Of a stretch of DNA of 44,245 nucleotides, positions 1 to 44,245 are shown piece by piece. The position numbers and the translations under genes are program-made. Below the pieces are notes generated by a model that worked only from the letters and a program-made list of their open reading frames with translations, was not told where the DNA came from and did not search any database. Source of the stretch: an uncultured Pseudomonadales bacterium (GTDB taxonomy: Bacteria; Patescibacteriota; Microgenomatia; UBA1400; PJMF01); NCBI GenBank assembly GCA_964400865.1, contig CAYNWG010000003.1, forward strand, positions 1 to 44,245, in the 5' to 3' direction. Every line of letters begins with the position of its first letter. Within the stretch, counting starts at the first letter, position 1.

Positions 1-1294
1 TCACCACAGACTCAGAAGCAATCTCTACCCATTCACCATCCTCACTGACAACTTCTGATAGACTGGCGGCCGACGTGGCAGCATCAATAGCATCATCCAC
101 AGTACCTAAAACCAATGCATTAATTTGTGCGTCAGTGAGTTCCTGAGATGTACCAAGCACTTTCGGTTCAATCAGTGAAACTTTTTCATTCGTAAATTCA
201 ATATCTATCGGTGCGAAATAGACATCTTCGGCTATTTGCTGAGAACCAGATTGATCCTTCAAAACTTTATAGCTACCATCTGTGCAATCTATACTCGCTT
301 CATCACACTCAGTTTTTTCCCAAAGCAAAACATCGGCCTTAATCCAAGCACCTTGCACTTTGCCATCAACCTCTCTTTGACGAGTTGCATCTCCAGCCGC
401 TTCTGTATACCAATCACCCCACTCCAACATGCCTTGTTGTTGGGCAATGCCTCTTTTGGTGTAACCCAAGACTTGAGCAGTTTTATTCGCCTCAGACCTA
501 ACTTTCAGCCATACTCCTTCAGGAATGCTAAAACCAACCGCAAACTCATCTGACTCTTCTAAGCTAAATTCATCTTGAATATCTCTTGTTGTTCCAGCTA
601 CTTTTCCACCAGAAATCGCCATTGCCACTTCGTTTGATTCATAAATTTTTCCTCTAGTTGGTTGTATGGCAGAGTTTTTTAGAAAATCATTGGTAACGCC
701 ATAGACCGCAACATCACTAATCGAATTATTGTAGGTAACCCTCGCCACCGTCGCAATTACTGGCAAAGTGGTATCGACTCCAGTAATCTGACTTACCTTA
801 GCGATAGTTTCGTCATTTATGACTTCTTTGTGACCAGGTTGTAAGGAAACATCTGCTTGTCGTAATTCATCAAGCCTCGCCACTTTTGAAACCACCAATT
901 GCTGTAAGCCAAATCCAATGGAAACTAAAAACACGATTGAGCCAATACCGATCGCCATACCTCCCACCGTAATAAACGCTCTCGATTTTTTAAACATCAT
1001 ATTCCGCATAGCCAAATCCATCAGGTTAATCCGACTGATAGTTTTGGCATTTCGAGTGGTCAACGCAGCCACCTTGTTATACGCCTTATCGATATTTTCG
1101 CTAACGATTCGACACATCAAGTGAGAACTGGCTCGCTTACAAATAAATTTAGTAGAAAATCGATGCAATAAATAGACCGTTAGGATCAAATTAAAAAGTG
1201 CAATATGAGAAATCCAACTACCGAGCCCCTTTATTCTTTTTGGCAAACCTTTTACGACAGCCACATCCTTCGTTACTCGTTGGCTGAAGTTCAA
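1..1294 (-). CDS. ABC transporter permease, MacB/FtsX-like; N-terminal part only, gene runs off the left edge
   Basis: Absent from the ORF track because it has no stop in the window. Hand translation of the minus strand is uninterrupted from about 1294 down to 1: ...LMDLAMRNMMFKKSRAFITVGGMAIGIGSIVFLVSIGFGLQQLVVSKVARLDELRQADV... This is a typical MacB/FtsX TM1 followed by a large extracytoplasmic domain. It lies 20 nt downstream of the ATPase gene. Start is uncertain: TTG 1294, ATG 1117 or ATG 1021. Confidence 0.7.
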   Translation of the reverse strand, partial: MNFSQRVTKDVAVVKGLPKRIKGLGSWISHIALFNLILTVYLLHRFSTKFICKRASSHLMCRIVSENIDKAYNKVAALTTRNAKTISRINLMDLAMRNMMFKKSRAFITVGGMAIGIGSIVFLVSIGFGLQQLVVSKVARLDELRQADVSLQPGHKEVINDETIAKVSQITGVDTTLPVIATVARVTYNNSISDVAVYGVTNDFLKNSAIQPTRGKIYESNEVAMAISGGKVAGTTRDIQDEFSLEESDEFAVGFSIPEGVWLKVRSEANKTAQVLGYTKRGIAQQQGMLEWGDWYTEAAGDATRQREVDGKVQGAWIKADVLLWEKTECDEASIDCTDGSYKVLKDQSGSQQIAEDVYFAPIDIEFTNEKVSLIEPKVLGTSQELTDAQINALVLGTVDDAIDAATSAASLSEVVSEDGEWVEIASESVV

Positions 1295-1313
1295 ACTCGG
1301 TCTGCTCGTAGGT

Positions 1314-2063
1314 TTAATTGTGTTTTCCACTTTTCTTGACTTTAATATTTTTCGTCAGCGCTAAAATTTCTTTGCCTCTCGCTACATTGGCTACTGCCCC
1401 ATCAAAAAGCTGAACCGCTACCGTGGCATAACGTAAATAATCAATATCATGCGTCACCATAATAATAGTTTTCTTTTCTTCTAGATTCATCGTTTTAAAT
1501 AATTCCATAACAGCCTGACCAGACTGGTAATCTAAATTTCCCGTCGGTTCATCGGCAATTAATATTTCTGGATTGTTGGCCAATGCCCGAGCCAGTGCCA
1601 CCCGCTGTTGCTGTCCACCAGATAATTCTGTTGGCATATGGTATGCCCAAGTTGACAAGCCTACTTTCTCTAGTAATTTCAGTGATTGGTCAATCGCTTC
1701 AGTTTTTGGCAAACCCAACATTGTCAGCGGAAAAGCCACGTTTTCAACTACATTGAGCGCCTTAATCCAGTTTGATTGCTGATACACCATACCAATGTGA
1801 TTCTTGCGAAACTCCGCCCGTTGGTCATGACTCTGCTCTTTGTAAATGCTCTGTCCCAACAACCGAACTTCTCCCGTAGTGGGTGGTTCAAGCCCCAGCA
1901 TAATATGTAACAGAGTTGATTTACCAGAACCTGATGGCCCAATCAGAACAAAAAATTCACCTTGGGTAATCTCAACACTTGTTTCCTTAATCACGGGAAT
2001 TAATTGATCGCCAACTTCAAAACTTTTTGTGACTTTATCGATTTGTATTACTGGCATTGGCAT
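1314..2063 (-). CDS. ABC transporter ATP-binding protein (MacB/LolD/FtsE-like)
   Basis: Walker A GPSGSGKST, ABC signature LSGGQQQRVALARAL, Walker B ILIADEPTGNLD and H-loop VTHD. ATG start at 2063. Lies 22 nt downstream of the giant gene. Confidence 0.92.
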   Translation of the reverse strand: MPMPVIQIDKVTKSFEVGDQLIPVIKETSVEITQGEFFVLIGPSGSGKSTLLHIMLGLEPPTTGEVRLLGQSIYKEQSHDQRAEFRKNHIGMVYQQSNWIKALNVVENVAFPLTMLGLPKTEAIDQSLKLLEKVGLSTWAYHMPTELSGGQQQRVALARALANNPEILIADEPTGNLDYQSGQAVMELFKTMNLEEKKTIIMVTHDIDYLRYATVAVQLFDGAVANVARGKEILALTKNIKVKKSGKHN

Positions 2064-2085
2064 ATTTGTGTGTTTCTTGATTTTC

Positions 2086-5000
2086 CTATCTTAAAAAGCT
2101 AAAGACTTGTCCTAAGTTAGAGATTACGAGTCCAAGAGCATCGTCTGTGGCACGCGCGGTGATCATCACGGTATCGGCCGAACGAGTATCATTACCTACA
2201 ACATCTTTAGAAATCGCCCGCAGATGATAGACTTTGGATGGTGTTAGTCCAGAAATAACCACGTAGTGATTGATAGTTAGGCTACTATCCTCCTGACTTT
2301 GCTGTGTGTAGGTGACTCCAGTGCCCTCGCCAAATTCTACTTGGCTAGTGGCCGGTTCATCAGTGGTCCAAGACACAACGAGCTGAGCGGTAGCCAATTC
2401 AGTATTGGTCTCTCCAGATTGAATTGTGCTTTCGACGCGCAAATCGGAGATTTGCGCCGGCCGAGTATCGATAGCTGTAGTAAATTTCTGTACCTCCGAC
2501 ACCGCTTCGTTACCTGCCTTATCTCGACCTTTGACTACTAAAGTATACGGTGTATTTGCCAAAAGTCCTCGAATAAGGATTCGATGTGCGCCGTTGGCAA
2601 GATTAACGTTAACTTCATCTTGCGCCTGAGCCGGAGCTTCTGTTGGGTAGTAGGTCACAATGCTCGATGTGGCTGTGTTGGTTAACCAGGTAACCAAAAC
2701 TGTAGATTTAGCGGTGTTTCGGACTTGTTGAATCCTCACGGTGCTAATTTTGGGCCGAGGCATAGTAGTAAAGTCCAAAATTGTCCCCGCATATTCATTG
2801 TCTTCTGCATCAAACGCGTTAATTTTGTAATAATATTTGGTGCCATCAAGTAATTCATCTATGGTGGCGGTGTAGGTAGTTTCGCTCGTAGATGTGGCAA
2901 TTTCCTTCACCCCACCAAAAGCAGTCGTAGTGCCATAAAAAATCTTGACTGAGCTAGCACCAGTGGAAGTAAACTTCACAATTGCAGAGTCTAACCCAAG
3001 TGTGGGGACACTGACATCTTTAACGGATGGGGCGGGTTCCGTGGTAAAGTTCTTCTCCGCTGATACCCCGGTATTGCCATCTTCGTCCGTCCATTTGGCT
3101 TTGTAGTAATACGTTGTCCCTGGACTCAAGTTTGAAAGATTAATAGTGTGGTCGGTTGTTTGGATAGAACTTGAAGGTTCGGAGGTAAAATACGAACCAG
3201 GTGTTGTGCCGTACTGAACTTTTGAGTCTGAGGCGCGATCGGTTGACCAACTAATGGTTGCCTGCTTTGTGGTAATGGCAGAAGACGTTGGTCCAGCAGA
3301 TAAGCCCGGAGGCTCGGTGTACTTTCCGTCTGGTAACAGACTAACTGTGTTGGAAAAATCACCACAATCGCCAACGTAATTGCAGGCTTTTACTTTGTAA
3401 TAATATGTTATTTGCTCCAAATCACTATTAATGTGAGATGTACCCGGAATACTGCTTCCAATTAATGAGTAGGTAACATCGTCTATCGATCGATAAACTG
3501 AATAACTTGAAACAGACTCCGAATTAGTAACCGGGGCAGACCAACGAGTAACCAAGGTCCATTCTTCAGCTGCTTTATCTGAGATATCGGATACAGCTAC
3601 ATTAATGGGAATACCTGGTACCGCCGCATTAACTTCAAAGACAATCTCAGCGTAGGCTCCATAGTTTATGGTACCGCCTGTGCTTTCGGGATTCTTTGCT
3701 ACTAAATAAAATGAGTTGAGACCAGGCTTAACGCCTCGTTTTGCTTCTGGCAAAGAAGTAACTCCTTCGCCGGTGAATTTACAGCCAACTGCGTCTGGTT
3801 TTTCAACGATCGTGTAACAATAGTTGATTTCACTAGCGTCGCCGAGGTGAGTTGATGGAGGATCCCAAGTAAAACTATAAGCATCTTCATCACTCGATGA
3901 CTGGGTAGCACGTAAATTGAGTGGAACCGATGCGCCTTGACCAGCAAAATAATAGGTAGCCTGCAAATTTGTGGACGATACATTGCCTGCATTATCTATA
4001 GTACGTAGGTAAAAGAGATTATCATCAGTCTTGTAGGCTGCATCTGGAATAGTGACTAAAAGAGCGCTGCTAGTAGCTGACCATTCGCTCAGAGTACCAG
4101 AATCGGTGCCGGTTTTATATTGATAGCCAGCAATATTTGATGCTGTATCAATTCCTTCTGGCCAAGAAAAAGTGAACTCATTAGTTGGTGCATAACCAGC
4201 AGGTGAAACCGTAATACTAACTGGGTTGGTGGGCGCCGTATTATCAAATTTATACGTGAGCGGCGCCCAAGTATCCGGCTGGATATTTTGCGCGTTATCT
4301 TTAGTTTTCAAACGCAAATAATAAGTAGTACCACTAACCAAGTTAGACGGCGTATATACTGCGGGTACCTGAAAATCGCCGACTTGCACTGGTTCGGCAC
4401 TGGCAGATGCATTGAAGTACACATAATACCCTGCCACCCCACTTCCCCCACCATCATCAGCTCCGGACCAACTAAATTCTGGAGTGGCTTGCTTGTGCCA
4501 AACAGCTGGATCAGTATCCAAAAGTGACCCTCCAGTTTGAGTCAGAGCTACTAAGGTAGTTGGGTTACTTGGTGCGTCTGTATCAGTAATCACTCCCAAC
4601 TCCACTTCGCTGACAGAAAGTTGTTCCTCACCATCGCCACTAACAATTGCCTGCCATAGCAAGCCTTGCTCAGTCACTGGGAAAGTGGTCATTGCTCCAT
4701 TAAGATCAGTGGCTAAGCTTGACTCGACCAAACTATAAGAAGTCGTCCAATTACCTCCAGACAAATACTTCCAGGACGACCCTCCATCACTAGATAATCG
4801 AAAGGTGACTGAACCACCAGTGCCAGCATTAAACGAACTGGTAAATGCATCATATTCTTTAATACCAGAAGTAAATACTGGTGAAGCGGGACGAACGGTT
4901 TGTGCTGAAGTGGAATATGGAGTGGTGAGTAATTCACTGCGATTTAAAGAGCTAATACGCACCTCGTCCAGCATGCCCTCAAAAACTCCTCGTGGTTTTC

Positions 5001-8000
5001 CAAACTCTCTCCCTGCGTGAGTAGCGCCAATAATTACTGGAGAGGTTGAATCCCTCATCGAAACTGTTGTAGTAAGTGAACCGATTGAAACCCCATCTCT
5101 CAATATACTCATTGTCGTTCCGTCATATTTTGCGGCCACATGATGCCAGGCATTATCTTGTGTAGTCGTGGTAGATTTCAAAACTCGATTATTCCCGGTA
5201 TACCACACGGTGGCATCAGCGCTCGCACTGTTACCAGAACCCACATAGAGCTTGCCTTCATACACTGAAATTGCATTCATTTCTTCGAACAAATTAACAC
5301 CCCAACCCACTCCATCGCCTGCGACATTAGTCCAAGTGGTGCCGTTGTAACGCCAAACTTCGCCGTCCCCCGTGCCATTGCCTAATCCAGCATAGAGTTG
5401 ACCGTTGTACACCCCCACTGTGCGCACGCGCTCATATGACCCATCATCCCAAGAACCGCGAATATTGGCTCCACCGCCAATTTGTGTCCAAGTACTCCCA
5501 TTGAACTCCCAAACTTCGGCTTCACCTGTACCCGTACCAAGTGTGGCAATCAATGAGTCCCTGTACGCAAGCATCGCATCTACATTATTAAACCCATCTA
5601 ATGAACCAGTGGTCCAACTATTATTTACACCTCCACCGCCAACCTTGATCCAACTTGGAGTTGCTAACGGATCTGCACAACCAGTGCATTCCCAAACAGC
5701 AGCGTCATTGTTGGTATTGCCCAAACCCGCATACAATTTTCCTTTATACGGCTGTAGTGATAAGACTTGCTCAACATTTAGTAAACCTGTCCAACTACCA
5801 TAAACCGTCCCATTACCACCATCATCGCCCCCAATTTTTAACCAATTGGCACCGTCATACCGCCAAACTTCGCCGTCATCTGCCGAATTACCCAAGCCAA
5901 CAAATAAATAATTGCCCAACACTGCCTGAGAGAGCACCTCTTCAAAATTTGCACCCCAACCAGTACCATCACCACCCACCTGATTCCAAGTCGATCCATC
6001 AAATTTGTATAAATCGCCCTCATTGGCCGTGATGCCTAAACCAACGTATAAATCTCCTTCATATGACTGCATCGAAGAAACTTTTTCATAAATGTATGGA
6101 TTCCAACTATTATTTAGTCCATCTCCTCCAACAATGCTCCAGTTATCGTTTTGCATCTTCCACACATAAGCATTCCCAGCATATTGATATCCCATGCCTG
6201 CATATAAGGCATCTCCAGATACCTGCAATACCTCAATTGAGTTGATGCCTCGTTTACTCCAACTTTCGTTTTTAAAATCCCCTCCAAACCAAGTCCAAGT
6301 GGGGGTTGGCAACGCATTTGGATCAAATGCCCAAACTTGTCCTGAGTAAGCTGCGTTAACTGAATGAATGCCTGCATACAGCAAATTGTTGGCATACACC
6401 AATTTGTTGACCGTACCATGATTTGCCCCTGTAAACCCACTGTAAACTCCGTCTCCACCGACTTGCGTCCAGCTACCACCGTTCCAACGCCAGATTTCCT
6501 GTTCGCCGCCAGTTAGACCCAAGCCCGCGTAGATATTGGTACCGTCGCCACTGAGTGAATATACCCCCTCATATGTAGCACCCCAACCCATGCCATTATC
6601 GCCAATTTTCGTCCAATTTGGGGTACCACTCGCGCAGCTGGTGCAACTCCAAACCTCAGCTTCGCCAGCGGTTAGGCCCAACCCGGCGTACAAAATATTA
6701 TTTTGGAAAAACAAACTATACACATACTCATAATTGGTGTTCCAGCTGGCAGCCGAACCTACTCCATCTCCCCCAACTTTAGTCCAACTACTACCGTCCC
6801 AACGCCATACCTCTGCATCACCTGCAGTTAAGCCCAAACCGGCATAAATGTTTGTACCATCTCCGGTTAAGGAATAGACATACTCGATATCATTTGCCCC
6901 AGTCCAACTACTATTTGTACCACCCACACCGTTGTCGCCGCCAATTTTTGTCCAACTTGGCAAGTCCGTGGAACATCCTGTACAACTCCAAACCTCTGCA
7001 TCATCTGCGGTCAAGCCTAGTCCAGCATATAAAGTGCTGTTCTGAAAATATAATGAGTAAACACCCTCAATTGTGTTGACAAGCCAAGAACCGTATTGAG
7101 CATCACCACCTACTTTAAACCAAGTTGAACCATTCCAACGCCAAACTTCTCCCTCTCCCGCCGTTAATCCCAATCCGACATATAAGTTCGTGCCATCGTT
7201 TGCCATGGTATAGACGGCCTCATACGTATTAGCTCCCCATGAGTTGTTGAGTCCATCGCCACCAATTCTTGTCCAAACACTCCCATCCCATTTCCAAACT
7301 TGAGCGTCACCCAGAGCATTGCCCAATCCTACATAAACATCTGTGCCAATAACCGACATGGTTTCAACATTGGCTGAACCAGAAATATCCCAGCTACTAT
7401 TTAAGTAGTTACCCGCGTGCTGGATCCAAGTGGTTGCCTGACTGTCCGCTAATTCGTAAACCAATTTACCAGTTTCATTATCAAAGTAAAGTTGATAGTC
7501 GCCTTTATCTATTATTCCTTGGCGTTGGTTACTCACTCCTGCCTGGAAGGTTTCATTAAATTTTGTCCAGGCTTCAAGTGTATGTTCTCCTGAAAGTGAA
7601 AGTGGCACAGAATCCTGGACTGTCACTGCGCTGGTGGTGCCATTAAAAAACGTACCATTTTGAAGCTGGCCAGATTGATACAGTAACGAACTTGAGGTAG
7701 CTGAGTGAGTAAAAGATGAAGAATCCACAGGATCTCCACTTGATTCGTTGAAGTGAAGTAGCAATGCTGTCTGAGCATCAGAAATATATTCTTGAATCTT
7801 TAATTGTGCGGAACTAGCAGAAACTTCTATTAAATTACTATCTGAAAGAATGTAATCTCCCGGTGTAGAGAAATTCCACAGATGTATGTCGTTGGACGCG
7901 AAGATCTTAGGCATTACATTGACCACAAACCAAACTGAGCTCAAACCAGCCAGCACTCCAAGAACAGATAGACTTAGAAAGCGTGTTTTAGTTTGAGCTT

Positions 8001-8094
8001 TTTTGTGCGAGAAATAGTTAGTAAAGAGTAGTTTTTTCAAACCACCACAAATACCAACAAAAACTCGACTTAAATGATCGAGGGTTTTACCCAT
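2086..8094 (-). CDS. Giant (2002 aa) membrane-anchored surface protein: LamG-like domain, about 14 propeller-like repeats, FN3 array
   Basis: Single uninterrupted ORF with an ATG at 8094 and an N-terminal TM helix (LSLSVLGVLAGLSSVWFVVNV). LamG/Laminin_G_3-like motifs: LLLHFNE...TLEAWTKF, and much later WHHVAAKYDG...FEGMLDEVRISS. Repeated GGDG..SW...VYSL...LYAGLGLTAGDAEVWRW.GS.W units. C-terminal half carries many FN3 / purple-acid-phosphatase-N-like units (TISWSTD...VQYGTT...PGTTYYYK). Confidence 0.85.
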   Translation of the reverse strand: MGKTLDHLSRVFVGICGGLKKLLFTNYFSHKKAQTKTRFLSLSVLGVLAGLSSVWFVVNVMPKIFASNDIHLWNFSTPGDYILSDSNLIEVSASSAQLKIQEYISDAQTALLLHFNESSGDPVDSSSFTHSATSSSLLYQSGQLQNGTFFNGTTSAVTVQDSVPLSLSGEHTLEAWTKFNETFQAGVSNQRQGIIDKGDYQLYFDNETGKLVYELADSQATTWIQHAGNYLNSSWDISGSANVETMSVIGTDVYVGLGNALGDAQVWKWDGSVWTRIGGDGLNNSWGANTYEAVYTMANDGTNLYVGLGLTAGEGEVWRWNGSTWFKVGGDAQYGSWLVNTIEGVYSLYFQNSTLYAGLGLTADDAEVWSCTGCSTDLPSWTKIGGDNGVGGTNSSWTGANDIEYVYSLTGDGTNIYAGLGLTAGDAEVWRWDGSSWTKVGGDGVGSAASWNTNYEYVYSLFFQNNILYAGLGLTAGEAEVWSCTSCASGTPNWTKIGDNGMGWGATYEGVYSLSGDGTNIYAGLGLTGGEQEIWRWNGGSWTQVGGDGVYSGFTGANHGTVNKLVYANNLLYAGIHSVNAAYSGQVWAFDPNALPTPTWTWFGGDFKNESWSKRGINSIEVLQVSGDALYAGMGYQYAGNAYVWKMQNDNWSIVGGDGLNNSWNPYIYEKVSSMQSYEGDLYVGLGITANEGDLYKFDGSTWNQVGGDGTGWGANFEEVLSQAVLGNYLFVGLGNSADDGEVWRYDGANWLKIGGDDGGNGTVYGSWTGLLNVEQVLSLQPYKGKLYAGLGNTNNDAAVWECTGCADPLATPSWIKVGGGGVNNSWTTGSLDGFNNVDAMLAYRDSLIATLGTGTGEAEVWEFNGSTWTQIGGGANIRGSWDDGSYERVRTVGVYNGQLYAGLGNGTGDGEVWRYNGTTWTNVAGDGVGWGVNLFEEMNAISVYEGKLYVGSGNSASADATVWYTGNNRVLKSTTTTQDNAWHHVAAKYDGTTMSILRDGVSIGSLTTTVSMRDSTSPVIIGATHAGREFGKPRGVFEGMLDEVRISSLNRSELLTTPYSTSAQTVRPASPVFTSGIKEYDAFTSSFNAGTGGSVTFRLSSDGGSSWKYLSGGNWTTSYSLVESSLATDLNGAMTTFPVTEQGLLWQAIVSGDGEEQLSVSEVELGVITDTDAPSNPTTLVALTQTGGSLLDTDPAVWHKQATPEFSWSGADDGGGSGVAGYYVYFNASASAEPVQVGDFQVPAVYTPSNLVSGTTYYLRLKTKDNAQNIQPDTWAPLTYKFDNTAPTNPVSITVSPAGYAPTNEFTFSWPEGIDTASNIAGYQYKTGTDSGTLSEWSATSSALLVTIPDAAYKTDDNLFYLRTIDNAGNVSSTNLQATYYFAGQGASVPLNLRATQSSSDEDAYSFTWDPPSTHLGDASEINYCYTIVEKPDAVGCKFTGEGVTSLPEAKRGVKPGLNSFYLVAKNPESTGGTINYGAYAEIVFEVNAAVPGIPINVAVSDISDKAAEEWTLVTRWSAPVTNSESVSSYSVYRSIDDVTYSLIGSSIPGTSHINSDLEQITYYYKVKACNYVGDCGDFSNTVSLLPDGKYTEPPGLSAGPTSSAITTKQATISWSTDRASDSKVQYGTTPGSYFTSEPSSSIQTTDHTINLSNLSPGTTYYYKAKWTDEDGNTGVSAEKNFTTEPAPSVKDVSVPTLGLDSAIVKFTSTGASSVKIFYGTTTAFGGVKEIATSTSETTYTATIDELLDGTKYYYKINAFDAEDNEYAGTILDFTTMPRPKISTVRIQQVRNTAKSTVLVTWLTNTATSSIVTYYPTEAPAQAQDEVNVNLANGAHRILIRGLLANTPYTLVVKGRDKAGNEAVSEVQKFTTAIDTRPAQISDLRVESTIQSGETNTELATAQLVVSWTTDEPATSQVEFGEGTGVTYTQQSQEDSSLTINHYVVISGLTPSKVYHLRAISKDVVGNDTRSADTVMITARATDDALGLVISNLGQVFSFLR
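5200..7420 (-). repeat. About 14 tandem ~50-60 aa propeller/Kelch-like coding repeats inside the 2002-aa gene
   Basis: I counted 14 recurrences of the core motif [DE][AG][EQ]VW[RK][WY].G..W..[IV]GGDG, each preceded by LY[AV]GLG. Four copies carry a Cys-containing variant (VWSCTGC / VWSCTSC / VWECTGC). Confidence 0.75.
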
Positions 8095-8163
8095 ACAAAT
8101 ACAACTATATATAAAAAATGCGACCGGGGGAATACAGAGAAAATTCCGTTAAATCGGGAATTA

Positions 8164-8796
8164 TTATTTTGAAGATTTTTTACTCTTTATCCACTCAATG
8201 ATCATGGGCACAATGCTGATCAAAACAATTATCACTATAACTATTTCGAAATTCTTTTGCACCCAAGGCACATTACCAAAGAAAAATCCCAACAAGGTAA
8301 ATATCAGCACCCAAGAAATACCACCCACCACGTTATACGTTATAAAAGTGCTGTAGTGCATCTTGCCAACCCCCGCTACGAATGGCGCAAAGGTGCGAAT
8401 AATTGGCACAAATCGCGCCAAAATAATCATTTTGGCGCCATGTTTAGCATAAAATTCTTCTGTTTTTTTGATATGCTCTGGCTTGATGAGTGGAATTCTT
8501 TTAGAAGCAATAATTCTTTCGCCAAAAAAATGACCAATCCAATAATTTACAGTATCGCCCAAAACTGCCGCCACACAGAGCAGCCCAAGCAGTACAAAAA
8601 TGTTTAATGAACCCAGTGCAGCAATAGCACCTGAAGCAAATAATAAAGAATCACCCGGTAAAAAAGGAAAAAAAACTAAGCCAGTTTCGGCAAAAATAAT
8701 TCCAAATAAGATGGCGTAGGTTGCCGTCCCATATTGTCCAACTAATTGGGTTAAATATTCATCCAAATGGAGAAAGAACTCAAAAATTTGTGGCAT
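8164..8796 (-). CDS. DedA family (VTT/SNARE-associated) membrane protein
   Basis: Motif FPFLPGDSLLFASGA, followed by GERI...KTEEFYAKHGAKMIILARFVPIIRTFAPFVAGV, which is characteristic of DedA. Multiple TM helices. Confidence 0.85.
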   Translation of the reverse strand: MPQIFEFFLHLDEYLTQLVGQYGTATYAILFGIIFAETGLVFFPFLPGDSLLFASGAIAALGSLNIFVLLGLLCVAAVLGDTVNYWIGHFFGERIIASKRIPLIKPEHIKKTEEFYAKHGAKMIILARFVPIIRTFAPFVAGVGKMHYSTFITYNVVGGISWVLIFTLLGFFFGNVPWVQKNFEIVIVIIVLISIVPMIIEWIKSKKSSK

Positions 8797-8853
8797 AAGC
8801 TGTAATCCTACAAAGCAAGTACTACAAAAACAAGCAGGAAAATAAACACAGTC

Positions 8854-9999
8854 CTAAGTTCTTTCTGTATGCATTGGAGTTCGTAAACTAATCACTGTGA
8901 CTATATAGAGTACGATTGCCCCAATTAGCACATGAGATAGCACTATGTGTTGCCAAATTCCTATAATTATAAGTGGATTTTTCAGATTGGCAGCTACGAG
9001 CAAATACGAGATCCCAATGGCAACGAGATATTTCGTTTTTGAACGTTTCAAGTTCATTGCTCGCAATGAAACAGCAAAAAAAGGAACCAACAGTGCCACA
9101 TAATGATGCTGCCAAGCCAAGCCGGTCCCTACCAAAACAGAAATCATCAGTAGTCCCAACTCACTCAGTTCGACGGCAACTAACTGTTTTTTTTCCCGCA
9201 TAATAAACCAACTCATCGCAAGCATGCCTCCAAAGACTAAATAATTTATCACTTTCGCTACCTGATCAGCCATATCAGCTCGAGCCAGCCACCCAGTTAG
9301 CGCTTGATTGTAATAAATTGCATTACCAACGGTGGGAATAGCAGGAAAAATTTTTTGCCAATAATCAATAGTTGCACTTGTACCAAGTAGCGTCAGTCCG
9401 AAACCATTCAACACTATAAATCCTACTATGCAACTAATTACGATACGCCATTGTCTTTTTTTTAAAAAAAACACCAACAGGACTAAGGGTGTAAGTTTGA
9501 GCGCGGCCGCGATTGCCAGAGCACTACCAGCGAGTACCGGCAGTTGCCTTCTGTACCAATAGAAAGATAAACAAGTGAGAAGTAATAAAAACAAATTAAT
9601 TTGACCCATGCCCAAATTGAATTTGACCGGAAAACTAAGCATCGCCAAACCAGCAACAATAAAAAAATTACGCGTCGAGTTAGTCTCAGAAATTCGTAGT
9701 AAGAGAGAAACAGACACAAGTAAGGCAATCAACGAAAAGATTGTCCAGACATCTTCCGCAAACTCCAGTGGTAGACTCGCAAACGGAGTCAGTAATACCA
9801 ATGAAATTGGAGGATAAATTACGCCCTGAACTTGTTCATACGGGTTCTTGTTACGTAAAACCGATTGGGCTCCCAAATAATACAATCTAAAATCTTGCAG
9901 CTGTGAGACCGCAATAATCCTAGCTACTGTGAACAAAGAGTATGAAAAAGAAGCAATGATAAATCCCAAGAGCAAAATATTTTTTATTCTCTGTTGCAT
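8854..9999 (-). CDS. Polytopic GT-C type glycosyltransferase, GT87/DUF2029-like
   Basis: About 10 predicted TM helices. N-terminal loop motif DFRLYYLGAQSVLRNKNPYE...IYPP resembles DUF2029 / alpha-1,2-mannosyltransferase-like proteins. Confidence 0.55.
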   Translation of the reverse strand: MQQRIKNILLLGFIIASFSYSLFTVARIIAVSQLQDFRLYYLGAQSVLRNKNPYEQVQGVIYPPISLVLLTPFASLPLEFAEDVWTIFSLIALLVSVSLLLRISETNSTRNFFIVAGLAMLSFPVKFNLGMGQINLFLLLLTCLSFYWYRRQLPVLAGSALAIAAALKLTPLVLLVFFLKKRQWRIVISCIVGFIVLNGFGLTLLGTSATIDYWQKIFPAIPTVGNAIYYNQALTGWLARADMADQVAKVINYLVFGGMLAMSWFIMREKKQLVAVELSELGLLMISVLVGTGLAWQHHYVALLVPFFAVSLRAMNLKRSKTKYLVAIGISYLLVAANLKNPLIIIGIWQHIVLSHVLIGAIVLYIVTVISLRTPMHTERT

Positions 10000-10037
10000 A
10001 GTATATTTGATGGCATTCTACCTTTTTTTACGCTACG

Positions 10038-10946
10038 ATGATAACCATGATAAATGCAGTCACTCCTACTGGCGAACCAATTCCAGAATCCAACCCTGAT
10101 ATAGAAAACATTCCACCAACGCCCAACCTAGCTTCGGTTACTCCAATTGTGGAAACAGCTGTCACCTCACAAACTCAACCACTTGCACTGAATGTGCTGC
10201 CACCCCTCAGTCAAACCGAAAATCATACTACAAACGAACCCCCAGCTCCAACCTATTTGCAACCTGCTCCCGGTGCTAACCCTGCTCCCAACACACCCAC
10301 ACCTATCCCCGCACCTTTTTCTGGTACCACTGCGCCAAAATACACCAGCGACTCAAACAACCAATCAGTCTCAAAAAGGAAATTATTTGGGTATTTCTTA
10401 CTTGGATTTTTGCTTAATTTTCTTTTTCTTATCCCCACCGTGCTTTGGCTTGCCTTAAAAAGCAAAGTTGGTACAAAACAAAAATTTGTGGCATATCTAG
10501 TGGGTTTTGTGAGCTCCCTCGTTATTGGAGCATTCTTTAACGGAGTACTTACACAATTTATTAGCCAAAAATTAACTGAAACAATCCCAAGTTTGGCTTA
10601 TGTACCACAAACCATCAGTACTGTGTATCCAGAGTTAGAAGCTAGTGCTTCGGTGTACTACGAAAAAGAATTTACCAACGGATCAGAACTATCCACATCT
10701 ACGCTGACGGTCAACGTATCATCTCCAGAACCACTCGATTCAAACATGTACAAACAAGTTGGGATTTTAGCCTGTGACGCCCTTGTCAATCACAATGAAT
10801 CATTTGATAGAGTAGCAGTGAGCCAAACTGGAAAAAAGAAAGTGTTCATCTTTACTATTGATACTTTTGCCACCATCGATCAAACCTGTTTTGAATGGTA
10901 TGGTGGACCTCCGCCTATTTTGCCAGATACCTCAGTACTGGAATAG
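10038..10946 (+). CDS. Hypothetical membrane protein with a Pro/Thr-rich N-terminus
   Basis: ATG ORF of 302 aa. Low-complexity P/T-rich N-terminal ~110 aa, two hydrophobic helices (FGYFLLGFLLNFLFLIPTVLWLAL; FVAYLVGFVSSLVIGAFFNGVL), then a globular C-terminal domain. No recognisable family. Confidence 0.6.
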   Translation: MITMINAVTPTGEPIPESNPDIENIPPTPNLASVTPIVETAVTSQTQPLALNVLPPLSQTENHTTNEPPAPTYLQPAPGANPAPNTPTPIPAPFSGTTAPKYTSDSNNQSVSKRKLFGYFLLGFLLNFLFLIPTVLWLALKSKVGTKQKFVAYLVGFVSSLVIGAFFNGVLTQFISQKLTETIPSLAYVPQTISTVYPELEASASVYYEKEFTNGSELSTSTLTVNVSSPEPLDSNMYKQVGILACDALVNHNESFDRVAVSQTGKKKVFIFTIDTFATIDQTCFEWYGGPPPILPDTSVLE

Positions 10947-10957
10947 TTGACATATTT

Positions 10958-10966
10958 TGATATAAT
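10958..10966 (+). promoter_or_regulatory. Extended -10 promoter (TGaTATAAT), 8 nt upstream of ATG 10975
   Basis: TG at 10958-10959 and TATAAT at 10961-10966. Only 8 nt separate the box from the start codon and no SD is present, which implies a leaderless or near-leaderless mRNA. Confidence 0.45.
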
Positions 10967-10974
10967 TCTACTGT

Positions 10975-11409
10975 ATGACTACTAATGGTTTAGAACGAGA
11001 TGGGGTTGTCAATTTAGAAGATCCTGAAAAAGAAATAAGGGCCCACTTGGCATACATTGATCGTTTAAGAGGCCCTGTTACTGTTAGTCTAATCTTAGAA
11101 ATGTTAGAAAAATCGGTATTTAAACTCGATGATTTTACACAAGGTTTAAAACCGCGACTCTTCCTTGTGTACCTCAAATATAACTCTGATTTTTTACTGG
11201 AGCTTAAAGAGTTGATCGATAAAGGGCTGCCATTAGTTGGGGTAATTGAGCAGGTAAAACCAATAATAATAAAGTACGTTACACAGCTGATGCCTCACTT
11301 GTTCGATCAGATTTTTTGGGAATTTATCACTCAAAAGTATGAGGATATGCTGGATGACTACGCTCATCAACTACCACAATACCTGCTACGAATATCTCAG
11401 GCTGCTTAA
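10975..11409 (+). CDS. Hypothetical protein (144 aa, soluble, helical)
   Basis: ATG ORF with coding-like composition and no recognisable motif. Confidence 0.55.
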   Translation: MTTNGLERDGVVNLEDPEKEIRAHLAYIDRLRGPVTVSLILEMLEKSVFKLDDFTQGLKPRLFLVYLKYNSDFLLELKELIDKGLPLVGVIEQVKPIIIKYVTQLMPHLFDQIFWEFITQKYEDMLDDYAHQLPQYLLRISQAA

Positions 11410-11425
11410 AGCATAATTGCTTTAT

Positions 11426-11959
11426 CTAGATCAATTCTTTCACTTCTCGCCAGGCTAATTCAAACCATGGGACAAAGAATTCGGATTGATTCAGTTGTTT
11501 TTGGATGTGTGATGAATTAAGCCACTGGAACTCGGCAACTTCATTGGGGTTGACCGACAACTCTCCGTCGTAATTGGCAACAACACAGTGGTTAATTTCA
11601 TTCTCAGACCATTCTGCGGAATAAACAGCGTGATACTCATAGGCAGACACTACATGTACGTTATGCACTTGCCCAATTTGCAGACCGAGCTCGAAGGGCA
11701 AGCGTCGAAGTGCGGCTTGCTCAATCGTTTCATTAGGAAACCAAGGATGAGATGAGCAAGCCGCATCCCACCACAAGGGCCACAAGGGTTTTTTTTGACT
11801 TCGTTGCGTAATTAGCCACTCGCCTTTCTGATTTTGCAAAAAGATGGTAAAGGCCCTATGGAGTCTTCCCGCTTTTTGATGAGCCTCAATTTTGCCGATC
11901 TCACCAATCACTTCATCGGCGCTATTGACCAACATAATGGTTTCAGCACCAGATTCCAT
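11426..11959 (-). CDS. idi: Isopentenyl-diphosphate delta-isomerase, type 1 (Nudix superfamily)
   Basis: LHRAFTIFLQNQKGEWLITQRSQKKPLWPLWWDAACSSHPWFPNE...AALRRLPFELG matches the type 1 IDI core (LHRAFS..., WP..W.N.CCSHP). The longest ORF reaches 12055, but that extension overlaps the divergent promoter at 12056-12083. ATG at 11959 (MESGAETIMLVN...) gives an IDI-sized 177-aa product. Confidence 0.75.
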   Translation of the reverse strand: MESGAETIMLVNSADEVIGEIGKIEAHQKAGRLHRAFTIFLQNQKGEWLITQRSQKKPLWPLWWDAACSSHPWFPNETIEQAALRRLPFELGLQIGQVHNVHVVSAYEYHAVYSAEWSENEINHCVVANYDGELSVNPNEVAEFQWLNSSHIQKQLNQSEFFVPWFELAWREVKELI

Positions 11960-12055
11960 TTTTTTGTTTTGATTACCTAGGTCTGTGAATTGCATTCTCA
12001 ACATTATATATCCCACTGGTCTATTCACTTTGGCAAAATATTGGCTGGAACCCAC

Positions 12056-12096
12056 TTGACGCCAACCGCTTTACTAGTACAATCTAGATCAGGAGG
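12056..12096 (+). promoter_or_regulatory. Sigma70-like promoter plus strong SD for the 12106 gene
   Basis: TTGACG 12056-12061, 16-nt spacer, TACAAT 12078-12083, then AGGAGG 12091-12096 lying 9 nt before ATG 12106. Confidence 0.55.
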
Positions 12097-12105
12097 AAAG
12101 ACTAT

Positions 12106-12552
12106 ATGGAAATATTATCTACTGTTGAAACCCCTGAAGATTTAGAAAATCAAATCGGTATTGACGAAGAAAAGCTTCGCGAGGCAGTTCTCAAGCTGAG
12201 TGAAAATACTGATACCGTAGGCGAATTATTTGAAAAACTTGGATTAACGGAAGAAGAAGCAGTCGAGTTACAACAACAATACGGACTTTCTGGTAAAGAT
12301 TGGCTGGATATACTAACTTTTGGCTCAAGAGACTCAGCTATACAAATGGCCTTCATGTATGTGCTAATGATAGCAGTGGTAATTGGTTCACTTGCGGTGA
12401 CTGATGCGTTTATCGTTGAAAAAGGCTGTACTCCGCCAGAATTCCTCGCTAGTTTTCTAGGTGTTTTCGCAGTTGTAACATTAATGTCATTTGGGTCATT
12501 CTTAGCATTTAATGTTATTCGTGAACTTAAAAAGAGAAAGAAAATTAAATAA
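12106..12552 (+). CDS. Hypothetical membrane protein (acidic N-terminal domain, 2 C-terminal TM helices)
   Basis: ATG preceded by AGGAGG. C-terminal helices AFMYVLMIAVVIGSLAV and FLGVFAVVTLMSFGSFLAFNVI, then a KKRKKIK tail. Confidence 0.65.
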   Translation: MEILSTVETPEDLENQIGIDEEKLREAVLKLSENTDTVGELFEKLGLTEEEAVELQQQYGLSGKDWLDILTFGSRDSAIQMAFMYVLMIAVVIGSLAVTDAFIVEKGCTPPEFLASFLGVFAVVTLMSFGSFLAFNVIRELKKRKKIK

Positions 12553-12966
12553 TCATTCGCAAGTTCCCACTACATAGCCAAGGTGTTGATAGCTTGATTC
12601 TCCTAATGATTTAGTTCCTGTTTCCCCATAAAATCGACACCCAGCGCAGGCATTGGCGTATTGTAAATTCTGAATTGTTTGTTGACCTTCTCTCAAGACA
12701 GTATAGTAAGAACAAACTGTTTCTTTGGGAAAGGTATCGCAAGATGCTTGGTACTCCTGGCCAGATTGTTTAAAAAACTGACTGCAATCGGTCGACAGAT
12801 TAGCTGGTACCCCTACATCAGCATTTTTTTGAATTTCTTCACCTAATATTCTGTCCGTAGCATCAGTTGAAAAGGGCGTTTGAGAATCAGTCATACGACT
12901 CACAATGAAAACTCCAATGACCACTACTAGCACAAATCCAACAAATAACGTAATAGTTTTCTGCAT
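12553..12966 (-). CDS. Small membrane-anchored / secreted Cys-rich protein
   Basis: ATG 12966 is preceded by GGGAGGAAG; the track start at 12996 is a GTG. Signal-anchor MQKTITLFVGFVLVVVIGVFIV, then 8 Cys in the ectodomain. Stop abuts the stop of the convergent gene with a 0-nt gap. Confidence 0.6.
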   Translation of the reverse strand: MQKTITLFVGFVLVVVIGVFIVSRMTDSQTPFSTDATDRILGEEIQKNADVGVPANLSTDCSQFFKQSGQEYQASCDTFPKETVCSYYTVLREGQQTIQNLQYANACAGCRFYGETGTKSLGESSYQHLGYVVGTCE

Positions 12967-13033
12967 ACAACTTCCTCCCAATCTTAAAATATACACCTAC
13001 GCAATAGATATGTCTATCTGATTCTCTTTGAAA

Positions 13034-13699
13034 CTATTCTGATGTAGTGTGAAAAATTTCTGATTTGACCTCTGATACCGCCAGTGGAACTGTGGTTTGG
13101 ATTAGTGACGTAATTTCGTCTTTGGCTGTTGCAAGATTTAGCCAACTTTCCCATTGATCTCTAGCTAACACCACGGGCTGTCGATCATGAATCGATTTAA
13201 GTGGCGCAATTGCGGAGCGAGTAATAATGGTACAACTCTCAACCGTGTGCTGGCCATCAGTCCAAGTTTCATATAATCCCGCTAAACCCACAATTTCCTC
13301 TCCAACTACTTCCACTCGGTAGGGTACTTTTTGGGGCTTGGATCCATCCATTTTAACTACTGTCTTAAATTCGTAAAACCAGGTTGAGGGGATCAAACAT
13401 CGTTGATGATGCGACCAGGCCGACCGGTATGTCGGCTTGGTCGCGACATCTTCCGAGCGAGCGTTGAATGTACTAAACTTCATTTTCCTCGGATCATCCT
13501 TCCACCAGTTGGGAATGAATGACCAATAACGCATTACTAGTTTATTTGGCGAATTCTTAGAAATTGTCGGAATTAATGACTTGGGATAAAACTTAATTGA
13601 CTGAATATCTTTTTCGTCTTTTGGCATGTTTGATACCTGAAATAAATCCGCAATTTGTCGCGCACTCATGCCAGTGGAAAATGCAAAAAAACCACACAT
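13034..13699 (-). CDS. SOS response-associated peptidase (SRAP / YedK / HMCES family, DUF159)
   Basis: Starts MCG (catalytic Cys2), has the typical length of 221 aa, and carries motifs FNARSE, RCLIP..WFYE and P...IHDRQPV. Confidence 0.85.
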   Translation of the reverse strand: MCGFFAFSTGMSARQIADLFQVSNMPKDEKDIQSIKFYPKSLIPTISKNSPNKLVMRYWSFIPNWWKDDPRKMKFSTFNARSEDVATKPTYRSAWSHHQRCLIPSTWFYEFKTVVKMDGSKPQKVPYRVEVVGEEIVGLAGLYETWTDGQHTVESCTIITRSAIAPLKSIHDRQPVVLARDQWESWLNLATAKDEITSLIQTTVPLAVSEVKSEIFHTTSE

Positions 13700-13700
13700 T

Positions 13701-14429
13701 CTATTGCAATACCTTCATTTCTGTTGGTGCACTACCAGTAAAGTTTAGTGTCCCTCCAGTAAAATTGGCCTGTTGAACATCCAGTCCGGGTACATTGCTA
13801 ATAATATGATTGGCCACACTAACAAAAGTGCTGTTGGCATCAATTTTTCCTAACGGCACTGGTAAACGCCCGACTTCTAAATAATCAATTTGTGCGGTTA
13901 CCTGATTATTTGTCACACTACCTGTGCCTTTCCCATAAATAATCGGGTTCGTCGCAATTACACCCAAGAAATTCATGCCTTTTTCTACGTCTGCTTTGGT
14001 ATATTGAGTACCTCCAACCTGACTAATAAAGCCATCCAGCCGATCCATTCGCAATCTTCCAGCCACTTCAACAGAACCATCGGGGGAAAATTTAATTTGA
14101 ACTTGATCAACAGGCATATACTTCCAAGTACTATAATTCAGTCTCCCCGACACTTCTTCTTGCGTAAATGAGGCTGCTACTGGCTCAGAACCAGAGTAAA
14201 CGACTGATTTACCCTCGATGGGCGACTCAAGGCTTTCAATTTTGGCAGCCGATTTTATTAGATACTCACTGAAGTTTTCCTGAGTTGCCACTACACCTAA
14301 ATCCCTTGGTTTGTCTGAGCCAAACCAACTTGAAACTATTGGTACAAAGCCCAAATAGCCCAAAACCAAAATTGAGCCAACAACTATCAGCACTACTGTT
14401 CCAAATAAAAAAAGGAGAAATGTTTTCAT
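13701..14429 (-). CDS. Hypothetical N-terminally anchored extracytoplasmic protein
   Basis: ATG ORF with an N-terminal TM (FLLFLFGTVVLIVVGSILVLGYLGFV) and a beta-rich ectodomain. Its stop lies 1 nt from the SRAP start. Confidence 0.6.
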   Translation of the reverse strand: MKTFLLFLFGTVVLIVVGSILVLGYLGFVPIVSSWFGSDKPRDLGVVATQENFSEYLIKSAAKIESLESPIEGKSVVYSGSEPVAASFTQEEVSGRLNYSTWKYMPVDQVQIKFSPDGSVEVAGRLRMDRLDGFISQVGGTQYTKADVEKGMNFLGVIATNPIIYGKGTGSVTNNQVTAQIDYLEVGRLPVPLGKIDANSTFVSVANHIISNVPGLDVQQANFTGGTLNFTGSAPTEMKVLQ

Positions 14430-14488
14430 AATAGAATTATTATCTCTCGAAGTGGCCAGATGTCAAATAAGTTGAGTAAATTAGCGTA

Positions 14489-14518
14489 TTGACTTCGCCA
14501 AGAAACTATCTCTATACT
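14489..14518 (+). promoter_or_regulatory. Sigma70-like promoter driving a leaderless mRNA for the surface operon
   Basis: TTGACT 14489-14494, 18-nt spacer, TATACT 14513-14518, then 7 nt to ATG 14526 with no SD. Confidence 0.55.
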
Positions 14519-14525
14519 GGATGAT

Positions 14526-15581
14526 ATGAAACTTCGAAAACAATCGTATTCTTTGGTTGGTTTGCTTTTAGCTGTTTTTTTTGCGCTCTTTAGCCCCCTA
14601 TTTGTAACACAAACTCAAGCGGTGGAAGCTGGTAGCACCTATATGCGCTGTGACCGTATGAAAGAAAATACCAATCCCGGCAACTGTTTGGTAGTTTTTA
14701 CGACATCATCAACTGCGGCCACAGAAACTACCATCAAGCTAACACTTGATGCAGAATGGGTATCTACTACGAATTTTTCCACAACTCCGGGAAACTACAC
14801 AGTATCCACTGCCGGATTACCAGTTGGCGTAACCGCGATGCCAGGTATTGCAACAGCTGACAATGTCTCAGGCAATACTATTCGCTTTCCAGTTACCGCT
14901 CTTACTAACAGCACTACCTACGGATTTTTTATTACTAATGGTGGCACTGGTCTGATTAGCAATCCCGCAGCCTCCACTACCCAAATACATACTATTTTCA
15001 CTCGGACTGGTGCTGATGCCGCGACTGCAGACACTAAAGATGTGGCAGTACCCACCATTGCCAACGACCAAATTGTTATCACTGCCACAGTGGCTCCAAC
15101 TTTTACTTTTGTCTTTAACAACAATGCTCAAAATCTAGCATTAGCCGTGGGCTCAGTCATTTCAGGGACGGGCACCACAATTACCGTCACCACTAATGCA
15201 GCTAGTGGTTGGAGCGCATGGGCTTTGAGTGCTAATCAATCACTTGATTCTGCTGCGTCTGGAGATACCATCGTTACGACTGGTACAGTCAATGATACCC
15301 CAGATACAATCAGCGCGGGTACTGAAGGGTATGTCTTAGATGTTGATCTCACTACGGATGGTGCTAGCGGAGGTACGGTTACGATCGATCCTGAGTATAA
15401 CGGCACGACAACATCAATGGGTGGCACCCTGAGCGCTACCTATGAAGCGATAGCAACCGCTAATGGTGCTGCTAGTAGTGACGTACTTACCCTGATTCCA
15501 AGAGTTGCAATTTCAGGTTTGACAGAAGCAGCCACTGACTACACCGACACACTGACAGTTGTCGGAGCGGGAATCTTCTAG
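14526..15581 (+). CDS. Secreted surface protein, WxL-like C-terminal domain (locus subunit A)
   Basis: Signal peptide MKLRKQSYSLVGLLLAVFFALFSPLFVTQTQAVEA and a Thr/Ala/Gly-rich beta-type composition. The N-terminal domain is paralogous to the N-terminus of the 966-aa protein. The C-terminal half aligns with the 361-aa protein and ends DYTDTLTVVGAGIF. GWSAWAL plus this C-terminal strand recall the two motifs of the WxL domain; that assignment is inference. Confidence 0.6.
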   Translation: MKLRKQSYSLVGLLLAVFFALFSPLFVTQTQAVEAGSTYMRCDRMKENTNPGNCLVVFTTSSTAATETTIKLTLDAEWVSTTNFSTTPGNYTVSTAGLPVGVTAMPGIATADNVSGNTIRFPVTALTNSTTYGFFITNGGTGLISNPAASTTQIHTIFTRTGADAATADTKDVAVPTIANDQIVITATVAPTFTFVFNNNAQNLALAVGSVISGTGTTITVTTNAASGWSAWALSANQSLDSAASGDTIVTTGTVNDTPDTISAGTEGYVLDVDLTTDGASGGTVTIDPEYNGTTTSMGGTLSATYEAIATANGAASSDVLTLIPRVAISGLTEAATDYTDTLTVVGAGIF

Positions 15582-15594
15582 TACACTGCTTAGT

Positions 15595-16734
15595 GTGCAA
15601 AAGCCATCAATACATATCAGCTCACTATTATTCATAATTGCATTTTTTCTGCTGTCATACTTCCCAGTCTTCGCCCAAGTCGATGAGCGACCGCAGGCTG
15701 GATTTACCATCGCCTCTGATTCTGCCTTGATTACTGAAACAACTGAGCTGAGTGGTACTCCCACTGTGACTCCACTGCCCCCACCCGTCAATGCTATCAA
15801 CCTCACCTTGTCTCCCATTACGCTTCAGTTAGAAGTTAAGCCAGGAGAATCTAAATCCGGAGAAATTAAAATTCGCAACAACAGTACGGAGCCTGAAGCG
15901 CTCCGAGTTTCGTTTGCGACCTTTTCTTTTAACGAAACTACTCAGCAAATTAATCTTAATAATCAGAGTGACGAAACATTCCTGCAATGGATATCGGTTG
16001 ATCAACCAGAATTCGTGGTCCAACCCTCTGAGTGGTCAACTGTCAATGTCACCTTTGCTCCACCGCCAGAAGCTTCACTGGGATATTATTTCGCAGTTAT
16101 CTTTAATCGGGTTAGTGAACCAGCAGAAGACGGGACAACCAAGATTGCAGGAGCACCAGCCGTACTTGTTCTCAACAATGTTATTTCTCCATTTGCCAAA
16201 CGCGAACTACAACTGGATTCATTCAAAGTTCCCAAGATTTGGGTAGAATTTCTACCCCAACAATTCTTACTAAACATTAGAAACAGTGGCAACGTTCATT
16301 TGCCACCTACCGGTAATATTTTCATTGATAGTGGTACAAAAAAAGATATTGCTGTACTTTCAATCAATCCTGCCAACAGTTTGATTTTACCTGATTCAAG
16401 CCGAGAATATTCTGTAACTTGGAACGATGGTTTTCCCAAATGGGTAGCAGCTGCAGAAAAAGACCAACCAGTATTAGATGAAAATGGTCAACCCAAACAA
16501 AAGTTAGAATGGAACTTTGCTGAAGCAGATCGATTCCGAATTGGCAAGTATACTGCACACCTTTTGCTAGTGTATGATAATGGCGAACGTGACGTACCAA
16601 TTGAGTCATTTGTTTCATTTTGGGTGATACCATGGCGAATCAGCATAGCAGTCATCATTGTCTCCATCTTTTTCCTACTAGGCATCAGGTCAACCCTAGC
16701 TGGTGTTTTTCGATCCTTCAAACGAAAAAAATAA
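15595..16734 (+). CDS. Cell-surface protein, DUF916/DUF3324-like (WxL-interacting-protein-like), C-terminal TM anchor
   Basis: Signal peptide SSLLFIIAFFLLSYFPVFAQV. Ig-like segment LSPITLQLEVKPGESKSGEIKIRNNSTEPEALRVSF...GYYFAVIF. C-terminal TM plus basic tail (ISIAVIIVSIFFLLGI...FRSFKRKK). Start is GTG 15595, or TTG 15559 which overlaps the upstream gene. Confidence 0.55.
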   Translation: MQKPSIHISSLLFIIAFFLLSYFPVFAQVDERPQAGFTIASDSALITETTELSGTPTVTPLPPPVNAINLTLSPITLQLEVKPGESKSGEIKIRNNSTEPEALRVSFATFSFNETTQQINLNNQSDETFLQWISVDQPEFVVQPSEWSTVNVTFAPPPEASLGYYFAVIFNRVSEPAEDGTTKIAGAPAVLVLNNVISPFAKRELQLDSFKVPKIWVEFLPQQFLLNIRNSGNVHLPPTGNIFIDSGTKKDIAVLSINPANSLILPDSSREYSVTWNDGFPKWVAAAEKDQPVLDENGQPKQKLEWNFAEADRFRIGKYTAHLLLVYDNGERDVPIESFVSFWVIPWRISIAVIIVSIFFLLGIRSTLAGVFRSFKRKK

Positions 16735-17669
16735 TCCCGATTACAATAGCTTGGTTCGTTTTTTTATTTTTTTCTTTTAGCAATCCTAAGACTATTTTGG
16801 CTCAAACTGCCTCAGCCTCAAGTTCTGCCATCATCATTTCGCCGACTTTTCAGGAAGTCACAGTAAACGCAGATGACACAACTCAGACTGCGCAAATTGA
16901 AATCTCCAACCAAACCAATAAAAAACAATTATTTGAGGTATTTGCGGTTTCGGTCAATCAATTTGATAACCAAGGCAACTTTACGTTGGCGGACAAACCG
17001 CTTTCTAACTCTAACTCACCAGATTCTGCGTACATTACCTTCCCAAGTCCCGAATTGGAAATATCACCAAATCAAGTGGCTACAATTCCATTTACAGTTT
17101 TAAATACTCAAAATCTGTCGCCCGGTGGGAACTACTCTGTAGTAATTGTTCGGGCAAAACCAGATCAAGATGATTCACTGCCAAATCAAAGCGTCTTGCC
17201 AGCTGTGTCGTCATTTGTGTTGATTAGAAAAATAGGAGGTGAACAATACAATCTATCGTTGTTGGAAATATCCAATGATCATCAGGTGTGGTGGCAATTA
17301 CCCAAAACATTGAGTTTGGTCTTCGAAAATCAAGGCAATATTCACACAACACCTAGGGGTCAAATAAAAATTACCGATGTATTTGGCAAGGTGGTAGTAG
17401 AAGGCACCATCAATGAAGGCTCGCAATTTGTCTTTCCCCGAACACAAAAAGAGCTGCAGGTGCAACTGAGACAAATTCGCCCCAGCTGGCCAATTATGTT
17501 GTATACCATTACTGTACGGGGTGAATCAAGTCCTGGAGCAATCTCATACTTTCAACAATCATTTAGCGTCTTTGTTTCTTATGTTGGCATCATACTCTCT
17601 CTCTTAGTTGGTTTAATACTGAGCGCTGGCGCATGGTCTCTCCACAAAATCCTGAGGAAGAAGGCATGA
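16632..17669 (+). CDS. Second DUF916/DUF3324-like cell-surface protein with C-terminal TM anchor
   Basis: Same architecture as the previous gene: hydrophobic signal KKIIPITIAWFVFLFFSFSNPKTILAQT, ISPTFQEVTVN...IEISNQTNKKQLFEVF, GGNYSVVIV, and C-terminal TM VGIILSLLVGLILSAGAW plus KILRKKA. The nearest canonical start (ATG 16632) overlaps the upstream gene by 103 nt; see findings. Confidence 0.55.
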   Translation: MANQHSSHHCLHLFPTRHQVNPSWCFSILQTKKIIPITIAWFVFLFFSFSNPKTILAQTASASSSAIIISPTFQEVTVNADDTTQTAQIEISNQTNKKQLFEVFAVSVNQFDNQGNFTLADKPLSNSNSPDSAYITFPSPELEISPNQVATIPFTVLNTQNLSPGGNYSVVIVRAKPDQDDSLPNQSVLPAVSSFVLIRKIGGEQYNLSLLEISNDHQVWWQLPKTLSLVFENQGNIHTTPRGQIKITDVFGKVVVEGTINEGSQFVFPRTQKELQVQLRQIRPSWPIMLYTITVRGESSPGAISYFQQSFSVFVSYVGIILSLLVGLILSAGAWSLHKILRKKA

Positions 17670-18328
17670 GGTTGAACAATCGATGGCGAATTTTACTGAT
17701 TCTTATACTAATTTTGACAGTGTTATTGGTGATATTTTTTACTCAGTTTGTGGGAGAAAAATTTGGCACGGTTTCGGTCGATACCCTTTCTGAACGCTCG
17801 CAAGAATTTATAGCATCGGAACAACAAAAAGGCGGTTCCGAATGGAGAAATAGGTGGGTCGCCATTTCGGCTACACCCGCAGTAGAAAAGACAGCATCTG
17901 CTACAACTGACTGTTTTAGAGTGATAGCGCCATTTCCTATCCGATCAATCGAAAAAAATGATACGAAATCATGCGTAACCACTTTCCGAATCAGCTCTCC
18001 CTATAGCCGAGTAACCATTAGTTTAAGTACCTTATCAACCAAATTAACTGAACACTCGGCCGTACTCATGCGAGAATCAAATACTAAATCGTACACACCC
18101 ATCGCCTACATATCTCAGTTATTTCCGATTTATAAAATATATTCTGATCCGCAGGGAGTAAGTTTTTTTGCTGATACAAATGGGGAGTTGTTATCTGTCG
18201 TATTTAGTGAAACTTCTAGTCAAGAAACTATCGTGCAACAGTCTTTACCAAGTATTCTTGAAGCCATCCAAATTATTCCAAAAACCGAACGACAACTTGC
18301 TGCAACAGCTGCAAACAGCTTACAATGA
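17666..18328 (+). CDS. Hypothetical N-terminally anchored protein of the surface operon
   Basis: ATG 17666 overlaps the upstream stop (ATGA) and is preceded by GAGGAAGAAGG. TM WRILLILILILTVLLVIFF. Confidence 0.6.
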   Translation: MRLNNRWRILLILILILTVLLVIFFTQFVGEKFGTVSVDTLSERSQEFIASEQQKGGSEWRNRWVAISATPAVEKTASATTDCFRVIAPFPIRSIEKNDTKSCVTTFRISSPYSRVTISLSTLSTKLTEHSAVLMRESNTKSYTPIAYISQLFPIYKIYSDPQGVSFFADTNGELLSVVFSETSSQETIVQQSLPSILEAIQIIPKTERQLAATAANSLQ

Positions 18329-19410
18329 AACACTACATGAAATTACAAAATCAATTAGCAACGCTATTCAAGAACTTTTTTTCTAATGGCTTATTCTTTT
18401 TGTTAGTTTTGCCGGCGAGTGGTGCCTACGAACTACATGATTATGGTTTTGGAGCAGGTGGCGTAGGCGTAGCAGATTCTGGCACCTATTCACTCAGCGC
18501 TGTAGCGGGAGAAATTTCTGGTGCACAAGGCATTGGCGCAACTTACAACTTGGGACCTGGACTGCAATTTACCCGTCAAAGCAATGTCCCGGCTGCGCCA
18601 ACTTTTTCCAATCCAGATAATTATTATAACCGTTTGCAATTTATTTTAGATTCCGGTGGTAATCCCAGTGATACATTGTTTGCGATTGCTATAAGCGCTG
18701 ATGATTTTGTTACAACTAACTTTATCCAGACAGACGGCACCATTGGTGCAACAGTTGCTTACCAAACATATGCTGATTGGGGTGGTGGCTCTGGTGAATA
18801 TGTGATTGGCTTAGAAAGAAATACCACCTATAAAATTAAAGTGAAAGCGGTCCAGACAAAGTATACCGAAACAGAATATAGTGTGGCGGCGACAGCCGCC
18901 ACTACCGCAGCTAGTCTCTCATTTGATATTGATGTTTCAGCCTCAGACACCGAGACAGGGCCACCCTACGCAGTGTCTTTTGGACCTCTTGCAATTGGTG
19001 GTGTGACTACCGCCACAGACAAAGTTTGGTTTGATCTTTCCACCAATGGTGATGGCGGTGGCTTTGTGTACGTCTATACGCAGAGCGCAGGTTTGACGAG
19101 CGCCGAAGCGCCCTATACCATCACTTCTGCCACCGCCAATCTGGCTTCTGCTAACGAAGGCTATGGAACTCGAGTGGAAAGCGTTACACAAACGAGCGGC
19201 GGCCCGCTGGCCGCCGTCAGCCCTTATGACGGTACTCTAGAAAACGTAGGTATTCTCAATACCACCTCTCGCAATTTGCTCAATTCAACTGCCCAGCCTA
19301 TTACCAATGGTAGAGCTTCATTTGTACTGAAAGCCAAAGCCTCAACGCTTACCCCCTCCGCCAGCGACTACACCAGCATACTCACTGCAGTTGCCAGTGC
19401 AACGTTTTAA
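18325..19410 (+). CDS. Secreted surface protein, WxL-like C-terminal domain (locus subunit D)
   Basis: ATGA overlap with the upstream stop. Signal peptide FFSNGLFFLLVLPASGA. An FN3-like middle segment (NTTYKIKVKAV). The C-terminal half aligns with the 351-aa protein and ends DYTSILTAVASATF. Confidence 0.6.
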   Translation: MKHYMKLQNQLATLFKNFFSNGLFFLLVLPASGAYELHDYGFGAGGVGVADSGTYSLSAVAGEISGAQGIGATYNLGPGLQFTRQSNVPAAPTFSNPDNYYNRLQFILDSGGNPSDTLFAIAISADDFVTTNFIQTDGTIGATVAYQTYADWGGGSGEYVIGLERNTTYKIKVKAVQTKYTETEYSVAATAATTAASLSFDIDVSASDTETGPPYAVSFGPLAIGGVTTATDKVWFDLSTNGDGGGFVYVYTQSAGLTSAEAPYTITSATANLASANEGYGTRVESVTQTSGGPLAAVSPYDGTLENVGILNTTSRNLLNSTAQPITNGRASFVLKAKASTLTPSASDYTSILTAVASATF

Positions 19411-19455
19411 ATTTAGGTAAATTGCAAAAAGCTAGTGTACAATTGGGACAACACT

Positions 19456-20229
19456 ATGGACGCATTTCAACCTACTCCCGCAATATCCAGATCTACAAAA
19501 AAGCAAAGACCACTGTTTTTTTATCCGTTGTTAATTCTGGTTGCATTACTTTTGGGCGGCTTGGGTTATTATTTCTTCCAAAAGCAACAATTTGTTTCAA
19601 CTGCCGAATCCGAAGCCGCTGAGTTAAAAAAGGTGGTAATTCAAGTTGGCAAGCTGATGGATCTACCCAAAGATGAAACGCCAGTGCTGGCAACGGTAAC
19701 TGATAGAGAAAAAATTAAAACCCAGGCATTTTTTGCTCGCTCAGAAAACGGAGATAAAGTCTTGCTGTATACGAATCTTGGTCGGGCAATTTTGTATCGA
19801 CCCTCTACAAATAAAATTGTGGATGTCACTCTGATTAATACGACAAATACGGCTGATATTCCGTCTGGAACAACAAGTCCCCCCACCGTTGTCAATACTC
19901 CAATCCCCACTTCTACAATAACCCCCACTCCAACTGCCACCGTTCAGACCAAAGTTATTCTGCTCAATGGCACAACGACGCAAGGGTTAACCAACAGCGC
20001 AGAAACTCGGTTGCTAAAGGATGTTACTGGAATTGAAATAATTCAAAAGACTAATGCCACTAAACAAGATTATTCTACAACTCAAGTAGTAGCACTTTCC
20101 CCTACCGCAACAACGGTGGCTAATCAAATTGCCCGCTTATATAACACAACTGTCACCCAACAGTTACCTTCGGGTGAAACCGCAGCTGCTGCTGACGTAG
20201 TAGTGATTCTTGGGGAAAATGCAAATTGA
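19456..20229 (+). CDS. Membrane-anchored LytR_C (LytR/CpsA/Psr C-terminal) domain protein
   Basis: TM LFFYPLLILVALLLGGLGYYFF. C-terminal KVILLNGTTTQGLTNSAETRLLK...ADVVVILGEN is typical of LytR_C. ATG 19456 is preferred over GTG 19435. Confidence 0.6.
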   Translation: MDAFQPTPAISRSTKKQRPLFFYPLLILVALLLGGLGYYFFQKQQFVSTAESEAAELKKVVIQVGKLMDLPKDETPVLATVTDREKIKTQAFFARSENGDKVLLYTNLGRAILYRPSTNKIVDVTLINTTNTADIPSGTTSPPTVVNTPIPTSTITPTPTATVQTKVILLNGTTTQGLTNSAETRLLKDVTGIEIIQKTNATKQDYSTTQVVALSPTATTVANQIARLYNTTVTQQLPSGETAAAADVVVILGENAN

Positions 20230-20332
20230 GAGCCTCAATTTATAAACACATATTAAATTGTTAATATTTCCTCAAGAAGTTTCGTGTTTTCTTCTCCTAT
20301 CACTCAAACGTCCTACTTGATACGATGGGTAC

Positions 20333-23300
20333 ATGCGGTTTTTGCGCTTGTTATTGTTGTGTGTGGTAGCGGTTTTTGGCCTGATTTTCTTTGTACAACA
20401 ACAACCAGTGATTGCCGCTACAGGTATTCTCAAACAAATTAATTTCCAGGGCAAAGTTGTCAACAAAACAGCAGGCACCAATATTGCAGACAATAATTAT
20501 TCCTTTACTTTTACGATCTATGACGCTGCTTCTGGCGGAACGACCCTCTGGACCGAAACTAAATCGGTTGAGGTAAAAAACGGTATTTTCCAGACTCTAC
20601 TCGGTAGTGGCACTGCCCTACCCGCTTCTATTGATTTTAATACTGACAATATCTATCTGGGTATTAACTTTAACAGCGATGGCGAAATGTCTCCCCGAGT
20701 GCGATTTGCAGCGGTGCCCCAAGCTTTTAATGCACAAAAAGTGGCTGGCCTGACGGTGACTGATACGACTGGAACGCTGACTATTCCTAATGGAGCCACG
20801 ATTGCTTTCTCTGGAGCGTATACGACTACATTTACCTCGACTAATAATTCATCAGTTACACTTCCCACATCAGGTACACTGGCTACACTCGCTGGAACAG
20901 AAGAATTTACTAATAAAACAATTGGTTCAACTGGTTTAATTTTCTCTGGAGCATCCACAGACGTTGATGCTGCATCTGGACAGGGTTTGACTTTTCAAGG
21001 TCGAGCGGCTTCTTCATTTGATACCACCTCAGGTAATTTGAGTTTCCAGGTGGCTGGTACCGGCACAACCGCCGTGGTTCAGATTGGAGCTGGTGGCAGT
21101 GGTAACACTACCCCAGATTACTTAGCGCTTGATGTAAAGTCTGACGCCGGAGATCCTGCTGGTGGTGCTGAGGGATACATTTACTACAACACTGCTGATA
21201 ATAAATTCCGTTGTTATCAAAATGCTGGTTGGACGGATTGTATTGGAAGTGGTGGATCAAGCAATTGGACCGTCGGTAATGGCATCATTTACCCCAACAA
21301 TCCCACCTTGGACTTATTTATTGGAGGCCTAGCTACCTCATCAGCCAAATTTGCATTCATCAATGTCAACAACGGGACACCAACGGCCTCTATCTCCGCC
21401 GGTACCAATGGAGCAACCTTCTTAACCGCAAGCGGGTATCTTTCGGCTACAGCAAAACAAAATTTGACCTTGGGTAACTCCGTTACTTACAACACTACCG
21501 GAAACATCTTGCTAAATCCCAATGGCACAGGGAACGTGGGAATTGGGACTACCTCACCATTCTATAAATTTATTGTGCACAACTCCAGTGGAGGAACACC
21601 GTTCGCGGTTTCTGATCAATCTTTTGGATCATTGGGAACTGCAAAAGCATATATCACCTCCAATGACACTTGGGGAACTCGATTTCTACTCGAAAACACA
21701 GACGCGGGTGGTACAACACATGGTTTAATGAGCTATGGTGCAACTAATCCGTATGCAGCAGCTGGGACTTTTGCAATCATTGTGGGTGGTTCGGACAAAT
21801 TTGCAATCACGAATAGTGGGAATGTTGGAGTCGGCACAAATTATCCCTCAGCATTGTTTGATGTCGCTGGCTCTGCGTCAATCTCCGGCGCACTCGCATT
21901 TCGTGGTACAACAGATCCAAAAATCAACATCCTTAATGGTGAAAACTTTGGTATTCAAACCAGTGTCGGTGGTGATGCGGGCTTGACCGAAGTTTTAACA
22001 ATCCTAAACAGTGGCAACGTCGGTATAGGCACCACGACTCCTGGAGGAATCCTACACGCTGTCGGCACAGCCACTACTACACCACTCTTTGCGACCACTA
22101 CCACAATGTCGGGTACACCACTTACAATGTTAGATTTTAAATTCAACACAGTCACTAATTTAGGTCGAATTGGTGGAGTCACTGCAAATTCAACTGATAC
22201 ATTTTATATTTACGGTACTGCTGGCAGACAAATTGCACTGGGCGCAAGTTCTAGCATGACTCCTCACTTACTGATTAATACGAGTGGTAATGTTGGCATT
22301 GGGACAACGAGTCCTGTCGCAAAACTTGAATTGGTAGGTACGAATGATGTAACACAACTTATTGTTAAAGCATCAAGTGGTCAATCCATGACCAATCCAA
22401 TTATTCAACTACAAGATAGTAGTGGCAATACTCTTATGGATATTAGTGCCAGTGGCCATGAAACGACCTTTATTGGTAAAGATGCGGGAAGAAATAACAG
22501 CGGTGCTGGATTGAGTGGTGGCTATTCGAATACTTTCATTGGATGGCAATCTGGATATTCTCATAATAATTATAGTGGCAATACATACTTGGGTCAGTCA
22601 AGTGGTTACTATGAAGAAGATAGTGCAGGTAACACATTCATTGGAGCTGCAGCTGGGAAGGGTACGGCGCTATTTACTTCTCCTTCCAATACAATTGTTG
22701 GTAATAGTGCAGGATACAAGATGGGAAATTCATCAGGAATGAATGTGTTCTTGGGCAATGATGCTGGATATAATGTGGTAACTGGAGCAGGAAATCTGTT
22801 CCTAGGATATCAGGCAGGTTACAATGAAACTGGCTCAAACAAACTCTATATTGATAACTCAAACACCTCATCACCGTTAATTTGGGGTGACTTCAGCACA
22901 AATGTAGTTAACTTTAACGGCAATGTGGGCATTGGGACAACGAGTCCCGACGACGCACTCGATGTCACGGGAGTGATTGATACATCGGAATATTATCAAT
23001 TGGATAATGTAACTATCCTCAATCAAGTTAATACCGGTTCATTGCTACTTGGGACAAGTGCTGGGACCAGCATAGTTGCTGGAGCTGATTATAATACCTT
23101 ACTTGGATACAACGCAGGGTATAGCATGAACAATGCGACGTCTGACTTTAATATTGCTATCGGGTATAACGCAGGATACGGAAATACCAGCGGTTCTAAT
23201 AACATATACGCTGGAGTAGACGCGGGTTACTACAATCAGACAGGTAGATACAATATCTTCCAGGGTTACCGGGCTGGTTATGGCACAGCAGCTTACACAG

Positions 23301-26300
23301 GCTCTGACGACAATATCGCTGTTGGACAAAGTGCTCTATATTCCTTAGGAAGTAATGCTGATTACAACATCGCACTTGGTTATCAAAGCGGATATGAAAA
23401 TACTACCGGCACCTATAATCTCTACCATGGTTATCGAGCCGGCTTCTACAATCAGACCGGTAGCTACAATATCTTCCAGGGTTTCCGGGCAGGTTATGGC
23501 ACAGCAGCTTACACAGGCTCAGACAACAACATCGCACTAGGAAATGACGCTCTTTTTTATATAGGAAGCAGTACGGATAATAATATAGCATTAGGGTATC
23601 GAGCTGGCTTCTACAATGAGACCGGAACTGACAATATGTTCCAGGGATATGAAGCAGGTATGGGAACATCAGCATACACAGGCTCAGACAACAATATCGC
23701 ACTAGGAGAGAGTTCTCTTTATTCATTAGGAAGTAATGCCGATAATAATATCGCACTTGGTTATCAGGCTGGGTATTCGAATACTACTGGTACATATAAT
23801 AACTTCCAGGGCTATCAGGCCGGTTATTACAGCCAGACAGGTCAATGGAATATCTTCCAAGGAAATCTAGCAGGTCGCGGCACGACAGCTTACACAGGCT
23901 CAGACAACAATATCGCCCTTGGCGCGAGCGCCCTGTATTCCTTGGAGAGTTACGCCGATAATAATATCGCACTAGGATATTATGCCGGATATTCTAATTC
24001 TTCCGGAACAGACAACCTATACTTTGGTGTTGGTTCGGGCCAGAATAACCAAACAGGTACATTTAATATTTTCCTGGGCAGTAATGCAGGAACTGGCTTA
24101 TCAGTAAACACAGGCTCTGACAACAATATCGCTATTGGACGAGAAGCAATGAATTCTATTGGAAGCAGTGCTGATGAAAATATTGCCATTGGGTTTGCTG
24201 CCGGGTATAAGAATAATACAGCAACCAATAACATATCCATGGGTTCGGCAGCCGGATATTACAACTTATCAGGAACAAATAATATTTTCCTGGGAACAAG
24301 TGCGGGTATGGGCAATTTCTCTAATTACACAGGCTCAGACAACAATATCGCCCTCGGACAAAATGCTCTTAATTCTATCGGAAGTAGCTCCGATAATAAT
24401 ATCGCACTTGGTTATCAAGCAGGATATTCAACAACAACTGGCGATGGGAATATATTTTTGGGATACCAGGCTGGGTATAGTGAAACCGGCAGTGACAAAC
24501 TCTACATCGATAATTCCAACACAAGCTCACCACTTATTTGGGGCGACTTTGTAACAAATTTTGTTAATTTCAATGGTAACGTTGGTATCGGCTCAACAGC
24601 TCCTTCCCAACTACTGGATGTCGTTGGTGCCATCCGCCTTGGTGCTGCAGGTGCTAATAATGTGCTCAATACCACCATTGGTGGCGGTGCACCAAGTGGC
24701 TATCTCTATTGGGGAGACAGAGCTGTCTGTGATAGCACCGGTAACTGTGGTGGTGGCACGAGTAACTGGACAGTGGGTGCTGGATTCCTTCATCCCAATA
24801 ACCCGTCGCTAGATATGTTCATTGGTGGATACGCTTCGGCTTCAGCTAAATTTGCATTTTTGAATGTTAATTCAGGTATTCCTACCGCTTCCATCTCAGG
24901 CAATCTTGCACTTGCCGCTCCCACAGGTACCGATCCCGCAACCAAACTCAATATCTACAATGGTGGCTCATTTGGTATTCAAACATCTGTCGGTGGCGAC
25001 ACTGGACTGGCTGAAAGGCTTACGATTCTAAATACTGGTAACGTCGGTATCGGAACAACCAGCCCTGGAGCTAATTTGGAAGTTATTGGTAACGCAAAGC
25101 TAAGTAGTGTGTTAGCTCTGAATGGAGCTGCCCTAGAGGCTCAATCTGCAATTAATATTTCACTTCAAGATGTTCCGTCATACCAAGATAGTGGAATAAA
25201 AGTTACTGCAAGTAAAGCAGGAGATACCTTTGGACTATGGAATACATTAACAAACTCTGGTACATCGAACACAACAGCGGGTGTATACAACACAATCAAT
25301 CAAAATACCACATCTGATTACTATGAGGGTGTTGGGTCACTTAACTGGCTATATACCGCCAACGATGCATACATTCAATATTTGTATGGAGCAAAAACAA
25401 CATTGTCAACGCATGCAACTGATGTTGGAATTGGATATTATGCAAATTCTCACTTTTCTACTACAGGAGGAGAACAATACGGCTTGTATATCGATTTAAA
25501 TAACGTTAACTCTACTAACTACGGAGTTTACGAAGCAGGTGGAGCTACTAACTATTTTGCGGGTAATGTAGGAATTGGAACAACAACACCAAATGGGTTA
25601 TTTCATGTTGCTAATACGAGCAGTGGCAACCTTAGAACAGGTGGCTTATTTCAGAACGCTGGGACTACTGCAGGAACTAGTGTTAGTTTAGATTTTTCAA
25701 CCACTAGTAATAATATTAATGCAAGAATTTCGGCAATTAGAACTGGTGCAACTTACGAACCTACTGAATTAGCTTTTTATTCAAGCTTTGATGGCACACT
25801 ATCCGAAGCAGTTAGAATTGATTGGGACGGGAAAGTCGGGATTGGCACTACTGCTCCAGGAGCAAAGTTACAAATCGGCACAGCCGGTACAACTTTGGGT
25901 ACTATGCGTCTGACTGGTAATACAGCTGGGTACTTGCAACTGCAACCCAGTGCGACCGCTGGGGATTGGACACTGACTTTTCCCGCCAATGATGGAGATA
26001 ACGCTCAAGTCCTAACTACAAATGGCAGTGGCGTGACTTCCTGGACGACTGTTTCTGGAGGTAGCGGAGCAAACACAGCGTTGTCAAACCTAGCAAGCGT
26101 CGCTATTAACACCAGTTTGTTCAGCGATGCCGCCGATACTGATGATCTTGGCTCAACAACCTTTGAGTGGAATTCACTCTTCTTGGCAGATGGTTCTGGC
26201 TTAACTGCCGGTGGTGGGCTGTTCTTTGGTACTGATCAAGACTTACTGTTAACATATGATGAAACAACCAGCGATGCCTTAGTATTTTCTGATGGCACCA

Positions 26301-29300
26301 ACCCATTTCTTTCCATTAAAGATCAGGGTACCGCGGCGGATATATCTTTTAATAACGACAGCTTCTTTATTTCAAATAATGGCAATGTAGGTATTGGAAC
26401 GACTACGCCCTTTACTAAACTATCAGTCGTGAGTGCTGATACTGCCATAAGTGGCGTGACTGCAACGACTGCTAAAGTGGGTGTCTATGGTGGTGCTGGA
26501 ACTGCGGCTGCTTACGGGGTCATGGGTCAGAACAATAATGCGGCAGGTGTTGCTGTACTGGCGCAACAAGATTCAACCGGGTACGCACTCTATTCACTGG
26601 GAGGTAAAAACTACTTTTCTGGCAATGTGGGCATCGGAACAACCGTACCCACAGAAAAGTTAACAGTAATCGGCAATGCGTCAATATCAGGTACTCTACA
26701 ACTAGCGCCCAACGTAGCTGTAGACGCTGGCACCTGTGATGCATCTGCTAAAGGGAAACAATATTATAACGGTACTGATAACAAAATGTATTATTGCAAT
26801 GGCACAGCTTGGACAGTGATGGGGGCGGGCGATGTCAAACTAGAAACTTTTGTTGCCAATGGCAACTATATACCAACTTCAGATACAGTTTTAACTATTG
26901 TAGAAGCGATTGGTCCAGGTGGAGGTGGAGGTGGAGGTGGTAGTGCTGCCACAGGTACTGCCACTACTGGCGGAGGTGGAGGTGGAGGTGGTGCCTATAC
27001 CACTAAAACCTTTAGTTATGCCAATGTCACCCCCAATGTCAGTATTGTCGTTCCTACTGGTGGCGTAGGTGCCAACGGTGGCACCAATGCTGCAGGCGGA
27101 GACGGTGGTGCTGCTTCAGCAGATACCTCATTTGGTTCTTTGCTGGTGGCATACAAAGGTGGAGGAGCAGGCAATGGAGCCACGGGAACTACCTATGGTG
27201 GAGGTGGAGGTGGAGGTGGTAGTGGCGCCGCTGGCGGTAATAGCACAAATCAAACTGGCGCTGCAGGTGGTGGACCCGGTGGTGCCGCCGCGGCTGCTAG
27301 TGTAGATGGTGTTGGTGGTGGTGGTGGTGGCACCACAGCGGCCGGAGGAAATAGTAGTTGGGGTGGTGGAGGTGGCGCACCCAGTCGTATTGGTGGATCT
27401 GCTGGATATGCTGGTGGCAGTAGTGTGAGAGGTGGTGGTGCGGGTGGCGCTGGTGGTAGCTGCGCGGCTTCCTGTGCAACTACAGCTGGGGGTGCTGGCG
27501 GTAATGTGCCAGGAGCAGTTGCTGGTGGTGGAGGTACCGCTGGTTCAGGCGCGGGTGGAGCTGGTGGTACTGGCACCGATAATGCTACTGGCATTGGTGG
27601 TGACGGTGGCGGTGGTGGTGCGAGTAATAATACTGCAGGGGGAAATGGTGGTGCTGGTGGATATGGTGGCAATCCAGGTGGTGGTGGCGGAGGTGGCGGT
27701 GCAGCAGTCTACAGTGCTCCCAATGGTACTGGTGGCAGGGGTGGCAATGGCGGCAGAGGCGAAGTTCGGGTCTGGTCTGTCAAAGGCTCTGGAGCTGACT
27801 ATGCTGAACTCTATTCAAGCCATGATGAAACACTAGAAGCTGGAGATGTCGTAGCCATAGACTCAACCCTCAAAGCTGGTGTCAAAAAAAGTACCGCACC
27901 CTATGAAAATGGTCTGCTGGGCATTGTTTCAACATTGCCAGGCCAAATCGTCGGAGATGTGGAGGATGAAGCTCTCCATATTGTACCGATTGCTTTGGCT
28001 GGCCGTGTGCCGGTTAAAGTTTCAACAGAGAATGGTGCTATTAAATCCGGAGACTTTCTCACAGCATCTTCTGTACCGGGTGTAGCTATGAAAGCGACTT
28101 CGGTTGGTTTAACAATTGGTACAGCTATCCAAGATTATGATGGTCCCGCAGATCAAATTGGTCGAGTCAGTGTATTCGTGAATACGACTTTCACCTCAGG
28201 ACTGCTCCTCAAAGATGTCTTGGAAAGTCATGGAGTCACGATCCCTGAAGCAGTTTGGCGCTCAAATACTGTTGACTACTCCTGGTATGTCCTCGCAACT
28301 ATGCTTGAAAAACAGCAGGTGATTTCTCAGCAACCTACACTTACAGAAACATATGTAGATAGAATAGTGGCAGGCCTTGAAATGATTGCATCCCGATTAG
28401 TTACTCGAGAGATATTTACCCAAAAATTGTCCGCTCAAACAGGCAATGATCTAGAAATCAATTTAGCTACAGACAATAAATTGGTTGTCTACACTGCTCC
28501 AGCTACTATTAATAGTGACGCAACTGAGAGTGGTAGAGTAGCTGCTCTAACCGTGGATGCTACAGGCAAGCTCATAGTGAGTGGCAATACCACGACTCAA
28601 AGTTTGACCACCCAAAGCATCACCTTTGTTGATCCAACCAATGCCAGTGGCTCAGCTACGATTGTGATGGACAATCAGGGCAATGCCTACTTTGCAGGGC
28701 AAGTTGGCGTGGGCAATGGTTCTCAACTAGCTGGTCTAGAAATTAATAGTGGCTCACTAGGGACGGCTGGATTAAAACTGGCTATGCTGGCCACCGATGA
28801 CCCGCAAGTTGCCAGCTCAAGCGGCAGAGTCTTGGGTGTGGATAGTGAGGGTAATGTGATTTTGGTAGACAATCCGAGAAACAACGAAAATCTCGATCCA
28901 CCTAAAATTCAAGCGAGCCAAATAGAAGGGTTAGAAGTGGCATTATTTAATGCAACGGCTTCTGGCGAGCTGCGGATAAATCGCCGTTCATTCTTTACTA
29001 CCTTTGTGGAGTTTGTCCAAACCGTCATCTTCCGAGGCGAAGTTAACTTCTTGGGCAAGACCTACTTTGCTCAAGACATGGCTGGCACTGCTTTGATAGT
29101 CAATAATGAACAAGTAGTGGATGTTACTTTTGAAAAACCATATGAGTACCCACCTATCGTAACAATTTCTTACAAACTCAAAGAAGCGACTGAAAGTGCA
29201 TTCTTAAACCAAAGTAGTCGTGTGGCAGTATCAGATGTGACCGAACAAGGTTTTAGCATTGTGCTCGAACGACCCACCATTCGCGATGTCGAGTTTACGT

Positions 29301-29506
29301 GGGTAGCCATCGCAGTGAAAGAACCCAAGCAAAGTAGGGGTACGCTGAAAGTGATTCCCTCTCCCGCACCAACTCCAGAGATTTCTCAAAATCCAATTCC
29401 TACAGTCACTCCTGGTCCAACTATCACCCCAAGTCCAACCATCACTCCAGACGTAACTGAGGCTCTGAGTCCAAGCGCTACCCTTATTCCAGAACCGTCA
29501 CCCTGA
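20333..29506 (+). CDS. Giant (3057 aa) secreted fibre/adhesin-like protein
   Basis: Single ORF from an ATG with signal peptide MRFLRLLLLCVVAVFGLIFFVQQQPVIAA. More than 10 copies of the SGNVGIGTTSP motif seen in tail-fibre-like proteins. Two arrays of Hep_Hag/YadA-head-like repeats (NIALGYQAGYSNTTG), a poly-Gly domain, a DYAELY...AGDVV C-terminal module, and a P/T-rich tail. Confidence 0.9.
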   Translation: MRFLRLLLLCVVAVFGLIFFVQQQPVIAATGILKQINFQGKVVNKTAGTNIADNNYSFTFTIYDAASGGTTLWTETKSVEVKNGIFQTLLGSGTALPASIDFNTDNIYLGINFNSDGEMSPRVRFAAVPQAFNAQKVAGLTVTDTTGTLTIPNGATIAFSGAYTTTFTSTNNSSVTLPTSGTLATLAGTEEFTNKTIGSTGLIFSGASTDVDAASGQGLTFQGRAASSFDTTSGNLSFQVAGTGTTAVVQIGAGGSGNTTPDYLALDVKSDAGDPAGGAEGYIYYNTADNKFRCYQNAGWTDCIGSGGSSNWTVGNGIIYPNNPTLDLFIGGLATSSAKFAFINVNNGTPTASISAGTNGATFLTASGYLSATAKQNLTLGNSVTYNTTGNILLNPNGTGNVGIGTTSPFYKFIVHNSSGGTPFAVSDQSFGSLGTAKAYITSNDTWGTRFLLENTDAGGTTHGLMSYGATNPYAAAGTFAIIVGGSDKFAITNSGNVGVGTNYPSALFDVAGSASISGALAFRGTTDPKINILNGENFGIQTSVGGDAGLTEVLTILNSGNVGIGTTTPGGILHAVGTATTTPLFATTTTMSGTPLTMLDFKFNTVTNLGRIGGVTANSTDTFYIYGTAGRQIALGASSSMTPHLLINTSGNVGIGTTSPVAKLELVGTNDVTQLIVKASSGQSMTNPIIQLQDSSGNTLMDISASGHETTFIGKDAGRNNSGAGLSGGYSNTFIGWQSGYSHNNYSGNTYLGQSSGYYEEDSAGNTFIGAAAGKGTALFTSPSNTIVGNSAGYKMGNSSGMNVFLGNDAGYNVVTGAGNLFLGYQAGYNETGSNKLYIDNSNTSSPLIWGDFSTNVVNFNGNVGIGTTSPDDALDVTGVIDTSEYYQLDNVTILNQVNTGSLLLGTSAGTSIVAGADYNTLLGYNAGYSMNNATSDFNIAIGYNAGYGNTSGSNNIYAGVDAGYYNQTGRYNIFQGYRAGYGTAAYTGSDDNIAVGQSALYSLGSNADYNIALGYQSGYENTTGTYNLYHGYRAGFYNQTGSYNIFQGFRAGYGTAAYTGSDNNIALGNDALFYIGSSTDNNIALGYRAGFYNETGTDNMFQGYEAGMGTSAYTGSDNNIALGESSLYSLGSNADNNIALGYQAGYSNTTGTYNNFQGYQAGYYSQTGQWNIFQGNLAGRGTTAYTGSDNNIALGASALYSLESYADNNIALGYYAGYSNSSGTDNLYFGVGSGQNNQTGTFNIFLGSNAGTGLSVNTGSDNNIAIGREAMNSIGSSADENIAIGFAAGYKNNTATNNISMGSAAGYYNLSGTNNIFLGTSAGMGNFSNYTGSDNNIALGQNALNSIGSSSDNNIALGYQAGYSTTTGDGNIFLGYQAGYSETGSDKLYIDNSNTSSPLIWGDFVTNFVNFNGNVGIGSTAPSQLLDVVGAIRLGAAGANNVLNTTIGGGAPSGYLYWGDRAVCDSTGNCGGGTSNWTVGAGFLHPNNPSLDMFIGGYASASAKFAFLNVNSGIPTASISGNLALAAPTGTDPATKLNIYNGGSFGIQTSVGGDTGLAERLTILNTGNVGIGTTSPGANLEVIGNAKLSSVLALNGAALEAQSAINISLQDVPSYQDSGIKVTASKAGDTFGLWNTLTNSGTSNTTAGVYNTINQNTTSDYYEGVGSLNWLYTANDAYIQYLYGAKTTLSTHATDVGIGYYANSHFSTTGGEQYGLYIDLNNVNSTNYGVYEAGGATNYFAGNVGIGTTTPNGLFHVANTSSGNLRTGGLFQNAGTTAGTSVSLDFSTTSNNINARISAIRTGATYEPTELAFYSSFDGTLSEAVRIDWDGKVGIGTTAPGAKLQIGTAGTTLGTMRLTGNTAGYLQLQPSATAGDWTLTFPANDGDNAQVLTTNGSGVTSWTTVSGGSGANTALSNLASVAINTSLFSDAADTDDLGSTTFEWNSLFLADGSGLTAGGGLFFGTDQDLLLTYDETTSDALVFSDGTNPFLSIKDQGTAADISFNNDSFFISNNGNVGIGTTTPFTKLSVVSADTAISGVTATTAKVGVYGGAGTAAAYGVMGQNNNAAGVAVLAQQDSTGYALYSLGGKNYFSGNVGIGTTVPTEKLTVIGNASISGTLQLAPNVAVDAGTCDASAKGKQYYNGTDNKMYYCNGTAWTVMGAGDVKLETFVANGNYIPTSDTVLTIVEAIGPGGGGGGGGSAATGTATTGGGGGGGGAYTTKTFSYANVTPNVSIVVPTGGVGANGGTNAAGGDGGAASADTSFGSLLVAYKGGGAGNGATGTTYGGGGGGGGSGAAGGNSTNQTGAAGGGPGGAAAAASVDGVGGGGGGTTAAGGNSSWGGGGGAPSRIGGSAGYAGGSSVRGGGAGGAGGSCAASCATTAGGAGGNVPGAVAGGGGTAGSGAGGAGGTGTDNATGIGGDGGGGGASNNTAGGNGGAGGYGGNPGGGGGGGGAAVYSAPNGTGGRGGNGGRGEVRVWSVKGSGADYAELYSSHDETLEAGDVVAIDSTLKAGVKKSTAPYENGLLGIVSTLPGQIVGDVEDEALHIVPIALAGRVPVKVSTENGAIKSGDFLTASSVPGVAMKATSVGLTIGTAIQDYDGPADQIGRVSVFVNTTFTSGLLLKDVLESHGVTIPEAVWRSNTVDYSWYVLATMLEKQQVISQQPTLTETYVDRIVAGLEMIASRLVTREIFTQKLSAQTGNDLEINLATDNKLVVYTAPATINSDATESGRVAALTVDATGKLIVSGNTTTQSLTTQSITFVDPTNASGSATIVMDNQGNAYFAGQVGVGNGSQLAGLEINSGSLGTAGLKLAMLATDDPQVASSSGRVLGVDSEGNVILVDNPRNNENLDPPKIQASQIEGLEVALFNATASGELRINRRSFFTTFVEFVQTVIFRGEVNFLGKTYFAQDMAGTALIVNNEQVVDVTFEKPYEYPPIVTISYKLKEATESAFLNQSSRVAVSDVTEQGFSIVLERPTIRDVEFTWVAIAVKEPKQSRGTLKVIPSPAPTPEISQNPIPTVTPGPTITPSPTITPDVTEALSPSATLIPEPSP
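23100..24500 (+). repeat. Tandem coding super-repeat (~216 nt / 72 aa, about 6 copies) built from 14-17 aa Hep_Hag-like units
   Basis: The GGCTC[AT]GAC[AG]ACAA[TC]ATCGC (GSDNNIA) anchor recurs at 23300, 23516, 23681, 23897, 24113 and 24332. Spacings are 216, 165, 216, 216 and 219 nt. Confidence 0.85.
26915..27785 (+). repeat. Gly-rich low-complexity coding region (GGT/GGA/GGC runs) in the fibre gene
   Basis: Begins TIVEAIGPGGGGGGGGSA...GGGGGGGGAYTTKTF and ends GGRGGNGGRGEVRVWSV. Local GC is far above the window average. Confidence 0.85.
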
Positions 29507-29508
29507 GT

Positions 29509-32409
29509 TTATTGATCAAACGACATACGCTCGTGATACAGATGAATCAGCCACATTCCCAAATTTACACTGGTTAAAGTCATAAATGGTAGTACCGCCA
29601 CAAAACCAAAGTGGGGAATAAAAACCAACTCCATTAATAAGGCCAGCAGTAAAATCATTTCAAAGAATCCTTCTAACGCAACTTTGAATAAACCTCCAAG
29701 TGCGTGCAATGGATGCAATTTTTCTGATGATTGGTTGAGCCTAATGACATATTGGGTGAAGCCTGTTAATTCCTCTTCTGTAACTCGCTGTTCTAAGGGA
29801 GAGAAACCTTTGGCCGCAATTAGCAGGTGGACCGATGCTTCGCCTAGTTGTAAAGAAAATCTTCCTTGGACATCAGCGGCAAATTGGGTCACAATTTGAT
29901 TGTTTTTACCCAACACAGATATGACTGCATAACCAATTGCTTTGCGTTGTTCATCTACGACAACTCCCTGTAGCGACCAAAGTAAATGGGAATTTTTCAT
30001 ACTCCATAACCGATGCGAAATGACTTTGGGCAAATGCCTAATTGACACATTCATACGAGAAGCCAAGCTCAGATATGCCATACCAATTAAACTACTTAAA
30101 GCTAATAATGACAAAGTGTCGAACAACACTTTTGATGTTCGAATTTCTTTGAAAGATTCAGCGAAGTTAATTAGTTTGAAGTTAATTGCTTCGTAGTAAT
30201 ACTTAATCATTTCCAAAATGTTCCAGCCGGATGAGCTTAATTCTATGGTGGGATACAGCGAACGAGTGACACCGCCGATGGTAAAATCATGAGCAGTTGA
30301 GTGATACCCAAAGGCAGAAATTTCTGCCCGATACTCACCTGCTGGTAAGACAACTGCAAATTGACCTGAGCTCAGAGAGTAAAGTGGATTAGTTGCCAAG
30401 AAAGCTGGGGCGGGTAATAGAACATACCTTTTTGAATTTGGATCAAACCTATAGAGCAGTAAAGTTGCGTGCTCAATCGGTTCGCGCGTTTCTGCAGATC
30501 GTACTAAAAGTGGTGAACCAACAATCAAGGAAAATAAGGGTATTTGTTTGAGATTACCAAAGGAATCCTCAAGTTGCAAAATTATGAATTGTTCCTCACT
30601 AGGCATACCAGTGAATAGCTTGCCATTAAATGTTCGAGGTTTTGTTTCTGTTAGAGTAATGGGAAGCTGCTGCACTGCTCCATCTGAAAAATCATTTTGT
30701 CCTCTTATCATCAGTTTTGCCTGAGTGAGGGGAAAATCGGAGGCAAAAGTAAGACTCACTTCATAATCAGTTTGTTGTGGAATTACCAGCGGGTACCGAT
30801 CCAATTGGTCAGATTGATTATACAAAACGATCCCCCTTGATGTGACTACAGTTACAAATTGAGCATCTCCTAACTCAAGTTTCGTTTGAGCCGTAGTCGC
30901 CTGATAGAGGTTTGATTTGATAACCGTACCAGTATCATCAAGCGTCTCAGCTCTAAAATAATAGGTTGTAGCGGGTAGTAGACCTGGTAATACAAGACTG
31001 TGGAGAAACTGAGCAGTTGGAGAAGTAATCTGTACTGATACATCGTTTACAGTAGTGCCATAAAACAGCTTAATTGATTTGGCTTGTGAAAGTAAGATAT
31101 CAAGTGATATTGAATCATGACTGATTTGGGTGGTGGTAATGGAGCGAAATTTTACTGCAGAGACTGTGGGTATCGGTGAAAGAGTTGGTACGGTCGTACC
31201 AGTCGCATTTGTTGCTCCACACCTGTCATCTTGAGGATTAAGACGTATTCGACATCTCTGTTCAGCTAAATAACAATAATTTGTGTCGCACTCAGTGTCA
31301 GTAGCGCAACTCAAATTGCAGGCTTTTTTTGAACTTGGCTGCGGTGTACTAGTGGGTTGCGGTGAACTGGTAGGAATCAGTGCAGTAGTGGGGGTTGCCG
31401 TTGGTGACGGAGTGGGAGTAGTAAATTGATACTGATGAGTGATTGTGGAATCCGGTGTTGAAACTGGAGCAGTAATTCGAGCCGAGACGGGCACGTTTAC
31501 CAGTGTTGTGCCGGTATCAATAGCAGTTGCCTGTAATTGAAAAGTGACTGTTTGATTCTGCGTAGAAGCAGGAAAAGTGGAAATCGTCCAAGTAATCGTG
31601 CGATTAATGGTATCAATGACAGGATCAGTGGCACCATACGCTTGACTGGCGCTACCATCAACATACGAAAAAACTGGGACCGTTGGGGTACCACTCCCTT
31701 CCAATGTACCCAATGACCATTCAAATTGTAATGTGAGTGGAGTTGGATCAACGTAGTCAGAACCATAGGTAATGGTGTATGACAGAATGTTGTTTGGAGT
31801 AACACTACCGGTATGGCTTGTGGTCACGACGGCAGAAAAATCTTGTGCTATCGGGCCCACTCTGGCAGTAAAAACAATTTGATCATTGGCAATGACTGGT
31901 ACGCCAATATCTTGATCGCTGGAGGGTGTGCCGGCTACAAGCGTAGCAACATTCCAAACGTAATTGAGATCGTTGCCGGGGGCGGGATTGCTGGCAATCC
32001 CGCCCGTTATGTAGAATCCATAAGTTACTCCGTTAGTTAAGTCGCTGGCTGGGAATGTCACTGAGTTGCCCACTACAGATTGCGCTGTGGCAATACCAGG
32101 TACTGTGGTAACACCTGCAGGTAAATTAGAAGTGGAAACGGTATAGTCAGTAGCCACAGCGCTTACATTCCATGCCTGCCCCGCCGTCACTTGTATTCCA
32201 TTTTCAACCACACTCTCGGTTGTCCTGAACTGGACCAAAATAGCCCCTGGGTTAGTGTTAGCTTTTTGTCGTTCCAGCTTAATGCTCGCTACTGTAAGGT
32301 CAGCAGCTTGAACCAAATCTACCTTGAACAGAGTAATCATCGATATGAAAAAAAACAATCCAAAAACCAAACAAACAAACACGGCAGGTAAGTGTCGTTT
32401 AAAAAACAT
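29509..32409 (-). CDS. 966-aa mosaic envelope protein: surface-subunit-like N-domain, DUF11-like and FN3-like domains, two CarboxypepD_reg-like domains interleaved with TM segments
   Basis: Signal/anchor HLPAVFVCLVFGLFFFISMITLF. N-domain paralogous to the 351-aa protein. P/T linker, then Cys knot CNLSCATDTECDTNYCYLAEQRCRIRLNPQDDRCG. ATTYYFRAE (FN3-like). LPAGEYRAEISAFGYHS and LQGVVVDEQRKAIGYAVISV...GRFSL (carboxypeptidase-regulatory-like). Hydrophobic helices near aa 740-770 and 900-950. Confidence 0.8.
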   Translation of the reverse strand: MFFKRHLPAVFVCLVFGLFFFISMITLFKVDLVQAADLTVASIKLERQKANTNPGAILVQFRTTESVVENGIQVTAGQAWNVSAVATDYTVSTSNLPAGVTTVPGIATAQSVVGNSVTFPASDLTNGVTYGFYITGGIASNPAPGNDLNYVWNVATLVAGTPSSDQDIGVPVIANDQIVFTARVGPIAQDFSAVVTTSHTGSVTPNNILSYTITYGSDYVDPTPLTLQFEWSLGTLEGSGTPTVPVFSYVDGSASQAYGATDPVIDTINRTITWTISTFPASTQNQTVTFQLQATAIDTGTTLVNVPVSARITAPVSTPDSTITHQYQFTTPTPSPTATPTTALIPTSSPQPTSTPQPSSKKACNLSCATDTECDTNYCYLAEQRCRIRLNPQDDRCGATNATGTTVPTLSPIPTVSAVKFRSITTTQISHDSISLDILLSQAKSIKLFYGTTVNDVSVQITSPTAQFLHSLVLPGLLPATTYYFRAETLDDTGTVIKSNLYQATTAQTKLELGDAQFVTVVTSRGIVLYNQSDQLDRYPLVIPQQTDYEVSLTFASDFPLTQAKLMIRGQNDFSDGAVQQLPITLTETKPRTFNGKLFTGMPSEEQFIILQLEDSFGNLKQIPLFSLIVGSPLLVRSAETREPIEHATLLLYRFDPNSKRYVLLPAPAFLATNPLYSLSSGQFAVVLPAGEYRAEISAFGYHSTAHDFTIGGVTRSLYPTIELSSSGWNILEMIKYYYEAINFKLINFAESFKEIRTSKVLFDTLSLLALSSLIGMAYLSLASRMNVSIRHLPKVISHRLWSMKNSHLLWSLQGVVVDEQRKAIGYAVISVLGKNNQIVTQFAADVQGRFSLQLGEASVHLLIAAKGFSPLEQRVTEEELTGFTQYVIRLNQSSEKLHPLHALGGLFKVALEGFFEMILLLALLMELVFIPHFGFVAVLPFMTLTSVNLGMWLIHLYHERMSFDQ

Positions 32410-32560
32410 AATGATACTTCCATCATGACAGAAACATGCCTAAGACTCAATTAATAACTACAAACTGTCGTATTCCACGAGCCCGCGCCAGCTGGCTGTT
32501 TTTTTGCATAGTCCGTAGCAATTTGAAATAGTGGATCTAAATAAGCCTATCACTCGTTGA

Positions 32561-33112
32561 TCATGCAGTACGTGGTCGACGTACTCTCACCCGCTTGTCT
32601 CTGTTGGAAAGTATGCGTTTAAATATCTGGTCGCTTCCATCTATATAAAATACCTCTCCGGGTACAATGTTAGGAATAACTACATCATTTTCATCGACAT
32701 AGACAAACTGATTTTCCTCGTTACTAAGAATACGAAACCCACATTTTTGGTAATAAGGAATTATGTCAGTCTCACAAAAGCCGAGAAGCGTTCTGCCTTT
32801 TTCTTTGGCATACTTCTGAATTTCTGTAAGTACTCGCACTCCATATCCTCGTCCTTTTTGGGTTGCAATGACCGTTGAAACAAAAAGAACTAATACTGAT
32901 TCGTGACGAAATTTCAACGGCAATTCTTCTAGCAATGCAAATGCCAACAAATTATCACCGACTTTTAAAAGAAAATAGAAAGAATCTTGATCTTCATTTG
33001 AAGAAATTGAATTGCTTGGAATATCTACACCAAATTCTTGAGATCGAAACTTGTTAATTACCCTAAAATCATTTTTAGACAATTCATTTGAAGATACTAT
33101 TTTTAATTCCAT
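32561..33112 (-). CDS. GNAT family N-acetyltransferase
   Basis: Motif A region VIATQKGRGYGVRVLTEIQKYAKEKG, then YYQKCGFR. Confidence 0.8.
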   Translation of the reverse strand: MELKIVSSNELSKNDFRVINKFRSQEFGVDIPSNSISSNEDQDSFYFLLKVGDNLLAFALLEELPLKFRHESVLVLFVSTVIATQKGRGYGVRVLTEIQKYAKEKGRTLLGFCETDIIPYYQKCGFRILSNEENQFVYVDENDVVIPNIVPGEVFYIDGSDQIFKRILSNRDKRVRVRRPRTA

Positions 33113-33207
33113 TATCAGTAGTATCTACGGATTATGTAGCGTAATCAATCCCAGCAATAAGATAGAAAATACTTCACGACTTTGATTGATGAATTTGTAA
33201 CAAACAG

Positions 33208-33678
33208 TTAATAGCGTACTTTTTTCGCTCTCCCCGATCGTTTTTTATTCATGGCCATTTTATTCTTGCGCCGCTTTCTTCTTTCTCTTAACTGACGTTT
33301 CCTTTCGGCTTTGCTCTTTCTATTTTCTTCTCCAGAGCTCATTCCTCTACTCTTGTAAGTTCGCACTTGTGCAGCTGCCACTTCCATAGGATCAAGGTCA
33401 AATAGTGCCCAAGCTATAAATCCAATATCTTTGGGGCTCCATCTATGCTGATCTTCATTAGCCTTTGCATGACAATTCTTACAAAGATATGCCTCATTCT
33501 CTAGGCTTTTGATGATATGAGGGGCCAACATGGGATTCTGGGAACTCAAGTAAGCACCCACTAAATGATGTATTTCTCCGTTTGTTACATGTTTTCCACA
33601 CATTTCACAACAGCTTTCAACACCATCTCTTCTCTCTCGTTTTAGCTCTGATGAAAATTTGTATGGACCTCTACTCAT
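33208..33678 (-). CDS. HNH nuclease-domain protein with a Lys/Arg-rich C-terminal tail
   Basis: CCEMCG...GEIHHLV...NEAYLCKNCH, that is CxxC...HH...N...CxxCH. The tail is KSKAERKRQLRERRKRRKNK. Confidence 0.7.
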   Translation of the reverse strand: MSRGPYKFSSELKRERRDGVESCCEMCGKHVTNGEIHHLVGAYLSSQNPMLAPHIIKSLENEAYLCKNCHAKANEDQHRWSPKDIGFIAWALFDLDPMEVAAAQVRTYKSRGMSSGEENRKSKAERKRQLRERRKRRKNKMAMNKKRSGRAKKVRY

Positions 33679-33790
33679 AATGACGACATCTTTTCTCGCG
33701 TTTCTGCGGTTTTTTCACTAAAAATCCAATAGCCGCAATACTATCAGAATATGTCAGTATGAAAATAGGGAAAAATAGTTTAAACCAAAA

Positions 33791-34987
33791 CTACATCACA
33801 AACGTAAGCGCTTTGCCCATCTTGCCAGCACGACCAGTTCGACCAATGCGGTGCACGTAGTCATCATAGGATTGGGGCTCATCGTAGTTGATTACGTGGG
33901 TGACATCGTCGATATCGATGCCGCGCGCGGCCACATCAGTAGCGAGTAAAGCTTGCACGTGTCCTCGTTTGAATGCATCCAGAGATCGTTGGCGCGCGTT
34001 TTGGTTTTTATTTCCATGGATTGAGGTTACCCTCACTCCAAGCCTGGACAATGTCATTTCCAACTTATTGATTCCGTGTTTGGTTCTGCCAAATACCAAC
34101 ACTTTTTTGAAATCAGTTTGCAGTAATAATCCATGCAAAATATCAATCTTATTTTGTCCAGGTAATAATTTAATGACATCCTGTTCAATGTGGTCATTAA
34201 ATTCCTGCTTACTCACCTGAATCATAACTGGATTGGTTAACAACTTACGCGCAATGGCATCTGTATCGGCATTGATCGTAGCGCTAAAGAAGGCGGCGTG
34301 ACGAACAACGGGCAATTGAGCAATTAAAAATTGAATTGCTTGTCTAAACCCTATATCGAGCATTCGGTCAACCTCATCGAGCACGATATTGGTAAACAGT
34401 GCGGTTTTGAATGCCTTTCTGTCAATTAAATCCTTGATTCTACCGGGAGTACCGATGACAAAATGAGGATTTTTCTTGAGCTGGCGGATTTGTGTATCTA
34501 GGTTGGTACCACCAATACAGACACAAACGCCAATCGGCAAGCGATTGGCGAACGCTCTAAATTCGTCAGTGATTTGGAGCGCCAACTCGCGAGTTGGCGC
34601 CAATATCAAAACTCCCTGATTGGGATCTTGCAAAACTTTATGCAGTAGTGGTAATAAAAATGCGGCTGTTTTGCCAGTGCCAGTATTGGCAATGCCAATT
34701 ACATCTTTTCCTTGCATTAATTCAGGAATTGCCTGATCTTGAATCGGCGTTGGCAGTGTATACCCATGCTGTTGAATGTTTGCCAGTAACTGACTGTCCA
34801 AACCAAAGTCACTAAACGTGTTGAGTGCTTGGTAAGGCTCTTCTAGCTCTGGTTTTTGTGCAGCTTGCACATAGCGAGAAGGCGCAATATATGCACCCAT
34901 ATTTCTACGAGGTTGAACTGGTCCGCGTCGGCGTGATCCGCCAAATGAACCATATGAACGGGGTCTACCCCCATACATTTGAGACAT
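33791..34987 (-). CDS. DEAD-box ATP-dependent RNA helicase
   Basis: Q-motif region FSDFGL...GYTLPTPIQ, motif I ANTGTGKTAAF, motif II DEVD (DEAD variant), motif III SAT, motif VI HRIGRTGRAG. Short RGG-like N-terminus. Confidence 0.92.
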   Translation of the reverse strand: MSQMYGGRPRSYGSFGGSRRRGPVQPRRNMGAYIAPSRYVQAAQKPELEEPYQALNTFSDFGLDSQLLANIQQHGYTLPTPIQDQAIPELMQGKDVIGIANTGTGKTAAFLLPLLHKVLQDPNQGVLILAPTRELALQITDEFRAFANRLPIGVCVCIGGTNLDTQIRQLKKNPHFVIGTPGRIKDLIDRKAFKTALFTNIVLDEVDRMLDIGFRQAIQFLIAQLPVVRHAAFFSATINADTDAIARKLLTNPVMIQVSKQEFNDHIEQDVIKLLPGQNKIDILHGLLLQTDFKKVLVFGRTKHGINKLEMTLSRLGVRVTSIHGNKNQNARQRSLDAFKRGHVQALLATDVAARGIDIDDVTHVINYDEPQSYDDYVHRIGRTGRAGKMGKALTFVM

Positions 34988-35060
34988 AGTCTTCCTTTTA
35001 TATTTCAGCGGAGAGAATCACATTATTCACCATCAGGAGAATTTCAAACCGAGATCAAAT

Positions 35061-35088
35061 AGTATAGCGTAAAAGTCCTATAAGTCAA
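35061..35088 (-). promoter_or_regulatory. Sigma70-like promoter for the helicase, with a ~70-nt leader and SD
   Basis: Minus strand reads TTGACT (35088-35083), 16-nt spacer, TATACT (35066-35061). AAGGAAG precedes ATG 34987. Confidence 0.5.
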
Positions 35089-35271
35089 GCTAGTGCATTG
35101 GAGCGAAAAGACCTGGATCTTGTTGGATGCAGCGAGCAAAGGCTTGGATTTTTAACTGATTATACGGATATATGAGGGGATGATCAACTTTGCACCAATT
35201 ATCTCTGATTTTCCGCCTGACTCTCACATTGCATAAGTGTAATCGCTCAAAAAAGTACGTCACTGACAAAG

Positions 35272-35919
35272 TTATTGCGCCATTACTTGCCTCAACAAAC
35301 CACTGGTTACAAAAGCCTCAGTTTTTTCCTGCCAAGTAAAGGGATGGCTAGCTAGCTTATCCATAAACGAGGCATTGTCACTTACGGCAAGAATTTTAAA
35401 TAGATCTCCTGGAAGATCACTGGAACACCAGGAGTTTCGCACCTTATCCAAAACAGGATTTGTAAATATCTGCGGTCCACAGATTGCCCGTATGATAAAC
35501 ATGCAAGCAGGATCCAAACCATCAAACCACGAATCTCCACTCAGTAATGTCTCTGCAGTAATGCTATCTTTGTGAGCTCTTACGCACTCCACAAACTTAG
35601 TAATTACTTGTTTAGTCATTTCTGCGAGTTGATCCCTATCCCAAATTCGTCTAGCTTCACGATCATGATCGCCGTTTATCGTAGCTAATTCTTGAAGAGC
35701 TCGGGCACCTTGCTCTACTCTGTTAACTCCAGTCTCCTCAGTGCGAGCAGTCACAGCCCCCTCACCTATTCCCCCACTTCCTGAAATAGTAGCCTGTTTG
35801 GCTACAAAATCTCTTAGAAGCGAATCCAGCTTCGCTGAGAGCGTTTGGTTACCTCCCAATCGATCCTTTCCTGGTTGTCCACCTCCAGATAACTCATCTG
35901 CTGGGTGCTCATGTACCAT
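35272..35919 (-). CDS. Hypothetical protein (orphan, locally elevated GC)
   Basis: ATG 35919 is preceded by AAGGA; the track start at 35979 is a TTG. No recognisable motif. Several hand-counted lines run 45-55% GC. Confidence 0.55.
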   Translation of the reverse strand: MVHEHPADELSGGGQPGKDRLGGNQTLSAKLDSLLRDFVAKQATISGSGGIGEGAVTARTEETGVNRVEQGARALQELATINGDHDREARRIWDRDQLAEMTKQVITKFVECVRAHKDSITAETLLSGDSWFDGLDPACMFIIRAICGPQIFTNPVLDKVRNSWCSSDLPGDLFKILAVSDNASFMDKLASHPFTWQEKTEAFVTSGLLRQVMAQ

Positions 35920-36033
35920 ATATTCCTTTGTTCTTAATACTCTCTCTGTACTATATGGAATAATCACTATGAGTGTCAAGTTGCTGATAGCCAGAAATTA
36001 CCTCAACAACTTCCTGATGATTGGATAATTAAT

Positions 36034-36486
36034 TCAAGATCTGAGAGATTGATCAATCACAAACAACTGATTTTTCCTAAGTAGGGGTAAATTTTCCAAT
36101 GAAAAGAAGCCAAATTCGGATACTTCGTGTGTCGGCCGAAACTCACCACCAATCAGCACTCCTTTGTAACAAATATCCAAACGCGCGGTTTCACGATCCG
36201 TCAAAGTTTTTAATATTTCATCCACGCTTACAACCAAGCCAGATTCCTCTTTTATTTCTCTTTCTAATCCTTCACTAGGATGCTCGCCAGATTTTAAATA
36301 CCCACCTGGTAAACTCCACGCATGTGATCTGTAAGTATGCTTAAACAGCAAGATTTCATCTTTGTCATTATAAATTATTCCAGTTAGGCCAACCAAAAAT
36401 TGATCCTGAAAAAACCGCATAAAACTTAGTTGAATATGTTTGGGGAAACCTACTGATTTCCAAATTTTAGCAAGTATGGATTTCAC
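36034..36486 (-). CDS. NUDIX hydrolase
   Basis: Nudix box GGYLKSGEHPSEGLEREIKEESGL. GTG start overlaps the upstream stop (GTGA). Confidence 0.85.
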   Translation of the reverse strand: MKSILAKIWKSVGFPKHIQLSFMRFFQDQFLVGLTGIIYNDKDEILLFKHTYRSHAWSLPGGYLKSGEHPSEGLEREIKEESGLVVSVDEILKTLTDRETARLDICYKGVLIGGEFRPTHEVSEFGFFSLENLPLLRKNQLFVIDQSLRS

Positions 36487-36857
36487 ATTGCCTTAGTATC
36501 GATTAATTTATCGCCAGAGATATCTTCAAACTTTTTGTTCTCCAATTCCAGCTGATGTATTCTCTTGGTTAATTCAAGCACCTGATCTTTATTTTTTTCA
36601 ATTTCTTTGTTTTTTCCCCTCAATCTGTAAGAGTTTCCAATCGCATGAAATAAATATGCCAAATATCCCAAGATCAAACCGACTAATACTGAGGTAACGA
36701 TGACATAGAAAAGCGGAATATCGGTGATGGTATACATGCCTAAATTCACAGACACCAGCATAAAATTAAATTTTGAGAGATAGACTAATACAGATCCAAC
36801 CACCAACAGCAAAATAATCGCTAACATAAATCCCCCAAATATTCCTGTAAACCTCAT
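36483..36857 (-). CDS. Small membrane protein, LapA/DUF1049-like (2 TM plus coiled coil)
   Basis: Two TM helices (FMLAIILLLVVGSVLVYL; IPLFYVIVTSVLVGLILGYLAYLF) followed by a heptad-like segment KNKDQVLELTKRIHQLELENKKFE. Confidence 0.45.
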   Translation of the reverse strand: MRFTGIFGGFMLAIILLLVVGSVLVYLSKFNFMLVSVNLGMYTITDIPLFYVIVTSVLVGLILGYLAYLFHAIGNSYRLRGKNKEIEKNKDQVLELTKRIHQLELENKKFEDISGDKLIDTKAM

Positions 36858-36895
36858 CTAGTATACACTGAAAGTTGGTAATCCTTGCCACCAAG

Positions 36896-37588
36896 TCAGT
36901 AAATGTGACGCAGTATCGTATCCATAACGGCGGTGCGAGCAACAGCCGGGTCTAAGCTTCGGAAAAAATGATTGCTGTTGGATAAACCAAATTGTTGCCA
37001 TATTTTTTGACCGTTTTCTGAGAGATAGTAGCTTTCTATTGTAATAATAGCGCGATTAAGCAGGATCCCAACTCCAATTGCGTTAAGAAGGGAGCCAATA
37101 CCCACCGCATAATTATCTGGTTCACCAATAAGTAATGGACGCCTTCTTTCGAGGGTCATCGCCGAATTTACAAACCAATTAACACTTTCTCCATTGATAC
37201 GCCATCCTAAATTATCTAGTGGAATATATTGTGAATGATGGCATTTTAAATCAGTAAAAACATATTGCTCGCCGGTTTGTTTTTTGCAAAAAGCCAAATC
37301 GCAATGAGCAATCAAACCAAATTCATCAACCGGAAACACAGTGCCATTGCTTTGCACATATGCAACTATAGTTGTCAATTCCTCAACAGCGTCAGTAATT
37401 ATTTCGTACTTTTTTCCCTTTGGGGGGATAAGTGTATTTACCCACACAAATAGTTTCTCTCCGCTTAGCGAGCGCGTGGCGATTTCAATTGGCACTGGAC
37501 TAGTTGTAACTAATTGTAAAAAGTCAGCAACACGTTTAATTTGCTCAGTTCTATCTTGAATTTTTGTGATGCCCTCGATGTAATTCAT
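36896..37588 (-). CDS. Hypothetical protein (230 aa)
   Basis: ATG ORF with coding-like composition. A weak GNAT-like segment (AVGIGSLLNAIGVGILLNRA) is not sufficient for a call. Confidence 0.55.
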   Translation of the reverse strand: MNYIEGITKIQDRTEQIKRVADFLQLVTTSPVPIEIATRSLSGEKLFVWVNTLIPPKGKKYEIITDAVEELTTIVAYVQSNGTVFPVDEFGLIAHCDLAFCKKQTGEQYVFTDLKCHHSQYIPLDNLGWRINGESVNWFVNSAMTLERRRPLLIGEPDNYAVGIGSLLNAIGVGILLNRAIITIESYYLSENGQKIWQQFGLSNSNHFFRSLDPAVARTAVMDTILRHIY

Positions 37589-37643
37589 GATCTAACTATC
37601 CCCAGTCAGCTTAACACAGTCTTTATTTCTGCATTAAATTGAA

Positions 37644-38219
37644 TCATTCTTGCTTAAACGGCAAGTGTTTTCTTATCACGAGTAGCACCATAATCAAGTT
37701 AATTAAAATAATATACAACGGGTATAAATATTGATCGAAAACTAATTTTTCGGTTGCCAGTAGATTGCAGATGCCCGCACAAACATCAAGAAAATAAAAC
37801 GTCCACACTTCAGTCTTTGGAAAATGATACGTTTTAATTAAGGTGGGCACAATGCCAATAAAATCAGCTCCGATGGCAAAATACAAAGCAATAAGCGGGT
37901 CTTGAGTTAATTTCCAGGCAGCAATTCCCGCTAAGGCAGTGAGTAAACAAAAAATATCAAGCTTGGACCACCCCCCCATTCCGTACTTAATGCTCAAACC
38001 GAAGATAATCACCGATTGAAAAGTAGAAATCCCCGATAACCAAACCGCCACCTGATTATCTTGAGCGAGTAGTGAAAGAGTCGTGAGTGTAGAAATTACT
38101 AAAAATACTAATCTAGTGGTCCGGTGCGGTTTAGCCTGACCTCTCAAAATTGCAATAAAATACACAAACGATGAAAGGGATGCTAACAAAACGCTAGCAG
38201 TTATCAGAATGTTTTGCAT
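37644..38219 (-). CDS. Polytopic membrane protein (about 6 TM), unknown family
   Basis: Hydrophobic helices run the whole length. ATG 38219 is preferred over the adjacent GTG 38222. Confidence 0.6.
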   Translation of the reverse strand: MQNILITASVLLASLSSFVYFIAILRGQAKPHRTTRLVFLVISTLTTLSLLAQDNQVAVWLSGISTFQSVIIFGLSIKYGMGGWSKLDIFCLLTALAGIAAWKLTQDPLIALYFAIGADFIGIVPTLIKTYHFPKTEVWTFYFLDVCAGICNLLATEKLVFDQYLYPLYIILINLIMVLLVIRKHLPFKQE

Positions 38220-38246
38220 CACCTGCCGATTTTGTTGTTAGTAGGA

Positions 38247-38396
38247 TTAGAAAGAATTAATAATTGGGTAATACATATAACCCAAATAAGCACCGACAAA
38301 TGGCAGAGCAATGAAAAGCGCAGCTGCCAATAATTTGGACAAAGTGGTCACTTTGGTAAGAGGGTTTGGGGTTTTTGCAACCGATTTTTTGGACAT
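38247..38396 (-). CDS. Possible 49-aa small membrane protein (below the ORF-track cutoff)
   Basis: Hand translation gives MSKKSVAKTPNPLTKVTTLSKLLAAALFIALPFVGAYLGYMYYPIINSF*: a basic N-terminus plus one clean TM helix. It overlaps the implausible 65-aa track ORF 38257..38454 in another frame. Confidence 0.35.
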   Translation of the reverse strand: MSKKSVAKTPNPLTKVTTLSKLLAAALFIALPFVGAYLGYMYYPIINSF

Positions 38397-38473
38397 ACAA
38401 TAAATGTAGCACATTAGCTTCAACAATAAAACGACTACCTGCCCTATTGTGCAACTAAATACATAGTGTGAAT

Positions 38474-38989
38474 TTAATTAGAACTATCTTTTGGCAAGCT
38501 TTCGCAAGCTTCACCATCATTATCGCCATCCAAGCGATTAACGTCGTGTTCTGTGCCACCTACTTTCTCAAAAAACCGCTGAGATTCAGGCTGCGTAATA
38601 AAGTCATCACAATTATAATCATCGGCTTTTTTACCTTTTGTGCCATCTGTAGTAATTTCACCAAACTTGTCAAACAATACGTTGCCCTCAACATCACGTG
38701 ATATCTTTGAATCCTCAAATGACTTGGACTCCCAAAGTTTTTGCAAATCCCAATCATTTTGAGAAACCTCTAGTCCTAATGCTGTAAGTAAGGTAACAAA
38801 AATAATAGCGAGAAAGATGCGAGCTTTGGTCCAAAAAATAAACATAATAGCGACGATCACCAATAACACCGCAATTAAGCCTAAACGAAATTTATGATTA
38901 CCCCGAAGCTTGGAAAGCTTTGAGGGTCCCTTTGCAACAGTTTTTTCTGATTTGGCTGTTTTATCTGATTCAGTGGTTTTTTCGTTCAT
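38474..38989 (-). CDS. Membrane-anchored Excalibur calcium-binding domain protein
   Basis: C-terminus DYNCDDFITQPESQRFFEKVGGTEHDVNRLDGDNDGEACESL matches the Excalibur DxDxDGxxCE motif. TM LGLIAVLLVIVAIMFIFW. ATG 38989 is preferred because the longest ORF would collide with the divergent gene at 39046. Confidence 0.75.
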   Translation of the reverse strand: MNEKTTESDKTAKSEKTVAKGPSKLSKLRGNHKFRLGLIAVLLVIVAIMFIFWTKARIFLAIIFVTLLTALGLEVSQNDWDLQKLWESKSFEDSKISRDVEGNVLFDKFGEITTDGTKGKKADDYNCDDFITQPESQRFFEKVGGTEHDVNRLDGDNDGEACESLPKDSSN

Positions 38990-39009
38990 ATGCTTTGATT
39001 GTACTCCCT

Positions 39010-39039
39010 TTGATGGTTCTCTGCAGTATTTGCTATACT
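39010..39039 (+). promoter_or_regulatory. Extended -10 promoter giving a leaderless mRNA for the 39046 gene
   Basis: TTGATG 39010-39015, 18-nt spacer, TGcTATACT 39031-39039, then 6 nt to ATG 39046. Confidence 0.5.
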
Positions 39040-39045
39040 TGATCA

Positions 39046-39726
39046 ATGCCCCTTTTTACGCAACCAAAGCAAATGCTGATGATTTTAATTTGTCTCGCGA
39101 TGGTTGGTCTAACAATTTCGACAACCATGCTTTGGCTGAAAGTAGATCGTGCAGAACAACTGCTAATAAAAAGTACTCAAGAAGTAGCCACGCCTGTAGA
39201 TTCTGAAGATTTTCCAGATTCGCCGTCTTTTATTTCGGCTGCTGATCAAGATCAGCTAGAAGCTTCTGTTTCTGCGCTCGCAGCTAGATTAGAACAAACT
39301 GAACTAAATTTAAAAACTGTAATAAACCAAATCACCACGTCTACAAGCGTACAGCAAAATAATGTCGCACCTTCCTTCACCAAAGAAACGCTCTATCTTG
39401 GTTCAGCAAGCACCACCAGTCGCGATTGGAACGAAACTGGTTTGGAGATCGGCGTCAATTCTGCTCACTACCCCACTGGCGTTACTGTCAAACTAGAGGC
39501 TTCAGTATCGATTATTGGTGGTGAAGCCTGGGTTCGCTTAAAAAATAAAACAACCGGCGCTGTCATTTCGCTGTCAGAAATTTCTCATAATACTAGCGCG
39601 GCTACTTGGAAACTGTCGCCGAGTTTTGCCTTGCATTCAGGCGGATACACCTATGTCCTAGAGGCACGTTCAACCAGCGGAGAGACCGCTGATATTTCTG
39701 GAGCTCGGCTGATTATAGAAAAATAG
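39046..39726 (+). CDS. Hypothetical N-terminally anchored extracytoplasmic protein
   Basis: TM MLMILICLAMVGLTISTTMLWL, a coiled segment, and a beta-rich C-terminal domain. Confidence 0.6.
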   Translation: MPLFTQPKQMLMILICLAMVGLTISTTMLWLKVDRAEQLLIKSTQEVATPVDSEDFPDSPSFISAADQDQLEASVSALAARLEQTELNLKTVINQITTSTSVQQNNVAPSFTKETLYLGSASTTSRDWNETGLEIGVNSAHYPTGVTVKLEASVSIIGGEAWVRLKNKTTGAVISLSEISHNTSAATWKLSPSFALHSGGYTYVLEARSTSGETADISGARLIIEK

Positions 39727-39754
39727 TTAGTTTGAATGAGTGATAAATTTTGAG

Positions 39755-39782
39755 TTGAACCCTTTTTCTATACTGATATACT
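39755..39782 (+). promoter_or_regulatory. Promoter with extended -10 giving a leaderless mRNA for the 39789 gene
   Basis: TTGAAC 39755-39760, 16-nt spacer, TGaTATACT 39774-39782, then 6 nt to ATG 39789. Confidence 0.55.
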
Positions 39783-39788
39783 ATCAAA

Positions 39789-40421
39789 ATGAATCGTAAT
39801 GAATCATGGACTCGATCCATCAAGGATGCTAGCCCATTTAGATTTGTTTATCCAGAGTTTTTGACCCATCTTCAGTCGCTTGAATTACAACCGAAACATA
39901 TTTCTGGTTCTGTATTGGTTATTGGTCAATCTGCTGCTTGCCCCGAAAAAACGTTACTAGCTACACCAGAATCAAGTTTTCAGGTTTTAAGACGCGAGGT
40001 AACCTCAGTTTTTTTCTGTGATTCCGACCTTTTTACCGCACCACATATTCATTTTGATAATCCAGTAATCAATACCATTGATTTTGATGTCCTACCCCAA
40101 CCAAGACAAGGGGAAATCTATTTTGAAATGAGTTCAAGTTATGACTTTTTACAGCGGGCACCAACGAATTTTTTTGATTCAGCCCTGATGATTCGAGTAG
40201 AAGACACTGGTACACAAATAGCAGATTATGATCTGATAAAACAATTAGCGCCACATCTCAAACCTGGTGGATTTTTCATTTGTAGCGGGGGCAGATTCCC
40301 AACGCATCTTAAATCAGAATTTTTCTCACCCCTATCGCCAGTTCGAGTGGTTCAGTTACCAAATTACAGCGGTGGTTATCCGTTTATTAACAACATGGGA
40401 GCAATCTTACAAAAGATGTAA
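39789..40421 (+). CDS. Hypothetical protein, weakly SAM-methyltransferase-like
   Basis: VLVIGQSAA (motif I-like) and LKPGGFFICSGG (post-motif II-like). These are weak matches by eye only. Confidence 0.35.
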   Translation: MNRNESWTRSIKDASPFRFVYPEFLTHLQSLELQPKHISGSVLVIGQSAACPEKTLLATPESSFQVLRREVTSVFFCDSDLFTAPHIHFDNPVINTIDFDVLPQPRQGEIYFEMSSSYDFLQRAPTNFFDSALMIRVEDTGTQIADYDLIKQLAPHLKPGGFFICSGGRFPTHLKSEFFSPLSPVRVVQLPNYSGGYPFINNMGAILQKM

Positions 40422-40425
40422 CTCT

Positions 40426-40668
40426 CTAAAACAGTAACTGAGAAATAATTATATTCTTCAGTTTATCCCAAATGTCCCCAGTGCGTTCGATTGTGTGAAC
40501 GCTCAGTGGCCAACCAACGAGTTCCTCAACATCTGCCGCTGTCTTCAAGCAGTCAGCATGTTTTGATAGCACTATAGCTACTCCAGGATTTCCCTTCGCA
40601 TACGCATGAATGGCCTCTGTAACTTCCCAACTAAACGGTACTGGCGCATTTGCTTCAATGATACTCAA
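40426..40668 (-). CDS. Hypothetical 80-aa protein (TTG start, or frameshifted remnant)
   Basis: The ORF begins at a TTG that overlaps the TGA of a 22-codon leaderless ORF starting at ATG 40733. No SD and no recognisable family. Confidence 0.35.
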   Translation of the reverse strand: MSIIEANAPVPFSWEVTEAIHAYAKGNPGVAIVLSKHADCLKTAADVEELVGWPLSVHTIERTGDIWDKLKNIIISQLLF

Positions 40669-40739
40669 AATATGGAGCTTTTTGTCTGTATTGGAACTTG
40701 CGGTTCGAGTGGAAGAATTGTGAGTTGCTCCATGTTTCT

Positions 40740-40768
40740 AATATAGGTAGATGAAAAGACAAAGTCAA
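40740..40768 (-). promoter_or_regulatory. Sigma70-like promoter, copy 1 of a duplicated promoter cassette (leaderless)
   Basis: Minus strand reads TTGACT (40768-40763), 17-nt spacer, TATATT (40745-40740), AGAAAC, then ATG at 40733. Confidence 0.55.
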
Positions 40769-40821
40769 ATTATGCGTCCTATTCCGTGTATAATCCATCA
40801 CTCGGGTTATGAGAATTTTAT

Positions 40822-42444
40822 ATGTTACTTGAAACAACTAATCTAGCCAAATCGATAGGAGCTACATATCTTTTCCAAGATCTAGCTTTTACAATTGTGG
40901 CGGGAGAAAAAATTGCCCTCATTGGTAGAAACGGTTATGGAAAAACAACTTTGCTCAAAATCCTCAGTGGTGAAGATCATGATTTTGAAGGCACAGTTAA
41001 AACCCGCAAAGGTACTCGGATATTACTTACCAAACAAGAACATATCCAAGAAACAGAACAATCTGCGTTGGAGTATATTTTAAAAAGTGTTCCCCACTAT
41101 TTTGAGTATCAAAAATTCCTCGAAGAATATGAAAGTGGTCAGAATACAAATTTAAACCGATATTTGGAAATATTAGAATACTGTACCGAACATAAGTACT
41201 TCAATTTACAAGAAGCTGTTATCAGCAGCCTGGAGGACTTTGGCATATCTACGGCAATGATTCACCAACCATTACAGCATTTATCTGGCGGTCAAAAACG
41301 ATATGTTGAAATGACTCGGATGATGTTTTCTCAGGCTGATATCCTCCTGATTGATGAACCAACAAATCACATGGACTACAAAGGCAAAGAGCGCTTTATC
41401 ACTTGGATGCGGAGTATTCCGCAAGCAATCGTCGTCATTACCCACGACAGAGACGTGCTCAAAAATGTCACCAAAATCATTGAGTTAAAAGATCGAAAAA
41501 TGCACTTTTTTAAGGGTAATTACCATAACTATATTAAACAAAACGCCACACAAACACTTACTTCGGTGAAACTCTATGAAGATCAACTCAGCCGTCTGAA
41601 GGAAGCAAAGAAGAAAGTTGAGTGGGGACTACAAATGCGCGCCAAGAGCAAAGAGTGGAAGATTCGCTACGATCATTGGCTGAGAGACTATGAAAAAATT
41701 AAAGCAGCCACAATCAAACCAGCGTTTTGGATTGATCAGAATTCAATCGAAAGTTTGGATAAAAAAGTAGTTGATTCGTATGATAAGTTTAAAGAAAAAA
41801 ACATTAAGATTTCTGGTACTGGTGATGTAAAAAGAGGTGGAGAGCTAGTTTCTGTCCGAAAATTGGCAGTAGGGTATGATGATTGCCTCTTCTCTGAAAT
41901 CAATTTTAGCCTTAAAGAAAGTGGACGTGTACTGATTAAAGGTAGAAATGGCGCCGGAAAAAGTACTTTGGTAAAGACATTGATTGCGTTATCAGAAAAG
42001 CTACCACCAACCGCTAATCTATTGGACGGCGAAATTAAATTTGGCAATGATCTGAGAATCGGCGAATATCAACAAGAAATTGATGGAAAATATCTTTCAC
42101 TACCACTAGCCGAAGCAATTCGCGTCATTCATGAGGAAAAACAGGTGGCGATTGATGAAAGAAAAGTCTATAGTTTGCTCGCCCAATATTTATTTGACAC
42201 CAAATTAGATGCACACCAAAAAATTATCAATCTATCGGGTGGTCAAAAAGCTCGATTTCAATTAATCAAAATGTTTATCGGTGAACCAAATTTATTAATT
42301 CTTGATGAACCAACCAACCATTTGGATTTACCCTCAATTGAAGAACTTGAAACAATGCTCGAAAAGTTTCCTGGGGCAATTCTCTATATTTCTCATGACA
42401 CCTATTTCATCAATCGCCTCGGTGGAGACACGATTGAACTATAG
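40822..42444 (+). CDS. ABC-F family ATPase (two ABC domains, no TM domain)
   Basis: Domain 1: GRNGYGKTTLLK, LSGGQKRYVEMTRM, LLIDEPTNHMD. Basic linker. Domain 2: GRNGAGKSTLVK, LSGGQKARFQLIKM, LILDEPTNHLD. Confidence 0.92.
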   Translation: MLLETTNLAKSIGATYLFQDLAFTIVAGEKIALIGRNGYGKTTLLKILSGEDHDFEGTVKTRKGTRILLTKQEHIQETEQSALEYILKSVPHYFEYQKFLEEYESGQNTNLNRYLEILEYCTEHKYFNLQEAVISSLEDFGISTAMIHQPLQHLSGGQKRYVEMTRMMFSQADILLIDEPTNHMDYKGKERFITWMRSIPQAIVVITHDRDVLKNVTKIIELKDRKMHFFKGNYHNYIKQNATQTLTSVKLYEDQLSRLKEAKKKVEWGLQMRAKSKEWKIRYDHWLRDYEKIKAATIKPAFWIDQNSIESLDKKVVDSYDKFKEKNIKISGTGDVKRGGELVSVRKLAVGYDDCLFSEINFSLKESGRVLIKGRNGAGKSTLVKTLIALSEKLPPTANLLDGEIKFGNDLRIGEYQQEIDGKYLSLPLAEAIRVIHEEKQVAIDERKVYSLLAQYLFDTKLDAHQKIINLSGGQKARFQLIKMFIGEPNLLILDEPTNHLDLPSIEELETMLEKFPGAILYISHDTYFINRLGGDTIEL

Positions 42445-42464
42445 TTTTGCCATGAAACCAAAAT

Positions 42465-43049
42465 TTATTTGATGCAAGCTCCATCCAAACAGCCGTTGGG
42501 ACAATTGGTAATCATACTGCCTTGGACATAATTGCCACTGCCAGCTGGACTTTCATAACACCACATTTCATTGACTTGAAGTTTGGAGCCAGTACATTCG
42601 TCGCTAACTGTGGTGGCTACTCCATTTTCATCAGTATAGGTAACAGTACCTTTAATTTTAATATCGTCTGGTTTTTCGTTGACATCTGAATCAACACATG
42701 CCGATTTCACACAAATGCCATTTTTCCAAAGTCCTTTGCAAGTTTTTTTCTCAACTTCCTCTTTTTCAGCCGTCGCTGCTGAGGCGATTCGTTCTAAATC
42801 TCCTAGCTTAGTCTCCAAAACCGCGTTTTCGGCTTTCATTTCTAGTAAAATCCGAGCACTTTCAATATTTTCATTTTTAAGCTGATCCAACATTTTTTGA
42901 TGAGTACTTTGTTGCAAAAAAAACACGCCTCCGCCCACCACGATTGCGGTTAATAAAACCAAAACATACACGAGTAGGTATTTTGGTGATTTATTTATTG
43001 GTTGAGTTTGGGGACTGTTTTGAAAAAGTTGGTTTGCTTGTTGTTCCAT
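42465..43049 (-). CDS. Membrane-anchored protein with coiled coil and Cys-rich C-terminal domain
   Basis: ATG 43049 (MEQQANQ...) lies 6 nt after the -10 box; the track start at 43073 falls inside the promoter. TM YLLVYVLVLLTAIVVGGGVFF, heptad region, then 10 Cys ending NCPNGCLDGACIK. Confidence 0.65.
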   Translation of the reverse strand: MEQQANQLFQNSPQTQPINKSPKYLLVYVLVLLTAIVVGGGVFFLQQSTHQKMLDQLKNENIESARILLEMKAENAVLETKLGDLERIASAATAEKEEVEKKTCKGLWKNGICVKSACVDSDVNEKPDDIKIKGTVTYTDENGVATTVSDECTGSKLQVNEMWCYESPAGSGNYVQGSMITNCPNGCLDGACIK

Positions 43050-43055
43050 GTTTCT

Positions 43056-43084
43056 AATATAGGTAGACGGCAAGACAATGTCAA
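43056..43084 (-). promoter_or_regulatory. Sigma70-like promoter, copy 2 of the duplicated cassette (leaderless)
   Basis: Minus strand reads TTGACA (43084-43079), 17-nt spacer, TATATT (43061-43056), AGAAAC, then ATG at 43049. Confidence 0.6.
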
Positions 43085-43104
43085 ATAATACTATGGATTT
43101 GGGA

Positions 43105-43155
43105 AACCTTTCGTCCTTTTGGACTCATCAGTACGGACACACATCCGTAGAGGCT
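43105..43155 (-). ncRNA. Hammerhead ribozyme, type III topology
   Basis: Minus-strand RNA is AGCCUC^UACGGA-UGUGUG-UCCGUA-CUGAUGA-GUCC-AAAA-GGAC-GAAA-GGUU. Both conserved cores are intact (C3UGAUGA9 and G12AA14). Stem I is a 6-bp hairpin and stem II a 4-bp hairpin with the G10.1-C11.1 pair. Stem III is open, 5 bp, with the A15.1-U16.1 pair. Predicted cleavage is after C17, between 43150 and 43149. Confidence 0.8.
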
Positions 43156-43188
43156 AAAGCTGCGGAACGGAGGTTCCGCAGCTTTAGC
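43153..43188 (-). other. Perfect 16-bp / 4-nt-loop hairpin immediately 5' of the ribozyme, sharing 3 nt with its stem III
   Basis: GCTAAAGCTGCGGAAC (43153-43168), GGAG loop, GTTCCGCAGCTTTAGC (43173-43188). No mismatch. Neither strand has a flanking U-tract. Confidence 0.85.
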
Positions 43189-43210
43189 ACTTGTATCAAA
43201 AAAGTTGTTG

Positions 43211-44188
43211 TTACGGAACGATGGGTCGTTCGCTCAGCGACCCATCGGGATTCATGAATGGTGGCACTTGCCCACCGTACATGAGCACCCAGAGAATTCT
43301 CCAGTCTGCGGTGACGTAGGCAGCCAGTAGCTTCTGCGCCACCTGGACGCGATTGTCCGCGTCCAATAGCGCTTGCTCTCTGGCAAATGCTGCCCGCTCC
43401 GCCTTCAATTTGTTCTCGGCCGCCAGGTTTTTCTGTTGCTCCTGCAACAGCGCCGCCTGGTTCTGCTCGACCGCCAACTCCTGCTCCCGTTGGAGCTGAG
43501 CCTGTCTCCAGGCCTCGTCTCCAAAAGTGATAGACCTTATCATAACCGCGTCGATCACAATCGGGGTCGCTTCTGTGGATGAGACTAGTATGTCCTGATA
43601 GACCATTTCCAGCCGCTGGCGACCAAACTGAGTTTTAAGCTCATCTGGAGTAAAGTCCGCGCTTGCACTACGGCTTCCTCTGAGAGCTGAGCCAATGTAG
43701 TTTTGAACCGCCAACTTGGGGTTTTGCAACTTCCATAGCTCAGCGGGATCGCTCGTGTTGAAGTGGAAGATCAAGTCCAAATCAACCGCTATTTCGACGT
43801 GACTATCAGCCACTGTCGCACGGTCTAGCGTTGTCTCGCATAGATATGAAGCGCAGGCCTTCTCGTCCGCGAGTAACTCTTCTCTCAACGTCCGATAGCG
43901 CTGACTCCCAGTCGGGTAGAAAATCACCTCATCGGCTGGCACGTAGTGCCGGCCAGGTGGCAGCATTTCATACGCTCCATCACCTGACTGCCGAACCACT
44001 AACCAGCCAGGTGCCACGATCGTCATGTCACGAAAGATAGTGACATCGCCCTCTGCCAAGTTGGGGTACGGCCCCGGGATAAGGTTCTCCCGGCCATCCC
44101 AACCTAGCTTGCCTTCGGGAACGACAAGGATATTCTTGACCTGCATTCCTTTGTCGTCCTTATTGTACTCGTTCCCCGCTGTCACCAC
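43211..44188 (-). CDS. SPFH / band-7 (prohibitin-flotillin-HflK/C-like) domain protein, high-GC gene
   Basis: IVAPGWLVVRQS..YEMLPPGRHYVP, VEIAVDLDLIFHFNTSDP, ALRGS....TPDEL and IVIDAVMIRSITF, followed by a Gln/Ala/Glu-rich coiled coil, fit the SPFH fold pattern. Start is uncertain: GTG 44188 or ATG 44146 with AAGGA upstream. The frame also stays open to the right edge at 44245. Confidence 0.6.
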   Translation of the reverse strand: MVTAGNEYNKDDKGMQVKNILVVPEGKLGWDGRENLIPGPYPNLAEGDVTIFRDMTIVAPGWLVVRQSGDGAYEMLPPGRHYVPADEVIFYPTGSQRYRTLREELLADEKACASYLCETTLDRATVADSHVEIAVDLDLIFHFNTSDPAELWKLQNPKLAVQNYIGSALRGSRSASADFTPDELKTQFGRQRLEMVYQDILVSSTEATPIVIDAVMIRSITFGDEAWRQAQLQREQELAVEQNQAALLQEQQKNLAAENKLKAERAAFAREQALLDADNRVQVAQKLLAAYVTADWRILWVLMYGGQVPPFMNPDGSLSERPIVP

Positions 44189-44245
44189 TGTGGTGTAGCG
44201 GGGTGCACTGCCACCTGGCAGGAAAGCTGGGTTCAGCTTGACTGC

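Follow-up and report, generated by a model that had tools for sequence, protein, structure and literature searches.

A Patescibacteria gene cluster encoding remote WxLIP homologues, a possible counterpart of the WxL surface-display loci of Firmicutes

Introduction

What might a compact operon for two secreted proteins, two anchored Ig-domain proteins and a further anchored protein build at the surface of an ultra-small bacterium? The initial annotation of this DNA likened the operon to the WxL loci of Firmicutes, a phylum that accounts for over 91% of the WxL sequences known (PMC9772566). In Bacilli, WxL/WxLIP (Csc) clusters for surface proteins have been described (Siezen 2006, PMC1534035; Hassan & Williamson, PMC9772566, PMC10599100; solved structures 9i25 and 9i1y). 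We retrieved reference WxL loci for comparison and used a Patescibacteria comparison set of 82 loci.

Results

Layout of the locus

The window is the whole 44,245-nucleotide stretch of DNA that was analysed. The following features lie within it.

14489 to 14518, plus strand: promoter-like site, TTGACT-18 nt-TATACT, a consensus match only (10/12)
14526 to 15581, plus strand: A, 351 aa, secreted, two domains
15595 to 16734, plus strand: B1, with a GTG start at 15595 and an alternative TTG start at 15559
16620 to 17669, plus strand: B2, start uncertain, end at 17669
17666 to 18328, plus strand: C, about 220 aa, single N-terminal TM anchor; its ATG overlaps the stop codon of B2 (ATGA)
18325 to 19410, plus strand: D, 361 aa, secreted; its ATG overlaps the stop codon of C (ATGA)
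19390 to 19403, plus strand: weak terminator-like hairpin, a 5-pair stem and then a T-rich tail, a consensus match only
19435 to 20229, plus strand: E, N-anchored, with a LytR_C domain exactly at the Pfam threshold
20333 to 29506, plus strand: G, 3057 aa, giant surface fibre protein
29509 to 32409, minus strand: F, 966 aa, membrane protein

The five ORFs from A to D were confirmed where they had been placed, and the ATGA overlaps claimed at 17666 (B2/C) and 18325 (C/D) are both seen in the sequence. B1 starts, as was suggested, either inside A (at the TTG) or 14 nt past the stop codon of A (at the GTG), and the database gene call P0001, of 379 aa, matches the GTG start. For B2, the only in-frame ATG, GTG or TTG codons are at 16620 and 16632, about 100 nt inside B1, and a non-canonical ATA, ATC or ATT start near 16729–16740 is the alternative. 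Because the ATG of A is only 8 nt past the -10 hexamer, a leaderless transcript is possible. The leaderless promoter proposed earlier is a consensus match only; promoter-like sites are no more frequent in the region than in shuffled sequence (11 found versus 12.3 expected). The terminator-like hairpin overlaps the 3′ end of D. The locus is larger than the five genes first described, with the giant gene G downstream and the membrane protein F in addition.

Conservation of the gene set

The guess that this is a CPR/Patescibacteria genome was borne out by homologues from Levyibacteriota, Moraniibacteriota and Saccharibacteria. A relative of B is encoded in 421 species genomes, and the survey of gene order in related genomes that the annotation had called for found the gene set kept in 80 further species genomes. 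The 80 sampled loci have two fixed arrangements, A-B-B-C-D-G and D-A-B-B-C2-G, and A, at least two B genes, C, D and G are strictly co-inherited in fixed order across distant classes. The C and C2 forms, found in 32 loci each, are homologous (hhalign 99.1%), and C, which had been called an orphan, has homologues in 64 related loci.

In G, a conserved region of about 300 aa at the N terminus is accompanied by a Gly-rich stretch and, at the C terminus, an H-type lectin domain. Homologues of G co-occur with the cluster in 65 of the 82 loci, always downstream and on the same strand. The other loci contain 24 giant ORFs (1200 aa or longer), all 24 of them downstream and on the same strand, and BLASTP from G directly matches 23 of these 24. 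Most of the matches cover the N-terminal 150–760 residues at 30–63% identity, and five fall instead in the C-terminal region (query residues ~2475–2720). This synteny upholds the proposed link between the locus and the giant fibre gene. From these comparisons, which establish conservation and synteny, we conclude that the operon and the neighbouring giant fibre gene are conserved jointly across many ultra-small Patescibacteria/CPR bacteria, and that A, B, C, D and G behave as one unit. E is an accessory member (19/82 loci). The N-terminal domain of F is 40% identical to that of A (E = 4e-31); beyond it, F has FN3-like and CarboxypepD_reg domains and, at its C terminus, TM helices. In locus L001, an F orthologue (E = 6e-38) lies upstream of A in divergent orientation.

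B1 and B2 are remote relatives of WxLIP

Hydropathy predicts for B1 and B2 a signal segment at the N terminus and, at the C terminus, a TM segment with a basic tail. Each protein, of ~340–380 aa, also has two tandem Ig-like (PapD/WxLIP-like) domains. The TM segment is present in 164 and the basic tail in 157 of 171 full-length B proteins. The two are paralogues, as had been proposed (BLASTP E = 2e-9; hhalign 99.9%, E = 6e-34), and they belong to a first-position and a second-position orthogroup that were kept apart in 116 of 116 tests. Judged from these sequence comparisons, the duplication of B is ancient and a universal trait of the system, not a local oddity. AlphaFold models B1 (pLDDT 85) as a pair of beta-sandwich domains plus a terminal helix; a low-confidence loop at residues ~170–190 precedes G-x-P-A-x-L-V-L, the best-conserved strand of domain 1.

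We then aligned 58-sequence B1 and B2 alignments with six bona fide WxLIPs using hhalign. B1 matched at 95.4% (E = 2e-8, 247 columns) and B2 at 97.7% (E = 1.8e-12, 254 columns), each over both Ig domains, while reversed controls gave 2–3%; a 40-sequence B run gave 88%. B proteins are under the Pfam gathering thresholds for WxLIP: WxLIP_PGBD scores 14 bits (cutoff 27.3) and matches 10 of 40 members (best E-value 7.5e-5), WxLIP_HBD matches 0 of 40, and the hallmark WxLIP motif NQIDKxxxYFDLK is not conserved in B. Generic fn3_5 matches more members, 32 of the 40, and domain 1 also matches Cep192, ASH and CARDB. In Foldseek, the B1 model matches the solved WxLIPs 9i25_C (2.5e-9) and 9i1y (1.4e-8), and this match is no better than those to CEP192 or to the chaperone-usher chaperones CsuC, CfaA, Caf1M and FimC (E = 5e-10 to 1e-7). 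On the profile evidence, we conclude that the homology of B1 and B2 to the Firmicute WxLIP (DUF916-DUF3324) is remote and spans both Ig domains. Since the two proteins are distant WxLIP relatives, the probable role of the locus is to keep secreted proteins at the cell surface.

A and D share a C-terminal module of their own

A has a hydrophobic N-terminal signal segment predicted from hydropathy, an N-terminal domain (residues ~34–191) in common with F, and a C-terminal "DY...F-COOH" beta-sandwich module (residues ~192–351) in common with D. In D, hydropathy shows no more than a short hydrophobic stretch, modelled as a helix at residues 2–26, followed by a conserved Gly-rich segment of low model confidence (residues 28–79), an FN3 domain (residues ~90–190) and the same module (residues ~195–361). 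The secreted proteins of the locus are beta-rich, with abundant Thr, Ser, Ala and Gly.

A C-terminal domain and terminal strand common to A and D, as held by the initial annotation, were confirmed both by BLASTP of the C-terminal halves (29% identity over 154 aa, E = 1e-5) and by hhalign of the family profiles (99.2%, E = 2.5e-19, 143 columns), along with a common end motif, A-x-D-Y-x-[DE]-T-[LW]-T-h-h-s-s-s-x-[FY]-COOH. D-Y is invariant at positions -14 and -13, and the last residue is F or Y in 84 of 84 A and 67 of 67 D proteins (151/151 complete copies). Every complete A module reaches the C terminus of its protein or stops a few residues short of it. The module also closes larger proteins with S8 protease, TIG, NHL or Big_5 domains; it is absent from G. 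These comparisons establish homology and architecture on the secreted side of the locus as well.

Neither A nor D is detectably a WxL protein. Pfam WxL matches 0 of 46 A and 0 of 40 D members; neither belongs to a recognised family, A being without any Pfam match, and the Pfam searches also gave no TasA/camelysin (PF12389), SLH or other S-layer anchoring domain in either. Against WxL, hhalign gave at most 12.5% on full alignments and less than 1%, no better than the reversed control, when trimmed to domains. At E <=0.001, the A and D Foldseek matches do not include 9i25_A, the long WxL chain of known structure. Pfam, hhalign and Foldseek all detect no WxL domain in A and D, which define a module of their own. 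Of the proposed WxL/DUF916-DUF3324 likeness, then, the part concerning B1 and B2 stands, in both profile match and architecture, but A and D do not share in it. Because no A/D–WxL homology was detected, it is the context that carries the client side of the analogy.

Discussion

We favour the reading, with about an even chance of being right, that the locus encodes a Patescibacteria-wide surface assembly corresponding to the Firmicute WxL/WxLIP (Csc) clusters, though distant from them and re-tooled; by analogy, a divergent surface-display system of this type best accounts for the data. B1 and B2 resemble WxLIP in signal peptide, two Ig-like domains, C-terminal TM helix, length and fold. In both systems an anchored two-Ig protein accompanies two secreted proteins with a common, strictly C-terminal beta-sandwich, a small anchored protein is in the cluster, a large adhesin is nearby, and the client domain is re-used at the C terminus of large multi-domain proteins, so that the larger proteins ending in the A module mirror the "large WxL" proteins (PMC9772566). 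Unlike WxL, which ends ...TWxLxDAP, the Patescibacteria client lacks the W-x-L pair and any Pfam, profile or Foldseek match to WxL, and ends in [F/Y]-COOH. There are always two or three anciently diverged WxLIP-like genes here and one in the commonest WxL cluster, C has an N-terminal TM segment where the small anchored WxL protein has an LPXTG anchor, and B lacks the WxLIP motif. Additions in the Patescibacteria host are the conserved gene for a giant fibre and membrane protein F.

In such a display system, B1 and B2 would be exported and then held at the cytoplasmic membrane by their C-terminal helix, and their two Ig-like domains would capture secreted proteins ending in an A/D-type module, of which the invariant D-Y...[F/Y]-COOH strand is part. 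From the analogy we infer this physical B–client contact, probably made by a loop or strand of B domain 1 entering the client sheet, as predicted for WxLIP–WxL and known for PapD-type chaperones. Clients would thus be held at the surface without covalent linkage; A and D would be the constant ones, and the S8 protease, TIG/NHL and Big_5 proteins would be anchored through the A module at their C terminus. C, F and the lectin-bearing fibre G may also belong to this envelope structure, whose most likely use would be attachment to hosts or substrates.

A different use of the same parts, which we consider unlikely, is an usher-less, chaperone-assisted fibre. Here the Gly-rich N-terminal extension of D would let it polymerise by donor-strand exchange; A and the larger A-module proteins, which lack that extension, would form the tip or act as adaptors in the manner of FimH; B1 and B2 would be PapD-like chaperones or assembly platforms tethered to the membrane; and F or C would be the base. 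The archaic chaperone CsuC, the alternative chaperone CfaA, Caf1M and FimC are indeed among the best two-domain fold matches of B1, and the clients, like pilins, are beta-sandwiches with a conserved C-terminal strand and an aromatic end. Chaperone-usher pilins dock in the chaperone cleft via their C-terminal carboxylate (PapD Arg8/Lys112), which the invariant aromatic and free carboxylate here recall. For a surface protein, D shows unusually high conservation (58% mean column identity versus 33% for A), and the first 50 residues of mature D are conserved yet have pLDDT <50, as expected of a segment, probably flexible, that is ordered only in an oligomer. A is two-domain and without the extension. 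However, the conserved families of the locus include no usher-like or other candidate polymerase, nor is there an outer membrane here; PapD_N and PapD_C are found in none of 40 B proteins; B is membrane-anchored like WxLIP, whereas chaperone-usher chaperones are soluble; and the literature searched ascribes no filament to these genes. AlphaFold folds the D C-terminal domain confidently and completely as a monomer, so a missing strand is not evident, and polymerisation is hypothetical. Usher-free strand donation could link secreted, beta-rich subunits with a Sec signal peptide, as in the donor-strand fibres of monoderms (TasA) and of archaea (bundling pili AbpA; PMC9245690), but A and D do not match TasA/camelysin and those systems have no WxLIP-like partners.

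It is quite improbable that the genes encode co-regulated but independent surface proteins that form no specific complex, B being anchored Ig-domain adhesins or spacers, A and D secreted binding proteins, and the shared terminal strand a mere feature of their fold. The many generic Ig families matched by B domain 1, the lack of a recognised family for A and D, and the inferred nature of the B–client interaction are consistent with this. Against it are the strict co-inheritance and fixed gene order across distant classes, the overlapping start and stop codons, the separation of B1 from B2 in every test, and the re-use of the A module at the C terminus of unrelated enzymes; moreover, a terminal residue kept in all complete copies points to recognition of a free C terminus, beyond fold stability. 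Very improbable, in our view, is a patescibacterial S-layer or envelope lattice with D, and perhaps A, as subunit and B and C as membrane anchors. Patescibacteria have distinctive surface layers, as reported from cryo-ET work, and the system is widespread in this phylum, with secreted proteins of suitable beta-rich, Thr-, Ser-, Ala- and Gly-rich character and membrane-anchored partners. But S-layer proteins are usually fast-diverging, whereas D is 50–88% identical across its best 120 database matches, Moranbacteria among them; the searches found no S-layer anchoring domains, SLH included; and an anchoring tag accounts for the A module on proteases and adhesins better than a lattice does.

Results

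Gene content and expression signals of the locus

The region 14489-19410 contains five same-strand open reading frames, as the initial annotation had described, and it is followed by further genes that belong to the comparison below.

Genes of the locus (positions in the window)
A, 14526-15581, + strand, ORF, secreted protein
B1, 15595 (GTG) to 16734, + strand, two-Ig protein; the GTG agrees with the 379-aa database gene P0001, and there is an alternative TTG at 15559
B2, end at 17669, + strand, ORF, second two-Ig protein
C, 17666-18328, + strand, ORF, N-anchored protein
D, 18325-19410, + strand, ORF, secreted protein
E, 19435-20229, + strand, LytR_C protein
G, 20333-29506, + strand, giant 3057-aa fibre
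F, 29509-32409, - strand, 966-aa membrane protein just past G

By hydropathy, A has an N-terminal signal segment, C has a single N-terminal transmembrane (TM) segment, and B1 and B2 each combine a signal segment at the N-terminus with a TM segment at the C-terminus and a Lys/Arg tail. The reported ATGA overlaps are present at the B2/C and C/D junctions, the GTG start of B1 lies 14 nt past the A stop codon, and the genes of the operon are apparently translationally coupled. The start of B2 is less ordinary. The sole canonical start codons in its frame lie ~100 nt within B1 (16620/16632), in the stretch that codes for the conserved FWVIPW motif of B1, and there is no canonical start codon between these positions and the B2 signal peptide. 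The true start of B2 may be a non-canonical ATA, ATC, or ATT codon just past the B1 stop (near 16729-16740). In a more distant locus (L017), the gene at the B2 position has an ordinary ATG 14 nt after B1. The upstream B2 ATG is formed by the conserved ...IPW... codons of B1 and is found again in close relatives.

A match to TTGACT-18-TATACT ends 8 nt 5′ of the A ATG, and this placement, as a consensus match, is compatible with a leaderless mRNA for A; promoter-like sites in the region are no commoner than in shuffled sequence. A weak hairpin with a T-rich tail lies over the D stop codon. There is also a second, better promoter-like site in the opposite direction, TTGACA-16-GATAAT (11/12), at 14439-14466 (-), that ends ~9 nt before the ATG of a divergent gene for a 242-aa membrane protein at 13701-14429 (-). 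If both sites are real, A and the divergent gene would both be leaderless.

B1 and B2 are remote homologues of WxLIP

The initial annotation had likened this operon to the WxL loci of Firmicutes, in which WxL proteins accompany DUF916-DUF3324 proteins (WxLIP; PF06030 WxLIP_PGBD and PF11797 WxLIP_HBD). The likeness stands for B1 and B2, which prove to be remote WxLIP relatives by hhalign, and it falls for A and D as WxL domains, both by Pfam and by hhalign. The paralogy proposed for B1 and B2 is borne out by BLASTP (E = 2e-9) and hhalign (99.9%). B has the architecture of a WxLIP, with a signal peptide, two tandem Ig-like domains, and a C-terminal TM helix, and the lengths of its homologues (300-400 aa) can be set beside the ~320-380 aa expected of a WxLIP. 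The C-terminal TM segment is found in 164 of 171 B homologues and the basic tail in 157 of 171.

In the AlphaFold model of B1 (mean pLDDT 85), a signal helix and a disordered linker lead into two beta-sandwich domains, after which the chain ends in a long helix; confidence drops in the loops at ~110-130 and ~170-190. Foldseek searches of the PDB with this model returned two-domain PapD-like proteins, among them CEP192 SPD-2 (1e-10), the pilus chaperones CsuC, CfaA, Caf1M, and FimC (5e-10 to 1e-7), the WxLIP from Enterococcus faecium locus A bound to long WxL (9i25_C, 2.5e-9), and the WxLIP 9i1y_B (1.4e-8). The fold match to WxLIP is unspecific, with chaperone-usher chaperones and CEP192 matching equally well. 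The two PDB entries, 9i1y for the E. faecium WxLIP alone and 9i25 for the complex, were released in January 2026.

Single-protein Pfam/NCBIfam scans gave sub-threshold Ig matches for B and none for A, C, or D, and B1 scores 14 bits against WxLIP_PGBD, below the gathering cutoff of 27.3.

Sub-threshold Pfam matches among 40 B homologues
fn3_5 (Ig): 32/40
Cep192_D4 (Ig): 17/40
ASH (Ig): 14/40
WxLIP_PGBD: 10/40, best E = 7.5e-5
WxLIP_HBD: 0/40

For profile comparison, reference WxL loci were collected from Enterococcus, Listeria, and Bacillus plasmids by tblastn with a DUF916 consensus peptide. Against six WxLIPs, the B1 group aligned at 95.4% (E = 2e-8, 247 columns) and the B2 group at 97.7% (E = 1.8e-12, 254 columns), in each case over both domains, and reversed-sequence controls reached 2-3%. 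The WxLIP N-terminal motif NQIDKxxxYFDLK (PMC10599100) is absent from B; the segment of B aligned to it, P-I-N-L-T-x-S-P-V-x-L-x-L-E-T-x-P-G, agrees only at the N, one L, and the P positions. From the alignment over both domains as against the reversed controls, we conclude that B1 and B2 are, at the level of sequence profiles, genuine though remote WxLIP homologues that share the WxLIP membrane topology.

A and D share a C-terminal module that is distinct from WxL

The common C-terminal domain claimed for A and D was recovered over ~155 residues, both by BLASTP (E = 1e-5) and by comparison of family profiles (hhalign 99.2%, E = 2.5e-19). It ends in the signature A-x-D-Y-[TAS]-[DE]-T-[LWI]-T-[VIL]-[VI]-[GA]-[AS]-[GA]-x-[FY]-COOH, in which the D-Y is invariant, and all of the A proteins (84/84) and D proteins (67/67) end in an aromatic residue. 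Complete A modules end at, or a few residues from, the protein C-terminus, including in proteins of 784-1641 aa, so this module matches the WxL domain (PF13731) in being always at the extreme C-terminus of small and large multi-domain proteins alike. Enzymes and adhesins re-use the A module, which forms their C-terminus.

Large proteins with an A module at the C-terminus
P0408: S8 protease with CHB_HEX_C domains
P0419: TIG repeats
P0422: TIG and NHL propeller
P0425: Big_5 domains

The likeness to WxL goes no further in the comparisons that we made. Neither A nor D matches any Pfam family, and WxL (PF13731) matches 0/46 A and 0/40 D proteins at E ≤1. Against a WxL profile built from a 25-sequence alignment, hhalign reached 0.8% with D; with A it reached 12.5%, in an alignment confined to the last 25 columns. 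After trimming to the domain the values were below 1% and no better than a reversed control. PDB sequence searches with the A, B, and D profiles found FN3 noise only. Besides non-covalent binding to peptidoglycan, the hallmark of WxL is two Trp-x-Leu motifs on adjacent strands with a conserved D/R/GTxAG context. The candidate proximal site reads G-W-S-A-W in A and G-F-V-Y-V in D, so the pair of motifs is not present, and the distal Trp is absent, as had been stated, since the WxL position of the strand D-Y-T-D-T-L-T-V-V is not a Trp; a W two residues before this position occurs in some A homologues. A likeness by eye between A (...TVTTNAASGWSAWAL / ...DYTDTLTVV) and WxL (...VQVTDNRGTGAGWTL / ...YTATINWEL), the motif pairs of which are alike in their spacing of ~105-115 residues, was rejected because the profile-profile scores equal those of reversed controls.

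The AlphaFold model of D (mean pLDDT 84) consists of a Gly-rich N-terminal segment, an FN3 domain (~90-190), and a confident ~165-residue beta-sandwich. In Foldseek searches of PDB and viral structures the FN3 domain dominates, with vague matches to FN3 and jelly-roll tail proteins. The 50 matches listed at E ≤0.001 are all FN3-type and do not include the solved WxL 9i25_A, although FN3 may mask weaker matches, and the small-WxL profile itself finds 9i25_A only at E = 0.002. The mature N-terminus of D carries three short 'x-Y-x-L ... G-x-x-G' repeats that are conserved in the family, and residues 28-79 (window 18406-18561) are conserved and modeled with low confidence (pLDDT below 50), which makes them a candidate oligomerization or donor-strand segment. 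A search for the 'NYxL' repeat motif in other proteins of the window found nothing that would link them to D. We also considered SEML1_0890/0891, the essential FN3 and lectin genes of Southlakia (PMC10633639), as D homologues and rejected them, SEML1_0890 having only 195 aa and a different neighborhood.

A has a further relative that the initial annotation had missed. Its residues 10-191 are 40% identical (E = 4e-31) to the N-terminus of F, in which the A-type domain is followed by FN3 and CarboxypepD_reg domains and C-terminal TM helices. The F orthologue in L001, a related locus, is divergent and upstream of A, and F-type proteins of ~900-950 aa turn up repeatedly in the A-family search.

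The locus is conserved across Patescibacteria

The four families are all large, and their members are patescibacterial. For B1 there are 558 database matches, including 'Patescibacteria group bacterium' and 'Candidatus Levybacteria'; D has at least 588, with 51-88% identity to the query among the 120 matches listed, some of them Moranbacteria; and A has 431 cluster representatives at E ≤0.001. When one genome per species was scanned for B, 421 genomes had a relative, and 80 of these loci were examined together with L001 and the window (82 loci), with ORFs called per locus, assigned by family HMMs, and clustered.

Occurrence of gene families among 82 loci
B: 82/82
A/D/F: 74/82
G (giant): 65/82
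C or C2: 64/82
E (LytR_C protein): 19/82

The expectation that gene order would be conserved was upheld, in that the examined loci follow two fixed layouts. The first, A-B-B(-B)-C-D(-E)-G, often with F close by, is that of the window and of Levyibacteriota-like genomes, and the second, (C2-)D-A(-A)-B-B(-B)(-C2)-G, is that of Saccharibacteria and Moraniibacteriota. By hhalign, C2 is a homologue of C (99.1%). Exactly two full-length B genes are present in 58 loci; there, the best cross-locus match of a B was the B at the same position in 116/116 tests, with a median score of ~394 bits to the cross-locus orthologue versus ~50 bits to the same-locus paralogue. From these position-matched orthogroups, we conclude that the duplication of B is ancient and has been retained.

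One locus, L071 (DATHJH010000022.1), is labeled Candidatus Limnocylindria (Chloroflexota), and many records with the cluster among L009-L088 are labeled 'uncultured Pseudomonadales', 'Gammaproteobacteria', or 'Bdellovibrionales'. These are probably mislabeled or misbinned MAGs; gene transfer is a possible source of such labels.

The giant protein belongs to the locus

The other loci contain 24 giant ORFs (≥1200 aa), and every one of them follows the cluster, downstream and on the same strand. G of the window matches 23 of the 24 by BLASTP, mostly through its N-terminal 150-760 residues at 30-63% identity, and five of the 23 aligned instead through the C-terminal region (query residues ~2475-2720). 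The conserved N-terminal region of G comprises ~150-300 aa, and an H-type lectin domain lies near the C-terminus (residues 2929-2993). G thus behaves like a member of the locus unit and is not incidental to it. The rise in GC to 0.52 at ~26-28 kb is due to a Gly-rich stretch of G.

Discussion

What is inherited together is a set of two membrane-tethered WxLIP homologues, two secreted proteins that share a module, a small protein with an N-terminal anchor, and a giant fibre that bears a lectin domain. In function and in gene logic, the nearest known system is the WxL/WxLIP (Csc) cluster of Firmicutes, to which B belongs as a distant member of the WxLIP superfamily and to which A and D do not belong as WxL domains. 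A WxL gene cluster has been defined as at least one WxLIP and at least two WxL proteins within four genes (PMC10599100). This form is matched in 80 loci, with at least two WxLIP-like genes plus A and D, but the client domain is not WxL by the tests run, and the present locus further differs in its duplicated receptors and its giant fibre. On our best reading, the locus is a phylum-wide, re-tooled WxLIP-based surface system. Our literature search found nothing that links Patescibacteria to WxL, WxLIP, PapD-like assembly, donor strands, or giant surface proteins, and the locus is undescribed there.

We propose that B1 and B2 would bind the A/D module and hold the proteins that bear it on the cell surface, a reading by analogy with WxLIP-WxL and with PapD-type chaperones that we regard as evenly poised between right and wrong. 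In the AlphaFold prediction for WxLIP-WxL, a hairpin contributed by WxLIP completes the sandwich of WxL (PMC10599100); a complex has now been solved (9i25). In B, the binding element would probably be a flexible loop together with the conserved G-x-P-A-x-L-V-L strand that closes domain 1; in the B1 model, the low-confidence loop at ~170-190 is a candidate analogue of the hairpin strand through which a WxLIP would bind and stabilize its secreted partner. The presence of two conserved B orthogroups and two conserved clients suggests either dedicated pairs (B1-A and B2-D, or the reverse) or a B1-B2 heterodimer, and the constant neighborhood of G together with its lectin domain suggests that the whole structure serves adhesion.

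The main alternative is that D forms a polymer. D is far more conserved than A, and AlphaFold is unable to place the N-terminal extension of D, which is itself conserved; A is without such an extension, like a pilus tip adhesin. Chaperone-usher systems offer the comparison here, since B matches the PapD-like two-domain fold by Foldseek, although B is membrane-anchored and has no sequence match to PapD_N or PapD_C in Pfam. Subunits of those systems carry a donor strand at the N-terminus, and their Ig fold is incomplete; D has the conserved low-pLDDT N-terminus and a C-terminal domain modeled as complete, and A has no counterpart to the subunit extension. The complete look of the D domain as a predicted monomer speaks against a polymer, as does the lack of an usher or other polymerase: the conserved families of the 82 loci are B, A/D/F, G, C/C2, and E only, and no window protein scanned has an usher match in Pfam. 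On balance, we consider a D polymer unlikely. More doubtful still is an elaboration in three parts, judged jointly, in which membrane-tethered PapD/WxLIP-like B1 and B2 would pass on D, which would polymerize by donor-strand exchange; A-module proteins would be interchangeable tips; and the appendage would carry or position the giant lectin fibre G, gripping the hosts of Patescibacteria. This would be an usher-less, chaperone-assisted appendage of a kind previously unseen, in a cell without an outer membrane. That the genes are a mere collection of independent surface proteins, or that they make an S-layer, is less likely than surface anchoring or a D polymer, given the synteny, the stability of the orthogroups, and the terminal aromatic residue in 151/151 proteins.

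To our knowledge, WxL/WxLIP clusters have been held to be essentially a speciality of Firmicutes (Bacilli), and WxLIP homologues as the conserved, duplicated core of a locus spread through Patescibacteria widen the range of the family. The use of two membrane-tethered Ig domains as an anchor suggests an old way for bacteria that have no outer membrane to display surface proteins. Patescibacteria spend their lives on host cells; for attachment by means other than type IV pili, the locus, with its co-inherited giant lectin fibre, is a defined and testable candidate. With the D-Y...F-COOH tag, the surface proteins that any CPR genome displays could be listed, and B1 and B2 are two candidate receptors for the tag. 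Because Saccharibacteria carry D-A-B-B-C2-G and are now genetically tractable, these predictions are directly testable. The finding should surprise biologists of WxL or of CPR. It opens both surface display and host attachment in CPR to experiment, with a mechanism that we infer.

Other genes of the window

A second giant ORF of 2002 aa, at 2086-8094 (-), has LamG, FN3, and Pur_ac_phosph_N-like domains. Its FN3 part bears a weak resemblance to F (E = 3e-5), and the ORF has no kinship to the G family. An SRAP (SOS-response-associated peptidase) gene at 13034-13699 (-), a clear Pfam match (1.8e-46), is unrelated to the locus.

Follow-up and report, generated by a model that had tools for sequence, protein, structure and literature searches.

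The window analysed here, the whole 44,245-nt stretch of DNA, carries a type III hammerhead ribozyme on its minus strand (43105..43155), in the 3' untranslated region of a gene encoding an SPFH/Band 7 domain protein. We propose that this hammerhead is functional and works together with an adjacent 16-bp hairpin, such that the transcript would be cut past a protective stem-loop; we put the probability of this reading at about 0.6. That the element itself is a real and selected hammerhead is held with high confidence, and its identification draws on the sequence, a descriptor scan, a match to the Rfam model RF00008, the predicted fold, and the covariation found across a family of relatives.

Read 5' to 3' on the minus strand, from 43155 to 43105, the ribozyme begins with the 5' strand of stem III (AGCCU, 43155-43151), followed by a single C at 43150, which is C17 in the hammerhead numbering. 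Stem I is formed by UACGGA (43149-43144) and UCCGUA (43137-43132) and is capped by loop I, UGUGUG (43143-43138). The core stretch CUGAUGA (43131-43125) leads into stem II, in which GUCC (43124-43121) pairs with GGAC (43116-43113) around loop II, AAAA (43120-43117). The motif is completed by G12, A13 and A14 (43112-43110) and the 3' strand of stem III (AGGUU, 43109-43105), with the GAAA element occupying 43112-43109. Stem II is closed by the pair G10.1-C11.1 (43124/43113), and A15.1 pairs with U16.1 (43109/43151). The residues that define the hammerhead core are all present, namely C3 U4 G5 A6 N7 G8 A9, G12 A13 A14, the A15.1-U16.1 pair, and an N17 other than G. The helices follow the type III order, in which loops cap stems I and II while stem III stays open, and the descriptor scan assigned 5, 6-7 and 4 bp to stems III, I and II, respectively. 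A preliminary description of this DNA, made from the letters alone, had already listed the invariant positions in this order together with the three stems and two loops; each invariant position was found where it had been placed, and the stems and loops agreed with both the sequence and the descriptor scan. The hammerhead numbering puts the predicted scissile bond between C17 and U1.1 (43149..43150, minus strand), and because C17 is at 43150, a new 5'-OH end is expected at 43149. As a class, hammerheads leave a 2',3'-cyclic phosphate at the end of the upstream product and a 5'-OH at the start of the downstream product. Judging from its sequence, the window hammerhead would thus yield an upstream RNA that ends in C with a 2',3'-cyclic phosphate and a downstream RNA that starts with a 5'-OH U.

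The Rfam model of type III hammerheads (Hammerhead_3, RF00008) aligns to the window copy over its full length (model positions 1-54 of 54), with a score of 38.0 bits and an E-value of 5.9e-7 for 301 nt searched, which by our own scaling corresponds to roughly 1e-4 for the whole window. A default Rfam scan of the whole window at gathering thresholds gave no hit at all. The ribozyme is missed by default annotation because its 38 bits fall below the RF00008 gathering score of 48.5 bits. The missing bits are lost because the outer pairs of stem III are shorter and the loop lengths differ from those of the model. The gathering score is a curation cut-off, which the structure itself does not require. 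The search with the Rfam covariance model that the preliminary description had proposed as a check thus gave a full-length match, but one below the gathering score.

A deliberately loose type III descriptor, which asked for no more than 4, 3 and 3 bp in the stems, matched the window at this site only, compared to one match in total in 1000 dinucleotide-shuffled windows; a pattern of the core plus stem II had no match in 100 shuffles. The remaining 19 CTGATGA sites in the window lack a hammerhead context, as had been claimed before, and neither the descriptor nor the family model found a second or degenerate hammerhead copy in the 44 kb. With the family covariance model R1, which was built from the 49-copy alignment described below, the window copy, itself a seed member, scores 77 bits, compared to 9 bits for the next-best site in the window. 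Folded as an isolated 61-nt RNA, it adopts the hammerhead three-way junction as its minimum free energy (MFE) structure, with an unremarkable z-score of -1.07.

Relatives were searched for with a pattern that was fixed for stem II and for the stem III AGG, whereas stem I, loops I and II and the stem III 5' strand could vary freely. Because stem II and part of stem III were fixed, the family described here represents one sub-clade. In IMG/VR, the pattern scan recovered a single viral contig (L004), which carries the same ribozyme with a compensated stem I (UACAAG/CUUGUA, compared to UACGGA/UCCGUA in the window); broader patterns gave 41 and 66 matches in IMG/VR, nearly all of them chance, and L004 alone passed the descriptor. 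The scan of metagenome contigs yielded 62 loci, all of which hold complete type III hammerheads except one that is cut by the contig end, and 36 of the 41 loci from the scan of species-representative genomes share the same architecture. After the removal of duplicates about 92 copies remained, giving a non-redundant set of ~90. The genome records are mostly metagenome-assembled genomes (MAGs) of Patescibacteria/CPR, including Woesebacteria, Shapirobacteria, Gottesmanbacteria, Roizmanbacteria, Falkowbacteria, Kaiserbacteria, Saccharibacteria and Parcubacteria. About a dozen records are labelled 'uncultured Gammaproteobacteria'; these labels are doubtful, because at least one of these records (L206) shares both the ribozyme and the upstream protein with the Patescibacteria-labelled contigs L180 and L203. 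The family model also detects second or third copies at the loci of some relatives (2-3 copies per locus). None of ~24 copies tested in the loci of 20 relatives reaches the RF00008 gathering score, so that default annotation misses the sub-family as a whole.

In a gap-free alignment of 49 copies, 95.3% of the cells form standard pairs, 131 cells are compensatory, and 11 of the 16 pairs are changed on both sides. None of 500 shuffles was as good, and sliding the partners by 1-3 columns left only 28-44% pairing. De novo prediction from the family alignment with RNAalifold gave the same junction. Stems I and III show strong covariation with many compensatory changes. For stem II, compensation (GUCU/AGAC and GCUC/GAGC) was found in off-pattern copies from the same loci; as the search pattern fixed this stem, its covariation rests on only three such copies. 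In the 49-copy alignment, several positions of loop I (UGUGUR) and of loop II (NAAA) reach a conservation of at least 90%, though the pattern left them unconstrained, and this conservation is consistent with the loop-loop contact on which natural hammerheads depend for fast cleavage at physiological Mg2+. The assignment to type III is supported by the full-length model match, and more strongly by the ~90 relatives with compensatory changes in stems I and III.

The SPFH/Band 7 gene (43211..44245, minus strand) ends with a stop codon at 43213-43211, and its product matches Pfam PF01145 with 32 bits (cutoff 23.6). The frame stays open to 44245, the end of the window, and the N-terminus of the protein is therefore missing. 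The protein is 72% identical to its orthologue at the locus L147, which has a lipoprotein-like N-terminus; searches for identical proteins found no record of the SPFH product or of the 194-aa product encoded downstream. The ribozyme begins 55 nt past the SPFH stop codon and is preceded by a 16-bp hairpin (GCUAAAGCUGCGGAAC-CUCC-GUUCCGCAGCUUUAGC; 43153..43188, minus strand), the last three nucleotides of which (AGC) double as the outer three nucleotides of the stem III 5' strand. L147 carries the same hairpin. It is followed by CUCUACGG and lacks the U-tract of an intrinsic terminator; no terminator-like site was found on either strand of 42300-43400, and such sites are not enriched across the window. 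On the other side of the ribozyme, a sigma-70-type promoter-like site (TTGACA, 17-nt spacer, TATATT; 43056..43084, minus strand) starts 20 nt past the ribozyme 3' end and is the joint best consensus match in 24246-44245. Next comes a co-directional ORF from the ORF list (42465..43049, minus strand; 194 aa, no Pfam match), and with its ATG at 43049 only 7 nt past the -10 box, this gene may be leaderless. Both the hairpin upstream and a -35 box just downstream had been pointed out in the preliminary description. The hairpin proved real in the fold of 43090-43215 (z = -6.4), and the promoter-like site was recovered by the consensus scan with 11 of 12 matches.

Across long stretches of many kilobases, the window shares 85-90% identity with the loci L147, L153 and L193, the last of which belongs to a Candidatus Woesebacteria MAG; the source of the window itself looks like an ultra-small (CPR) bacterium. 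This homology spans the SPFH gene, the hairpin and the ribozyme, and ends at 43107, at the 3' edge of the ribozyme. Past this point the window has 661 bp with the 194-aa ORF, compared to ~2 kb with a convergent 408-aa ORF in the relatives; the downstream 194-aa ORF lies outside the conserved module. The ribozyme is identical to the L147 copy at 49 of 51 nt, compared to 73.5% nucleotide identity for the adjoining gene. Together, the SPFH gene, hairpin and ribozyme form a single-gene island of ~1.2 kb with ~53% GC between flanks of 38-41% GC, and the same holds for L147; the SPFH gene has 52% GC, compared to ~38-42% elsewhere.

A similar organization was found throughout the family. Gene maps were drawn by a crude, non-overlapping longest-ORF heuristic rather than by a gene caller, and the context was analysed in the 63 intergenic copies that are flanked by 400 nt or more on either side. 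In 56 of the 63, a same-strand ORF ends upstream of the ribozyme, at a median distance of 66 nt (IQR 55-98; 55 nt in the window). Of 58 copies, 30 are followed by a co-directional and 28 by a convergent gene; a convergent neighbour often has its stop codon 0-10 nt from the ribozyme, and in ~10 co-directional cases the next ATG lies within 10 nt of the ribozyme 3' end. The orientation is thus tied to the upstream gene only, as would be expected of a 3'-end element. The 70 nt upstream of the ribozyme fold with a mean z of -3.9 against shuffles, with 74% of the copies below -2. In 70 of 87 copies (80%), a hairpin has its last paired base 4-8 nt short of the scissile bond and thus directly adjoins the stem III 5' strand. 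Compared to the 3' flanks of 369 control genes from the same loci, these hairpins are much stronger, with a median best 50-nt window of -19.75 versus -11.4 kcal/mol (Mann-Whitney p = 2.5e-10), and values of -15 kcal/mol or lower in 70% of the copies versus 25% of the control flanks. The hairpin sequences are unrelated between loci. The common layout thus consists of a stop codon, ~15-40 nt, a strong hairpin, and then the ribozyme. The proteins encoded upstream vary widely, with 44 clusters among 72, and a Pfam match at 1e-5 was obtained for only 5 of 59. Where these proteins are orthologous, at identities of 27-48%, 38-60% and 50-86%, the ribozyme has been kept behind their genes, and its stems I and III show compensatory changes; this speaks for old associations under selection and against recent insertion.

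Two further features of the flanks were looked at. ACCA-like ends occur upstream of some relatives, and tRNA 3' ends were considered; no tRNAs were found in the window. An ATG 5-10 nt downstream of several relatives prompted the idea that the AGG of the stem III 3' strand acts as a Shine-Dalgarno sequence freed by cleavage, which was rejected as evidence because the search pattern itself forced GAAAGG.

From this arrangement we infer a role in the processing of mRNA 3' ends, to which we give somewhat better than even odds. RNA polymerase would pass the hairpin, which is not a canonical terminator because the U-tract is absent, and would next transcribe the ribozyme. In the cell, the latter would fold and cleave after C43150, such that the SPFH mRNA would end in hairpin-CCUC with a 2',3'-cyclic phosphate and would be expected to resist 3' exonucleases. 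The read-through RNA heading to the next promoter and gene would be detached, bearing a 5'-OH; speculatively, this fragment might be decayed by a 5'-OH-tolerant 5'-3' exonuclease, e.g. RNase J, possibly ending transcription. By joining the cut with the hairpin, such a module would define and stabilise the 3' end of the upstream message and uncouple it from the downstream sequence. The preliminary description had likewise held that cleavage separates the upstream mRNA from read-through RNA and leaves it with a hairpin end. The family context agrees with both points, given the orientation fixed to the upstream gene only, the hairpin 4-8 nt before the cleavage site in most copies, and the end of homology at the ribozyme 3' edge. 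Counting against a 3'-end role, cleavage alone does not halt RNA polymerase, and the ~10 co-directional copies with a close ATG also fit a role in the downstream message.

Several other readings were weighed against this one. A chance match of no biological meaning could be argued from the missed gathering score and from the z-score of only -1.07 for the isolated fold; however, even the far looser descriptor gives one match per 1000 shuffles, the Rfam E-value is 5.9e-7, ~90 relatives show covariation, and the ribozyme is kept in orthologous loci, such that the chance reading is effectively refuted by the comparative data. Another reading, drawn from the energetics of stem III beside the hairpin, is that the window copy is perfect in sequence but silent in function, with the highly stable hairpin and an alternative pairing of GAAAGGUU blocking stem III, little or no cleavage, and the hairpin alone serving as a 3' stabiliser or pause site. 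Nearest-neighbour folding in the window context does not predict stem III, because the hairpin takes three of its five nucleotides (AGC) and leaves just 2-3 bp free of competition. Conformers competent for the hammerhead fold are 3-5 kcal/mol less favourable than the corresponding structure in which stem III is open, and they are less stable than the hairpin-only structure; the partition function of a 121-nt context gives stem III pair probabilities of at most 1e-4, and in the MFE structure of 126 nt GAAAGGUU pairs with an upstream U-run, which buries the GAAA. We do not take in-context folding as decisive, because such energy models ignore hammerhead tertiary contacts and coaxial stacking and because the alternative pairing is not conserved in L147. 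Moreover, all core nucleotides are intact, a short stem III abutting a hairpin is typical family-wide, and the 49 of 51 nt shared with L147 far exceed the conservation of the neighbouring coding sequence (73.5%). A silent copy is considered improbable.

The ribozyme could also serve the gene downstream, by trimming a long read-through or operon transcript to a short, defined 5'-OH end and shielding it from the sequence upstream, as synthetic ribozyme insulators do. This is in line with the co-directional ORF in 30 of 58 copies, ~10 of them with an ATG within 10 nt, with the related motif of Pseudomonas phage DL54 that overlaps the start codon of the first annotated CDS, and with the finding that bacterial hammerheads flank ORFs in polycistronic RNAs (PMC3088659). 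We regard it as unlikely, though deserving some weight, and the strongest arguments against it are the convergent genes in 28 of 58 copies, where there is nothing downstream to process, and the near-consensus promoter-like site that intervenes between the window ribozyme and the next ATG. In addition, it is the ribozyme and not the downstream gene that is conserved in orthologous loci, and the conserved partner, the hairpin, sits upstream. If the ribozyme were instead a passenger on, or left behind by, mobile or horizontally transferred DNA, such as a gene cassette, a piece of phage or a small ribozyme-bearing element, it would be kept by its spread and not by any benefit to the host gene. This would account for the island of ~53% GC within flanks of 38-41% GC here and in L147, for the synteny break exactly at the ribozyme edge, for near-identical cores that follow genes of at least 44 unrelated protein clusters and also occur on a viral contig, and for upstream proteins mostly without a Pfam match, as for the ORFs beside reported bacterial hammerheads. 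The locus, however, is without flanking repeats or paired ribozymes, and holds a single copy in 44 kb. The hairpins and stem I differ at every locus, and the copies are therefore not recent; orthologous positions keep the ribozyme across 27-60% protein identity, and some neighbours are housekeeping genes, such as a convergent glutamyl-tRNA synthetase-like gene. The link to phage or mobile DNA proposed in the preliminary description, which had placed the ribozyme at a compositional boundary, is weakly supported by the GC-rich island and the one viral contig; no viral relatives of the SPFH protein were found. Such a passenger is rated as rather unlikely.

Hammerheads are the most common self-cleaving ribozymes, and self-cleaving ribozymes that control the fate of the message from within an mRNA are known from the Clec2 3' UTR hammerheads of mammals, from glmS and from RiboJ. 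The 5'-OH product of glmS is degraded by RNase J1, and RiboJ, a synthetic insulator, combines a type III hammerhead with an adjacent hairpin. These systems differ from the present one, as the Clec2 hammerhead is eukaryotic and discontinuous, glmS is another ribozyme that acts in the 5' UTR in a metabolite-dependent manner, and RiboJ is engineered and located in the 5' UTR, with the hairpin on the downstream side of the ribozyme. The hairpin-ribozyme unit also resembles intrinsic terminators in its position tens of nucleotides after the stop codon, its orientation with the upstream gene, its GC-rich hairpin, and an mRNA that would end past a stem-loop; it differs in lacking a U-tract, and its 3' end would come from self-cleavage of the RNA rather than from release by polymerase.

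The ribozyme itself is a canonical type III hammerhead and belongs to a known class. It shares the core, the topology and stem II (GUCC/GGAC, the Rfam consensus) with the RF00008 hammerheads of plant viroids, satellite RNAs and retrozymes, and its conserved loops I and II could make the tertiary contact usual for these. In contrast to these hammerheads, which sit in circular replicons or tandem repeats, the window copy is single, chromosomal, and located in the 3' region of an mRNA; its loop II of 4 nt, loop I of 6 nt and stem III of 4-6 bp also set it apart from RF00008, where it stays below the gathering score. A hammerhead-like motif that lacks annotation was found in Pseudomonas phages of the genus Bruynoghevirus (e.g. 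DL54, NC_028919.1, in the region of 44925-44962), with 55 bits against the family model. It has the same core, loops (UGUGUG and AAAA) and stem lengths as the family, but its 10.1-11.1 pair is U.U instead of G-C, and it sits directly 5' of a start codon close to a genome end, not after a gene and its hairpin.

Type I and type III hammerheads in intergenic regions of bacteria and prophages were reported in 2010-2011 (de la Pena and Garcia-Robles 2010, to the extent summarised in PMC6155905; Perreault et al. 2011, PMC3088659), and their biological role is described as open in these two sources. They are likewise canonical and intergenic, lie beside poorly conserved ORFs, and sometimes occur several per locus. 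The reports stress the proximity to integrases and prophages and the flanking of ORFs, whereas the present family comes mostly from CPR/Patescibacteria MAGs, has a fixed position after the stop codon and an upstream hairpin as a rule, and faces a convergent gene in half of the cases. On an association with prophages or integrases, the observations point both ways: the 44 kb hold one copy and no viral relatives of the upstream gene were found, but this gene is a GC-rich island, one close relative lies on an IMG/VR contig, and some relatives have 2-3 copies per locus. Literature searches on hammerheads together with CPR taxa, with a 3'-UTR, 3'-end or exonuclease context, or with LUZ24 returned nothing relevant, and no earlier description of the concentration in CPR or of the fixed hairpin-ribozyme arrangement behind genes was found; as journal coverage was incomplete, these negatives count only as absence of evidence.

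The layout of stop codon, hairpin and ribozyme yields a testable functional hypothesis, that of mRNA 3' ends made by a ribozyme and protected by a hairpin. Cultivable Saccharibacteria offer tractable systems, as do the cultured Pseudomonas phages with the related motif. A dedicated model would improve the annotation of CPR genomes, and the module may be usable as a natural part that defines transcript ends. More broadly, and tentatively, with odds that we place slightly short of even, many CPR/Patescibacteria genomes and some of their phages may make mRNA 3' ends by a stable, locus-specific hairpin and a conserved type III hammerhead directly after it, instead of or besides intrinsic termination. 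If true, this would be the first general physiological function for bacterial hammerheads, namely the definition and protection of 3' ends, with read-through into co-directional or convergent neighbours being cut.

The 3' edge of the window hammerhead, the type III ribozyme on the minus strand at 43155-43105, coincides with an indel junction relative to the syntenic loci L147 and L153. In the window, 661 bp (42446-43106) separate the hammerhead from the ABC-F gene and contain an ORF of 194 aa (42465..43049, minus strand) that belongs to no known family. The same interval in these close relatives spans ~2 kb and carries a convergent ORF of 408 aa (L147 3773-5799; L153 1565-3591). The 194-aa ORF has a promoter region (43034-43089) that shows an 84% match to L147 7473-7528. 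This L147 stretch is the counterpart of the sequence in front of the ABC-F gene, where a similar promoter-like site (TTGACT, a 17-nt spacer and TATATT) lies in the window at 40768-40740. The promoter segment looks as if it has been duplicated.

On the other side of the hammerhead, the SPFH gene alone has a GC content of 52-53%, compared to 36-42% in its surroundings (window 43100-44245; L147 2500-3700). Between the window and L147 it has also diverged more (73.5% nucleotide identity) than the flanking genes (85-88%). Its coiled-coil sequence is rich in Ala, Gln, Glu and Arg; the GC-rich gene is either a single-gene compositional island of horizontal origin or an effect of this coiled-coil sequence. 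The window as a whole contains 20 CTGATGA sites, compared with an expectation of 6.1 from shuffled sequences (largest shuffle, 10). Of these sites, 19 have no hammerhead context; the excess possibly reflects how codons or repeats are used in the very large ORFs of 2002 and 3057 aa. Canonical terminator-like sites, defined as a hairpin followed by a T-run, are not enriched over shuffles in either 1-20000 (25 versus 17.7 ± 3.7) or 24246-44245 (8 versus 16.7 ± 4.2).

Beyond the window, an unannotated hammerhead-like motif was found in Pseudomonas phage DL54 (NC_028919.1, about 44921-44971; locus L214 703-753, plus strand), one of 51 Bruynoghevirus records that carry such a motif. Its sequence, AUCGU A UCGGGA UGUGUG UCCCGG CUGAUGA UUCC AAAA GGAU GAAA CGAU, has the loops UGUGUG and AAAA in common with the CPR hammerhead family and scores 55 bits with R1, the covariance model built from the family alignment; positions 10.1-11.1 of the phage motif are U.U, not G-C. 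Its stem III overlaps, through the 3' strand, with the start codon (ATG) of the first CDS in the annotation. A literature search for hammerheads in LUZ24-like phages found no paper making that link. The search pattern of core plus stem II also recovered type I hammerheads, in IMG/VR (L001, L002, L003, L005) and in contigs of Aliivibrio and Gammaproteobacteria MAGs (L183, L198, L208). They have the layout GGUUAA CUGAUGA GUCC..GGAC GAAA, next a closed stem III and then UC UUAACC. These type I hammerheads, which come from marine Gammaproteobacteria and phage-like contigs, are a group apart from the CPR type III family.

The CPR-type hammerhead itself was found in MAG records (TPA_asm) labelled "uncultured Gammaproteobacteria/Pseudomonadales" (L177, L178, L179, L191, L195, L199, L200, L204, L206, L211 and L213). 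L206 shares both its ribozyme and its upstream protein family with the Patescibacteria-labelled L180 and L203. The taxonomy given in these records looks unreliable.

A Pfam match at E <= 1e-5 exists for only 5 of the 59 proteins whose ORFs lie directly upstream of family hammerheads (alignment A2). Several of those in Saccharibacteria are large (about 600 aa) and membrane or secreted-looking, and these large ORFs are convergent with a glutamyl-tRNA synthetase-like gene. In several CPR loci (L126, L161, L185, L186, L117 and L129), two family hammerheads follow two conserved genes that belong to a single set; in L161, for example, they lie at 585-635 and 2959-3009 of the ribozyme strand. This gene set runs from a protein of 100-160 aa, a hammerhead and a ~320-aa kinase-like protein to a ~380-aa protein with a DGTGSMG motif, a hammerhead and a ~485-aa adenylosuccinate-synthetase-like protein; a match to Pfam PF00709 is present among the flanking proteins. 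This two-hammerhead gene set may represent a defence module or one of phage origin.
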